IMG/VR virus record: IMGVR_UViG_3300010261_000005
Span: 1 to 32,133 of that record
Length of the DNA: 32,133 nucleotides
Source of the DNA: a virus
Lineage: Duplodnaviria > Heunggongvirae > Uroviricota > Caudoviricetes
Direction: 5' to 3' (one strand)
The translations under genes were made by a program, and so were the position numbers. Shown here piece after piece: positions 1 to 32,133 of the stretch. How positions within the stretch are numbered: the first letter of the stretch is position 1; the number at the start of each line of letters is the position of its first letter. Under the pieces are notes generated by a model that worked only from the letters and a program-made list of their open reading frames with translations, had not been told where the DNA came from and searched no databases.

Positions 1-1385
1 CAAACCAACTCAAATCTTTTATTGCCGACCGCCAATTATGATTGTATTTAATGTCACTAGCTTTTTCCAGCCAAGCATCGCCCTGCCCTTCATCTTTTTC
101 AAAACCCAAAATACCCTCTCGCTGGAAAAACCCCCTATAAATAACAGGTGTAGCATAAGTTGTATTCTGTGAATTTTGGCAGATAAAATTATATATCCAG
201 AATGAATCTGGATAATAACTTAATGCAAATTTTATAGCATACGCACTGTAATAATTATTGAGCTTCATATCTTCCATCACCGCTCGCTGTATACAGCACC
301 ATAACTTATCGTGATCGTTCTGTTTGTTATAGCAAGCAAGTAACCACTCCAGGGCATTATGGCGACATTCCTGAAATTGTGCGTGCTGAGCAATGTTCTC
401 TGCTAAGTCGATTGCATGTTGTTGATCCTCTGGCGCAATATCCTCAATGCTGACATCACGGTAATCATCCCACCAAAGTAAGAGATCCATATATTCATGC
501 TCTTCGGCAGATAAGTGTTTACAGGTTGCTGAATCCAGCAATTCGGAGATTTCTTTATGCGAACCGCCCCAGCGTGGCATTCGAAACGGTATATATTCAA
601 CAAAAGGATAAAAAGTGTGAGGAAAAATAGTCAGGCAAACAGCAAGCCAATATTTTTGCCCGCCATCGTTATCATACTCAGGAAGTATATTGGGGCGAGG
701 CAAAACGGGGCATATTGCATCCTCAAACGAAAGTCCGGAATACGCCATCAACGCTTCCACTTCTTGCGGGGAGCGGCGGTGATAATTTTTCAGTGCGATC
801 ATTAATGGTATTCCTGCGACACTATCACCGTTAAGGTGTGCCGCCAGCCAGGCTGGCTGACCAAATACTTTTGAGTTGGTGCTGGTAAGTAATGCAGCCA
901 TCCATTGTCGTGGGTCACAATCAATTGCTTTAAGTGTAGCGATGACCATTTGTTCATTACATGCACCAGCACAAAGCCACATTGCATGTGTGGTATCATT
1001 TGCCCAGCCATAACTGCGATATAACCATGCACGGTGATTCCAGTATTGTGCTTCGGCAAGCCAGGCATGTGTAGAATGAGGTCTTGCTTGCTGCCAGGTT
1101 TTAATGAGTCTTAAACCTTCTGTTCCGGCATCAACTAGCGTGTTCATATCATAAAAATAGTTGCACATTTGGGTCCAGGATAAAAAATAGCGCTTTTCAG
1201 CCTGACGAGAAGTGAAACTCTCCTGTAATGCCTGGTTATAAATTTCATCTAGTTCCTGATAACGTTTTTCTTGTAACATATAAGGAATATTTGCGATTTG
1301 CCATTTTCTCTCAAGAGTATTAAGTGGCATTTTTTGGTCACACATCTTTTGCATTGCACTGAGTAAACGAGCATCCTGTTCCATA
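1..1385 (-). CDS. Hypothetical helical protein, C-terminus beyond window start (at least 461 aa)
   Basis: Hand translation of the minus strand gives an uninterrupted frame from ATG at 1385..1383 (MEQDARLLSAMQKM...) to position 1 with no stop; AAGGA RBS about 7 nt upstream. Absent from the ORF track, presumably because its stop lies outside the window. Start sits 10 nt after the stop of the upstream gene, so operon-like. Product not recognised. Confidence 0.6.
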
Positions 1386-1394
1386 GATATCCTT

Positions 1395-2111
1395 TTAATT
1401 AGGTTCAAAAATTTTAAATTCATTCCACGGCAATTTTTTCCAGTTACTGGATGGATCTTTCAACCATGCAGTGACTTCCTTTAAATCACGGTTCGCAGTG
1501 GCGACGGGTGTATCGTATATCATTAACCATTTTTGTCGGGCGCGAACATAAGCACTGGCATAATCTTCCCATGAAGCGAAACAATCTTGTGCTCTTTGAG
1601 CATTCAGTAATAACACTATCCAGGCCTGGTTTTCATCGCACCAGCCGAAACCGGCGATGCAACGAGTTAAAAAAGCAGTGCGCATACAGTCAAACGCCAG
1701 CGCATCCAGGACCTGGCCTTGTGCTGCCAGCTGTTCGTAAAAATCATGTGGAGAATTACCAAGCCCTGTAGCCCAGCGTTGTAATATAACGCCAATTTGT
1801 TGGTGGAAATCTTCGTTGCTTTGGTAAGTTTCTGTTCCTAACTCTTGTTTAACCTGTAGTGCAAGTTGTTGACGCTTATCATCAGTCAACTTTAAATCTA
1901 ACGTGAAGCCATTTACTGGCAGTCCATTACGACGAGCAACTATATCACCAATTGCTAATGCCCACTTACGTCTCTTTGTTGCTCGTCTTTTGTCCTTGAG
2001 TAGATCCTTTTCTTTTTCTTTAGCAAGAAAAGCATCGATTAGTGGTTTGTTTTTTTTGTATCTATAGATAAAAATAAATATTGCGACCAGGAGAACAATG
2101 ATAAGACTCAT
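1395..2111 (-). CDS. Hypothetical protein with N-terminal transmembrane helix, possibly DUF1266-like
   Basis: 238-aa ORF; N-terminus MSLIIVLLVAIFIFIYRYKKNK is a hydrophobic helix followed by a basic stretch. Start ATG overlaps the stop of the upstream 407-aa gene (TAATG). The DUF1266 assignment is from memory only. Confidence 0.55.
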   Translation of the reverse strand: MSLIIVLLVAIFIFIYRYKKNKPLIDAFLAKEKEKDLLKDKRRATKRRKWALAIGDIVARRNGLPVNGFTLDLKLTDDKRQQLALQVKQELGTETYQSNEDFHQQIGVILQRWATGLGNSPHDFYEQLAAQGQVLDALAFDCMRTAFLTRCIAGFGWCDENQAWIVLLLNAQRAQDCFASWEDYASAYVRARQKWLMIYDTPVATANRDLKEVTAWLKDPSSNWKKLPWNEFKIFEPN

Positions 2112-3334
2112 TATTTTTTAACCTCTGACAGGGGTAAGTAATGAGATGTCTGTAATGTCAAACTCTCTATCTCAAAGGAAATATTGCTGATATTTTGACC
2201 TGCAAATTGCGGATGCCACTCAGCGCCAGGGAATAACATTTCCGCAGAAGTAGCAACTATAGGGTCAATAGCATTAAGATAATGTAACTTATCAGGTGCG
2301 CTGTGTAACAGTAACCACTGCAACTCCACCGAAGGAGTTGCAAAGTGTTCTAATAAATGAAAGTTATTATGTAGTACACTTAGTAAGAAACTGGTTTCGT
2401 ATACTTCCGTTACATATTTCCACCCCTGATGCTCCGGTGTATTTTCATAAACAATACCCATACCTTCACAATCACTATGTCGAACTGCTTGTGGTGACAA
2501 CATCTGCAAAAGAGATAAAACATTGTCCGCATATTTTTTTACTGGATGACGATTTTGCTTACCTTTTATTTGATCAATTTTCAGTGAATCACCGATAACA
2601 TTAAGGGCAATAGTAACATGAGGAATATTATTGTTATCACGCAAACTGAATAACCGTAATTTATGTTGCTCAATTTGATTTGCATAATACTCGCCATAAC
2701 CACCGGTAAGATTTTTTCGATCATCAAACTGACCTACACAATGTTGCATATGCCATGATTCATAAGCCATCTCACGACGAAGGTTCGAATGACTGGCATC
2801 AAACTCAACAACTTTTCCGTCTGGCACATCAAGTATTAACTTTACGGTATTTTGTTCACTCGGTTGCCACCCTTTCTCGCGCCGTTGAAGCATTTTTTCA
2901 TGCTCTTCTTCACGCATTCTGAATGCGGCGTAGCAGGTTATGCGCTGTAGTTTTGATTCCAGACGGGTACCACATTTCCTGGAAAGAAATTCCACCAACT
3001 CTCGTTCTTTGGTTAATATTTGTTGATGATCGGTTTCGATATAATAAACTGTCGAAGTTGATACTGAGGCATTATTAAACTTCGATACCAGCCATTCCGG
3101 GAGTACATCATCATTTTTATTAAACAGTGAATATTCTGCTAGCGAGTTAATCTGTTGCGCCATTGGAAAGTCACTAATTAGCCATCGATAAAAATGGTTC
3201 AGCAACCATTTTTGGATGGTCTCATTATCCTGGCGACACAGACTTCTTTGCAAAATTGCTGTTTTTACTTCCGGGGCATTGATTACATCCCTTGCATTAT
3301 AATTTTGGTGAATATTCCCATTCATAACATCCAT
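2111..3334 (-). CDS. Hypothetical protein (407 aa), first gene of a three-gene minus-strand operon
   Basis: Long ORF with an AT-rich 5' intergenic region (3335..3549); translationally coupled to the next gene. No family recognised. Confidence 0.55.
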   Translation of the reverse strand: MDVMNGNIHQNYNARDVINAPEVKTAILQRSLCRQDNETIQKWLLNHFYRWLISDFPMAQQINSLAEYSLFNKNDDVLPEWLVSKFNNASVSTSTVYYIETDHQQILTKERELVEFLSRKCGTRLESKLQRITCYAAFRMREEEHEKMLQRREKGWQPSEQNTVKLILDVPDGKVVEFDASHSNLRREMAYESWHMQHCVGQFDDRKNLTGGYGEYYANQIEQHKLRLFSLRDNNNIPHVTIALNVIGDSLKIDQIKGKQNRHPVKKYADNVLSLLQMLSPQAVRHSDCEGMGIVYENTPEHQGWKYVTEVYETSFLLSVLHNNFHLLEHFATPSVELQWLLLHSAPDKLHYLNAIDPIVATSAEMLFPGAEWHPQFAGQNISNISFEIESLTLQTSHYLPLSEVKK

Positions 3335-3812
3335 CCGTGTTTATTATATCACTCAAGAAAATAATTAATGAATATAGATTTTTTATCTAAATCATCATGG
3401 TTGCAGGTACATACTCAAGTAAGCCACTCTAGAAAATAACGTAAACTCAATAGTGGCAACGTCACAAACTTTGAAAGTTATGTCTTATATTTGCAGTTTC
3501 TTTTAGTGAATAACTGAGATAAATGAAATTATTTTACATCCTCAATGATTCAGGCTGCAAGAGGACGGCAAATATATTCATAATTATCAGGGGATGAGCA
3601 TTCAGGAAAGTGGTCAATATCGTCAACTTTCTCTGTTATCACTACATGAAGATTTCGTGCAGGTACTCCCTTCTCTGCCACTTGCCCCCTCACATTTACA
3701 CTGGAGCCAACCCCGCCGATTGCGCTACAATGCCCGCCCTTAAAGTGGGGGCACTCCCCTAACCGCTTCATCAGGTGAAGCGGATCTGACCTGTCATCAG
3801 AACGAGAGAATT

Positions 3813-5174
3813 ATGTTTAAACCGGAACTCCTTTCCCCGGCGGGAACGCTGAAAAATATGCGTTACGCTTTCGCTTATGGCGCGGATGCTGTTTATGCGG
3901 GCCAGCCACGTTACTCCCTGCGTGTGCGCAACAACGAATTCAACCACGAAAATCTTCAGCTCGGCATCAATGAAGCCCACGCGCTGGGGAAAAAGTTTTA
4001 TGTCGTGGTCAACATTGCACCGCACAACGCCAAGCTGAAAACCTTTATTCGTGACCTGAAACCGGTGGTGGAAATGGGGCCGGATGCGCTGATTATGTCC
4101 GATCCAGGGCTGATTATGCTGGTGCGTGAACACTTCCCGGAAATGCCAATCCACCTCTCGGTACAGGCTAACGCCGTAAACTGGGCGACGGTGAAATTCT
4201 GGCAGCAAATGGGTCTGACCCGCGTGATCCTCTCTCGCGAACTGTCACTGGAAGAGATTGAAGAGATCCGCAATCAGGTGCCGGATATGGAGATCGAAAT
4301 CTTCGTTCACGGCGCGCTGTGCATGGCCTACTCCGGTCGCTGCCTGCTCTCTGGCTATATCAACAAGCGCGACCCGAACCAGGGCACCTGCACCAACGCC
4401 TGCCGCTGGGAGTACAACGTCCAGGAAGGGAAAGAAGATGACGTCGGCAACATCGTACACAAGTACGAGCCGATTCCGGTGCAAAATGTTGAGCCGACGC
4501 TGGGTATCGGCGCGCCAACCGACAAAGTGTTTATGATCGAAGAAGCCCAGCGTCCGGGCGAGTATATGACCGCGTTTGAAGATGAGCACGGCACTTACAT
4601 CATGAACTCGAAAGATCTGCGCGCCATCGCCCATGTTGAACGCCTGACCAAAATGGGCGTGCATTCGCTGAAAATCGAAGGCCGTACCAAATCTTTCTAC
4701 TATTGCGCACGCACCGCGCAGGTTTACCGTAAAGCTATCGATGACGCCGCTGCGGGCAAACCGTTCGATACCAGCCTGCTGGAAACGCTGGAAGGTCTGG
4801 CGCATCGTGGCTATACCGAAGGTTTCCTGCGTCGTCATACCCACGACGATTATCAGAACTACGAATACGGTTATTCGGTTTCTGACCGCCAGCAGTTTGT
4901 TGGTGAGTTTACCGGTGAGCGCAAGGGGGAGCTCGCGGCGGTAGCGGTGAAAAATAAATTCTCCGTTGGCGACAGCCTTGAGCTGATGACGCCGCAAGGC
5001 AACATTAACTTTACCCTTGAGCATATGGAAAACGCCAAAGGTGAAGCTATGCCGGTCGCACCAGGCGATGGTTATACTGTGTGGCTCCCGGTGCCGCAGG
5101 ATCTTGAGCTAAATTACGCGCTGCTGATGCGTAATTTCTCCGGGGAAACCACGCGTAACCCCCACGGTAAGTGA
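3813..5174 (+). CDS. yegQ: U32-family peptidase YegQ (TrhP, tRNA hydroxylation)
   Basis: 453-aa ORF, MFKPELLSPAGTLKNMRYAFAYGADAVYAGQPRYSLRVRNNEF..., recognised as E. coli YegQ including length; GAGAG RBS upstream of ATG. Confidence 0.9.
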   Translation: MFKPELLSPAGTLKNMRYAFAYGADAVYAGQPRYSLRVRNNEFNHENLQLGINEAHALGKKFYVVVNIAPHNAKLKTFIRDLKPVVEMGPDALIMSDPGLIMLVREHFPEMPIHLSVQANAVNWATVKFWQQMGLTRVILSRELSLEEIEEIRNQVPDMEIEIFVHGALCMAYSGRCLLSGYINKRDPNQGTCTNACRWEYNVQEGKEDDVGNIVHKYEPIPVQNVEPTLGIGAPTDKVFMIEEAQRPGEYMTAFEDEHGTYIMNSKDLRAIAHVERLTKMGVHSLKIEGRTKSFYYCARTAQVYRKAIDDAAAGKPFDTSLLETLEGLAHRGYTEGFLRRHTHDDYQNYEYGYSVSDRQQFVGEFTGERKGELAAVAVKNKFSVGDSLELMTPQGNINFTLEHMENAKGEAMPVAPGDGYTVWLPVPQDLELNYALLMRNFSGETTRNPHGK

Positions 5175-5258
5175 TTAATTTCGATTATTTTTCCCGGATG
5201 GAAAATTCTTAGAAACCGATCACATACAGCTGCATTTATTAAGGTTATCATCCGTTTC

Positions 5259-5345
5259 GCTGAAAAACATAACCCATAAAATGCTAGCTGTACCAGGAAC
5301 CACCTCCTTAGCCTGTGTAATCTCCCTTACACGGGCTTATTTTTT
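5259..5345 (+). ncRNA. cyaR: CyaR (RyeE) Hfq-dependent small RNA
   Basis: Sequence gctgaaaaacataacccataaaatgctagctgtaccaggaaccacctccttagcctgtgtaatctcccttacacgggcttatttttt matches the E. coli CyaR sequence as I recall it. Ends in a terminator hairpin (cctgtgtaa / ttacacggg) plus T6. A -10-like TATCAT lies about 8 nt upstream of the 5' end, and a TCACA CRP half-site at about 5220..5224. Confidence 0.8.
5319..5345. other. P2 attachment core (prophage/chromosome junction, locI-type) within the 3' end of cyaR
   Basis: aatctcccttacacgggcttatttttt is the reverse complement of the 27-nt P2 att core AAAAAATAAGCCCGTGTAAGGGAGATT as I recall it. It lies between chromosomal cyaR and phage ogr, the expected junction for a P2 prophage. 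Confidence 0.65.
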
Positions 5346-5409
5346 ACGCGTAATTCAATGAAATAAAAGGATTTATTTCTGGTCACGTCCACACATTGAC
5401 CACATCGAC

Positions 5410-5445
5410 AAAAAAAGCCCCTCGACTGAGGGGCTTTCTGTTTGT
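5410..5445. terminator. Bidirectional rho-independent terminator between cyaR and ogr
   Basis: aaaaaaa-GCCCCTC-gact-GAGGGGC-tttctgttt: 7-bp GC stem flanked by an A-run on one side and a T-rich run on the other; 3 nt downstream of the ogr stop. Confidence 0.6.
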
Positions 5446-5447
5446 AA

Positions 5448-5666
5448 CTACATCCACATAATTTGCTGCCCTGACGGCAACGGGTGCGGCCTTACGGCGT
5501 GGACTTCTCCCGGCTTCACGATGTATCTCTGTACCGACTCATAGGTGATGAACGTGGCGCTGCAATTCACGTTCTGGCACTGGTGATAACGCTCTTTTGT
5601 CGTGTCAGTGATATAGCGGCTTGTACGCGCATGTGCGGCATGCTGGCATAAAGGACAATGAAACAT
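5448..5666 (-). CDS. ogr: Late transcription activator Ogr (zinc finger)
   Basis: 72-aa product MFHCPLCQHAAHARTSRYITDTTKERYHQCQNVNCSATF... with a Cys4 arrangement; start chosen at the ATG with AAGAGGTG RBS (ORF track start at 5729 is an upstream extension). Confidence 0.9.
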   Translation of the reverse strand: MFHCPLCQHAAHARTSRYITDTTKERYHQCQNVNCSATFITYESVQRYIVKPGEVHAVRPHPLPSGQQIMWM

Positions 5667-5747
5667 CGCGAGCACCTCTTCCGGTTTTGTTGATGGTGTC
5701 ATTTTAGTTAATTTATCCTTATAAAACAAATAGATAAAATAAAAACA

Positions 5748-6911
5748 TCACTCATCATCTTCTGTTTCGTACTCCACATCAGAAAGCCTGACCTCAAGCT
5801 CTAAGGACGTCGTGAAGCCGCTATTATTCAGAAAATGTGTCACCTTAGTGATTGTCCAGTCCTGCTCGTCTATGACGCGCTTAAAGCCTGACACTTTAAC
5901 CGGTGTTTCCGTGTAAATATCTGCCCGACCGGTAGCCAGGCTGATGGAGAACTCCGCCACACCCCGTTGCAGTTTATCCCACTTCGCCTGAGCGGCGCGC
6001 ATGGCCTGCGCTTTTGTGGCATATACCGTGGTCAGGGCAAAAACATTGTCAGCCTCACCGGCCATGTATTCACCTTCGCGCGCTTCCGGTACTTTTGGCG
6101 CTTTCTTCTGCGTGACCGGTTTCGCTTTCGGGTGCTCCAGTGCGCGCAGGTGTTTCTCTTTCTTTTTGCGTTTCAGTTTTACCTTCTGCTTTTGCGGCTT
6201 CGGGTCTTTGGTGTGAAGCCACTTTGCCGTTACGCCGGTATAGGCTCCACGGTCAGCAATCGCAAAATGATGACGGTCGCCGTCGCTGCGGGTGATGATG
6301 ACCTGCGGAATTTTCTTACCGCTGGCCGTCACCCCCTGCCCCGCCTTAAGAAACAACAGTTTTCCCATTTTTACCGAGACCTCACCGCCGTTGCGTTCTG
6401 CAAGACGGGTCAGGAATTTCGCATCAGACTCCTGCGACTGGTCGATGTGCGGGATTTTAATTCCGGCCAGTGACGGAGCGACACTGGCTTCCAGTCTGTT
6501 ACGGGAGGCTATCGCCTCAACAATCGCACCGAGCGTGGTGTCATGCCAGGAGCCTTCACGGCGGGAATTGAGCGTCCCGCGAAAATCTGCACTCCGGGCG
6601 CGGATGGTAACCACATCCGGCGCGCCCCGGTGTTCAACCTCATCAACGGTAAATTTCCCTTTGCATACCAGGGCAAAACCTTTCCAGCCGATATACACCG
6701 TCAGGACAGCGCCACGAACCGGCAGCCCGACCTGCCCGTCGGCATCGTTCAGTTCAATATCAAGCTGGTCAGCCTCAAAGCCCCGGTTATCCGTCAGGGT
6801 CATGCTCATCAGACGGTCGCTGATATTGCCGGTAATATCCCTGCTGTCGAGCATCAGCATGTAATCCGGCGTCAGCGTACTGCCTGCATCAAATGTCAGT
6901 GCATCCAGCAT
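5748..6911 (-). CDS. D: Tail protein D (late control gene D)
   Basis: 387 aa, same length as P2 gpD; lysine-rich central linker (KQKVKLKRKKKEK). Confidence 0.9.
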   Translation of the reverse strand: MLDALTFDAGSTLTPDYMLMLDSRDITGNISDRLMSMTLTDNRGFEADQLDIELNDADGQVGLPVRGAVLTVYIGWKGFALVCKGKFTVDEVEHRGAPDVVTIRARSADFRGTLNSRREGSWHDTTLGAIVEAIASRNRLEASVAPSLAGIKIPHIDQSQESDAKFLTRLAERNGGEVSVKMGKLLFLKAGQGVTASGKKIPQVIITRSDGDRHHFAIADRGAYTGVTAKWLHTKDPKPQKQKVKLKRKKKEKHLRALEHPKAKPVTQKKAPKVPEAREGEYMAGEADNVFALTTVYATKAQAMRAAQAKWDKLQRGVAEFSISLATGRADIYTETPVKVSGFKRVIDEQDWTITKVTHFLNNSGFTTSLELEVRLSDVEYETEDDE

Positions 6912-7390
6912 TATCCCGCCCCCGTCATACCCGTGAATTTAGTCGCCATACTGCCAGCCTTACCGATGAGCGATTCCGCCTGTTTACCGATATCGCCATA
7001 AAGCGCGGCCAGTGATTCATCAACGCGGGTGAGCGACAGCGTAAAATCAATTTTCCGGGGTGTGCCGTCTGCAAAGAAAATACTCCCTGTTTCACTCACC
7101 TTGCTGATGACATACATGCCGTAAATCATGCCGGTGCCATCCAGCAACGGCCACGACCGGCCTTCATCTGCCATCAGCCTGAGCGTGGTCATCGTCAGCT
7201 TTCCGCCGGTCAGTTCGGGATAAAGCACACCGGCAAGCGTCATGTTTTCCTCGCCAACACCGAGAAACTGGTAGGCATCCCGTTTACCGATACGGGAATT
7301 TGACGGCCAGCGATAATCTGATTCACGCTGCATGGTCTGGTGTGGCAGCGTCTGGCGCATAAAAACAAACATACCTAACGCGAGCATCAT
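6911..7390 (-). CDS. U: Tail protein U
   Basis: 159 aa, matches P2 gpU in length and position; stop overlaps D start. Confidence 0.9.
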   Translation of the reverse strand: MMLALGMFVFMRQTLPHQTMQRESDYRWPSNSRIGKRDAYQFLGVGEENMTLAGVLYPELTGGKLTMTTLRLMADEGRSWPLLDGTGMIYGMYVISKVSETGSIFFADGTPRKIDFTLSLTRVDESLAALYGDIGKQAESLIGKAGSMATKFTGMTGAG

Positions 7391-7404
7391 TTTTCGTCAC
7401 CTCC

Positions 7405-9852
7405 TTAACCGTCATGCATCATGCTGGCACGGGCGCGCGCACGTTTATCCCGCTCGTATTTTTCGAGCGCATCCTGTAACTGGCGGTCGAGCTGTGTCCC
7501 CGGCGCAGTACCACCCGTCAGGCTGATGTGATATTCGTTTTTACTCTGGTCTACATAAGAGCGGCCAGCCGGTGCCGTGACCGGCTGATAAGCCTGATAA
7601 CCTGCATAAGAGCTGGTCGCCGGAATATAACCACCGCTGCCATACGTGGCGGCTTGAGTTCTGGCGGCGGTCTGGTCAAGTGTGTCTGACTCTTTGTTGA
7701 TGACACCGAGTTTTTCCAGTACCCAGTCAATACCACTGCGCAGTTTGTTGAACGCATTAAGCGGCAGCATCAGCGCGTCAGCCAGTGCCTGCCCGAACAT
7801 GACGCCCGTGTCACGGCAACGGTTCAGGGTGTCCTGGGTGGCTTTGACCGGGGCAATCAGGTTTTTAAACCACTGCCACGCGGCCTGTAACTTTTCACCC
7901 AGCCAGTCAAACACCGGTTTAAGTGGCGTGAACAGTTCCCCCACCGGCGCAAATGCCGCTTTCAGCCCTTCCACCACACCGCCAAAGAATGCGCTGACAG
8001 GCTCCCAGTATTTACGGATAAGCAACGCCCCGGCGACAATTGCAGCCACCACGGCCACAACCGGCCAGCTAATCGCCCCGATGGCCGTCATAACGGCACT
8101 ACCAACAGTCGTGAAGATTGCCCCCATTGCGCCTGCTGCCGCGATGATGGCATTGATGCCGGTGATAACCGGCCAGGCTACGAGGCCAATGGCACCGATG
8201 ACACCAGTCAGCGCCAGTGCACCACCGACAATGAGGCCGATGGTTGACGCCAGTGATTTGTTTTTCTGGATCCAGCCGTCGAGTTTTAACACATACTTTG
8301 TGGCCGTCTGCGTGAGATTACGCAGTGCGCCTTCCTGCTGGTCAAACAGGTCAGTCCCCACCGCTTCATAAGCGGACTGAAACTCCTTAAAGTCACCGCC
8401 GAGGTTATCCTGCATGATTTTAACCAGCTCTTCCGTTTTACCGTCCGAGGCTTTCAGCGTGGCGGTCAGCTTATCCAGTTTTCCGCTTGCTGCCGCTGCC
8501 AGTAAAACGTTCGCTGATTTCAGGGCTTCCTCACCAAAAATGGTTTTAAGGTATTCCCCCTTCTGAGACGTTCCCAGCTTATGCTTATCAAAGCTGGCCT
8601 GAATCTCTTTCAGAATGGTGAACAACGGACGCATATTCCCCTTTTTGTCCGAGGTTTTAACGCCAAGCTCTTTGAGTGCATCCCATGCTTTTCCAGTCGG
8701 TGCCTGTAATCGGGTGACAACGGCACTGCTACCCGTACCCGCCATTGACCCCCTGATGTTATTGTCATGCAGCACACCGGTCATGGCCGCTGCCTGCTCA
8801 AGACTTACACCTGCCGTCCTCGCAACCGGGCCGAGGTAAGTCAGTGCATCACTGAGTCCCTGAAAATCAGCCGCCGACTTATTCATCGTTGCCGACAACA
8901 CGTCGCCCACATGGCTGACATCATCATTTGACAGTTGAAAGGATGCCTTAGTCCCCAGCAACAATTGCGCGTTTTCTTCCATCGACCGCTGGTTTGCCAG
9001 TGCCATATTCAGTGTGACCGGCGTTGCTGCCTGAATAGCCGCAGCATCTCCACCCGCTTTCGCAATGATAATCTGTGCACCGGCTGCATCATCTGCCGAG
9101 GCTGCGGTATTGTCGCCGAGCTGGCGCGCCTGCTTGCGGAGTGCGGTCATTTCGGCGGAGTCTTTTGCCACACTCAGCACGGCCTGCAATTCTGAGTTTT
9201 TCTGCGCAAACTCATAGCCGGGCATCAGCAGCTTAACTCCGGCCATCGTTCCCGCCGCCGCAATCCCCACACCGGCAGCGCCCACCGAGGCCATATTTCC
9301 GGCCAGTTCCTTGCCTGCCTGATAACGCTGTTTGACTGCGTTAAGTTTTGCCTGTTGCGCACTGACACGCGCCAGCGCGTCACGCTGCCGGTTAAGCTGT
9401 GCGGTGGTTTCACTGATACGGTTTTTCAGCCCTCGTTCATCATGCGCCAGATTACGGGTATTAATACCCGCCTGACTCAATTCCTGACGCTGGCGCTGTA
9501 CCGACAATCTCAGGCTGTTATATTTCGCCTGTAACTCAGACGCATTTTTACGCGCGGCTTCCATTGCCTTTGCCTGTGCATTTGTCGGTCGTTCAGTATT
9601 TTTAAACTGGACAGCCAGAGCTGCGGCTTCCTGTCTGGCTTTTTTCAGTTCCTGACCAGTCACGGCGAGCTGTGCACTGGTCTTGCGGAATCCCTCAATA
9701 CGGGATGCGTGACCGTTCAGCTCGCGCAGTGATTTTTGTGTTTCCCGGATATCCCCCGACAGCGACTTACTCGCTGTACGGATGGATTTAAACGGGCGGG
9801 ATGCCTGGTCAACAGCCCTGAGCAATACCTGTAATTTTACATTGTTACTCAT
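7405..9852 (-). CDS. T: Tail tape measure protein T
   Basis: 815 aa, P2 gpT length; coiled-coil N-terminus, hydrophobic Gly/Ala-rich central segment, position after E/E'. Confidence 0.9.
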   Translation of the reverse strand: MSNNVKLQVLLRAVDQASRPFKSIRTASKSLSGDIRETQKSLRELNGHASRIEGFRKTSAQLAVTGQELKKARQEAAALAVQFKNTERPTNAQAKAMEAARKNASELQAKYNSLRLSVQRQRQELSQAGINTRNLAHDERGLKNRISETTAQLNRQRDALARVSAQQAKLNAVKQRYQAGKELAGNMASVGAAGVGIAAAGTMAGVKLLMPGYEFAQKNSELQAVLSVAKDSAEMTALRKQARQLGDNTAASADDAAGAQIIIAKAGGDAAAIQAATPVTLNMALANQRSMEENAQLLLGTKASFQLSNDDVSHVGDVLSATMNKSAADFQGLSDALTYLGPVARTAGVSLEQAAAMTGVLHDNNIRGSMAGTGSSAVVTRLQAPTGKAWDALKELGVKTSDKKGNMRPLFTILKEIQASFDKHKLGTSQKGEYLKTIFGEEALKSANVLLAAAASGKLDKLTATLKASDGKTEELVKIMQDNLGGDFKEFQSAYEAVGTDLFDQQEGALRNLTQTATKYVLKLDGWIQKNKSLASTIGLIVGGALALTGVIGAIGLVAWPVITGINAIIAAAGAMGAIFTTVGSAVMTAIGAISWPVVAVVAAIVAGALLIRKYWEPVSAFFGGVVEGLKAAFAPVGELFTPLKPVFDWLGEKLQAAWQWFKNLIAPVKATQDTLNRCRDTGVMFGQALADALMLPLNAFNKLRSGIDWVLEKLGVINKESDTLDQTAARTQAATYGSGGYIPATSSYAGYQAYQPVTAPAGRSYVDQSKNEYHISLTGGTAPGTQLDRQLQDALEKYERDKRARARASMMHDG

Positions 9853-10272
9853 TCGTGTTTCCGCTTCGCCGGAGCGCCTTTTCGCGCCATGTGATGAGTT
9901 CGGTCAGGCTCATGGGATACAGTTCTGATGGCGGCCAGTGAAATATCACTGCCACATCCGCCATCAGGTCATCGACCGAGAGATTTTTCGGAAACGTCAC
10001 TGCACCGAGTTCGGCGACAAAAAACCGACCACCTTACCGGCCAGCGCCACAAGGTCAGGCAGTTCCAGTGCGGCGACTTCCTGCTCGGTCAGCATCGGTG
10101 CAGTCATGCGCGGCAGCACCTTAATCAGTGCATCGACTTCGGAGTTCGCGACCGCAGCCAGACTGACACCGCGCAGCGTCCCGGCGTTAGGTTTCATCAG
10201 CGTGACCTGTTCGATAACCTGCTCACCACGTTTGACCGGATTGTCCAGGGTAATGACGTTTTCTTTGTTCAT
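9845..10272 (-). CDS. E': Tail assembly chaperone E+E' (programmed -1 frameshift product, about 142 aa)
   Basis: Zero-frame codons GGT TTT TTG (Gly83-Phe84-Leu85) give a T TTT TTG slippery heptamer at 10024..10018 (minus strand). Hand translation of the -1 frame from 10018 reads VAELGAVTFPKNLSVDDLMADVAVIFHWPPSELYPMSLTELITWREKALRRSGNTNE and stops at TAA 9847..9845, overlapping the T start. 85 + 57 = 142 aa, the P2 E+E' length. Confidence 0.75.
9997..10272 (-). CDS. E: Tail assembly chaperone E
   Basis: 91 aa, matches P2 gpE; contains the slippery site near its 3' end. Confidence 0.9.
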   Translation of the reverse strand: MNKENVITLDNPVKRGEQVIEQVTLMKPNAGTLRGVSLAAVANSEVDALIKVLPRMTAPMLTEQEVAALELPDLVALAGKVVGFLSPNSVQ

Positions 10273-10328
10273 GGTTTTCTCACTTCTGAATCGGGGTTAA
10301 CCGGTCAGCCAGGCTGACCGGATGACAA

Positions 10329-10847
10329 TTACAGGCCGATATTGCGGCGGTGTTGCTCCAGCCGGTCGACGCCGTTCACCTTCTCAATCATGTTGATGGT
10401 GTCGATTTCGACCAGCTCCTTACCGTCCATCGTCAGCCGGAAATAGGTGCAGACCACGGAGATTTTCGACTCGGTGTCTTCTCCCTGTTTACCCTCGCCG
10501 GTGTCGATTTCTTTCTGACGTCCACGCATGACCACCTCGACGGCTACCGTTTCGCCGGTATCGTCGCGCTGGTAAGAGCCTGCAAAACGAATCGGCACGG
10601 CATCCACACCGGTTGCGGCGTAAAGCTCCCAGATAACCGAATCCGGGAAGCCCCCGAGCGACCACTCCATTGACAGCGCATCGTCATCAAGGCCGAGGTC
10701 TACCGGTGCGCTGCCGTTCATCCCCGCACCGCGATAGTTTTCGAGCTTACGGGTCAGTTTTGGCAGCGTGACGGACTTTGCAACGCCCTGATAGCTGTAG
10801 CCGTTCAGAAAGACGTTCATTAACTTGAGTTTGCGCGGCATTGCCAT
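10329..10847 (-). CDS. FII: Tail tube protein FII
   Basis: 172 aa, P2 gpFII length and position. Confidence 0.9.
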   Translation of the reverse strand: MAMPRKLKLMNVFLNGYSYQGVAKSVTLPKLTRKLENYRGAGMNGSAPVDLGLDDDALSMEWSLGGFPDSVIWELYAATGVDAVPIRFAGSYQRDDTGETVAVEVVMRGRQKEIDTGEGKQGEDTESKISVVCTYFRLTMDGKELVEIDTINMIEKVNGVDRLEQHRRNIGL

Positions 10848-10859
10848 CGGTCAGGCTCC

Positions 10860-12050
10860 TTAATTGCTGTTAACCGAAGTGACCAGATTTGCCAGGTATT
10901 TATCGGTAATACGCTGGCGTAGGGTCAGGTTTTCAAGAGGAGGCACCGGTGTATAGTCGTAGTCGATATACAGTTTTCCGGCCTTGAGGGTTTCCGCATC
11001 GTTGGATTCTTCGCTGAACCAGCAGGTCGCATCCACGATATAGCCGTTTGTTTTCAGCTCACGGAATTTGGCATTGATGCCGTCAACGATGTCGCGAATC
11101 AGCGTTGCAGTGATGGGCTTGTCCACCGCCCACATGTGCGCCTCAGCCATCGTGTCGGCCAGCACCTGCGCGGTGCGGGTGTAGTTTTCAAAGAGGAACA
11201 GCGGGTCATCAGAGCAGGTACGGTTACCCCAGAAGCGGAAACCGTCACGGCGAATCAGCGTTGTGACACCTGACTCGTTCAACAGGTCAGCATCGGTGCC
11301 GGACTCCTGCAAATCCCAGAATACAGAGGCACTGATGCCGGTAACACCGTTTACCCCGACGTTGGACAGCGTTTTATGCCAGCCCTGCTCCTGGTCGATT
11401 TTTGCACGCAGACCCAGCGCACGGGCGGTGGCATACGCGGTGGCGGTGGTACTGGTGACCGTATCCCATGCGAGGAAATCCGGCCAGATAACCATCAGTT
11501 CACGCTGGCTGAAATTCTGGCGGTAGGCTTTCACCTCAGAAATGGTTTTACAGCCCCATGCGCTGATATACCCGAAAGCGCGCAGCTTCTGACAGACTGA
11601 TGCCAGTGCGACGGCAACCTCTTTGGTGTCCAGTCCCGGCACACCGAGAATGCGCGGCTTAACACCGGTTACCGACTCCGCCGCCAGCAGGGCTTTCAGT
11701 CCGGTGTACTGACCGTTTTCGTCAGTGGTGCCGATGATATTGGAAACGGTCTGCGCGAGTTTCGTTTCCTCGTCGTCGCCGGTGCCGTCTTCCACACGCA
11801 CGACAACGGTGACCGGTTTTGACTGGTCGGCGATGGCCTGCAACGATGCCGCCAGCGTGCCTTTTTTACCGGCCTTTGCAATTGCGCTCTGCACATTGGT
11901 AATCAGCACCGGTTTATTGAGGGGGAAGGTTTCCGCATCCGCATCGCTGGCCGTGCAGACCATGCCGACAATGGCCGTGGATACAGTGGAAATGACGCGG
12001 GTGCCGTCGTTAATCTCCAGCACCTGCACGCCATGATGATAGTCACTCAT
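10860..12050 (-). CDS. FI: Contractile tail sheath protein FI
   Basis: 396 aa, P2 gpFI length and position. Confidence 0.9.
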   Translation of the reverse strand: MSDYHHGVQVLEINDGTRVISTVSTAIVGMVCTASDADAETFPLNKPVLITNVQSAIAKAGKKGTLAASLQAIADQSKPVTVVVRVEDGTGDDEETKLAQTVSNIIGTTDENGQYTGLKALLAAESVTGVKPRILGVPGLDTKEVAVALASVCQKLRAFGYISAWGCKTISEVKAYRQNFSQRELMVIWPDFLAWDTVTSTTATAYATARALGLRAKIDQEQGWHKTLSNVGVNGVTGISASVFWDLQESGTDADLLNESGVTTLIRRDGFRFWGNRTCSDDPLFLFENYTRTAQVLADTMAEAHMWAVDKPITATLIRDIVDGINAKFRELKTNGYIVDATCWFSEESNDAETLKAGKLYIDYDYTPVPPLENLTLRQRITDKYLANLVTSVNSN

Positions 12051-12450
12051 CCGTTTAACTCCGTGGTTAATGGGTGCAACTATTTTCTGTTGGGCAGTGC
12101 ATGAGACGCTATTTGACCTGGCTGGTCAGTGGATGAAACAACAGATAAAGAAAAGGCGGGCAATCAGCTCGCCTGTCCTGATTTGTACACACTCATTTTC
12201 CGACTGACAGTTTACATAGCCCAAACGCTATCAAATCTGACAGCCTGCTTTGAGCGAGTAACTAAATTTGATTTAAATAAATTATAAGGATTCAAATATT
12301 ATTGGCACAAATTCCTGAGATGCAAACAGTCACACTAAGTGTTCAAACAAGGTTCTGGACTACGGCTAACTCATCAGTTAAGTTTGTTTCCGACCTGTCG
12401 TTTCTTCCCTGTCAGGAGTCACTTTTCGTGTTATTTTTTAAGGATGTTTT
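12051..12450. promoter_or_regulatory. Divergent intergenic region: late promoter for FI (minus) and promoter for the Z/fun-locus cargo gene (plus)
   Basis: 400-bp non-coding, increasingly AT-rich gap between divergently oriented genes; AAGGA RBS 7 nt before the 12451 ATG. No individual promoter hexamers could be assigned with confidence. Confidence 0.4.
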
Positions 12451-13230
12451 ATGAGTAATGAAACACAATCATTCCTTAGTCAATTGCTAATATCCATAAT
12501 CTCTATATCTTTAGGGTCATTTCTTTTTGCTGGAATCCTAGAGAGCTACAAAAAAGACCAAGATCTTCAGGAGGAGTTTATAAAGGATTACTTTAGGCCA
12601 ATGATGAAATTACAAAGTTCTTGTTCATCTTCACATAATGAACTATTTCTAAAGTATGGAGAGTTATCTGCTTCTTATCAGCTCATGTATAATGAAATAG
12701 TACATATGGCAATGAGCCCTGATTCAGAATTAGGACAACATTATGAAGTTCTCCCGATGTCTCTTATTAAAACAAATGAAGAGTTAAAAAAAAGAGTTGA
12801 AGATCTTGAAATGACGGTAAAAAAATGCAATATCGATTTATTCCTTAAGTACGAAGAGCTTGCATTAGTTACTGGTTCATATCCAGAGTTTAAGAGACTG
12901 GCGAAAAAACACACTGACACAATTAACTCCATCTATTCAGAAAGACAAAAAAAAGCAAAGGAAAATGCAAAAAATATAGACCCTGATCAACTAATTCCAT
13001 TGATGCGGAAATATATTGCCATGGATCCACACACCAATGTAAACAAATCCATGCTTGCCAGTGAAATAGATAACATATCTAAACTAACAACACAGCATAA
13101 TTTGATAATGGCAGAATATGAGGAGTTAATTTTCAAAGAAGATAATGATTTATTTATAACTCTTCATGATCTTTATGCAATCAAAATTAGTGAAAAGTAT
13201 TCAGGTGGATTTATCAGTTGGATATTTTAA
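12451..13230 (+). CDS. Cargo protein at the P2 Z/fun variable locus: membrane-anchored coiled-coil protein of unknown function (candidate anti-phage/abortive-infection factor)
   Basis: 259-aa ORF in markedly AT-rich DNA between FI and G, in the Z/fun orientation (divergent from FI, convergent with G). Residues about 8..30 (FLSQLLISIISISLGSFLFAGIL) form a predicted TM helix; the remainder is charged and helical (K/E-rich). No P2 backbone equivalent recognised. Confidence 0.75.
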   Translation: MSNETQSFLSQLLISIISISLGSFLFAGILESYKKDQDLQEEFIKDYFRPMMKLQSSCSSSHNELFLKYGELSASYQLMYNEIVHMAMSPDSELGQHYEVLPMSLIKTNEELKKRVEDLEMTVKKCNIDLFLKYEELALVTGSYPEFKRLAKKHTDTINSIYSERQKKAKENAKNIDPDQLIPLMRKYIAMDPHTNVNKSMLASEIDNISKLTTQHNLIMAEYEELIFKEDNDLFITLHDLYAIKISEKYSGGFISWIF

Positions 13231-13308
13231 AACATGATAACTCATCAGATACAATGCTAACTATGTAGAACGCGTAAATCTGTGAAGGTTACCAATGTGT
13301 TAGGTAAT

Positions 13309-13332
13309 GTCCGCTCCTTGCACAGAGCGGAC
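13309..13332. terminator. Inverted repeat between convergent cargo gene and G (possible bidirectional terminator)
   Basis: GTCCGCTC-cttgcaca-GAGCGGAC, 8-bp perfect stem; no strong U-tract on either side. Confidence 0.35.
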
Positions 13333-13381
13333 TGTCAGATTAGGCTTTACTCTGTGCTATAGATATGTCAGCTCATACAAC

Positions 13382-13909
13382 TTATTGCGGCATTTCCGGC
13401 CATTCAGGATTTGCAGGATCCACACGGCTGACCAGAACACTGTAGCGTTCCCATGCTTCCAGTCGGCTACGCTCCTCATCTGTTGCCATGTTCAGCCTGA
13501 CAGCGCGCTCCAGTGGCTGAATAACGCTTTCCGCTTCGGAAAGTAACGCGGCCTTTTGTGATTCTGCCTGTTGTTGCTGTTCGTCTGCCGTATAAATCCG
13601 CTTAATCACGGCACCATCCTTAAACATCCATTTACCTGAGTCATCAGCACGTCGGTTGGCGGTAATATCAGGAACCTCGACAACGCTAAAACCTTCAGGG
13701 TTGAGCGTTGAAGCATCTCTGGTGATGCCGACAATTATATTATTCTCATCGTAAACAATCTTTATCGTGTCTTCCTGAAAATTACTTACTTCCTCATACC
13801 AGTTTTTTCCCTCTTCGGACCATAACCAGATAACATCAAAATTTTTTGTCAGTTGATATTGGGCAACAGTTTTTGGATTACCCGCAGTAATATTTTTTAA
13901 ATGCTGCAT
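13382..13909 (-). CDS. G: Tail fiber assembly protein G
   Basis: 175 aa, matches P2 gpG (MQHLKNI...[11 protein letters not shown]). Confidence 0.85.
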
Positions 13910-13912
13910 AAA

Positions 13913-16648
13913 TTACACCTGTGCGACGTTATACCATGTGCCATTGATGTATTTTTGTATTGGTCTGAATACTGCGGGGTCATCACCATCGACTTCACCG
14001 ACAATACCAAGCCCGGTAATTACGTGCCCTGCTTTCTCATACATCACCCCTTTCTGCATGGTCTGGACAACACGTGTGCCAAGTCTGACATCTCTCACAT
14101 AGCGGGAATCAAAGTTACCGTAATCCGAGGGATTAACACGCCCCGTAATATTTATGGTTTTATTACTTTGAACGCTTCCGGAGACAAAGCGCATAACATG
14201 GACGCTATTAGCATAAACATCCAGATTACCATCACCATTTTGTTTAAAGCCCGTGTCATTATCACCCAAAACAATCGAATTACCGCCAAGAGCACTGGAT
14301 GTTCCTATACCCAGAGCACCATTCAATTGACCACCAGATAACGGCAGTGCACCGACATCTCCCGCTGTAGGTTTTCGCGTTGTGGTATAAAACTCAGACC
14401 AGTCAGCCTCGAATCCGTAACCGTCACGAGCAGAACGATAAAAAATACCACCGTTCTTATAATTAACGCGAAACTGGGCGGCGGGACAACTTCCTTCACC
14501 GATATTAAAATGAAGAATTAACGTTGATGCCCCACCAATAGTTGCGTTATAGGCTCCGCTACTCCAGTTCCATCCAACGGCTTTATCATTCGCAACAGTG
14601 TCTCCTGTTTTTCCTGAAGCAAATGCACCAATATTTTTCGGCGTCAGGTTAATATCTGATGTTCCATCAAACGAAACGTTATTAATTTTACGGGCTGTTT
14701 TCAGCTTTGTTGCTGTCGCCGCATTGCCGGACAGTTCACCAGAAAGGCCAGCACTGAATGTCTGTTTCGCGCCCCATGTCTGGGCTTCGTCAATGATTGG
14801 TACTCGTCTTGTTGTGATCGTGCGGCTTCCCGGATTTCCTGAAATGCGCACCATAAAAAAGCGGTAGTTGGCTTTACTTACAGTGCTGCGCCATACATGC
14901 ATTGAGCGCCCCGTACCGGAATCATCACTCGGACCAACTGCGATGTTTATCAGGTTGCCATCAATGACGCCCCAGTCCATACCGTCGGGAATGTTGGTCA
15001 TGTTATCAAGCCGAACGGTTATCAGACTGCCCGGCACAAAGTCGTGGGTCTGCCAGTCCAGGCTGGTGAGCTTTGCCACTGCACCGCCGATACCCAGATT
15101 CAGGGGAAGTGAATACGAGGTGTAGACTTCCCGCCATTCGCTCCACGAGCTGCCGGTATAGACGCGCTCAAACGTGCGACCTTTAAGGGTTGCACCTGTT
15201 CCGGCAGTTGTATAACGCTGCCATACGTTAACACCATCAAAGCGCCTCAACACTTCCAGAATACCGAGGACTGTCACGCCGTTTCCGTCCAGTACTGGAC
15301 CGTTGGTCGCTTTACCTGTAACGCTGTAAATACCTGGTGAAGTCACATCATTCAAATCCCCGTCGTAATAACGACTCTCTGACTGATGACCGACTCTTAA
15401 CCACGGTTCCCACTGCGGATTTGATGCATCCCAGCTTGCCGCAAGGCAGCGGACATACATATTTCCACGGCGAGTGGTATAACGTTGCGTTCTTCCATAA
15501 TTCCCGCCTTCGAGGATCTCAAGCGTCCCCTGAGCAAAGCCGCCTTCCTCTGGATAATTGCGTTCATATGAAGCTATAGCCGAGCTACTGTTACGCCATA
15601 AACCAAGATGTTCGGCGGCTCCAAGCGTATTCAGGTCTATAGTCGTACTCAAAGGGCGGGTAGCTGATTGAGTGTGACGCCATACGCCCCATGGACCATC
15701 AGTACCATTCCACTTATTGGCGAGTTTACGCATGTATACATTGCCGTCTCTCGTGATAAAGCGTTGCGTGCCTGCAAAATTGCCGGCAGCAAAAACCTCA
15801 AGCACACCGACAGCATTATCTTCCGGGAAATTTTTCTCCAGTGTTGCGTTAGTTGAGGTAGCTTTAGACCAGATCCCCAGATAAGCCTTAACTGGACCAA
15901 ATGTATTCAGATCAGCATCAACCGGCATTTCGCCGTTGTTTTTCATAAACGTCAGGCTGGTAACGCCAACATTGTCCAGAAAAGCTGATTTATCCTGGAT
16001 ATCTGCACCGTTCTGATTTTTCGCCAGACGTGAATTTGCGTTGTCATTCGCAGCCTTGACCGCTTTTGGCGTTGCCGCCAGTTTTTCACTGGTGCTGTTT
16101 GTTGCGCTGCTTAACTGGGTAAAACCTTTTTCTGTCAGCGTAGCGTCAGGATGGCGGCGGGACTGCTCATGTTCTGCGATTTTGTCATCGACGTAATCCT
16201 GCGTCGCCATCACTGTGCTGGCATCAATACTCAGCTCAACGGACGCCACGTTACTGACAATAATAACCATGCGGCAGGTCTGCGCACGCCCGGAGCCTTC
16301 AGCGAGTTCAGGCTTATAGCTTTCTGCCATGTTGGCGACCGCAATCAGTGTTCCGGCATCGTCATACAGACCAAGCTCACGCATCCAGAAGCCGCCCACT
16401 TCGGGCGGTACAACCAGTTCAGCCACGATATAGTTTTTATTCTTGTTATCCACGCTGACTTTATTCAGAGCGTGACGCCAGACCTCATGCACCAGTTTCG
16501 TCTGACCGGCATCCGGCACCGGCAATTTGCCATTACCGTCACCCACGGCCATTGCAGACAGGGTTACTTTTTTCCCGCCGGGGACAGTGGCGGCTGCCAG
16601 CTTTGCGGCTCCGGCAGTAGTGATAACGGTTTTAAATTTCGTGCTCAT
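13913..16648 (-). CDS. H: Tail fiber protein H (extended variant, 911 aa)
   Basis: N-terminus MSTKFKTVITTAGAAKLAAATVPGGKK... is P2 gpH-like. The protein is much longer than P2 gpH (669 aa) and carries internal repeat modules (GTQRFITRDGNVYMR / GRTQRYTTRRGNMYVR / NVWQRYTTAGTGATLKGRTFERVY). Confidence 0.9.
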   Translation of the reverse strand: MSTKFKTVITTAGAAKLAAATVPGGKKVTLSAMAVGDGNGKLPVPDAGQTKLVHEVWRHALNKVSVDNKNKNYIVAELVVPPEVGGFWMRELGLYDDAGTLIAVANMAESYKPELAEGSGRAQTCRMVIIVSNVASVELSIDASTVMATQDYVDDKIAEHEQSRRHPDATLTEKGFTQLSSATNSTSEKLAATPKAVKAANDNANSRLAKNQNGADIQDKSAFLDNVGVTSLTFMKNNGEMPVDADLNTFGPVKAYLGIWSKATSTNATLEKNFPEDNAVGVLEVFAAGNFAGTQRFITRDGNVYMRKLANKWNGTDGPWGVWRHTQSATRPLSTTIDLNTLGAAEHLGLWRNSSSAIASYERNYPEEGGFAQGTLEILEGGNYGRTQRYTTRRGNMYVRCLAASWDASNPQWEPWLRVGHQSESRYYDGDLNDVTSPGIYSVTGKATNGPVLDGNGVTVLGILEVLRRFDGVNVWQRYTTAGTGATLKGRTFERVYTGSSWSEWREVYTSYSLPLNLGIGGAVAKLTSLDWQTHDFVPGSLITVRLDNMTNIPDGMDWGVIDGNLINIAVGPSDDSGTGRSMHVWRSTVSKANYRFFMVRISGNPGSRTITTRRVPIIDEAQTWGAKQTFSAGLSGELSGNAATATKLKTARKINNVSFDGTSDINLTPKNIGAFASGKTGDTVANDKAVGWNWSSGAYNATIGGASTLILHFNIGEGSCPAAQFRVNYKNGGIFYRSARDGYGFEADWSEFYTTTRKPTAGDVGALPLSGGQLNGALGIGTSSALGGNSIVLGDNDTGFKQNGDGNLDVYANSVHVMRFVSGSVQSNKTINITGRVNPSDYGNFDSRYVRDVRLGTRVVQTMQKGVMYEKAGHVITGLGIVGEVDGDDPAVFRPIQKYINGTWYNVAQV

Positions 16649-16658
16649 TGTTTCTCAC

Positions 16659-17189
16659 TTATCCGGGATAAACAGTAATAACATCACCATCACAGACCAC
16701 ACCGCCTGTATACAGACAGCCGGGAATGTCCTGGATAATGTTCAGACCGATAAGGTGGCGACTTGCGGGTTTGGCATCGGCAATAAGCCGTTCCATTTCC
16801 AGATACATCTCCTCCGTGATGCCGCTTTCCAGCACACCGATATCAAGGCGAAAGGTTCCGGGCGGGTCGTTTGTCTCCCACCATTCCTTTACGTTAATGA
16901 GATAGCCGAGCGGCTCCACCACACGCCGGATTGCGCCTATAGTGCCCTTATGGCAGTGAATGAAATACGCATCGCGGATAACGGCGCGTTTTGTTGCTTC
17001 CGGCCACTTTTCATCCCACCTGTCGACCGAAAACGCCCACGCCAGCCACGGCAGCAGATTTGCCGGGCAGGTGTCCGGGTTCCACAGCTCACGAATACTG
17101 ACCGGCGTTTTTTCAATTTCCGCACAGGCTTTTGCGGCGGCAACTTCAAGCGGTGAAGAGCCAGTCGGCAGCAGTCGCGAATCACTCAT
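16659..17189 (-). CDS. I: Baseplate assembly protein I
   Basis: 176 aa, P2 gpI length and position. Confidence 0.9.
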   Translation of the reverse strand: MSDSRLLPTGSSPLEVAAAKACAEIEKTPVSIRELWNPDTCPANLLPWLAWAFSVDRWDEKWPEATKRAVIRDAYFIHCHKGTIGAIRRVVEPLGYLINVKEWWETNDPPGTFRLDIGVLESGITEEMYLEMERLIADAKPASRHLIGLNIIQDIPGCLYTGGVVCDGDVITVYPG

Positions 17190-18090
17190 CCGAGCCTCCG
17201 GTCACGACGCTGTATTCGGTGCAGAAAGACGCCTGCGTACTGTTGAGCACAATGTCGGCCAGTGGTGCGGCCAGCTCGACACGCTGCACGCCTTCCACAT
17301 GCAAAGCGGCATAAATGGCAGACAGACGGATGTCACGCCCCAGCCGGTGCTGTGCCGTGATGTACGCTTCCAGTTTTTTCACGGCAGCAGCGCGAATGGG
17401 TTCGCTTTCGGGACCAGGGTAAAGGTAAAGCGTGGCGTTTATCTGGTATTCAACAATGGCGGCAGACTGCACGGTCACGCGGTCGGCCACCGGCCTGACG
17501 TCCTCGCCATTAAGGGCGTTACGCACCACGGCCAGCAGGTCTTCGGATGCGACGCCGTTATTTTCACGTGACAGCACAGAGATAGTGACGCAGGCCGGAG
17601 ACGGACTGGTGACAGAGATATCCGCGACACGCCCGTCGGCACTGCGGCCATGATACTGATAGGCACCCACCGACCCGGCGACGCTTAAACCTTCAAACGC
17701 CTGCTGAATACGCAGCCGATAATCGGTGTCAGACTCCATCACTGCCGGTGTCGGCGGGATGGTCGAATCATCTGCCGGGGTGACAATCAGACGTGTGGTG
17801 TTGTAATTGGCACCAATCACATCAAGGTCATTACCGGCAGCACAGGCCAGCATCACCGCCCGTGCTGCCTCATTCACACGCTGACGCCAGATAAGCTCAC
17901 GATAAGCATTTTCCTCCAGCAGTTTGACGATAGGCTCAGATTCCAGCGTCAGGGTACGGGAAACCGCCTCCTGCTGGTCTTCCGGGTAAAGAGAAATCAG
18001 TGTCGCCTTGCGTTCGGCAAGAATGGTTTCAAAGTCCAGCTCCTCGACCACATCCGGTGCGGGTAGCTGGTTCAGGTCGATAATCGGCAT
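17182..18090 (-). CDS. J: Baseplate protein J
   Basis: 302 aa, P2 gpJ length and position; 8-nt overlap with I. Confidence 0.9.
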   Translation of the reverse strand: MPIIDLNQLPAPDVVEELDFETILAERKATLISLYPEDQQEAVSRTLTLESEPIVKLLEENAYRELIWRQRVNEAARAVMLACAAGNDLDVIGANYNTTRLIVTPADDSTIPPTPAVMESDTDYRLRIQQAFEGLSVAGSVGAYQYHGRSADGRVADISVTSPSPACVTISVLSRENNGVASEDLLAVVRNALNGEDVRPVADRVTVQSAAIVEYQINATLYLYPGPESEPIRAAAVKKLEAYITAQHRLGRDIRLSAIYAALHVEGVQRVELAAPLADIVLNSTQASFCTEYSVVTGGSDE

Positions 18091-18094
18091 GGTT

Positions 18095-18442
18095 TCAACT
18101 CACAGGGATGGTTAACGAAAGTGGCTGGCCGGTGTCGTTGTGCTGGCCGGTTAACGTGACCGTCATTCGCCCGTCAAAACTGCGCTCAGTGGTGACGGAT
18201 GACAGGGTGACGCGGGGTTCCCATTTCAGCACCGCCATGTAACAGGCGACCTTAATCTGCAACTCAAGCGCCGGGGTCTGCGGCTGGTCAATCATTGATG
18301 CCAGCAACGAGCCGTAATCACGACGCATCACCCGTGAGCCGACCGGTGTGCGCAGGATATCGCCGATACTCTGGCTGATATGCTCAAGGTCAGTGACAGT
18401 CAGGCCATCACTGCGATTCATTCCGAGATAACGCGCTGTCAT
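18095..18442 (-). CDS. W: Baseplate protein W
   Basis: 115 aa, P2 gpW length and position. Confidence 0.9.
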   Translation of the reverse strand: MTARYLGMNRSDGLTVTDLEHISQSIGDILRTPVGSRVMRRDYGSLLASMIDQPQTPALELQIKVACYMAVLKWEPRVTLSSVTTERSFDGRMTVTLTGQHNDTGQPLSLTIPVS

Positions 18443-19074
18443 AGAGGACTCCCGGTTGTGCCGCCGCTGTCGCCGGGGTGTTTATGGGTATGCAGTACCT
18501 TCCCGTTTGATGAGAGTTCACCACCGGTATGTTCAATGTTGCCGCGCATCGTCCCGCCCTTCTGCACTTCCAGCGTGCCGGTAATCAGCCTGTTGGTGCA
18601 GACCACCTCCGGTGTGTCCAGGGTGACGCGGGTTGATGCTTTCACCATGACCACCGGCACCGTGGCAGTAACAGAATCAGAAGCCGTCACGCTGGCCGTT
18701 TTAATTCCGCTTACCGTCAGAGCACTGGTTTCGGGTTCATACTCAATCACCGCCCCGTCAGGGAAACGGATATGCAGGGCATCCGCCGACGCAGACGGCG
18801 GAGGGTTATCGCCGGAATAAATCCCCGGCAGAACGAACGCCGTGTCGAGTTCACCGCCCACGGCCAGAATCAGCACCTGCTCCCCCACGGAAGGTGCCCA
18901 CCATGTGCGCGAACGTCCTGCGCGATGGGTCAGCCACTGAAGCCAGTCGGTGCACATGCCGCCGGTCTGCACGCGGCAGCGACCGGCGTTAAGGTCGGTT
19001 TCGACGATAATGCCGGTGCGAATCATGTTGCGCAGTGCGCGCGCGAGTTCCTGAATATTTGCGAGAGTGTTCAT
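18439..19074 (-). CDS. V: Baseplate spike protein V
   Basis: 211 aa, P2 gpV length and position; overlaps W start by 4 nt. Confidence 0.9.
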   Translation of the reverse strand: MNTLANIQELARALRNMIRTGIIVETDLNAGRCRVQTGGMCTDWLQWLTHRAGRSRTWWAPSVGEQVLILAVGGELDTAFVLPGIYSGDNPPPSASADALHIRFPDGAVIEYEPETSALTVSGIKTASVTASDSVTATVPVVMVKASTRVTLDTPEVVCTNRLITGTLEVQKGGTMRGNIEHTGGELSSNGKVLHTHKHPGDSGGTTGSPL

Positions 19075-19140
19075 AACGGGAAGGATGCCGCCGGGTCATA
19101 CCGGCGGCAATGTGACGATGAGGTGTCAGGAATGGCACAA

Positions 19141-19593
19141 CTAACGGTCGAGGTGAGCCAGAATAATCTCTTCAATCATCTGCACATCCTCACCGGTAAA
19201 GCCGAGCAGAGGACGCGCCGGATAATCAATTTTCTTACCGTCTTTCCGGGTTTCTTCCGACAGACCGAACTGATGCACACTGGCGATTTTCGGCGACTTC
19301 CCGCCGTAAAATTCCATTGATGCCTGTTCCGGGCTGGCGCGGATATGCAAAAAACGACTGGTGATAAGTTTCGCAAACATTTTTCGCTTAACACGACCGG
19401 TCTTTTTTCTGGCGCTCTGCTGCTGGCGTGGCGCATAGGGTGTGCCGTCCGGGGCTTTCTGTGCCATCACCCGACGCTGCTGGTTCTGCCGCAGACGCTT
19501 CGCCAGTTCGGCGCTCAGTCGCCGACGCCCTGACGGTGACAGCGATTCAGTCAGTCCGGTCAGCCGGTCTTCAAAACGCTTAAACTCATTCAT
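19141..19593 (-). CDS. S: Tail completion protein S
   Basis: 150 aa, P2 gpS length and position. Confidence 0.9.
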   Translation of the reverse strand: MNEFKRFEDRLTGLTESLSPSGRRRLSAELAKRLRQNQQRRVMAQKAPDGTPYAPRQQQSARKKTGRVKRKMFAKLITSRFLHIRASPEQASMEFYGGKSPKIASVHQFGLSEETRKDGKKIDYPARPLLGFTGEDVQMIEEIILAHLDR

Positions 19594-20056
19594 CCCACTT
19601 GCTCACCAGTTCGCCATTGATATAAAGCTCCATCGGGCGGGTGACCGGCTCCGGCGGCGTGGGTTCCGGGATATTCTTCACATGCAGCGCACCGTCAATC
19701 TCACTGACCAGCGTGCGCTCGGTCAGCATCAGGCTGATACTGATATCAAAGCTGCTGTCATTGTTGATGTCTGCATAAAACGTGAAGCCCTTTTTCTGGC
19801 CTGCGTCGGTGGTCATGATGTCGGGCTGATTTTCCCGCAGCCACGCCAGCACCGGCACGATGAGCAGGTCAAAATCACCGGTAAAGTCGGTCACAATGAC
19901 ATTGAGCGTGTAACGCTTTTCGAATGACAGCGACGTCGCCAGCGTGGAGGCAATACTCCCGTTATCCACGAATATCCGCAGCATATCGGGGTTAGTTTTC
20001 AGCACCGTGACGGCATCAGTCAGCGCCCTGCGCAGGCTGTCGGGTTTGAGCATCAT
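19586..20056 (-). CDS. R: Tail completion protein R
   Basis: 156-aa ORF, P2 gpR-like in size and position; overlaps S start. Confidence 0.85.
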   Translation of the reverse strand: MMLKPDSLRRALTDAVTVLKTNPDMLRIFVDNGSIASTLATSLSFEKRYTLNVIVTDFTGDFDLLIVPVLAWLRENQPDIMTTDAGQKKGFTFYADINNDSSFDISISLMLTERTLVSEIDGALHVKNIPEPTPPEPVTRPMELYINGELVSKWDE

Positions 20057-20306
20057 TTTCGTCCTGACAGTGTTTAATCATTTTTACCTGGCTGGCACAG
20101 CGTGCCAGCGCGTTCTCAAGCTGCCGGATATCGGCACTTAAATCGCCGTTCGTCTCCGGGTCACTGCCCGGCATCGGGCAAAGACTCACTTTCGGGCAGG
20201 CGTTGTGGACAATCACTGGCGTCGGTGCAGGCCGGGCGCTGGTGCAACCGGCGCACAGCATCAGGCAGGTCAGCACCGTACCAGCGGCGAAAATCTTCGT
20301 TTTCAT
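20016..20306 (-). CDS. lysC: LysC (Rz1-like outer-membrane spanin lipoprotein)
   Basis: 96-aa ORF in an alternative frame spanning the 3' part of lysB and the 5' end of R; signal peptide with lipobox-like LCAGCTS; P2 lysC is 96 aa. Confidence 0.8.
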   Translation of the reverse strand: MKTKIFAAGTVLTCLMLCAGCTSARPAPTPVIVHNACPKVSLCPMPGSDPETNGDLSADIRQLENALARCASQVKMIKHCQDENDAQTRQPAQGAD

Positions 20307-20586
20307 TCAGTAACCTCGTGATGGTTTTCTCGCGCTGTGCTTCACGCTTCGCGGCGTTCTCCAGCTCCTGACGCAGTGCCACCTGCGCCAGCTCGTTTTT
20401 GTCTGCCCTGGTGAGGGCAACATGAAGCTGATTTTTCAGCATGGTGATGGTCGTCTGCTGCCCACTGGCGACATTGTTTGCCCTGTCCAGCGAGGCGCGC
20501 AGGCTGGCGTTTTCATGCTTCGCCAGAAACAGCCCCGCCACCGCCAGCGATAACAACACGACCAGCACAATCATCAGCTTTGACAT
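20161..20586 (-). CDS. lysB: LysB (Rz-like inner-membrane spanin)
   Basis: 141 aa with N-terminal TM helix (LMIVLVVLLSLAVAGLFLA); P2 lysB length and position. Confidence 0.85.
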   Translation of the reverse strand: MSKLMIVLVVLLSLAVAGLFLAKHENASLRASLDRANNVASGQQTTITMLKNQLHVALTRADKNELAQVALRQELENAAKREAQREKTITRLLNENEDFRRWYGADLPDAVRRLHQRPACTDASDCPQRLPESESLPDAGQ

Positions 20587-20999
20587 GGTTCCCGCCCCTC
20601 AAAACGCTGACGGCAGGCCGTACGTATCAGCCGGAAGAACACCGATGCCACGAGATAAATCAGCGCGGTAAAAATCCACCCGGCGGCAACCAGCGAGATA
20701 AACGTCGCCACCATCACCACCAGAGCCACCGCCCGTCTGTGCCACGGCACCGGCTGCAAAAACAGCGACGTGACAATCTTCACGGCCAGCGATTCCGGCG
20801 GCAGCTCCCGCCCGTAGCGTTCCAGCACATACTCAGTGGCATACACGCCGACACCACCGGCAACCACACAGATAACCGTCGCCAGAATCGCCCAGGCGGC
20901 GACAAAATTGACGGCCACGCTCTGCGGGTAAATCAGGGACAGTGCCAGCATCAGCGCCAGCGACACGTTCAGCATCAGTGAAAGGGATAATTTCTTCAT
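20574..20999 (-). CDS. lysA: LysA (lysis timing membrane protein)
   Basis: 141 aa, multi-TM hydrophobic protein; P2 lysA length and position. Confidence 0.85.
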   Translation of the reverse strand: MKKLSLSLMLNVSLALMLALSLIYPQSVAVNFVAAWAILATVICVVAGGVGVYATEYVLERYGRELPPESLAVKIVTSLFLQPVPWHRRAVALVVMVATFISLVAAGWIFTALIYLVASVFFRLIRTACRQRFEGREPCQS

Positions 21000-21013
21000 G
21001 GTGTTTACTCCGT

Positions 21014-21511
21014 TTAAGCCGGTACGCCGCCGGCGGTACGCCAGACGGTGACCAGTTTTTCCAGTGAATGCTCACGCTGACCGTAACCGGCACCCGGCAG
21101 GGACGCCCAGATATTGCGACAGCGTGAAATGGCGCGCTCAATGCGTCCCGCCCGGATGTCATCCAGTGCACCGCGTTCGCGGATCAACTGAATGGCGAGT
21201 CTGTCCTGCGACAACGGACTGAAATCCGGCAGGGCAAGCTGTTTGCGGTAGTGCGGCCAGAACAGGTAAAGCTGCTGATAGCGACCGGAGGCCGTGGATT
21301 TTTCACCGCGACGGTTAAACACCTTCGCCGGTCGGCCATGCGCGAACGGGTGGTCACTGTAGTCAGTGAAAATTTCCGGCTTCCCGTCCAGTCCGGTGAC
21401 TATCACGTCATAGCCCCGGTTTTTCGTCAGCGGATGATTCGCCGTCCCTTCGGACACGGCCAGCATGTCGAGAAAGGCAGCGATATTCTGATGCGTGTTA
21501 ATTACCGGCAT
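21014..21511 (-). CDS. K: Endolysin K (lysozyme)
   Basis: 165 aa, P2 gpK length and position. Confidence 0.9.
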   Translation of the reverse strand: MPVINTHQNIAAFLDMLAVSEGTANHPLTKNRGYDVIVTGLDGKPEIFTDYSDHPFAHGRPAKVFNRRGEKSTASGRYQQLYLFWPHYRKQLALPDFSPLSQDRLAIQLIRERGALDDIRAGRIERAISRCRNIWASLPGAGYGQREHSLEKLVTVWRTAGGVPA

Positions 21512-21792
21512 TACTGTTTCCCCCTGCCCTTAAAGCGGCGCTGAATGGCAATCTCAATCACCTGATAACCGGCGATACCCAGCATGGAGCCGATACCGCA
21601 CACCGCAGGCAGTGACAGGTCAGGGAACTGCACCAGAACAACACCGGCAACCATCGAGACAAAACCACCGAGCAACATGCGCCCGATAAACAGACGCGGG
21701 GTGATGGGTTCACCACCGGCAAGCACCTTGCCGACAACAATCAGCACCCCAATCATGAAAAGCGACAGGACGCTTTTTTCTTCTGCTGTCAT
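21511..21792 (-). CDS. Y: Holin Y
   Basis: 93 aa with hydrophobic helices; P2 gpY length and position directly upstream of K. Confidence 0.9.
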   Translation of the reverse strand: MTAEEKSVLSLFMIGVLIVVGKVLAGGEPITPRLFIGRMLLGGFVSMVAGVVLVQFPDLSLPAVCGIGSMLGIAGYQVIEIAIQRRFKGRGKQ

Positions 21793-21795
21793 GCG

Positions 21796-21999
21796 TTACT
21801 CCCACAGATTGACAGTTTCAGCCACGGGCGCGGTCTGAACGTCGGGCAGTTCGACGGCGGTGCCGTGTGGCAGCACCGCACCCAGTTCAGCCAGTCCCGG
21901 ATTTGCGGCGAGCACGGTCTCAACCACGCCCTCAGTGCGCCCGTAATACCGGACACAAATGGCGTCGAGCGTGTCGCCCTGTAGCGCAAAGGTCTTCAT
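21796..21999 (-). CDS. X: Tail protein X
   Basis: 67-aa product MKTFALQGDTLDAICVRYYGRTEG... (P2 gpX length); ATG overlaps the L stop (ATGA). The 90-aa track ORF is an upstream extension. Confidence 0.85.
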   Translation of the reverse strand: MKTFALQGDTLDAICVRYYGRTEGVVETVLAANPGLAELGAVLPHGTAVELPDVQTAPVAETVNLWE

Positions 22000-22508
22000 C
22001 AGATTTGACTCACGATGCAGCGCGGCTTGTCCTGGATACGCGCCACCGCCCAGCGCATATCCCGCCAAAGTTCATCAATGGTGCTGTCAATGCTGTCAGC
22101 CTTCTTGTCGCCTTTCGCACTGGCATCCACGCCGCGATAACGCTCATAAAGCGACGCGGTCGCCATCGCACACACGGCGCGCTCGTAGTAAAAAACTTTG
22201 ATGCTTTCACCGTCGATATCGTCTGCCGGAACGTCCGCCAGACGCGTAAAACCGGCGGCAATTTTCTGTTCGCGGTACTCGTACAGCTCCGCATTTGTTT
22301 CCGCCATGCCTGACTTGATGGCCTCACGCAGACGGGCGGGGGCGACGGTCTGCTCAAGGCGCATACGTTCCCGGACGCGCTTCGGGTCGATATCGGGAAA
22401 AAAGAACGTGTTTTTAATCACCGGCTCGTCGCCTGCCGGTTGCGGGATGACCACCGTACCCTCACCGGATACAGGAGCCTCCTTTCGCGGAATAATCAGC
22501 GTCATCAT
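21999..22508 (-). CDS. L: Head completion protein L
   Basis: 169 aa from MMTLIIPRKEAP... with GAGGTAG RBS; the track ORF (189 aa) starts 20 codons upstream. Confidence 0.85.
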   Translation of the reverse strand: MMTLIIPRKEAPVSGEGTVVIPQPAGDEPVIKNTFFFPDIDPKRVRERMRLEQTVAPARLREAIKSGMAETNAELYEYREQKIAAGFTRLADVPADDIDGESIKVFYYERAVCAMATASLYERYRGVDASAKGDKKADSIDSTIDELWRDMRWAVARIQDKPRCIVSQI

Positions 22509-22607
22509 GACTACCTCTGAAAAGTCGGGCGGTGGACGCCGGTGCAGTGTCAGGTGATTCACCCTCACTGACCGGCGTGCCGCCCTGGCGCGGGGCGCAT
22601 TCGGTTG

Positions 22608-23351
22608 TTAACTGGCTTTCTTTTTCGGGCGTCCACGTTTTGCCGGTGTCGCACTCCGGGTCTTACGCGGGGCGCGGGTGGCCGCTTTTGGCTGCGGCTC
22701 CGGCTTCGGTTTCAGCTCCCGCTCCAGTCGTTCAATCTCTTTTTTGACGCCTGCCTGACAGTCGAGCTGTGTCGCACGTTGCAGATGCGCCAGCGCACCT
22801 GCGGCATCACCAGCGTCACGCAGAAACAGACCGGTGATTTTGTGCAGCTTTGCGCGCACTTCATCAGGCATGTCAGCCGTGGCGGTCAGTTCAAGGGTCT
22901 CCGTCAGCAGGCGGGTATCCACAGACTCACCGGCAGCGTGAGCACGCATGGCCGCGAGCGCCACCTCCTCGGTGAACATGTACGGCGGGGTGCGGCGGTG
23001 TTTACCCGGCATGGTCAGACCGTACTTCAGGGCATAACGGGCAATCTCCAGCGCACCGGCAATATCGCCGGTATCCAGACGCCACAGCATGACCGTCATC
23101 AGAATGTCATCCTGTGCGCCTTTGCCCTGCTCCAGCACGCCGTTCACCCACGGCAACCAGAACGGCAGCAGTTCGCGCTTTTTCGCGGCCTTCAGCTCTT
23201 TTGAATAAATCGCTTTCAGTGTGCGCTGGTCTGCGGCGAGCTTAACCAGCATCTGCTCATAGACAGTTGCATGTCGCAGCGGGGCGGCTTCCCGCTGCGC
23301 GGTCATCGCTGCCGAGACCCGCATCATGTGGCGCTGTGCGGGACTCGTCAT
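22608..23351 (-). CDS. M: Terminase small (endonuclease) subunit M
   Basis: 247 aa, P2 gpM length; basic C-terminal tail (RKTRSATPAKRGRPKKKAS). Confidence 0.9.
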   Translation of the reverse strand: MTSPAQRHMMRVSAAMTAQREAAPLRHATVYEQMLVKLAADQRTLKAIYSKELKAAKKRELLPFWLPWVNGVLEQGKGAQDDILMTVMLWRLDTGDIAGALEIARYALKYGLTMPGKHRRTPPYMFTEEVALAAMRAHAAGESVDTRLLTETLELTATADMPDEVRAKLHKITGLFLRDAGDAAGALAHLQRATQLDCQAGVKKEIERLERELKPKPEPQPKAATRAPRKTRSATPAKRGRPKKKAS

Positions 23352-23354
23352 CGG

Positions 23355-24428
23355 TTACGCTCCCGGCTCTGCGGTCGCTTTAGCCGGTGTGGAGAAGTCA
23401 CCGACCTTGATTTTTTCCACCAGACAACCGGCGGCGTAGTCTTCCACCACGTAATCAATGTTCATTGACTCGTAGTTCTCCACGCGGTCGAGTTTCGGGT
23501 TTTCCACAATCACGCGGCGATGGCTGTCATCCATGTAGTAGATGGACAGGTTTTCCAGCTTCGTAATGAGCATCGCATCCGCCGGGAAGTACGGGACGCG
23601 TACCGCCGGCAGGTTACCGATGCGTTTCTGGCTGATGATGACGTCAGCGGCCAGCATTTCGCTGTTGTCCTGCTCCCTGTTGACGATGGGGAAATACTTG
23701 TCCGCCAGTAGCTGACGCCCCACAATCACCACAAGGTCAGGGTCTTCCTGATACCACGGCTCAATCAGGTTGTTGGTCGCATCCATCACCAGTGCATCGA
23801 GGCTGGCATAATCACCGCCCTTACCCACGCGGATGACCTCAGAGGTGGTGTGACCTTCCTCGTCAGTAACCTTGCTCATCACGCGCGCCGGGGCTTCATT
23901 GCGGTATTTCTGCAGCCAGCCGACCGCCACATCCTGCAGCATCGGATTACTGTTGCGGTCAGAGGTTTCGGCACGCTTCACGCCGTTAAAACCGGCCATG
24001 ATGAAATCAAGGGACTGGCGTTTGATAATGGCGTTACGGATACGGAGCTGGAAATCCTGATAACGCGCCCACAGGTCAAGCGTTTTGTAGCGGATATAAA
24101 AATCGAAGTTAACCTGGTCGCATTCGTACTTGTTTGACGCCAGCTTCGAGAAGTCCTTCGGCTGACGCTCGGTGCCACCGGCGGTGTCGGTGGTGCTGGC
24201 GATGGAGCCGGTGACACCGATACCAATTTTTTCCCCTTTCATTTCACTGACCGGCACAATGTTGATGCGGGTCAGAAAGTCAGAGGACTCCTGCATGGTG
24301 TTCATCAGGGTCTGGGTGACCGACGGTTCAACGGTGAATTTTTTCGACACATCACCGGCGTCGATGCCGTTCAGCTCGGCAACACGGGACAGGTAAGCAT
24401 TAAATTTAAAGCGGGTTTCCTGGCGCAT
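23355..24428 (-). CDS. N: Major capsid protein N
   Basis: 357 aa, P2 gpN length and position. Confidence 0.9.
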   Translation of the reverse strand: MRQETRFKFNAYLSRVAELNGIDAGDVSKKFTVEPSVTQTLMNTMQESSDFLTRINIVPVSEMKGEKIGIGVTGSIASTTDTAGGTERQPKDFSKLASNKYECDQVNFDFYIRYKTLDLWARYQDFQLRIRNAIIKRQSLDFIMAGFNGVKRAETSDRNSNPMLQDVAVGWLQKYRNEAPARVMSKVTDEEGHTTSEVIRVGKGGDYASLDALVMDATNNLIEPWYQEDPDLVVIVGRQLLADKYFPIVNREQDNSEMLAADVIISQKRIGNLPAVRVPYFPADAMLITKLENLSIYYMDDSHRRVIVENPKLDRVENYESMNIDYVVEDYAAGCLVEKIKVGDFSTPAKATAEPGA

Positions 24429-24486
24429 AGTTTTTCCTGAAATTAAGGGTTAATCGTGAAGGTTTTCCCGGACTGACTGACGCCGG

Positions 24487-25341
24487 TCAGCAGTTCGTCA
24501 TCAGGGCGTCACCGCCACCACCGGTGGCCTTGCTGCGGCGCTGCTGGGTCAGACTTTCGGTGTGGTCGAGACTGTTTTTCAGGCGGGTGAATGCCTGGCT
24601 GGTTTCATCCGCCCTGTCAGTCACCTCCTGCTTAAGTGCGGAAAAGGCGGTTTCCATCTCAGCGAGGCGCTGCTCAGTGGCGCTCAGTTTTTCCTGCACA
24701 TGTTCAGCAACAGCGGTCACCGCTTCATGCACGTCATTCAGACGGGCGTCATCGCTGGCCTGTTTGCGGCCAAAAATGGATTTCACCTTTTCGGTCAGGG
24801 CGGTGAACACGGTTTCAGGCAGGTCTTCAAATTCCAGCTCAACAGGCGTTGCCACTGAAATCAGGTTTTCAGGGCTTAATTTGAAGCGGTTCAGGGGGTT
24901 GTGTTTTGCCGTGCGGCAGAATTCCAGGTATTCCGTGCCGAGGCTTGCCGGGTCATCGGTGACGGCCAGCCCCACCAGATAACATTTGCCGGTGTTGGCA
25001 AAGTTCGGCTGAATTTCCATTGAGGTGTAGACCTTCTGCGCGGCCTTGTTCATCGCGATAAGGTCATCGGTCGGGGTGATTTTCGCAAACAGCGCCCATT
25101 TGCCTTTCAGCGCCGAATCATCGTCAATCTTTTCGGCCTTCAGTTCGGCCACATCGCCATAACGCTTAAAAATACCGTCAGGCAGGATGCCGCGCAGATG
25201 TTCCAGGTTAATGCGGCAACCATAGACTCGCGGGTCAAAGGTTTCGGCCATTTCCTGAATATCCTGCGCACTGATGACACGCCCGTCACAGGTGTCACCC
25301 TCAACGCCGATACGAAAGAATTTTGAGACTTTTTTTGCCAT
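24487..25341 (-). CDS. O: Capsid scaffolding protein O
   Basis: 284 aa from MAKKVSKFFRIGVEGD... (P2 gpO length); the track ORF has a 22-codon upstream extension. Confidence 0.85.
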   Translation of the reverse strand: MAKKVSKFFRIGVEGDTCDGRVISAQDIQEMAETFDPRVYGCRINLEHLRGILPDGIFKRYGDVAELKAEKIDDDSALKGKWALFAKITPTDDLIAMNKAAQKVYTSMEIQPNFANTGKCYLVGLAVTDDPASLGTEYLEFCRTAKHNPLNRFKLSPENLISVATPVELEFEDLPETVFTALTEKVKSIFGRKQASDDARLNDVHEAVTAVAEHVQEKLSATEQRLAEMETAFSALKQEVTDRADETSQAFTRLKNSLDHTESLTQQRRSKATGGGGDALMTNC

Positions 25342-25514
25342 TGTCAGGAGTCCTGAATAGTGATTAGAGGAGTCACATGTCGGCATCAGTTTCCCGACGA
25401 TGCGCATCCTCCGCCATCAGTCCCGGATGGCTTATCACTGACACAACAGCACCTTAGCGAATCGCGGGGCGCGACTCAGTAGCCTTGCCGTGTATTCATC
25501 ACGGCGAGGTATTC
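25342..25514. promoter_or_regulatory. Divergent late promoter region (P_O leftward, P_P rightward), presumed Ogr-dependent
   Basis: 173-bp non-coding gap between divergently transcribed O and P, as in P2. I could not locate an exact TGT-N12-ACA activator dyad by eye, so this is positional inference only. Confidence 0.4.
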
Positions 25515-27287
25515 ATGACCATCACCACAGACACCACTCTTTTACACGACCCGCGTCGTCAGGCGGCGCTGCTGTACTGGCAGGGGTTTTCCGTGCCGCA
25601 GATTGCCGCCATGTTGCAGATGAAACGCCCGACGGTGCAGAGCTGGAAACAGCGCGACGGCTGGGACAGTGTTGCCCCCATCAGCCGTGTCGAAATGAGT
25701 CTGGAAGCGCGGCTGACCCGGCTCATCATCAAACCGCAGAAAACCGGCGGTGACTTCAAGGAAATTGACCTGCTCGGACGCCAGATTGAACGACTGGCAC
25801 GGGTAAACCGCTACAGCCAGACCGGCAACGAGGCAGACCTTAATCCGAACATCGCTAACCGCAACAAAGGCGGGCGTCGCAAACCGAAAAAGAATTTTTT
25901 CAGCGACGAGGCCATCGAAAAGCTGGAGCAGATTTTCTTTGAGCAGTCTTTCGAATATCAGTTGCACTGGTATCGCGCCGGGCTTGAGCACCGCATCCGC
26001 GATATCCTGAAATCCCGCCAGATTGGCGCGACGTTTTATTTTTCCCGCGAGGCGCTGCTGCGCGCCCTGAAAACCGGTCATAACCAGATTTTTCTGTCGG
26101 CCAGTAAAACGCAGGCGTATGTGTTCCGCGAATACATCATCGCCTTTGCCCGGCTGGTTGACGTTGACCTGACCGGTGACCCGATTGTCCTGGGCAATAA
26201 CGGCGCAAAACTGATTTTTCTCGGCACCAACTCCAACACCGCACAGAGCCATAACGGCGACCTGTACGTCGACGAGATTTTCTGGATCCCGAATTTTCAG
26301 GTACTGCGTAAGGTGGCATCAGGTATGGCCTCACAGAGTCACCTGCGCTCGACCTATTTCTCCACCCCGTCCACGCTGGCGCACGACGCCTACCCGTTCT
26401 GGTCGGGTGAACTGTTCAACCGGGGACGCGCCAGCGCCGCCGAACGCGTGGAAATCGACGTCAGTCATAACGCCCTTGCCGGAGGTCTTCTCTGTGCGGA
26501 CGGCCAGTGGCGGCAGATTGTCACCATTGAGGATGCCCTGAAAGGCGGCTGCACGCTGTTCGACATTGAGCAGCTCAAACGTGAAAACAGCGCCGACGAT
26601 TTTAAAAACCTGTTCATGTGTGAATTTGTTGACGACAAGGCGTCGGTGTTCCCGTTCGAGGAGCTGCAACGCTGCATGGTCGACACGCTGGAAGAATGGG
26701 AAGACTATGCGCCGTTTGCCGCCAATCCGTTCGGCTCCCGCCCGGTATGGATTGGTTACGACCCGTCACACCGTGGCGACAGCGCCGGATGCGTGGTACT
26801 GGCACCGCCGGTGGTGGCCGGTGGCAAATTCAGAATACTTGAGCGTCACCAGTGGAAAGGTATGGACTTTGCCACTCAGGCGGAATCCATCCGCAAACTC
26901 ACCGAAAAATACAACGTCGAATACATCGGTATTGATGCCACCGGCCTCGGTGTCGGCGTGTTCCAGCTCGTGCGCTCGTTCTATCCCGCCGCACGCGACA
27001 TCCGCTACACGCCGGAAATGAAAACCGCAATGGTGCTCAAGGCAAAAGACGTTATCCGCCGAGGCTGTCTGGAATATGACGTCAGCGCCACCGACATCAC
27101 CAGCTCGTTTATGGCTATCCGCAAGACCATGACCAGCAGCGGACGCAGTGCCACCTATGAGGCCAGCCGCAGCGAGGAAGCCAGCCACGCCGACCTCGCC
27201 TGGGCGACCATGCATGCCCTGTTAAATGAGCCACTCACCGCCGGTATCAGCACCCCGCTGACATCCACCATTCTGGAGTTTTACTGA
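25515..27287 (+). CDS. P: Terminase large (ATPase) subunit P
   Basis: 590 aa from MTITTDTTLLHDPRRQAALLYWQGFSVPQIAAM... (P2 gpP length), GAGGT RBS; the track ORF start at 25485 is an extension. Confidence 0.9.
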   Translation: MTITTDTTLLHDPRRQAALLYWQGFSVPQIAAMLQMKRPTVQSWKQRDGWDSVAPISRVEMSLEARLTRLIIKPQKTGGDFKEIDLLGRQIERLARVNRYSQTGNEADLNPNIANRNKGGRRKPKKNFFSDEAIEKLEQIFFEQSFEYQLHWYRAGLEHRIRDILKSRQIGATFYFSREALLRALKTGHNQIFLSASKTQAYVFREYIIAFARLVDVDLTGDPIVLGNNGAKLIFLGTNSNTAQSHNGDLYVDEIFWIPNFQVLRKVASGMASQSHLRSTYFSTPSTLAHDAYPFWSGELFNRGRASAAERVEIDVSHNALAGGLLCADGQWRQIVTIEDALKGGCTLFDIEQLKRENSADDFKNLFMCEFVDDKASVFPFEELQRCMVDTLEEWEDYAPFAANPFGSRPVWIGYDPSHRGDSAGCVVLAPPVVAGGKFRILERHQWKGMDFATQAESIRKLTEKYNVEYIGIDATGLGVGVFQLVRSFYPAARDIRYTPEMKTAMVLKAKDVIRRGCLEYDVSATDITSSFMAIRKTMTSSGRSATYEASRSEEASHADLAWATMHALLNEPLTAGISTPLTSTILEFY

Positions 27288-28321
27288 TGAGCAAGAAAAA
27301 AGGGAAAACACCGCGACCTGCGGCAAAAAAAATGACTGCCAGCGCCCCGAAAATGGAGGCATTCACCTTTGGTGAGCCGGTGCCGGTACTCGACCGCCGT
27401 GACATTCTGGATTACGTCGAGTGCATCAGTAACGGCAGATGGTATGAACCGCCGGTCAGCTTTACCGGTCTGGCAAAAAGCCTGCGTGCTGCCGTGCATC
27501 ACAGCTCCCCGATTTACGTCAAACGCAATATTCTGGCCTCGACATTTATCCCGCATCCGTGGCTTTCCCAGCAGGATTTCAGCCGCTTTGTGCTGGATTT
27601 TCTGGTGTTCGGTAATGCGTTTCTGGAAAAGCGTTACAGCACCACCGGTAAGGTCATCAGACTGGAAACCTCACCGGCAAAATATACCCGCCGTGGTGTG
27701 GAAGAGGATGTTTACTGGTGGGTGCCGTCCTTCAACGAGCCGACAGCCTTCGCGCCCGGCTCCGTGTTTCACCTGCTGGAGCCGGATATTAATCAGGAGC
27801 TGTACGGCCTGCCGGAATATCTCAGCGCCCTTAACTCTGCCTGGCTGAATGAGTCAGCCACGCTGTTCCGCCGCAAGTATTACGAAAATGGCGCACATGC
27901 CGGATACATCATGTACGTCACCGATGCCGTGCAGGACCGCAACGATATCGAAATGCTTCGCGAAAACATGGTTAAGTCGAAAGGCCGCAATAACTTTAAA
28001 AATCTGTTTCTCTATGCCCCACAGGGGAAAGCCGACGGCATTAAAATTATCCCGCTCAGTGAAGTGGCAACGAAGGACGATTTTTTTAATATCAAAAAAG
28101 CCAGCGCCGCTGACCTGCTGGACGCGCACCGCATCCCCTTTCAGTTGATGGGGGGCAAGCCGGAGAACGTCGGGTCGCTGGGTGATATTGAAAAAGTGGC
28201 AAAGGTCTTTGTCCGCAATGAGCTTATCCCGTTACAGGACAGGATTCGGGAAATAAACGGCTGGCTCGGTCAGGAAGTCATCCGCTTTAAAAACTACTCA
28301 CTGGACACTGACAACGACTGA
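27287..28321 (+). CDS. Q: Portal (capsid vertex) protein Q
   Basis: 344 aa, P2 gpQ length; ATG overlaps the P stop. Confidence 0.9.
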   Translation: MSKKKGKTPRPAAKKMTASAPKMEAFTFGEPVPVLDRRDILDYVECISNGRWYEPPVSFTGLAKSLRAAVHHSSPIYVKRNILASTFIPHPWLSQQDFSRFVLDFLVFGNAFLEKRYSTTGKVIRLETSPAKYTRRGVEEDVYWWVPSFNEPTAFAPGSVFHLLEPDINQELYGLPEYLSALNSAWLNESATLFRRKYYENGAHAGYIMYVTDAVQDRNDIEMLRENMVKSKGRNNFKNLFLYAPQGKADGIKIIPLSEVATKDDFFNIKKASAADLLDAHRIPFQLMGGKPENVGSLGDIEKVAKVFVRNELIPLQDRIREINGWLGQEVIRFKNYSLDTDND

Positions 28322-28325
28322 ACAT

Positions 28326-28348
28326 CGCCGCCTGCGGGCGGCTTTTTT
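28326..28348 (+). terminator. Rho-independent terminator after Q
   Basis: CGCCGCC-tgcg-GGCGGC followed by TTTTTT, 5 nt after the Q stop. Confidence 0.65.
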
Positions 28349-28432
28349 ACACCCTCACATGCTCACCACCGCACAAAACACCCCGCAGACACACCAACGC
28401 CCCGGCGCACAATCCAAACGCCGTCACGACGC

Positions 28433-28461
28433 GCTGAGACGCTGAGACGCTGAGACGCTGA
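28433..28461. repeat. Tandem 8-bp direct repeat (GCTGAGAC x3 plus partial) adjacent to cos
   Basis: gctgagacgctgagacgctgagacgctga read directly from the sequence. Confidence 0.8.
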
Positions 28462-28493
28462 AAAAATAAAATCAGCACCACCGCCAGCGCGCA

Positions 28494-28512
28494 GTGCTTT
28501 CCCCGCCTCGCC
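28494..28512. other. cos site (19-nt cohesive end sequence)
   Basis: gtgctttccccgcctcgcc is the reverse complement of GGCGAGGCGGGGAAAGCAC, which I recall as the P2 cohesive end; located just beyond Q as in P2. Confidence 0.65.
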
Positions 28513-28653
28513 CGCCCGCTTCATGGGGCGGTTTTAATGCAGGTGCATCATCCCCCCGGCAAGCGCCTGTTCTGGTGCTCGCTGTCAAAAGATATATTTG
28601 AAAATGAATGCAAATTTATGCACCTAATGCAGGCGAGGCTAAAAAGAACATCT

Positions 28654-29976
28654 TTAGTTTGTTTTTTTAACTCCACTGTATTCCGCTATCATCCTCTCAA
28701 CCGCTGGAAGCAACTCAGCAGGAACGCAAATAGACCTATCTGCCTTTCCAACATCTTTTGGCGTTTTGTAAGTACCATTATAATTAAGGACGCATTCTTT
28801 AAGAATTTCAAAAAGAGAAACAATAGGGTCCACGCCATAGCTATCAATAAACTTTCGATAGCTATCATTATCAGATAACGATGAAATATCTCCATGAACA
28901 AACTTACACCTAAGCTCATAGATTATTCCTATTTTTGAATCAATATCAATAATTTTCGCCGCATCTCTGCAAACACCGCCAATAATTGAATTTTTATTAC
29001 CATTATTGGTTCCATACATAGCATCCAATGCTATAAATTGATTCAAAAACCTTTCACGTTTGTCATCCCTCCACCCGTGCGCTATAAAGGAAAGAGCAGA
29101 CAACATCCTTTTATCAGGTGATGAAAGTATTTTTGTAAGTATCGCCAAGGCTGAATCCGTTATATTTAAATTATATACAGACGGAATATTCACCCGAAAC
29201 TCACTTTCATGATATTTCCCGACACCAAAAGACTCAACTAGATTATTAACAGCAACTCGATTAATCGCAAAAGGATTATCAACCGCAAGACATAAAGCTC
29301 CAAACAAACTATCAAACATTTTCACCGCTTTATCCTCTGATGAAGCATATGCCACCACCAAGCAGGATTTTGACTGTCGAAAATATTTCCCAATTGGTTT
29401 ATGCCGCATATATTCATCATCATAAAAATCAACAGGAACCTTGATGTCAGTTTTGTCTTTAATATCAGAAAGTAATTCCACCCCTAGCCCCGGGCCATAT
29501 AAAAATAAATTTTCTCTAAGCTCAAGCTTCCCATCAAAGCCAGCACACCCAAGATTATAAATATACGGACAGGATTTTATTCGTGAAAGCATATAATACT
29601 TAAACATCTCACTAAGATTTTTTCTATGAACTTGCGTTATAATATCATCAACACAAATCTTATCAGGATTAAGCGACAGAAAATCAGCATCAATGCGATT
29701 GAAGGCTTCAGAACAAAAACCTAACAATAATCTTTTCGCATTGTGAAGGTCACTTATACCTAATTGGGGGCCATATGCTTTTAATAACCTACTAGCACAT
29801 TTTGCAATCTCCTCATCATCATATGCAAGCCAAAAAACAAAATCTTCTAATGCTTTACCGACTTGGATACAAGGCTGCTCCTTACCATGACTATAAAAAA
29901 AACTTTTGCATAATTTGTTTATCATGCCATTAGAGAACGCAACCTTCATAGATACTTCATCCCTTAACGCACTCAT
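28654..29976 (-). CDS. Cargo protein at the P2 tin/old variable locus: 440-aa protein of unknown function with C-terminal Rx4H (HEPN-like) motif; candidate anti-phage defence protein
   Basis: Long ORF in strongly AT-rich DNA between the A stop (30060) and cos, co-directional with A (tin-like orientation); AAGGA RBS upstream of ATG 29976. Residues 356..361 RCKFVH fit the HEPN Rx4-6H signature (coords about 28894..28911). No resemblance to P2 tin or old recognised. Confidence 0.75.
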   Translation of the reverse strand: MSALRDEVSMKVAFSNGMINKLCKSFFYSHGKEQPCIQVGKALEDFVFWLAYDDEEIAKCASRLLKAYGPQLGISDLHNAKRLLLGFCSEAFNRIDADFLSLNPDKICVDDIITQVHRKNLSEMFKYYMLSRIKSCPYIYNLGCAGFDGKLELRENLFLYGPGLGVELLSDIKDKTDIKVPVDFYDDEYMRHKPIGKYFRQSKSCLVVAYASSEDKAVKMFDSLFGALCLAVDNPFAINRVAVNNLVESFGVGKYHESEFRVNIPSVYNLNITDSALAILTKILSSPDKRMLSALSFIAHGWRDDKRERFLNQFIALDAMYGTNNGNKNSIIGGVCRDAAKIIDIDSKIGIIYELRCKFVHGDISSLSDNDSYRKFIDSYGVDPIVSLFEILKECVLNYNGTYKTPKDVGKADRSICVPAELLPAVERMIAEYSGVKKTN

Positions 29977-30059
29977 CGATAATAATTCCTTATAAGTTAT
30001 TAATGCACGACTACTAAAGCATTGCTTCAGATTTGTTAATGTATCATGATGCCATCAGT

Positions 30060-32133
30060 TTAAGAAAACATCACCCAATCGTCTTTTACAGCATAACTAA
30101 ACCGCTCACCGTCATAAATTACTGTTGCCCCGCGCGCCAACGCCTCAAGCTCCCATCGCTGCGGCCTGATACCGTTCTGAGCAAGGTCAACGCGGATACG
30201 GGTAATTTGCATTCTTTCCGACCGGGTCAGTCTGGCCGATGGTGCAATTTCATGTGGTTTTAACGGGCTTCCGTTTCTTTGCTGACGATTTGGCGTTCTC
30301 AGGCCGTGTTTTAATGCGCCCCTGAGCGCCCTCACAACCTCCGGGTCATTCCATTCGATAACACCGTCATCAACCAGATTAAGCACTGCTGCGGCGTGCT
30401 CAGAAGGTGTGGGAGCCGGTAACGAAGTATCACAACCGGTGACCTTTCCACAGTTATTGACAGGACTCCGAGGCGCGGCGATGCCGCTTTTTAAAGTCAA
30501 AGGCTCAACGACCGGAACTTTCGGCACAATGCGCCAGTCCGTCGTTCTGGTGATATGAATATGACGCGCGCCGAGATGCGGCGCGTAAATGCCGACCACT
30601 CTCTCGACTTCTTCCTCGTACTCGTTGACGTCATCCGACGGGCTACGGGCAACCCTGACAGTCTGACAATCGCGCGGGACATTTGCCCCACCCTGCGCGC
30701 TGATATACAACGCAAAATCACCACTGTCTGCGGCAGCGCGAGCAGCCTCGACGCGTTCGTCAAACTCATCAGCAATACTGACGCCGCGAGGCAATTTGCG
30801 TAGTTCACGGTAAGCCCCCATTGTCGGCAGGCCAACCGTTTTAAATTGCGGGATGCGCCACGTTGACGCCCATGCGGTAACAGCCGCGGCAGTATCTTTA
30901 AGCGGCTTACCGGTATCGTTATCGAGCTGACCATCCAGTGCATAGCCGTCGATATTTTTTGAAATGTATTTCGCGATATATCCCGCAGCACCGCCCCGGT
31001 TAAGGTGCTTTGCCTGAAAACGGTTTCGCGCGGCTCCTCTTTCGTCACCATCCTCTTTGAGCGCATAGCGACGCATGATTTCGATAATCTGGTTACGCTG
31101 GCGTGGATTACAAAAAAGCATCATATGCCAGTGCGGCGTTCCGTCGTGGTGTGGCTCGACGACACGCAAACCGTAGACCTGTAAATCATTATCCTTGAAT
31201 GCCGTGCGCATCAGGCTCCAGATACGGCAGAGATAACGCTGCGCATCCTTTGGATTAAATGCCTCATCATTCCAGCCGTGATTAAGCTGGACGGTTTTAC
31301 TTTCGCCTTTTCCGACCTGACGTGTCGGGTGATACTTTGACGGCGTGGTCAGCGTGATAAACATCCCCACATCCCCCTCTGCGGCGGCGTAACGCTCAAT
31401 ACCGGCAATGGTGTTCATCAGCTCCATCCGGCGAATTTCAGGATTAGAAATACTGCCCATCACCTTACTGATAAGGTCGATGCGCTCGCCGGTTTCCCTG
31501 TTTTCAAGGTCACACGATTTAAGAAATTCCAGATTTGCCTGGCGGCGTGCACGCACATCACGAATGGCATGTTTACTGGCATAAGGAGAACGGTCTTTAT
31601 TCACCTCCCCGACAGCAATCAGTAACGCCTCATGCCAGCGCATACGCTGGCCTTTAAGCTGATGAGTCCACCACTCATCGTTAAACAGACGGGCAATGGC
31701 AGAATATGCCTGCCTCGTGGTCATCTGTCCTTTACGGTATTTTTTCCAGTAGAGCGGGGAAATATTGAAAGCACGTGCAGCGCCAGCAACATGACCATAG
31801 AGGTGAGCCTGCGCCTCATCCGTAAACAGCGATTCTTTCTCGCCATGCGCATCCACCCAGGCATCGCAGAGTTCCTCATACATCATGAAAAGCTGTGATG
31901 AGATACGGGCGGCAAACTTTTTCAGCTCCTTGTCATTCATCCCCGGCAGGCGCGCATACTGGTCGCGCTCTGCCAGAAACAGCAACGACGCGTCGGCGTT
32001 CATTTCATGACGCTGATTCACACGCTCAATGCGCGGCCATAAACGACGCTGAAAAGTGGATGTGAGGAAATAAAACCCGTGCACCGGGCTTTTATTGCGC
32101 CGGATGTAGTCATAGCGTGAAGTAAACAGCGAG
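30060..32133 (-). CDS. A: Replication initiation protein A (rolling-circle endonuclease), 5' end beyond window
   Basis: P2 gpA-like sequence; the frame remains open from 32084 to the window edge (hand-translated ...SLFTSRYDYIRRNKSP-VHGFYFLTS), so the true start lies outside (P2 gpA is 761 aa). The track start at 32084 is a GTG, not the real start. Confidence 0.85.
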   Translation of the reverse strand, partial: SLFTSRYDYIRRNKSPVHGFYFLTSTFQRRLWPRIERVNQRHEMNADASLLFLAERDQYARLPGMNDKELKKFAARISSQLFMMYEELCDAWVDAHGEKESLFTDEAQAHLYGHVAGAARAFNISPLYWKKYRKGQMTTRQAYSAIARLFNDEWWTHQLKGQRMRWHEALLIAVGEVNKDRSPYASKHAIRDVRARRQANLEFLKSCDLENRETGERIDLISKVMGSISNPEIRRMELMNTIAGIERYAAAEGDVGMFITLTTPSKYHPTRQVGKGESKTVQLNHGWNDEAFNPKDAQRYLCRIWSLMRTAFKDNDLQVYGLRVVEPHHDGTPHWHMMLFCNPRQRNQIIEIMRRYALKEDGDERGAARNRFQAKHLNRGGAAGYIAKYISKNIDGYALDGQLDNDTGKPLKDTAAAVTAWASTWRIPQFKTVGLPTMGAYRELRKLPRGVSIADEFDERVEAARAAADSGDFALYISAQGGANVPRDCQTVRVARSPSDDVNEYEEEVERVVGIYAPHLGARHIHITRTTDWRIVPKVPVVEPLTLKSGIAAPRSPVNNCGKVTGCDTSLPAPTPSEHAAAVLNLVDDGVIEWNDPEVVRALRGALKHGLRTPNRQQRNGSPLKPHEIAPSARLTRSERMQITRIRVDLAQNGIRPQRWELEALARGATVIYDGERFSYAVKDDWVMFS

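Follow-up and report, generated by a model that had tools for sequence, protein, structure and literature searches.

Where the bacterial sRNA gene cyaR meets phage DNA, at positions 5259-5447 of the 32,133-nt stretch of viral DNA analysed here (the window), two questions arise: whether a P2-type prophage was inserted by site-specific recombination exactly at the 3' end of the sRNA gene, as a sequence-only reading had proposed, and what such an insertion leaves of the gene. Our analysis makes us highly confident that 5259-5447 represents attR, the junction on the ogr side, of a prophage of the P2 type (Peduovirus) at the primary site of P2, with a core formed by the last 27 nt of cyaR. The coordinates of the features on both sides of the junction are compiled in the table.

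The assignment of the bacterial half of the junction starts from the only Rfam match that reached the gathering threshold in the whole window, the CyaR/RyeE family RF00112 on the plus strand (5257-5342), which was covered over model positions 1-85 of 85 with a score of 100.7 bits compared to a gathering score of 47 (E 3e-19). Mapping of the K-12 annotation onto the window placed the annotated 5' end of cyaR at 5259, in agreement with the start that the sequence-only reading had given. In the MG1655 annotation, cyaR lies directly 3' of trhP/yegQ. The gene has this conserved position in the window, too, where yegQ ends at 5174, and a rho-independent terminator was found at 5310-5345. The predicted fold of cyaR (-19.8 kcal/mol, z -3.0) comprises two small hairpins followed by the terminator, in which 5310-5320 pairs with 5327-5337. 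The terminator hairpin is followed by TATTTTTT up to 5345, and the tail ending at 5345 is given as UAUUUUUU. Together with 63 nt of the promoter region upstream of it, cyaR is identical in the window and in K-12. According to the literature as cited in PMC3333887, transcription of CyaR depends on CRP-cAMP and its regulation of targets such as ompX depends on Hfq.

The phage half of the junction was assigned by comparison with P2. In GenBank record AF063097, the P2 attP core AATCTCCCTTACACGGGCTTATTTTTT is annotated as misc_feature attP at 24356-24382. AATCTCCCTTACACGGGCTTATTTTTT occurs a single time in the window, at 5319-5345 and with 0 mismatches, and the number of matches expected by chance in dinucleotide shuffles was 0.00, even with 3 mismatches allowed. 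Homology between the window and the P2 genome, as detected by blastn, starts exactly at 5319, which is paired with P2 position 24382, and this fixes one exact boundary of the prophage at 5319. The proposal that the last 27 nt of cyaR coincide with the P2 att core was thus borne out by comparison with P2 attP, with the same att sequence at 27/27 positions. The further statement that this core includes the terminator stem and the U tract holds only in part: the loop and the U tract belong to the core together with the complete 3' arm, but the 11-nt 5' arm contributes only its last 2 nt, the first 9 nt being bacterial sequence that lies outside. As phage and host have the same core, the sequence of cyaR is unchanged in the lysogen, and since 0 differences were found over 150 nt spanning cyaR among the window, K-12 and the empty-site strain 95-3322, the claim that integration regenerates the 3' end of the sRNA holds as well. 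Consequently, cyaR is to be annotated as intact in this DNA.

By alignment to the annotated P2 record, 5346-5447 corresponds to the P2 P arm. The two predicted Int arm-type sites, TGTGGTCA and TGTGGACG when read on the minus strand, agree with tgTGGaCa, the consensus for Int arm sites of P2-type phages (PMC3448106). A core identical to that of P2, phage homology from the core onwards and the P arm next to it are the features by which this segment qualifies as attR.

Table. Features of the window and of the related genomes around the cyaR/P2 junction; coordinates refer to the window unless a genome is named.
Feature	Position	Strand	Evidence or remark
yegQ/trhP	3813-5174	+	453-aa ORF upstream of cyaR; named so in matching E. 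coli genomes
cyaR (ryeE) sRNA gene	5257-5345	+	Rfam match 5257-5342; K-12-equivalent gene (87 nt) 5259-5345
cyaR intrinsic terminator hairpin	5310-5337	+	Inverted repeat with 11-bp stem and 6-nt loop
att core, 27 nt, crossover region common to phage and host	5319-5345		27/27 match to P2 attP core
Putative IHF-binding site in the P arm	5344-5377		Ungapped alignment to AF063097 24324-24357
Predicted Int arm-type sites in the P arm	5381-5408		Identical to P2 'Int P arm' 24293-24320
Rho-independent terminator of ogr and the F operon	5414-5437	-	10-bp perfect hairpin; so annotated in P2
ogr, late-gene activator, 72 aa	5448-5666	-	72/72 identical to P2 Ogr; Pfam Ogr_Delta, E 2e-21
P2 F operon D, U, T, E/E', FII, FI	5748-12050	-	Full-length tblastn, 89-100% identity
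Cargo gene in the Z/fun slot, 259 aa	12451-13230	+	In place of P2 fun(Z); match to phrog_7729 only
Late genes G, H, I, J, W, V, S, R, lysC/B/A, K, Y, X, L, M, N, O	13382-25341	-	Full-length, 93-100% identity, H excepted
P (large terminase) and Q (portal)	25515-28321	+	99% identity to P2 gpP and gpQ
cos site (cohesive ends)	28494-28512		Meeting point of both ends of the linear P2 record
Cargo gene in the tin/old slot, 440 aa	28654-29976	-	In place of P2 orf91, tin and old; match to phrog_23812 only
Gene A, replication endonuclease	30060-32133	-	P2 gpA residues 66-755, 96% identity; cut by window end
Flank copy of the P-arm segment (outside the window)	L028 20513-20543; KE50 (L002) ~8233-8263; K-12 (L003) ~3349-3379	minus in KE50	yegR-side bacterial flank of the core

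For a comparison of all partners of the recombination, the core was examined at four att sites, each with 30 nt on either side. In attR, as present in the window, the core is flanked by the cyaR side on the left and by the P2 P arm on the right. attL, which was taken from the metagenomic relative L028 as a proxy genome, carries the P2 P' arm on the left and the yegR side on the right. attB of strain 95-3322, where no phage gene separates yegQ from its neighbour yegR, joins the cyaR side on the left to the yegR side on the right, and attP of the P2 record joins the P' arm to the P arm. With attL from the proxy genome, the four sites fit the Campbell permutation, in which the flanks are exchanged reciprocally, and an attB sequence reconstructed from the left half in the window and the right half in L028 was identical to strain 95-3322 at 300/300 positions. 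The repeat common to both junctions comprises the 27-nt core and one further A. The exact core, the P2 homology from 5319 and the permutation of the four att sites all support the proposed integration of a prophage at the 3' end of cyaR.

By analogy with P2, the phage tyrosine integrase Int and the host IHF would catalyze recombination of the attP core with the identical end of cyaR, and excision would additionally depend on Cox. After the exchange, the promoter, the body and the first 9 nt of the terminator stem of cyaR would be chromosomal, while the portion of the core that lies beyond the crossover point would be derived from the phage. Both cores being identical, the sRNA gene and its terminator would keep their sequence, and differences would begin only behind the U tract. 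The terminator of ogr and the F operon, which is located 68 nt away on the other strand, should stop late transcription that would otherwise run antisense into cyaR.

A second copy of the core was found in relatives and would be located beyond the window, which ends inside gene A; exact copies are present in L028, L022, L026 and strain KE50. The nearest relative, L028 (ENA metagenome assembly ERZ27241760), was found via an exact gpP protein match and differs from window positions 15515-32133 by 4 mismatches and no gaps over 16,619 nt. Beyond gene A, it contains orf83-80, B, orf78, cox, C and a gene for a 337-aa Int that is identical to P2 Int at 336/337 positions (99.7%). The second core of L028 is exact and located at 20471-20497, 79 nt after int, and is followed by yegR and yegS. 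Judging from L028, the int-side junction of the prophage in the window should lie next to yegR, approximately 3.85 kb past the window end, at ~35985-36011. The C repressor of L028 has 99 aa and is 65% identical to P2 C, and its Cox is 84% identical to that of P2. The 99-aa C repressor of P2-type phages does not belong to the SOS-cleavable class. From these comparisons, the phage in the window is probably heteroimmune with respect to P2 and, as is P2 itself, not inducible by the SOS response. Because the C repressor is not SOS-cleavable, mitomycin C would be a poor inducer for a P2-type prophage.

Among complete E. coli genomes, KE50 was the best match, with 98.9-99.4% identity (98.9% over window positions 3722-32133), and harbors a complete prophage between yegQ and yegR that is flanked by two exact cores. 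Its junction is identical to that of the window. No differences were found from 5049 to ~11000, followed by several blocks with 10-34 differences/kb. In the chromosomal part, 19 differences occur in 3761-5048 (yegQ), and the left flanks are unrelated, with an island encoding DUF4034, PcfJ and DUF1266 proteins in the window compared to yegP-baeR in KE50. Since KE50 and the window have the same junction in different chromosomal backgrounds, the insertion appears to be precise, repeated and site-specific. At the level of sequence comparison, the mosaic similarity to KE50 indicates recombination among P2-like prophages as well as independent arrival in different backgrounds. Exact protein matches of the 440-aa cargo protein and of Q led to prophages at other sites or with other cargo. 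Escherichia sp. MOD1-EC7003, which was the only match to the exact 91-nt signature among species-representative genomes, was rejected as a same-site relative: its prophage (6 mismatches/1786 nt) is located beside cpxP and lacks the P2 core.

The same locus is also occupied in K-12, where the order is cyaR, core, ogrK, a 219-nt D fragment (yegZ) and 19 nt of the second core, and the segment is annotated as 'cryptic prophage PR-X'. The statement in the sequence-only reading that only ogrK and yegZ remain there is therefore confirmed by the K-12 annotation. The junction of cyaR, P arm and ogr was detected in 1165/5426 complete E. coli genomes (~21%), and 727/5426 contained yegQ, cyaR, ogr and most of D in one piece. 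Because the junction genomes outnumber those with a contiguous D, several hundred remnants exist, and the difference fits remnants of the K-12 type. Accordingly, a P2-type element or its remnant occupies the cyaR site in about one fifth of complete E. coli genomes.

These numbers bear on the possibility that the element in the window is also truncated at its unseen end, resembling the K-12 remnant but larger, and constitutes a fixed defective prophage without integrase or a full second core. Such an end state is represented by K-12 itself, which has kept only ogrK, the yegZ fragment of D and 19 nt of the second core, and by the several hundred remnants that account for the difference between 1165 and 727 genomes; moreover, the window stops in gene A. 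However, the late genes and the portion of A inside the window are all intact, and the two nearest relatives with an insertion at this locus are complete and contain int and an exact second core, which makes truncation very unlikely in our view. A different history would be homologous recombination of an incoming P2-like phage with an older resident P2-type prophage or remnant, in which case the junction would have been inherited rather than made by Int. The mosaic similarity to KE50, with no differences from 5049 to ~11000 and 10-34 differences/kb in several blocks thereafter, is compatible with such an event, as are P2-like phages at other sites that have long near-identical segments in common. 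Yet the junction coincides exactly with the boundary of the core, all four att sites show a perfect permutation, and the mosaicism can equally predate integration. We consider this history unlikely; it alters the history of the element but not the identity of the junction.

A chance resemblance between the core and the end of cyaR, or an sRNA call that is an annotation artefact, has a practically negligible probability. Nothing was found in favor of either, and they were ruled out by the Rfam score, which is twice the cut-off, by the exact 27-nt match where 0.00 were expected in shuffled sequence, and by the four-site att comparison; the same junction is also present in 1165 genomes. Integration of a P2-type prophage into the core at the cyaR end is thus the reading that we follow.

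With its 27-nt core, the layout of the P arm and yegQ-cyaR and yegR as neighbours, the site corresponds to P2 attP and its primary site (locI) and to the K-12 remnant. It differs from P2 itself in that the DNA from the F operon to att is ~93% identical and in that H and the genes that occupy the Z/fun and tin/old slots are different, and the C repressor of the nearest relative, L028, is probably heteroimmune. In contrast to the K-12 remnant, the late region is complete here. Wphi2 of strain W, P2*B of strain B and the KE50 prophage have the same insertion site and are of the same prophage type, with single-base differences and cargo that are specific to the strain. Original work on the att sites of P2 and on ryeE includes Barreiro and Haggard-Ljungquist 1992, Wassarman 2001, and De Lay and Gottesman 2009. 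The arrangement of cyaR and P2 is already known and has entered textbooks, the literature and the MG1655 annotation. In E. coli, ryeE was described as a previously known phage target (Bobay et al., PMC3603311), and 'cyaR RNA' was listed as the insertion site of Wphi2 (P2) in strain W, of ogr-D' in K-12 and of P2*B in strain B (PMC3032704). The P2 attachment sites and the K-12 remnant were the subject of a 1992 paper, as cited in PMC3091744.

Similar to the integration of phages at the 3' ends of tRNA and tmRNA genes, such as 186 in tRNA-Ile or Fels-2 and SopE-phi in ssrA, integration at cyaR involves a tyrosine integrase and the 3' end of a structured RNA gene, which is kept intact because the segment displaced on integration has an identical counterpart in the phage (PMC3448106). 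The analogy that the sequence-only reading had drawn with integrases targeting tRNA genes is apt. Unlike in tRNA and tmRNA integration, the target is a regulatory sRNA of the Hfq type, and the common segment is short (27-28 nt) and restricted to the loop and 3' arm of the terminator and the U tract. As cyaR, the sole Rfam match in the window, is the target in place of a tRNA or tmRNA gene, integration at cyaR works like this class but is not a member of it. The locus hence represents a documented sRNA counterpart of tRNA-gene integration, which is confirmed here base by base and to which little is added that is new.

The prophage that follows the junction has the late region of a P2-like phage (Peduovirus). 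In tblastn searches, the P2 proteins from D to Q were found in P2 order and in full length, and all P2 late genes are present in order together with ogr and cos. The expectation of a fully intact late region was met by full-length alignments of 27 P2 late proteins in addition to Ogr, with H as a single 911-aa ORF; P2 orf30 was absent from the window in the tblastn search with P2 proteins. Of the P2-like early region, the window contains gpA residues 66-755, in a frame that is open through to the window end, and int, C, cox and B come from relatives only. The tail-fibre gene H (13913-16648, minus strand) encodes 911 aa compared to 669 in P2, and its likeness to P2 H is confined to 207 aa at the N terminus (85% identical) and 78 aa at the C terminus (77%). 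The middle of the protein, which binds the receptor, has thus been exchanged, and this suggests that the host range is different.

Neither the 259-aa nor the 440-aa cargo protein gave a match in Pfam, PADLOC, NCBIfam or PDB. The 440-aa protein, encoded between cos and gene A, has the RefSeq name 'HEPN domain-containing protein' and is widespread, being indexed in 1085 blocks of the sequence collection. Because its position is a known P2 slot for acquired genes, the 440-aa gene may be considered a candidate anti-phage gene. The 259-aa ORF, located between G and FI on the opposite strand, likewise occupies a known P2 slot for acquired genes (PMC3091744). Just before cos, at 28425-28460, we observed an 8-nt tandem repeat GCTGAGAC with approximately 4 copies, which differs from KE50 by one unit. 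The right end of the window (32133) falls inside the conserved gene A, and if it is a contig end, a second P2-like prophage may have broken the assembly; a second P2-like prophage in one genome was reported for strain W (PMC3032704).

The bacterial DNA on the other side of the site has a further feature. In the yegR-side flank of the core, a degenerate copy of approximately 30 nt of the Int-binding segment of the P arm (window 5378-5408) was detected, which reads CTGGTCACCGTCTTCCATTGACCACATCGA in KE50 and CTGGTAACC... in L028, compared to CTGGTCACGTCCACACATTGACCACATCGA in the phage. Its alignment score of 33-38 contrasts with 14.3 +/- 2.2 and a maximum of 27 in shuffled sequence, where 0/2000 shuffles scored as high. 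A description of this flank copy was not found in the literature cited here on the cyaR/P2 site. It is likely that the flank copy and the P-arm segment of the phage share true common descent. Since the flank copy is also present in empty sites, its sequence suggests that the 'empty' attB may itself be an old P2-type scar. That Int still binds to these remains of arm-type sites in the host flank, and that they contribute to making the site a preferred one, seems doubtful, and any function is speculative; they might also bias integration against excision. The neighbouring yegR, whose product looks like a lipoprotein, was considered as a phage gene in the position of ogr and rejected. Only two 'phage' records matched it, a prophage-derived one that also annotates YegR and the 2.4-kb Phage TP that also spans cyaR and ogr, and both were read as carrying host flank.

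On the opposite side of the prophage, to the left of yegQ, window positions 1-3721 encode a DUF1266 protein, a PcfJ-like protein and a protein with the RefSeq name DUF4034. This segment is without counterpart in the 45-kb KE50 region, is 100% identical to strains A37, GF130 and Q5, and is covered to at least 80% in only 298/5426 genomes. From this distribution, it appears to be a variable island next to the prophage hotspot.

Follow-up and report, generated by a model that had tools for sequence, protein, structure and literature searches.

The window analysed here, which is the whole stretch of 32,133 nucleotides, is a P2-like (Peduovirus) prophage of E. coli, inserted at the 3′ end of cyaR. 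Four tail genes or gene segments follow one another in the order FII (tube), E, E′ and T (tape measure), so that E and E′ lie between the tube and tape-measure genes. The features considered below are, with coordinates of the window:

7405..9852, minus strand: gene T, tape measure protein, 815 aa (Pfam PF10145 PhageMin_Tail, E=2.1e-44)
9845..10018, minus strand: E′ extension, 57 codons plus TAA in the −1 frame (translation, Pfam)
9997..10272, minus strand: gene E, zero-frame product gpE, 91 aa, tail assembly chaperone (open reading frame and translation)
10018..10024, minus strand: slippery heptamer T TTT TTG, made up of the third base of Gly83, Phe84 and Leu85 (sequence, P2 annotation, conservation)
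10027..10036, minus strand: Shine–Dalgarno-like element UAAGGUGGUC, 2 nt 5′ of the heptamer, candidate 5′ modulator (predicted 16S pairing)
10034..10036, minus strand: TAA of the −1 frame, three codons upstream of the heptamer (read from the sequence)
10329..10847, minus strand: gene FII, tail tube protein, directly upstream of E (Pfam PF04985 Phage_tube, E=2.3e-60)

For two low-GC cargo ORFs, scans with Pfam and PADLOC returned no matches.

Near its 3′ end, gene E carries the codons GGT TTT TTG at positions 83–85 of 91, which places the heptamer (10024..10018) in the zero frame, as an earlier sequence-only reading of this DNA had stated. That reading had also proposed a −1 frame open for 57 codons up to a TAA overlapping the start of T, and both points hold: after re-reading of G10018, 57 sense codons (VAELGAVTFPKNL...SGNTNE) follow in place of an immediate −1-frame stop, and E′, ending in the TAA at 9847..9845, shares 8 nt with the beginning of T, whose ATG occupies 9852..9850, within the junction ATGAGTAA. 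Codons 1–85 of E and the 57 codons of E′ together give gpE+E′ with 142 aa, the fusion length expected by the same reading, whose interval 9845–10272 is the exact span of E+E′, with the minus strand left unstated. A productive −1 shift is bounded on the 5′ side by the TAA at 10034..10036 and on the 3′ side by the E stop at 9999..9997. Both halves of the fusion are recognised by Pfam, gpE by PF10109 Phage_TAC_7 (E=2.6e-12, 47 bits against a cutoff of 25) and residues 104–139 of the fusion by PF06528 Phage_P2_GpE (E=1.2e-21, 76.3 bits against a cutoff of 23). Searching the PDB by sequence with the whole 142-aa product gave no solved relative at E <= 1. Bare TTTTTTG occurs 16 times in the window, where 9.6 +/- 3.5 copies are expected, which is no significant enrichment. 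A second in-frame copy, followed by 37 open −1 codons, is found in the ORF that occupies the position of gene S. Among the 41 in-frame X XXY YYZ heptamers in the 29 genes of the window, the E site has the longest open −1 frame, and at least 57 open −1 codons are found at only 2.1% of 9,023 codon positions, with a median of 9.

The region is 98.4% identical to P2-type records, and from E codon 69 to the T start, including the heptamer and all of E′, DNA identity to P2 NC_001895 is 100%. Nine nucleotide differences to P2 remain in the aligned region, eight of them in E codons 1–68 and the other ahead of the E start, and only the nucleotide pair in codon 29 alters the protein (N29 here, S29 in P2 gpE). 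The gene names E, E+E′ and T assigned from the sequence beforehand match the P2 records. NC_001895 joins E+E′ into a single CDS, noted as '-1 frameshift; essential tail protein', and marks a '-1 translational frameshift' site, for which the RefSeq table has a misc_feature one base past the heptamer's G. The P2 protein (NP_046780.1 / UniProt O64312) contains the junction GFL|VAEL, the same as derived here. A junction reading ...GFLFAEL... was rejected, being absent from the protein collection on exact look-up, and the deposited P2 protein with ...GFLVAEL... indicates that the G is re-read. According to papers citing Christie 2002, the P2 −1 frameshift site was verified experimentally, and the E/E+E′ frameshift is already known, being part of the P2 reference annotation and of the literature since 2002. 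The same sequence occurs in 1,587 of 5,426 complete E. coli genomes.

To follow the site beyond P2 itself, we compared 77 related loci (79 unique sequences in some counts) down to 36% protein identity; these loci are phylogenetically related, and the counts given here overstate the number of independent events. In all 77 the T-run is exactly 6 long in the register nnT TTT TT(G/A), and this motif is in frame in 79/79 unique sequences while the preceding codon varies between Gly, Ser, Asp, Tyr, Pro and Asn. The Leu at the site is always encoded by TTR, compared with 6.6% of Leu codons elsewhere in E, and the per-sequence expectation for the observed encoding of the site is 0.005. Downstream, variability of the −1 frame by codon position (0.164/0.103/0.350) falls mostly on third positions and thus displays coding periodicity, and tblastn matches extend through residues 137–142 in relatives down to 36% identity. 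The length of the −1 ORF stays between 54 and 83 codons, and overlap between the E′ stop and the T start is seen in 76 of the 79 unique loci, most commonly over 8 nt. Upstream of the site the −1 frame is open for only 3 codons in 35/77 loci. Loci from Cupriavidus, Ralstonia and Sphingobium retain the TTTTTTG site, as do Burkholderia P2-like phages, and in distant loci the zero-frame tail of E after the site comprises 12–34 codons versus 6 here. The anatomy of the sequence, its identity with the experimentally characterised P2 site, and the fact that site and −1-frame protein are both deeply conserved are direct observations. Since the E site combines the longest −1 frame with recurrence in 77 related loci, the pairing of heptamer and long −1 frame is more than chance.

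We are therefore highly confident that the locus carries the canonical programmed −1 ribosomal frameshift of the P2 FETUD tail operon. In the mechanism that we propose, most ribosomes would read E to its TGA and yield gpE with 91 aa. In a minority, the tRNA-Phe at codon 84 (UUU) and the tRNA-Leu at codon 85 (UUG) would move back by one base and re-pair with UUU UUU, and reading would continue at GUC in the −1 frame to yield gpE+E′ with 142 aa and the junction ...GFL|VAEL.... For a −1 shift after decoding of Leu85, the predicted tryptic junction peptide is VVGFLVAELGAVTFPK. By analogy to lambda gpG/gpGT, the shared E domain would bind the tape-measure protein T and the E′ domain would recruit the tail tube protein, and a fixed ratio of both chaperones would allow tube and sheath to assemble around T to the correct length. 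For synthesis of the fusion, its frequency, its essentiality and its role as a chaperone we rely on the literature. In P2, the shift reportedly takes place at about 10%, and the fusion is said to be essential for lytic growth, with loss of E′ reported to prevent tail formation. The P2 frequency has been given as 2–3 times that of lambda, which is roughly 1:30 (PMC5009743).

The same downstream frame would also result from a one-base insertion in the run, as expected for transcriptional slippage, in which RNA polymerase would add one U to U6 and the resulting U7 mRNA would be read normally, with the junction GFFVAEL. The corresponding peptide VVGFFVAELGAVTFPK is the predicted product of either a U7 transcript or slippage in the P-site only. 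T7 versions of the gene, deposited as an in-frame 142-aa 'GpE family phage tail protein' (RJK13013.1, QTN08932.1), show that the fused form is encodable; however, neighbouring genes in the same assemblies are also broken (L083, L084), suggesting homopolymer errors. The runs on which bacterial polymerases are described to slip efficiently have about 9 A/T (PMC5009743), whereas the run here has only 6. That it never exceeds this length in 77/77 loci, keeps the X XXY YYZ register and is followed by a purine which makes the Leu codon TTR fits re-pairing of tRNAs, not slippage of polymerase, and we consider polymerase slippage very unlikely. Still less probable, to a degree that makes it hardly credible, is E′ as an independent gene of 51 aa starting at GTG 10000..9998. 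Such an ORF does exist, overlapping the E stop as GTGA, and E′ is annotated as a separate GTG-started gene in RefSeq and LR595870. Its GTG is however present in only 3/77 loci, and in all but 6/77 the open −1 stretch preceding the site is free of start codons. Reading on from the shift site, one has to go 18 codons into the −1 frame to reach a widely conserved start, the ATG for the Met of the conserved DDLMAD motif, whose use would cost E′ its first 18 residues. There is no Shine–Dalgarno sequence at initiation distance, the Shine–Dalgarno-like element preceding the GTG by about 26 nt. In P2 records and in the literature, moreover, E′ is treated as an extension of E. Independent initiation of E′ was rejected on the ground that no start codon is conserved among the 77 loci. 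Mere co-occurrence of a T-run with an open alternative frame, in which no recoding takes place, has a negligible probability and is refuted by the comparative data: TTTTTTG is not significantly enriched in the window and another in-frame copy lies at the gene S position, but deep conservation extends to the site, the frame, the length of the −1 ORF and its Pfam domain, and the overlap of the E′ stop with the start of T.

Returning to the ribosomal frameshift, its efficiency invites a closer look at the surrounding RNA. In E. coli, U UUU UUA and U UUU UUU are far less shift-prone than A AAA AAG, a comparison that did not extend to UUG (PMC5009743). Downstream of the heptamer, folding of 42 sequences by RNAalifold gave a consensus of −2.27 kcal/mol with no pairs within ~55 nt after the heptamer. 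A fold of the single sequence over 111 nt reached z = −2.55, with hairpins which begin inside or beside the heptamer or ~50 nt away, and a local hairpin starting within 2 nt of the site displayed no covariation. A 3′ stimulatory structure was rejected, given that the 42-sequence consensus fold conserves nothing near the site. Because U-runs are weakly shift-prone and a classical 3′ stimulator is absent, an efficiency in the range of 10% is not fully explained.

Upstream of the heptamer, the duplex of UAAGGUGGUC with the 3′ tail of 16S rRNA is predicted at −14.0 kcal/mol, with the best pairing formed by GGUGGUC and GAUCACC. Across the 77 loci, the Shine–Dalgarno-like element is the strongest anti-Shine–Dalgarno position from −200 to +100, and its codons show a synonymous bias (AAG 53/55 and GTG 65/70, compared with 40% and 42% elsewhere). 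The spacing to the heptamer is 2 nt, or 4–7 nt in other pairing registers. We tentatively suggest, and consider it rather unlikely on present indications, that UAAGGUGGUC could act on the P2-type frameshift as a functional 5′ modulator, at shorter spacing or in another 16S register than the dnaX element with its 9–14 nt. If true, the element could account for a weakly slippery U-run attaining 2–3 times the efficiency of lambda with no 3′ structure to help, and it constitutes a small testable lead on how the efficiency of phage tail frameshifts is set. As an observation, the conserved element may be new: the frameshift surveys examined do not mention one at P2-type sites, although the primary P2 paper may already note it.

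The discovery value of the site is small, and its practical use lies in annotation. Since RefSeq and several deposited phage genomes split the region into E and a spurious 51-aa 'GpE family' gene, the essential 142-aa chaperone is missing from their proteomes. The expectation that ORF callers miss the fusion is therefore supported, with E and a 51-aa GTG-started E′ separated in RefSeq and in one deposited phage annotation. The conserved features provide a rule for automatic correction, namely exactly six T's in nnT TTT TTR, a −1 ORF of 54–83 codons and an E′ stop that overlaps the tape-measure start. The statement of the sequence-only reading that the frameshift confirms a functional tail module goes too far, as the intactness of the recoding site fits a functional module but is no proof of one.

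Compared with other known systems, the E/E′ site shares with E. coli dnaX (A AAA AAG) tandem slippage, a homopolymeric heptamer ending in a purine and an upstream element complementary to the anti-Shine–Dalgarno sequence. In dnaX-type sites, however, the 5′ Shine–Dalgarno element stands at the stimulatory spacing of 9–14 nt (PMC5009743), compared with 2–7 nt here, and a 3′ stem-loop or pseudoknot follows 5–9 nt after the heptamer, whereas no 3′ stem-loop is conserved here. Efficiency is also far below the 50% of dnaX, and the shifted product is the longer one, unlike in dnaX. Lambda gpG/gpGT (Levin 1993; Xu, Hendrix & Duda 2004, 2013, 2014) has the same pair of overlapping ORFs between the major tail (tube) and tape-measure genes. 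In both the lambda and the P2-type system, the −1 shift takes place near the end of the first ORF, the second ORF has no start of its own, and tail assembly needs a fixed ratio of short to long product (PMC5009743; PMC3091744). The two differ in the heptamer (G GGA AAG in lambda, T TTT TTG here), in tail type (siphovirus as opposed to the contractile myovirus here) and in efficiency, which is reported to be 2–3 fold higher for the P2 type. The analogy to lambda G/GT drawn from the sequence beforehand is correct and concerns arrangement and function, since Pfam at E <= 0.001 gave only PF10109 and PF06528 and no sequence homology to lambda gpG/gpT. With overlapping ORFs upstream of the tape measure, apparently joined by frameshifting and conserved in relatives, the locus can be assigned to the lambda G/GT-type functional class. 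Closer relatives are the Burkholderia P2-like phages KS5, KS14 and KL3, which keep TTTTTTG at 49–59% protein identity and in which no downstream hairpin was found (PMC3091744); they differ in their hosts and in the zero-frame part of E beyond the site, which is longer. The closest counterpart is P2 gpE/gpE+E′ itself (NP_046781 / NP_046780; Christie et al. 2002, J Bacteriol 184:6522), with the same gene, site, frame, 91/142-aa products and operon position, the difference being that P2 is the reference phage and the copy described here resides in a prophage of the E. coli chromosome. Judged by its sequence, the locus belongs to the P2-type E/E+E′ tail chaperone frameshifts of the Peduoviridae, with gene order, PF10109, PF06528, the heptamer and an E′ lacking its own start all in place.

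On the minus strand of the window, the zero-frame tail assembly chaperone gene E, its -1-frame extension E' and the tape-measure gene T are arranged around the slippery sequence as follows.

10272..9997, minus strand: E, a 91-aa ORF, MNKENVITL...AGKVVGFLSPNSVQ*
10024..10018, minus strand: heptamer T TTT TTG in X XXY YYZ register, with E codons 83-85 reading GGT TTT TTG
9852..9850, minus strand: ATG start of T, the 815-aa tape measure and next gene after E/E'
9847..9845, minus strand: TAA stop of E'

The sequence-only reading had placed the heptamer in the zero frame of E at codons 83..85, followed by a -1 frame open for 57 codons and ending in a TAA that overlaps the T start, and all of this was recovered. 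Re-reading G10018 in the -1 frame gives the 57 codons of E' (VAELGAVTFPKNLSVDDLMADVAVIFHWPPSELYPMSLTELITWREKALRRSGNTNE*) with no early stop after the site, the TAA and the ATG of T overlap by 8 nt (junction sequence ATGAGTAA), and 85 + 57 residues add up to the proposed 142-aa fusion, the exact span of which is 9845-10272, as had been given with only the strand left unstated. A further -1-frame TAA at 10036..10034 (-) lies just three codons 5' of the heptamer and, together with the E stop downstream, confines a productive shift to the 39 nt between them, where the T-run is the only slippery motif. The earlier observation is confirmed and its interpretation supported.

The bare heptamer is not enriched in the window, with 16 copies vs 9.6 +/- 3.5 in shuffles; the exceptional part is its combination with an open -1 frame. 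Among 41 in-frame X XXY YYZ heptamers in the 29 window genes, the E site has the longest open -1 frame, and at least 57 open -1 codons follow just 2.1% of the window's 9,023 codon positions (median 9). We additionally observed a second in-frame T TTT TTG at 19348..19354 (-), codon 80 of 150 in ORF 19141..19593 (-), which sits at the gene S position going by P2 gene order. Its 37 open -1 codons are the second-longest stretch among the window's in-frame heptamers, and this copy is probably due to chance.

Conservation was assessed over 79 loci encoding relatives, from a scan taking one genome per species, with 56-100% identity in Enterobacterales and 36-53% in Cupriavidus, Ralstonia, Sphingobium, Sphingomonas, Tolumonas and Crenobacter. 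Wherever the locus sequence is complete, the site reads nnT TTT TTG in the zero frame towards the 3' end of E, TTA replacing TTG in 8 of 79 unique sequences, and it is retained even between loci whose flanks are no longer recognisably similar. Six T's, no more and no fewer, make up the run in 77/77 loci. The codon before the run varies (GGT, AGT, GAT, TAT, CCT, AAT), its final base always being T. The site leucine is TTG or TTA in 79/79 unique sequences, while elsewhere in the same genes TTR makes up 6.6% of Leu codons and CTG 76%. From the genes' own codon usage, X-Phe-Leu would be written as nnT TTT TTR with a chance of 0.005 per sequence, which is not a formal probability because the sequences are related. 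The -1 ORF spans 54-83 codons across relatives, and in 76 of 79 unique loci the stop of E' and the start of the tape-measure gene overlap. Variability by codon position in the -1 frame (0.164 / 0.103 / 0.350) marks a frame that is translated and under purifying selection. Exceptions in the locus set are two contig-end fragments in which the site is present (L064, L070) and one locus with a T5 run (L059).

Tandem -1 slippage is the best-supported model for the shift, in which peptidyl-tRNA-Phe (UUU) and aminoacyl-tRNA-Leu (UUG) would re-pair on UUU UUU, GUC being the codon read after the slip. Such tRNA re-pairing is favoured because the register, the run of exactly six and the purine at position 7 are all conserved. 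Database variants include T7 runs in E. coli assemblies (L082-L084; RJK13013.1, QTN08932.1), which encode an in-frame 142-aa 'GpE family' ORF with the junction GFFVAEL; T5 in place of T6 was seen in Enterobacter sp. EA-1 (L059:1723). Since adjoining tail genes are fragmented too in L083 and L084, these T7 and T5 variants are probably homopolymer assembly errors rather than natural fused alleles. A classical stimulatory hairpin was rejected: the one in the single-sequence fold begins <=2 nt from the heptamer, which is too close, and shows A-C mismatches and no covariation in relatives. The 42-sequence consensus fold (-2.27 kcal/mol) contains no conserved 3' structure and leaves the roughly 55 nt adjoining the site unpaired. 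Downstream hairpins are likewise reported absent in a paper on Burkholderia P2-like phages, which cites Christie et al. 2002 and Xu, Hendrix & Duda 2004 (PMC3091744). RNA-polymerase slippage, described for runs of about nine (PMC5009743), does not fit a run of six with conserved register and purine.

Directly upstream of the slippery site lies a Shine-Dalgarno-like (SD-like) element.

10036..10027, minus strand: SD-like element UAAGGUGGUC, 2 nt 5' of the heptamer

Its predicted duplex with the 16S 3' tail GAUCACCUCCUUA reaches -14.0 kcal/mol, the GGUGGUC:GAUCACC register by itself -10.7 kcal/mol. Between -200 and +100 in 77 loci it is by far the strongest anti-SD position, with a mean of -9.75 kcal/mol vs -2.2 regionally (standard deviation of positional means 1.6), and 10 of 16 distant loci have a local anti-SD energy in the best 20% of their own gene background. 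Lysine is AAG in 53/55 cases at the element vs 40% elsewhere and valine GTG in 65/70 vs 42%; the bias is synonymous and held by codon choice. Depending on pairing register, the spacing to the heptamer is 2-7 nt, below the 9-14 nt that stimulate -1 shifts (3 nt for +1; PMC5009743), so that the element's effect is not predictable; it may stimulate from an unusual register, act as a tuner or be a by-product. Two frameshift surveys and PMC3091744 do not mention it.

That ORF callers miss the fusion, as the sequence-only reading had held, is borne out by two records in which E and E' stand apart.

NZ_CP141083.1 2820281..2820436: split-off 51-aa E' CDS with GTG start, RefSeq (L085)
LR595870.1 18405..18560: split-off 51-aa E' CDS with GTG start, deposited phage record (L001)

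For the 100%-identical genome of E. coli KE50 (NZ_CP141083), RefSeq has no joined CDS; it gives a 'phage tail assembly protein' of 276 nt and, starting at GTG, its own 'GpE family phage tail protein' of 156 nt. LR595870 calls its 91-aa ORF 'GpE+E''. The GTG taken as E' start by automatic annotation is found at 3 of 77 loci. No start codon is widely conserved before an ATG 18 codons past the site, the Met of the conserved DDLMAD motif; initiation there would lose the first 18 E' residues. Among 5,426 complete E. coli genomes, 1,587 carry the 701-base stretch surrounding the site, and the 10 top-listed matches all bear the same two separate product names; the mis-annotation is probably repeated across these roughly 1,587 genomes.

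The surroundings of the tail module are those of a prophage, with the following features outside it.

1395..3334, minus strand: two low-GC ORFs in the chromosomal flank past the peptidase-U32 gene, a DUF1266 protein (238 aa) and a PcfJ-like protein (407 aa)
3813..5174, plus strand: peptidase-U32 gene, beyond attP/CyaR
5257..5342, plus strand: CyaR/RyeE sRNA (Rfam, 100.7 bits)
5319..5345, reverse orientation: P2 attP core, 27/27 identical
12451..13230, plus strand: 259-aa ORF, opposite strand, in a low-GC island (GC 0.37) flanked by FI (tail sheath) and the gene G-position ORF
13913..16648, minus strand: tail fibre gene H, 911 aa
28654..29976, minus strand: 440-aa ORF, in a low-GC island (GC 0.36) flanked by the portal (Q)/cos end and replication gene A

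The attP core overlaps the CyaR 3' end and, with CyaR and the peptidase-U32 gene, which we take to be yegQ, identifies the window as E. coli chromosome into which a P2-like prophage has integrated, at the cyaR terminator and beside that gene. Starting at about 5.3 kb, the prophage fills the remainder of the window with the gene order ogr, D, U, T, E, FII, FI, cargo, G, H ... P, Q, cargo, A, and its immunity/integrase end lies outside. The 259-aa ORF falls where P2 carries its variable Z/fun locus, the 440-aa ORF where P2 carries its variable old/tin locus; the former is a candidate moron or anti-phage cargo gene, the latter a candidate defence cargo gene, and neither has a Pfam or PADLOC match. 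The DUF1266 and PcfJ-like ORFs, which may form another small island, have no PADLOC match. The C-terminal region of H is T4 gp37-like (PF12604, PF20744 weak), and the length of the whole H product, presumably greater than that of P2 gpH, suggests a swapped receptor-binding tip.

In Pfam, E matches PF10109 (Phage_TAC_7, 'tail assembly chaperone proteins E, or 41 or 14') and E' matches PF06528 (Phage_P2_GpE), with tail sheath, tail tube (PF04985), tape measure (PF10145), GpU and GpD as neighbours. Peduovirus genomes match the 701 bases at 98-99.7% identity. In an alignment with the P2 reference NC_001895, no base differs between E codon 69 and the T start, both included; all nine differences lie upstream of codon 69, and the sole amino-acid change is N29 in the window where P2 has S29. 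NC_001895 annotates E as 91 aa, E+E' as a CDS joined from two pieces ('shares amino terminus with gpE; -1 frameshift; essential tail protein') and a 'site of -1 translational frameshift'. By exact-sequence look-up, GFL|VAEL is the junction in the deposited protein NP_046780.1 (UniProt O64312, 'Tail assembly protein E''), as results when the heptamer's G is read a second time. In P2, Christie et al. reportedly found about 10% frameshifting in 2002, with E' essential. The paradigm is lambda G/GT, whose 30:1 ratio is crucial to tail assembly, with the tape measure bound by the G portion and the major tail protein by the T portion (PMC5009743). The feature described here is the known P2 E/E+E' programmed -1 frameshift in an essentially identical copy, the conserved SD-like sequence adjoining the heptamer being the only element not obviously in the literature.

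Follow-up and report, generated by a model that had tools for sequence, protein, structure and literature searches.

What is the stretch of DNA between the portal gene Q and the cargo gene of this P2-like virus, and which of its repeats take part in DNA packaging? The sequence analysed here (the window) is 32,133 nt long, and the stretch in question spans positions 28322-28653. A first-pass annotation had described it as a cos region with a strong terminator, a tandem repeat of GCTGAGAC, a 19-nt cos sequence and a GC hairpin, and had proposed that the tandem repeats could bind the terminase. Our analysis makes it very probable that an integrated P2-like prophage of E. coli has its cos (DNA-packaging) site here and that the 3.6-copy octamers in it are a slipped-strand expansion, probably a neutral one.

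Identity and placement of the cos site

The window was aligned with the cos regions of phages P2 and 186, the check that the first-pass annotation had called for. Positions 28310-28512 are collinear with the reverse complement of P2 positions 1-200, and the terminator and the 19-mer are identical in the two sequences. The reference P2 record (NC_001895) annotates cosL at 1-19, tQ at 160-181, and Q at 187-1221. Across the cut, the right end of P2, cgcccgcttcacggggcggttttaatgca, agrees with window positions 28513-28541 at all bases but one. Phage 186 shares the core, and its 19-mer differs at two positions (ATGC...CCACGCC, as in PSP3). There were 74 matching phage records, and those deposited as linear molecules from cos start at the base equivalent to 28512.

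The placement is also that of P2-type phages. The portal gene Q (27287-28321, plus strand) encodes 344 aa with the Pfam Phage_portal domain and is 99-100% identical to Q of P2-type loci. The cargo gene follows at 28654-29976, and a gpA gene (Phage_GPA) runs from 30060 to the window end, which truncates it. Both terminase genes are in the window. The small subunit, a gpM homologue that would act in trans, is encoded at 22608-23351 on the minus strand (247 aa, PF05944 Phage_term_smal, E = 3e-48), and a sequence search found no solved homologue of it. The large subunit, a gpP homologue likewise acting in trans, is encoded at 25485-27287 on the plus strand and contains Terminase_6N, Terminase_6C, and Terminase_5/HTH_23. 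Its start is probably slightly downstream of the listed TTG because the homologue in E. coli KE50 has 590 aa. The helix-turn-helix of gpP (Terminase_5/HTH_23, residues 22-78) is N-terminal, ahead of the ATPase and nuclease domains, and therefore either gpP or gpM could read DNA motifs. The window also encodes the capsid proteins N and O. With the identical 19-nt cohesive-end sequence, the 55-bp core, the position between Q and the cargo gene and A, and the presence of M and P, the assignment of the region to cos is correct and is already known biology. The locus is an ordinary P2-type cos between the portal gene and the cargo gene.

The cargo gene forms the right border of the region and belongs to the cos-adjacent hotspot. 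It is a 440-aa ORF on the minus strand with a GC content of 0.29-0.39, and it is transcribed toward cos. Its product had no Pfam or PADLOC match. A co-located 440-aa homologue in E. coli KE50 (WP_032190067.1) is named "HEPN domain-containing protein" in RefSeq.

A CyaR/RyeE sRNA gene was found at 5257-5342 on the plus strand (Rfam, 100.7 bits). Therefore about the first 5.3 kb of the window are host chromosome, and the prophage appears to adjoin cyaR. The virus is an integrated prophage, and its cos is internal, as expected. A search of genome contigs with the core pattern gave 14 matches, mostly random-looking, and three were in enterobacterial contigs. The literature that we searched offered nothing usable on the direction of packaging.

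The tQ terminator and the cos core

On the left, the cos intergenic region is bounded by the stop codon of Q, and five bases past this codon starts tQ (28327-28348, plus strand), the predicted rho-independent terminator of the P-Q operon. Its stem GCCGCC-tgcg-GGCGGC (28327-28342) has six G-C pairs and a 4-nt loop and is followed by T6 (28343-28348), so that by sequence tQ is a G+C-rich stem-loop with a U tract 3' of an operon, as a rho-independent terminator is. The RNA has a dG of -14.4 kcal/mol (z = -3.7). The strong terminator that had been claimed here was thus confirmed by the terminator scan, by its fold energy, and by base-for-base identity to the annotated tQ of P2. The octamers are separated from tQ by a spacer (28349-28432) that is rich in C and A and poor in G and T on the plus strand, with a GC skew of about -0.41 and an AT skew of up to +0.66. 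Its length and sequence differ among P2-type phages. Speculatively, the spacer as RNA would resemble a Rho-loading (rut-like) tract.

The 19-bp staggered-cut segment cosN (28494-28512) reads GTGCTTTCCCCGCCTCGCC and is the exact reverse complement of P2 cosL 1-19, GGCGAGGCGGGGAAAGCAC, the cohesive-end sequence quoted for P2 (PMC3931495). The 19-nt cos sequence that had been placed at these positions is borne out by this identity. The ends of P2 DNA are 19-nt 5' ends (PMC3931495, PMC5694545), and we infer that the top strand is nicked at 28493/28494 and the bottom strand at 28512/28513. Read from the sequence, both predicted nicks follow AGCGSGCR (top, cAGCGCGCA^G; bottom, aAGCGGGCG^G).

Around cosN, the columns of an alignment of 118 unique helper and satellite sites are near-invariant over 55 bp. 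This core (28487-28541) consists of GCGCGCA, the 19-mer, and CGCCCGCTTCATGGGGCGGTTTTAATGCA, and its consensus is GCGCGCA, the 19-mer, and yGCCCGCTTnnnGGGnCGGTTTTAATGCA. Apart from the ATGCA array described below, it is the only block common to P2 and P4. A 55-bp core common to P2-like phages and P4 has been described (PMC5694545, PMC3931495, PMC2231350, all citing Ziermann and Calendar 1990; also PMC9594776).

The core contains an inverted repeat, CCGCCC-N8-GGGCGG (28512-28531), followed by TTTT (28532-28535). The first-pass annotation had the sequence of this GC hairpin, CCGCCC-gcttcatg-GGGCGG, right, and its coordinates (28510-28529) need to be moved two bases to the right. As a conserved structure, the hairpin was rejected. 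Its fold energy (dG -13.6 kcal/mol, z = -1.05) is ordinary for its composition, and mismatches are frequent and never compensated: among the 118 unique sites, one pair is a C.T mismatch in 42 (36%) and another is T.G in 48, while a double change occurs in none. The inverted repeat is conserved as sequence and not as structure, and it is part of the core. Both predicted nicks come after one and the same octamer, AGCGSGCR, and the right-hand nicking half-site is therefore the left arm of the "hairpin".

The inverted repeat and its TTTT (28512-28535) might instead be a terminator that backs up tQ and blocks transcription across cos into the cargo region. The terminator scan does flag 28512-28535 on the plus strand, the stem has six G-C pairs with the energy given above, and the TTTT is highly conserved. 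However, this energy is indistinguishable from that of shuffled sequences, there are only four T, and the C.T mismatch stands in over one third of the sites with no compensatory change in any. Moreover, the repeat is conserved in P4, where transcription comes from the other side, and its left arm doubles as a nicking half-site. We consider a second terminator very unlikely and take the repeat as part of the conserved cos core.

Copy number variation of the octamer array

The octamer array (28433-28461, plus strand) consists of three head-to-tail copies of GCTGAGAC and then GCTGA. TRF called it at 28432-28461 (period 8, 3.8 copies, 100% match, score 60) and ranked it first among the window's tandem repeats, and its three GCTGAGAC matches are the only ones in the 32 kb. 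The roughly three and a half copies reported earlier for 28433-28461 are therefore real and amount to 3.6 copies. P2 has GCTGAGACGCTGA at this place, i.e. 1.6 copies.

Alleles were counted by blastn with a 121-nt query (28380-28500) against complete E. coli genomes, in which 1,559 records matched. The copy number was taken from the aligned length (105 nt for 1.6 copies, 113 nt for 2.6, 121 nt for 3.6, and 129 nt for 4.6), and two of these matches were confirmed by reading the sequence. On identical 92-nt flanks there were 1.6 copies in at least 41 records, 2.6 in 15, 3.6 in 3, and 4.6 in 1. The 4.6-copy allele is that of E. coli KE50, which carries the same cargo gene as the window. A cos identical to that of the window is present in E. 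coli 98206, CH4804, and JNEC-KY204. At most 36 records fell in the identity bands possible for expanded alleles, so that these make up at most about 1-2% of the 1,559 E. coli arms.

Among the 50 P2-type helper loci that we compared, four have expanded arrays, namely the window and three loci chosen for carrying expansions. The remaining 46 comprise 31 with the C variant, 14 with the G variant in 1.6 copies, and one in which the motif is absent. The C variant is the non-repeating GCTCAGAC, and one of the 31 loci has GCTCAGGC. An IMG/VR-wide scan for at least 2.6 copies found one P2-like contig only (L125, 3.6 copies). Two IMG/VR loci, L003 and L016, have the same right arm and cargo as the window but a single C-variant copy.

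Perfect head-to-tail units whose number varies between identical flanks are what replication slippage produces at a VNTR. The octamer array is a conserved flank motif in a rare form expanded by strand slippage, and it has the pattern of a slippage-prone microsatellite. In the course that we propose, a C-to-G change would make GCTCAGACGCTGA a perfect 1.6-copy repeat, which could then gain or lose units. Since units are added inside the array, the conserved -45 position keeps a full copy, and we expect cos to function as before. Judged from these alleles, the extra copies are probably neutral, though they may have a modest effect on the efficiency of packaging.

The earlier proposal was that the tandem GCTGAGAC copies are extra terminase-binding sites selected for better cos recognition or packaging. 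The octamer unit does equal the conserved -45 motif described below, other cos and pac phages are known to have terminase sites in repeats (for example, lambda cosB), and the 3.6-copy allele is present in several unrelated strains and in one 33.6-kb IMG/VR contig. Against this, laboratory phage P2 works with 1.6 copies, most relatives carry the non-repeat variant, and P4 is packaged without the Q-side arm. The expanded alleles are rare and stepwise (1.6/2.6/3.6/4.6) on identical flanks, which is typical of neutral slippage, and a period of 8 bp would put successive copies on different faces of the helix. Selection for extra binding sites is thus a doubtful explanation with little probability, and slippage is preferred. 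What stands of the proposal is that the unit coincides with a conserved motif; the view that its tandem repetition belongs to the cos architecture is not supported.

The same alleles bear on the coding capacity of the interval from Q to cos. A small minus-strand protein could be encoded there, as ORFs of 53 aa (28363-28524) and 44 aa (28347-28481) are present and RefSeq lists a 61-aa hypothetical protein over the equivalent stretch of KE50 (L126, 3968-4153), as do several phage records. However, natural alleles that differ by 8 or 16 bp within the small ORF shift its frame, the ORF crosses the cos cut site, and the interval has no Rfam family either. A coding or known-RNA reading of the interval was rejected on these grounds, and such a protein is hardly credible. 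From the 8- and 16-bp alleles we argue that the public hypothetical-protein CDS over this interval and the cut site is an annotation artefact.

The GCTSAGRC motif and the A/T-rich tract

In the Q-side arm no motif is better conserved than GCTSAGRC, with which the octamer unit coincides, and the cos-proximal full copy (28449-28456) occupies the conserved -45 position of this motif. Within 300 bp on either side of cos in 112 unique loci, GCTSAGRC occurred 99 times in forward and 3 times in reverse orientation, clustered around -45. In most helper loci of the P2-like and 186-like kinds its start is at -45 or -44, and its orientation is strictly fixed. It is kept at this position in P2-type, 186-type, and two further helper types despite differing surroundings, and an A/T-rich block follows in all of them. 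Because the unit is a conserved, orientation-specific motif, a protein-binding role of one copy is plausible, and the single-copy motif is probably meaningful as judged by its conservation.

The exact motif is missing in 13 of the 40 non-P2-type helpers, which have degenerate versions only. GCTSAGRC was not found in the Erwinia and Ralstonia relatives examined. In L108, an IMG/VR locus of P2 type whose Q is 99% identical, a 13-bp deletion of GCTGA and the A/T tract moves the octamer to -32; its left arm is either that of a defective cos or a sign that the spacing is tolerant. Given L108 and the 13 helpers without an exact copy, the motif is therefore not universal.

The A/T tract of the window, aaaaaataaaat (28461-28472), lies between the octamer and the GC-rich nick-proximal block. 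It has the same position in P2-type, 186-type, and other helper types, and its sequence differs among them. A/T tracts are about 20 bp outside each nick. We also considered the left arm as an imperfect palindrome or cruciform centred on this tract. In the window this arm folds with -26 kcal/mol (z = -3.3), yet RNAalifold on 24 diverse helper arms found no conserved structure, and this candidate was rejected.

P4 and the P4-like satellites have no homology to the helpers left of GCGCGCR, because their own cargo hotspot begins there. In 17 of 20 of these satellites GCTCAGRC is found on the other side, at +42 on the psu side and in the same orientation, and these include divergent satellites with other bases next to the motif. 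P4 itself (L128) and the P4-like loci L017, L026, L047, L091, and L106 are among them. In three divergent satellite-like loci (L026, L071, L106), GCTCAGRC is present on both sides of cosN. The match between the helper motif and the P4 motif spans 12 of 13 bases (gacNcGCTCAGAC), for which a rough post-hoc estimate of the probability by chance is a few per thousand.

The ATGCA array and the palindrome at +25

The region contains a second set of repeats, absent from the first-pass annotation and shared by helpers and satellites. A direct ATGCA array (28608-28631, plus strand) has copies starting at 28608, 28618, and 28627, i.e. from +96 and about one helical turn apart. It is the only closely spaced ATGCA cluster in the 32 kb. 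A further ATGCA is at +25, where the window has the palindrome ATGCAggTGCAT (28537-28548, +25 to +36). The right arms of helpers share this layout: ATGCA at +25, usually as the palindromic ATGCAnnTGCAT (28537-28548 in the window), then a spacer of about 60 bp that is constant in length and unrelated in sequence, and then two to four direct ATGCA copies. By eye, the spacer holds a semi-conserved palindrome CCAGnnCTGG (0.4-1.0 bits), of which the window has the weak form CCTGttCTGG (28566-28575).

All 71 unique helper right arms have the ATGCA at +25, and 52 of them have the TGCAT half as well; the columns of the palindrome have an information content of 1.2-2.0 bits. Statistics on the array come from a non-redundant set of 57 helper right arms whose spacers share less than 70% identity. 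At least one copy is present in 56 of these and at least two in 49. The first copy is at +96 to +98 in 46 of 56 arms, and 49 of 71 intervals between copies are 10 bp. ATGCA occurs 127 times in +85 to +140 vs twice in +36 to +84, twice in +141 to +166, and never in the left arms; chance would give about 3. P2, P4, 186, PSP3, divergent satellites, Klebsiella phages, Erwinia phage ENT90, and two Ralstonia phages carry the array as well; loci with both the +96 array and the +25 element include those of P2 (L001/L002) and P4 (L128) and L144, L147, L148, L151, and L154. At the right end of phiCTX (L152) there are CTGCR repeats at positions comparable to those of the P2 ATGCA elements, and HP1 (L153) has its own ATTTTCCGTGG repeats at about +4, +36, and +100. 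Such own repeats at equivalent places are as expected if the repeats co-evolved with the terminase.

Short repeats at a fixed distance from the cut that are conserved across phages with one type of terminase, as in an array of the lambda cosB/R-site type, are thus found in the ATGCA array. The octamer array does not have this character because only one of its copies is conserved. On this comparison the ATGCA array together with ATGCAnnTGCAT is the better candidate for a terminase-binding element than the octamers.

A different function of the array, as the binding site of a regulator or as a recombination anchor at the inner edge of the cargo hotspot rather than as a packaging element, has to be weighed. 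The array sits exactly where homology between different cargo alleles resumes; in P2 its third copy overlaps the -35 region of the old promoter, and in P4 a terminator-like hairpin downstream of psu has a stem made of two copies. However, the distance from cosN is fixed at +96 whatever the identity or orientation of the cargo, and satellites as well as Erwinia and Ralstonia phages have retained the array amid unrelated neighbours. The 32-kb window has no such array elsewhere, and phiCTX and HP1 have repeats of their own at the same place. We therefore consider a regulatory or recombination function unlikely and favour a role in packaging.

Comparison with known cos sites and a possible mechanism of docking

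The site resembles P2 cos most closely in its identical 19-mer, identical tQ, and same terminase genes, and the order of elements is also the same (Q, tQ, C/A-rich spacer, octamer, A/T tract, GC block, cosN, inverted repeat, TTTTAATGCA, and the ATGCA array at +96). The two differ in the octamers (1.6 copies in P2 and 3.6 in the window), in the lengths of the spacers, and in the +25 palindrome, which lacks the TGCAT half in P2. In addition, old and tin of P2 are transcribed away from cos, whereas the single 440-aa gene of the window is transcribed toward it. The Eganvirus phages 186 and PSP3 have the same core, GCTCAGAC at -45, an A/T tract, ATGCAgtTGCAT, and three ATGCA copies from +96. Their octamer is followed by GATAAT and not GCTGA, so there is no repeat to expand. 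Unlike the window, 186 has an annotated terminator, t95b, which lies outside the ATGCA array.

The cos site of phage lambda is organised as cosQ-cosN-cosB with R sites and an IHF site, and cosB contains repeated sites for the small terminase subunit. The P2-type site is similar to it, as lambda is generally known, in having a staggered-nick site with partial two-fold symmetry and distant short repeats that could dock the small terminase. There is no sequence similarity between the two, the overhangs are 19 nt in the P2 type vs 12 nt in lambda, and no IHF site like that of lambda cos was identified in the P2-type site here. The substrates also differ, being a concatemer for lambda and a circular monomer for the P2 type (PMC2231350). 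P4 (NC_001609) and the P4-like satellites, with the identical 19-mer and core and the ATGCA array at +96, are packaged by the same terminase as their helper (PMC9122126). They differ from the window in that the Q-side arm is replaced by the satellite cargo hotspot right after GCGCGCR and in that GCTCAGRC is on the psu side.

Closed circles are the packaging substrate (PMC2231350), and we propose that after excision and replication the terminase (gpM and gpP) would recognise cos on circular monomers. It would nick 3' of the two AGCGSGCR half-sites, which are related by two-fold symmetry, and so generate the 19-nt 5' overhangs of P2. Docking would most likely occur via the core, the ATGCAnnTGCAT element at +25, and the helically phased ATGCA array at +96 to +120, by analogy to the cosB repeats of lambda. 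The core and the ATGCA elements are favoured for this role because they are conserved in every DNA that this terminase family packages. GCTSAGRC at -45 on the Q side and the adjacent A/T tract may form an accessory element of the helper clade.

Implications for packaging by P2-like phages and satellites

Which DNA enters a P2-type capsid is decided by the cos site; among the DNA packaged in this way is that of P4-like satellites and of engineered P4/P2 cosmids for antimicrobial delivery. Published work treats cos as the 55-bp core, yet flanks beyond the core raise the transduction of P4 cosmids more than 1000-fold (PMC9594776). None of the accessible papers, a coverage that does not extend to the deletion analysis of Ziermann and Calendar (1990), describes the ATGCA array, ATGCAnnTGCAT, or GCTSAGRC. 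The claim made earlier for the octamer array is deflated by our results, as the array varies in length in a way that looks neutral, within a P2 cos that is ordinary in other respects.

We tentatively suggest, as a possibility that we rate somewhat below even, that the functional cos of the P2 family exceeds the 55-bp core. The ATGCA array at +96 to +120 and ATGCAnnTGCAT at +25 would then be where the terminase docks in helpers and satellites alike, from enterobacteria to Ralstonia, and would also form the inner boundary of the cos-adjacent defence hotspot, and GCTSAGRC would be an accessory element that helpers have on the Q side and satellites on the psu side. The comparative map offers candidates for the flank effects, namely the -45 octamer, the A/T tract, the +25 palindrome, and the +96 ATGCA array. 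The map likewise sets the point from which the variable hotspot of defence genes can start. The ATGCA array and the switch of the GCTSAGRC motif from one side of cos to the other merit experimental follow-up.

Follow-up and report, generated by a model that had tools for sequence, protein, structure and literature searches.

The stretch of DNA analyzed here (the window, 32,133 nt; IMG/VR record IMGVR_UViG_3300010261_000005) carries, between a gpA-like replication gene and a cos site, one gene that is referred to below as the cargo gene. The features of this region are listed here with their coordinates in the window.

25485 to 27287: terminase P, located beyond cos.
27287 to 28321, plus strand: portal protein Q, the other boundary of the hotspot (ORF list; the counterpart in E. 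coli S65EC is annotated as 'phage portal protein').
28494 to 28512, minus strand: cohesive-end sequence (cos) of the P2/P4 type, GGCGAGGCGGGGAAAGCAC, an exact match; boundary of the cargo slot.
28654 to 29976, minus strand: cargo coding sequence (ORF list; full-length match to PHROG 23812; 46 E. coli genomes; 26 homologs).
28774 to 29121, minus strand: predicted HEPN domain, residues ~286 to 401 (helices 289-298, 306-321, 345-359, and 364-401, with an insert helix at 327-338).
28894 to 28911, minus strand: predicted catalytic Rx4H motif RCKFVH, R356 to H361 (translation).
29122 to 29976, minus strand: N-terminal mixed alpha/beta region, residues 1 to 285, a putative sensor/regulatory part (AF2 model; it matches no recognised fold).
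29977 to 30059, minus strand: 83-bp spacer from the gpA stop codon to the cargo ATG, containing an AAGGA Shine-Dalgarno-like sequence.
30060 to 32084, minus strand: gpA-like replication endonuclease (ORF list; the listed ORF has a GTG start, and the real start could be farther upstream).

The cargo ORF begins with ATG and encodes 440 aa. The first-pass annotation had placed an AT-rich ORF of this size directly after gene A, and both the ORF list and the base composition agree: the GC content of the gene is 0.358 versus 0.521 across the remaining window. This composition indicates that the cargo was horizontally acquired. The gene was confirmed to be real. Its start codon is ambiguous, since translation could begin at M1 or at M10 (MKV...), the latter giving a protein of 431 aa. 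The M10-equivalent is the start in many homologs, and residues 1 to 7 have a pLDDT below 50 in the AF2 model.

The cargo gene lies on the gpA strand, 83 bp 3' of the gpA-like stop codon, and ends 141 bp short of cos, with portal Q and terminase P beyond. This location is the P2 tin/old slot. The same cos sequence is also present in the P4 constructs of Rousset et al. (Table S2; PMC9122126). No other gene is found between gpA and cos in the window, and the same is true of E. coli S65EC, where the cargo gene sits between the replication endonuclease and the portal gene. The syntenic gpA is annotated as 'replication endonuclease' in S65EC and has a Phage_GPA Pfam match in an Enterobacter locus, in which a homolog with 62% identity is again the sole gene of the equivalent gpA-cos slot. 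The description of a single self-contained cargo gene at this hotspot thus holds in the window and in both syntenic loci. The gpA-gpQ region has been validated by experiment as a defence hotspot (Rousset et al., 2022; PMC9122126). In P2 itself the gpA-cos slot is occupied by Old and Tin, whose role for the prophage is the exclusion of other phages. Old (an ABC ATPase with a TOPRIM nuclease) and Tin are unrelated to the cargo protein and neither has a HEPN domain. A 2026 preprint reports that Old additionally works as an abortive tRNase.

A nucleotide search found the gene (at least 99% identity) in 46 of 5,426 complete E. coli genomes, on the chromosome every time; the carriers include clinical ST131 lineages, among others. 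The P2-like prophage of S65EC is integrated near pflA while the prophage in the window abuts yegQ/ogrK, so the cargo is carried by P2-like prophages at no fewer than two integration sites. The identical protein in the 46 genomes (WP_032190067) bears the RefSeq/PGAP name 'HEPN domain-containing protein'. It was also entered as 'HEPN_Apea' in Table S5A of Rousset et al. (2022), a label that came from HH-suite profile matching, and in their Table S5B the sequence is P2-hotspot system #45, which consists of one protein and occurs 84 times in 18,150 loci (PMC9122126). Synteny, cos, accession, and sequence all identify the gene in the window as this system #45 of the P2 gpA-gpQ hotspot. The first-pass annotation had called the gene unrecognised and the strongest candidate in the window for a novel defence system. 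Given the RefSeq name and the listing by Rousset et al., 'unrecognised' is incorrect and 'uncharacterised' is correct; 'novel' is not supported for an accession already catalogued as 'HEPN_Apea'. The systems that Rousset et al. cloned do not include WP_032190067 (PMC9122126), and our literature search found it in no paper's main text. The P2-hotspot 'Putative HEPN' that Rousset et al. did clone (pFR103) has a different sequence. pFR103 appears only in the additional tested systems (Table S2B), outside the systems described as validated (PMC9122126).

The translation contains RCKFVH at residues 356 to 361, as originally noticed, and this is the sole Rx4-6H motif of the 440-aa protein. By itself such a motif is no more than chance would give. 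When the protein was shuffled 20,000 times, 28% of the sequences had one or more Rx4H and 63% had one or more Rx4-6H, so that the significance of the motif comes only from conservation and fold. We found 26 homologs with 44 to 99% identity in Citrobacter, Enterobacter, Serratia, Vibrio, Shewanella, Pseudoalteromonas, and Idiomarina. Among 22 aligned close homologs, R356 is invariant and H361 is present in 21; in the exception (P0026) the histidine is replaced by Y. When 1.84 billion representative proteins were searched with a profile, 233 relatives were obtained, most of them ~400 to 460 aa in length and having only the C-terminal ~110 residues in common with the query. Among 102 relatives with 12 to 21% identity to the query, R356 and H361 are the only two invariant columns, which is the signature of a catalytic pair, and D318, G322, and G362 are kept in at least 90%. 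A second large-database search, in which a profile of the 102 sequences was run behind a word prefilter, returned only the already known family.

The AF2 model (pLDDT 79, pTM 0.69) shows a mixed alpha/beta part from residue 1 to ~285 followed by an all-helical part at ~286 to 401. The HEPN fold that had been proposed near the C-terminus is thus present in the model as a four-helix domain; its span is ~286 to 401 and not 340 to 440, and the part preceding it has ~285 residues instead of the ~350 first estimated. Helix 345-359 carries R356 in its final turn, and the loop 360-363 contains H361. In the published HEPN definition, the motif is located where helix 3 ends and the following loop starts, and a conserved acidic residue is found in helix 2 (Anantharaman et al., 2013; PMC3710099). 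The position of R356/H361 agrees with this definition. D318, located in helix 306-321 within a FIALDA(L/M)(Y/F)G block, is the likely counterpart of the second acidic residue by sequence, and does not have the Ex3[KR] form. The assignment of residues ~286 to 401 as a HEPN four-helix domain is well supported. A HEPN fold with a catalytic R/H pair is highly probable, the match of R356/H361 to the active site resting on secondary-structure position and conservation, and the gene product is very probably an RNA-cutting enzyme.

The HEPN domain could instead be inactive and serve in nucleotide, ligand, or protein binding, as in the nucleotidyltransferase fusions, or the ORF could be functionless with a motif arising by chance. 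The frequency of a single Rx4H in shuffled sequences would fit, as would the tyrosine of P0026. The residue after R356 counts in the same direction: close homologs have C or S there, small and weakly polar, in place of the N, D, or H typical of HEPN domains (PMC3710099). HEPN families without catalysis, however, typically lose the motif (PMC3710099), and here R and H are the only positions kept throughout the divergent relatives. The full-length ORF is also conserved from E. coli to Vibrio, Shewanella, and Idiomarina (44 to 72% identity), which excludes a spurious ORF. We consider an inactive domain or a chance motif very improbable.

Database models gave little for this family. Pfam, PADLOC, and NCBIfam scans returned nothing relevant for the query, 21 close homologs, or the 102 distant relatives. 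The only HMM family match for the query, PHROG 23812, is full length and of unknown function, and profile searches with both alignments found no match among PDB sequences at E ≤ 10. The closest structures are those of HepT and minimal HEPN toxins (PDB 8xdj, 7ae2, and 5yep), with 7 to 14% sequence identity; the same range was obtained for the other HEPN domains compared (Csm6, sacsin, AbiV, Cas13, and LAS1L). No ApeA coordinates (9HX*) appeared among the structure hits. HepT is a toxin of ~130 residues controlled by its MNT antitoxin through AMPylation. The cargo protein differs in having no partner gene and in the 285-residue N-terminal extension fused to its HEPN domain.

ApeA is among the closest known systems. 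In this single-protein defence the HEPN RNase lies at the C-terminus, behind a large non-catalytic N-terminal part (Gao et al., 2020; Ec1ApeA, WP_000706972.1). Recent work shows that its catalytic Arg, at position 502 to 521, is essential and that it has three domains: an N-terminal and a Mid domain, both predominantly helical, and a split HEPN of ~250 residues with insertions (335 to 583 in Ec2ApeA). It forms doughnut-shaped decamers or dodecamers in which a pocket for the ligand lies between the N-terminal domain and HEPN, and it cleaves tRNA anticodons or ssRNA phage genomes in response to deoxydinucleotides or phage RNA structure (bioRxiv 10.64898/2026.01.26.701840, 10.64898/2026.03.20.713152). 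The cargo protein could be a true member of the ApeA family, working exactly as ApeA does: it would form rings, be activated through a ligand pocket, and cleave tRNA anticodons or ssRNA phage genomes. The HH-suite label of Rousset et al. points in this direction (PMC9122126), and the layout is comparable: both proteins have a large N-terminal part, which provides the sensing pocket in ApeA, and a C-terminal HEPN. The details differ. The cargo protein has its Arg at 356, a compact HEPN of ~115 residues within 440 aa, and, in the AF2 model, a mixed alpha/beta N-terminal part in place of helical domains. Pfam HEPN_Apea (PF18739) and the PADLOC ApeA models gave no match at E ≤ 10 for the query and 21 homologs, and Pfam HEPN_Apea and PADLOC gave none at E ≤ 0.01 among the 102 distant relatives, so the models are blank for the query and 123 relatives. 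Model matches and three-domain architecture (size, compact HEPN, and N-terminal fold) speak against ApeA membership, and we regard the possibility of a true ApeA as distinctly unlikely. ApeA is the most probable functional analogue of the cargo protein, which on this view would cleave tRNA anticodons or phage RNA once activated by infection.

A remote and indirect link to ApeA runs through a third family. P4-hotspot system #19, 'HEPN_Apea' (WP_001276440 family, ~460 aa), is listed by Rousset et al. (2022) as 'Likely a RNAse' and is uncharacterised (PMC9122126); its UniRef name is 'Apea-like HEPN'. By hhalign, the superfamily profile matched this P4 family along 259 columns (78% probability, E 1.8e-5), which placed R356/H361 on R394/H399 of the P4 family. 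The match runs ~170 columns upstream of the HEPN core. The P4 family in turn is near PF18739 (E 0.016, 16.1 bits, below the 24.4-bit cutoff), and the two links together count in favour of ApeA membership. Like the cargo gene, P4 system #19 is a single gene at a cos-adjacent hotspot with a C-terminal HEPN whose Rx4H has a G behind it (RSDIAHG versus RCKFVHG), and both are invisible to PADLOC: the P4 family has no PADLOC match. Unlike it, system #19 belongs to a separate family and is carried by the P4 satellite instead of the P2 phage. No pairwise sequence similarity to the P4 family was detectable (A1 versus A4, 7.5% probability). The protein is best regarded as representing a single-protein HEPN family that is Apea-like but divergent and distinct.

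The distribution of homologs bears on what the predicted nuclease does. In Serratia, a homolog with 53% identity lies between gpS and gpV, another P2 cargo slot, and is encoded on the other strand from the genes around it. The Vibrio homolog adjoins a RES-domain gene and a CBASS pair. The Pseudoalteromonas homolog is in an integrase-bounded island together with SLFN/AlbA_2, a DEAD helicase, and Hypoth_Ymh, and a distant relative adjoins HsdR of a type I R-M system and an integrase. The gene therefore moves as a stand-alone unit among P2-like prophage cargo slots and gamma-proteobacterial defence or integrative islands. No obligatory partner gene is conserved across the loci. Two Vibrio neighbours, a 222-aa protein of unknown function and an HNH_5 protein, recur in three loci; the E. 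coli, Enterobacter, Serratia, and Pseudoalteromonas loci lack both. A tblastn search of 50,697 phage records and 72,556 plasmids found no homolog in deposited phages or plasmids.

A HEPN RNase could also have a main role other than defence, such as prophage addiction or stabilisation, growth regulation in the stress response of the lysogen, or a function in P2 lytic growth. In the lytic version, the enzyme may shut off host or competitor RNA after induction, being co-transcribed with gene A. A promoter scan detected no consensus sigma-70 promoter in the 83-bp spacer; this blank scan and the close, co-directional position behind gpA fit read-through from the early lytic operon. The Serratia homolog, by its slot and strand, cannot depend on gpA read-through. 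HEPN toxins are common in toxin-antitoxin modules, and the structures closest to the model are HepT toxins. Against this, no antitoxin-like partner gene, repeat array, or Rfam element is adjacent to the cargo gene. A type III toxin-antitoxin or AbiF-like system with an RNA antitoxin was rejected on the same grounds (no adjacent repeats, Rfam blank); the sole tandem repeat found, CGCTGAGA x3.8 at 28432-28461, is located beyond cos. P2 hotspots also hold non-defence cargo, for example partition systems and toxins, in about one quarter of loci (PMC9122126), and location by itself is therefore no proof of defence. Homologs are, however, found outside prophages in defence or integrative islands near CBASS, RES, and R-M genes, and the characterised single-protein HEPN enzymes with a large extra domain are defence proteins. 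A toxin with a main role other than defence is on balance unlikely, if less so than a true ApeA.

Two other single-protein HEPN nucleases were compared. DARNA (PD-T7-3) is a single-protein HEPN anticodon nuclease whose cue is SSB-bound ssDNA; it has an N-terminal HEPN (R117x4H122) and a C-terminal ssDNA-sensing domain (bioRxiv 10.64898/2026.02.22.705581). The domain order is the opposite of that in the cargo protein, where HEPN is C-terminal, and PADLOC is blank for the latter, so identity with DARNA was rejected. HepS is a prophage-encoded, stand-alone HEPN anticodon nuclease of less than 250 aa with the tail-tip protein J as its cue (PMC13043305); at 440 aa and with its N-terminal extension of 285 residues, the cargo protein is not HepS either. 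No sequence or profile match to DARNA or HepS was found. It had been pointed out at the outset that the protein might turn out to be a defence protein already characterised; it is not ApeA, DARNA, or HepS.

We propose that the product of the cargo gene is a HEPN ribonuclease, borne by the prophage and working as a single protein, whose most likely role is anti-phage defence, with a probability of roughly 60% for the defence role. By comparison with ApeA, DARNA/PD-T7-3, HepS, and PrrC, two HEPN domains would dimerise and together form a composite RNase site that needs no metal. The enzyme would be held off as long as the lysogen is uninfected, as in characterised HEPN defences. The N-terminal ~285 residues may sense an infection cue, which could be a small molecule, a nucleic acid, or a phage protein. 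Once activated, the enzyme would cut RNA, most probably tRNA anticodon loops among the conceivable targets; tRNA as the target is put forward tentatively, from the substrates of the analogous enzymes. RNA cleavage would stop translation, and propagation of the superinfecting phage would be blocked. A wider reading is quite possible, at somewhat less than even odds: the protein and more than 230 relative clusters would form a distinct functional HEPN defence family missed by PADLOC, Pfam, and NCBIfam, with the N-terminal module as a new sensor fold responding to a cue unlike those of ApeA, DARNA, and HepS.

The cargo protein represents a previously uncharacterised HEPN family of a kind of system that is known already. 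The conceptual gain is incremental: literature or databases already cover the system kind, the hotspot, and the HEPN assignment. The family is compact, with one gene of 1.3 kb, and PADLOC, Pfam, and NCBIfam are blind to it, so that surveys of defence repertoires relying on them miss it. A defence role of the cargo gene is plausible. The most informative question is which cue the N-terminal domain senses, since this domain matches no known fold. If defence is confirmed, one unannotated P2-hotspot entry would be filled and one more trigger-effector pair would be added to the single-protein HEPN nucleases ApeA, DARNA, and HepS.

The leftmost part of the window (1..5700) is host chromosome rather than prophage. 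It contains yegQ (trhP) and ogrK, an AT-rich gene pair annotated as PcfJ-domain and DUF1266, and a DUF4034 gene. The presence of the host genes yegQ and ogrK at this end places the insertion site of the P2-like prophage at the yegQ/ogrK locus. In E. coli S65EC, by contrast, the same cargo gene is carried on a prophage adjoining pflA/ycaD. Several of the E. coli genomes carrying the cargo gene (28654..29976) are O25b:H4-ST131 clinical isolates. In many carrier assemblies the gene is found at record coordinates 2352-3674, and those records therefore begin within or immediately beside the prophage.

Two features lie between the portal gene and cos, and one further ORF is located in the tail region:

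28327-28342, portal terminator hairpin
28432..28461, perfect 8-nt tandem repeat CGCTGAGA (x3.8), between the hairpin and cos (28494-28512)
12451..13230, + strand, 259-aa cargo ORF annotated 'hypothetical protein'

The CGCTGAGA repeat might be a piece of the terminase recognition region, or it might be a mere slippage-prone spacer. The 259-aa ORF sits in an AT-rich island (~12000-13100, GC 0.32-0.35) and is flanked by the tail sheath gene and a tail-fibre assembly gene, both on the opposite strand; this is the P2 Z/fun slot. Only 13 of 5,426 E. coli genomes contain the stretch at 80% coverage or more. The ORF may be a further accessory or defence candidate.

Homologs of the HEPN cargo protein were compared at other loci, three of them Vibrio or metagenomic:

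L002, 8001-10521
L003, 7964-10484
L004, 1271-3791

All three share a 222-aa unknown protein upstream of the homolog and a 374-aa HNH_5 protein downstream, and a 198-aa integrase fragment also flanks it in two (L003 and L004). This arrangement points to a small mobile module. The enterobacterial and Pseudoalteromonas homolog loci are without these neighbours.

A 53%-identical homolog is found in Serratia quinivorans (L009, 8001-9218, opposite strand), in the gpS-gpV slot (of the P2 orf30 type) of a P2-like prophage. Two different P2 hotspots have therefore each acquired the HEPN cargo family in an independent event.
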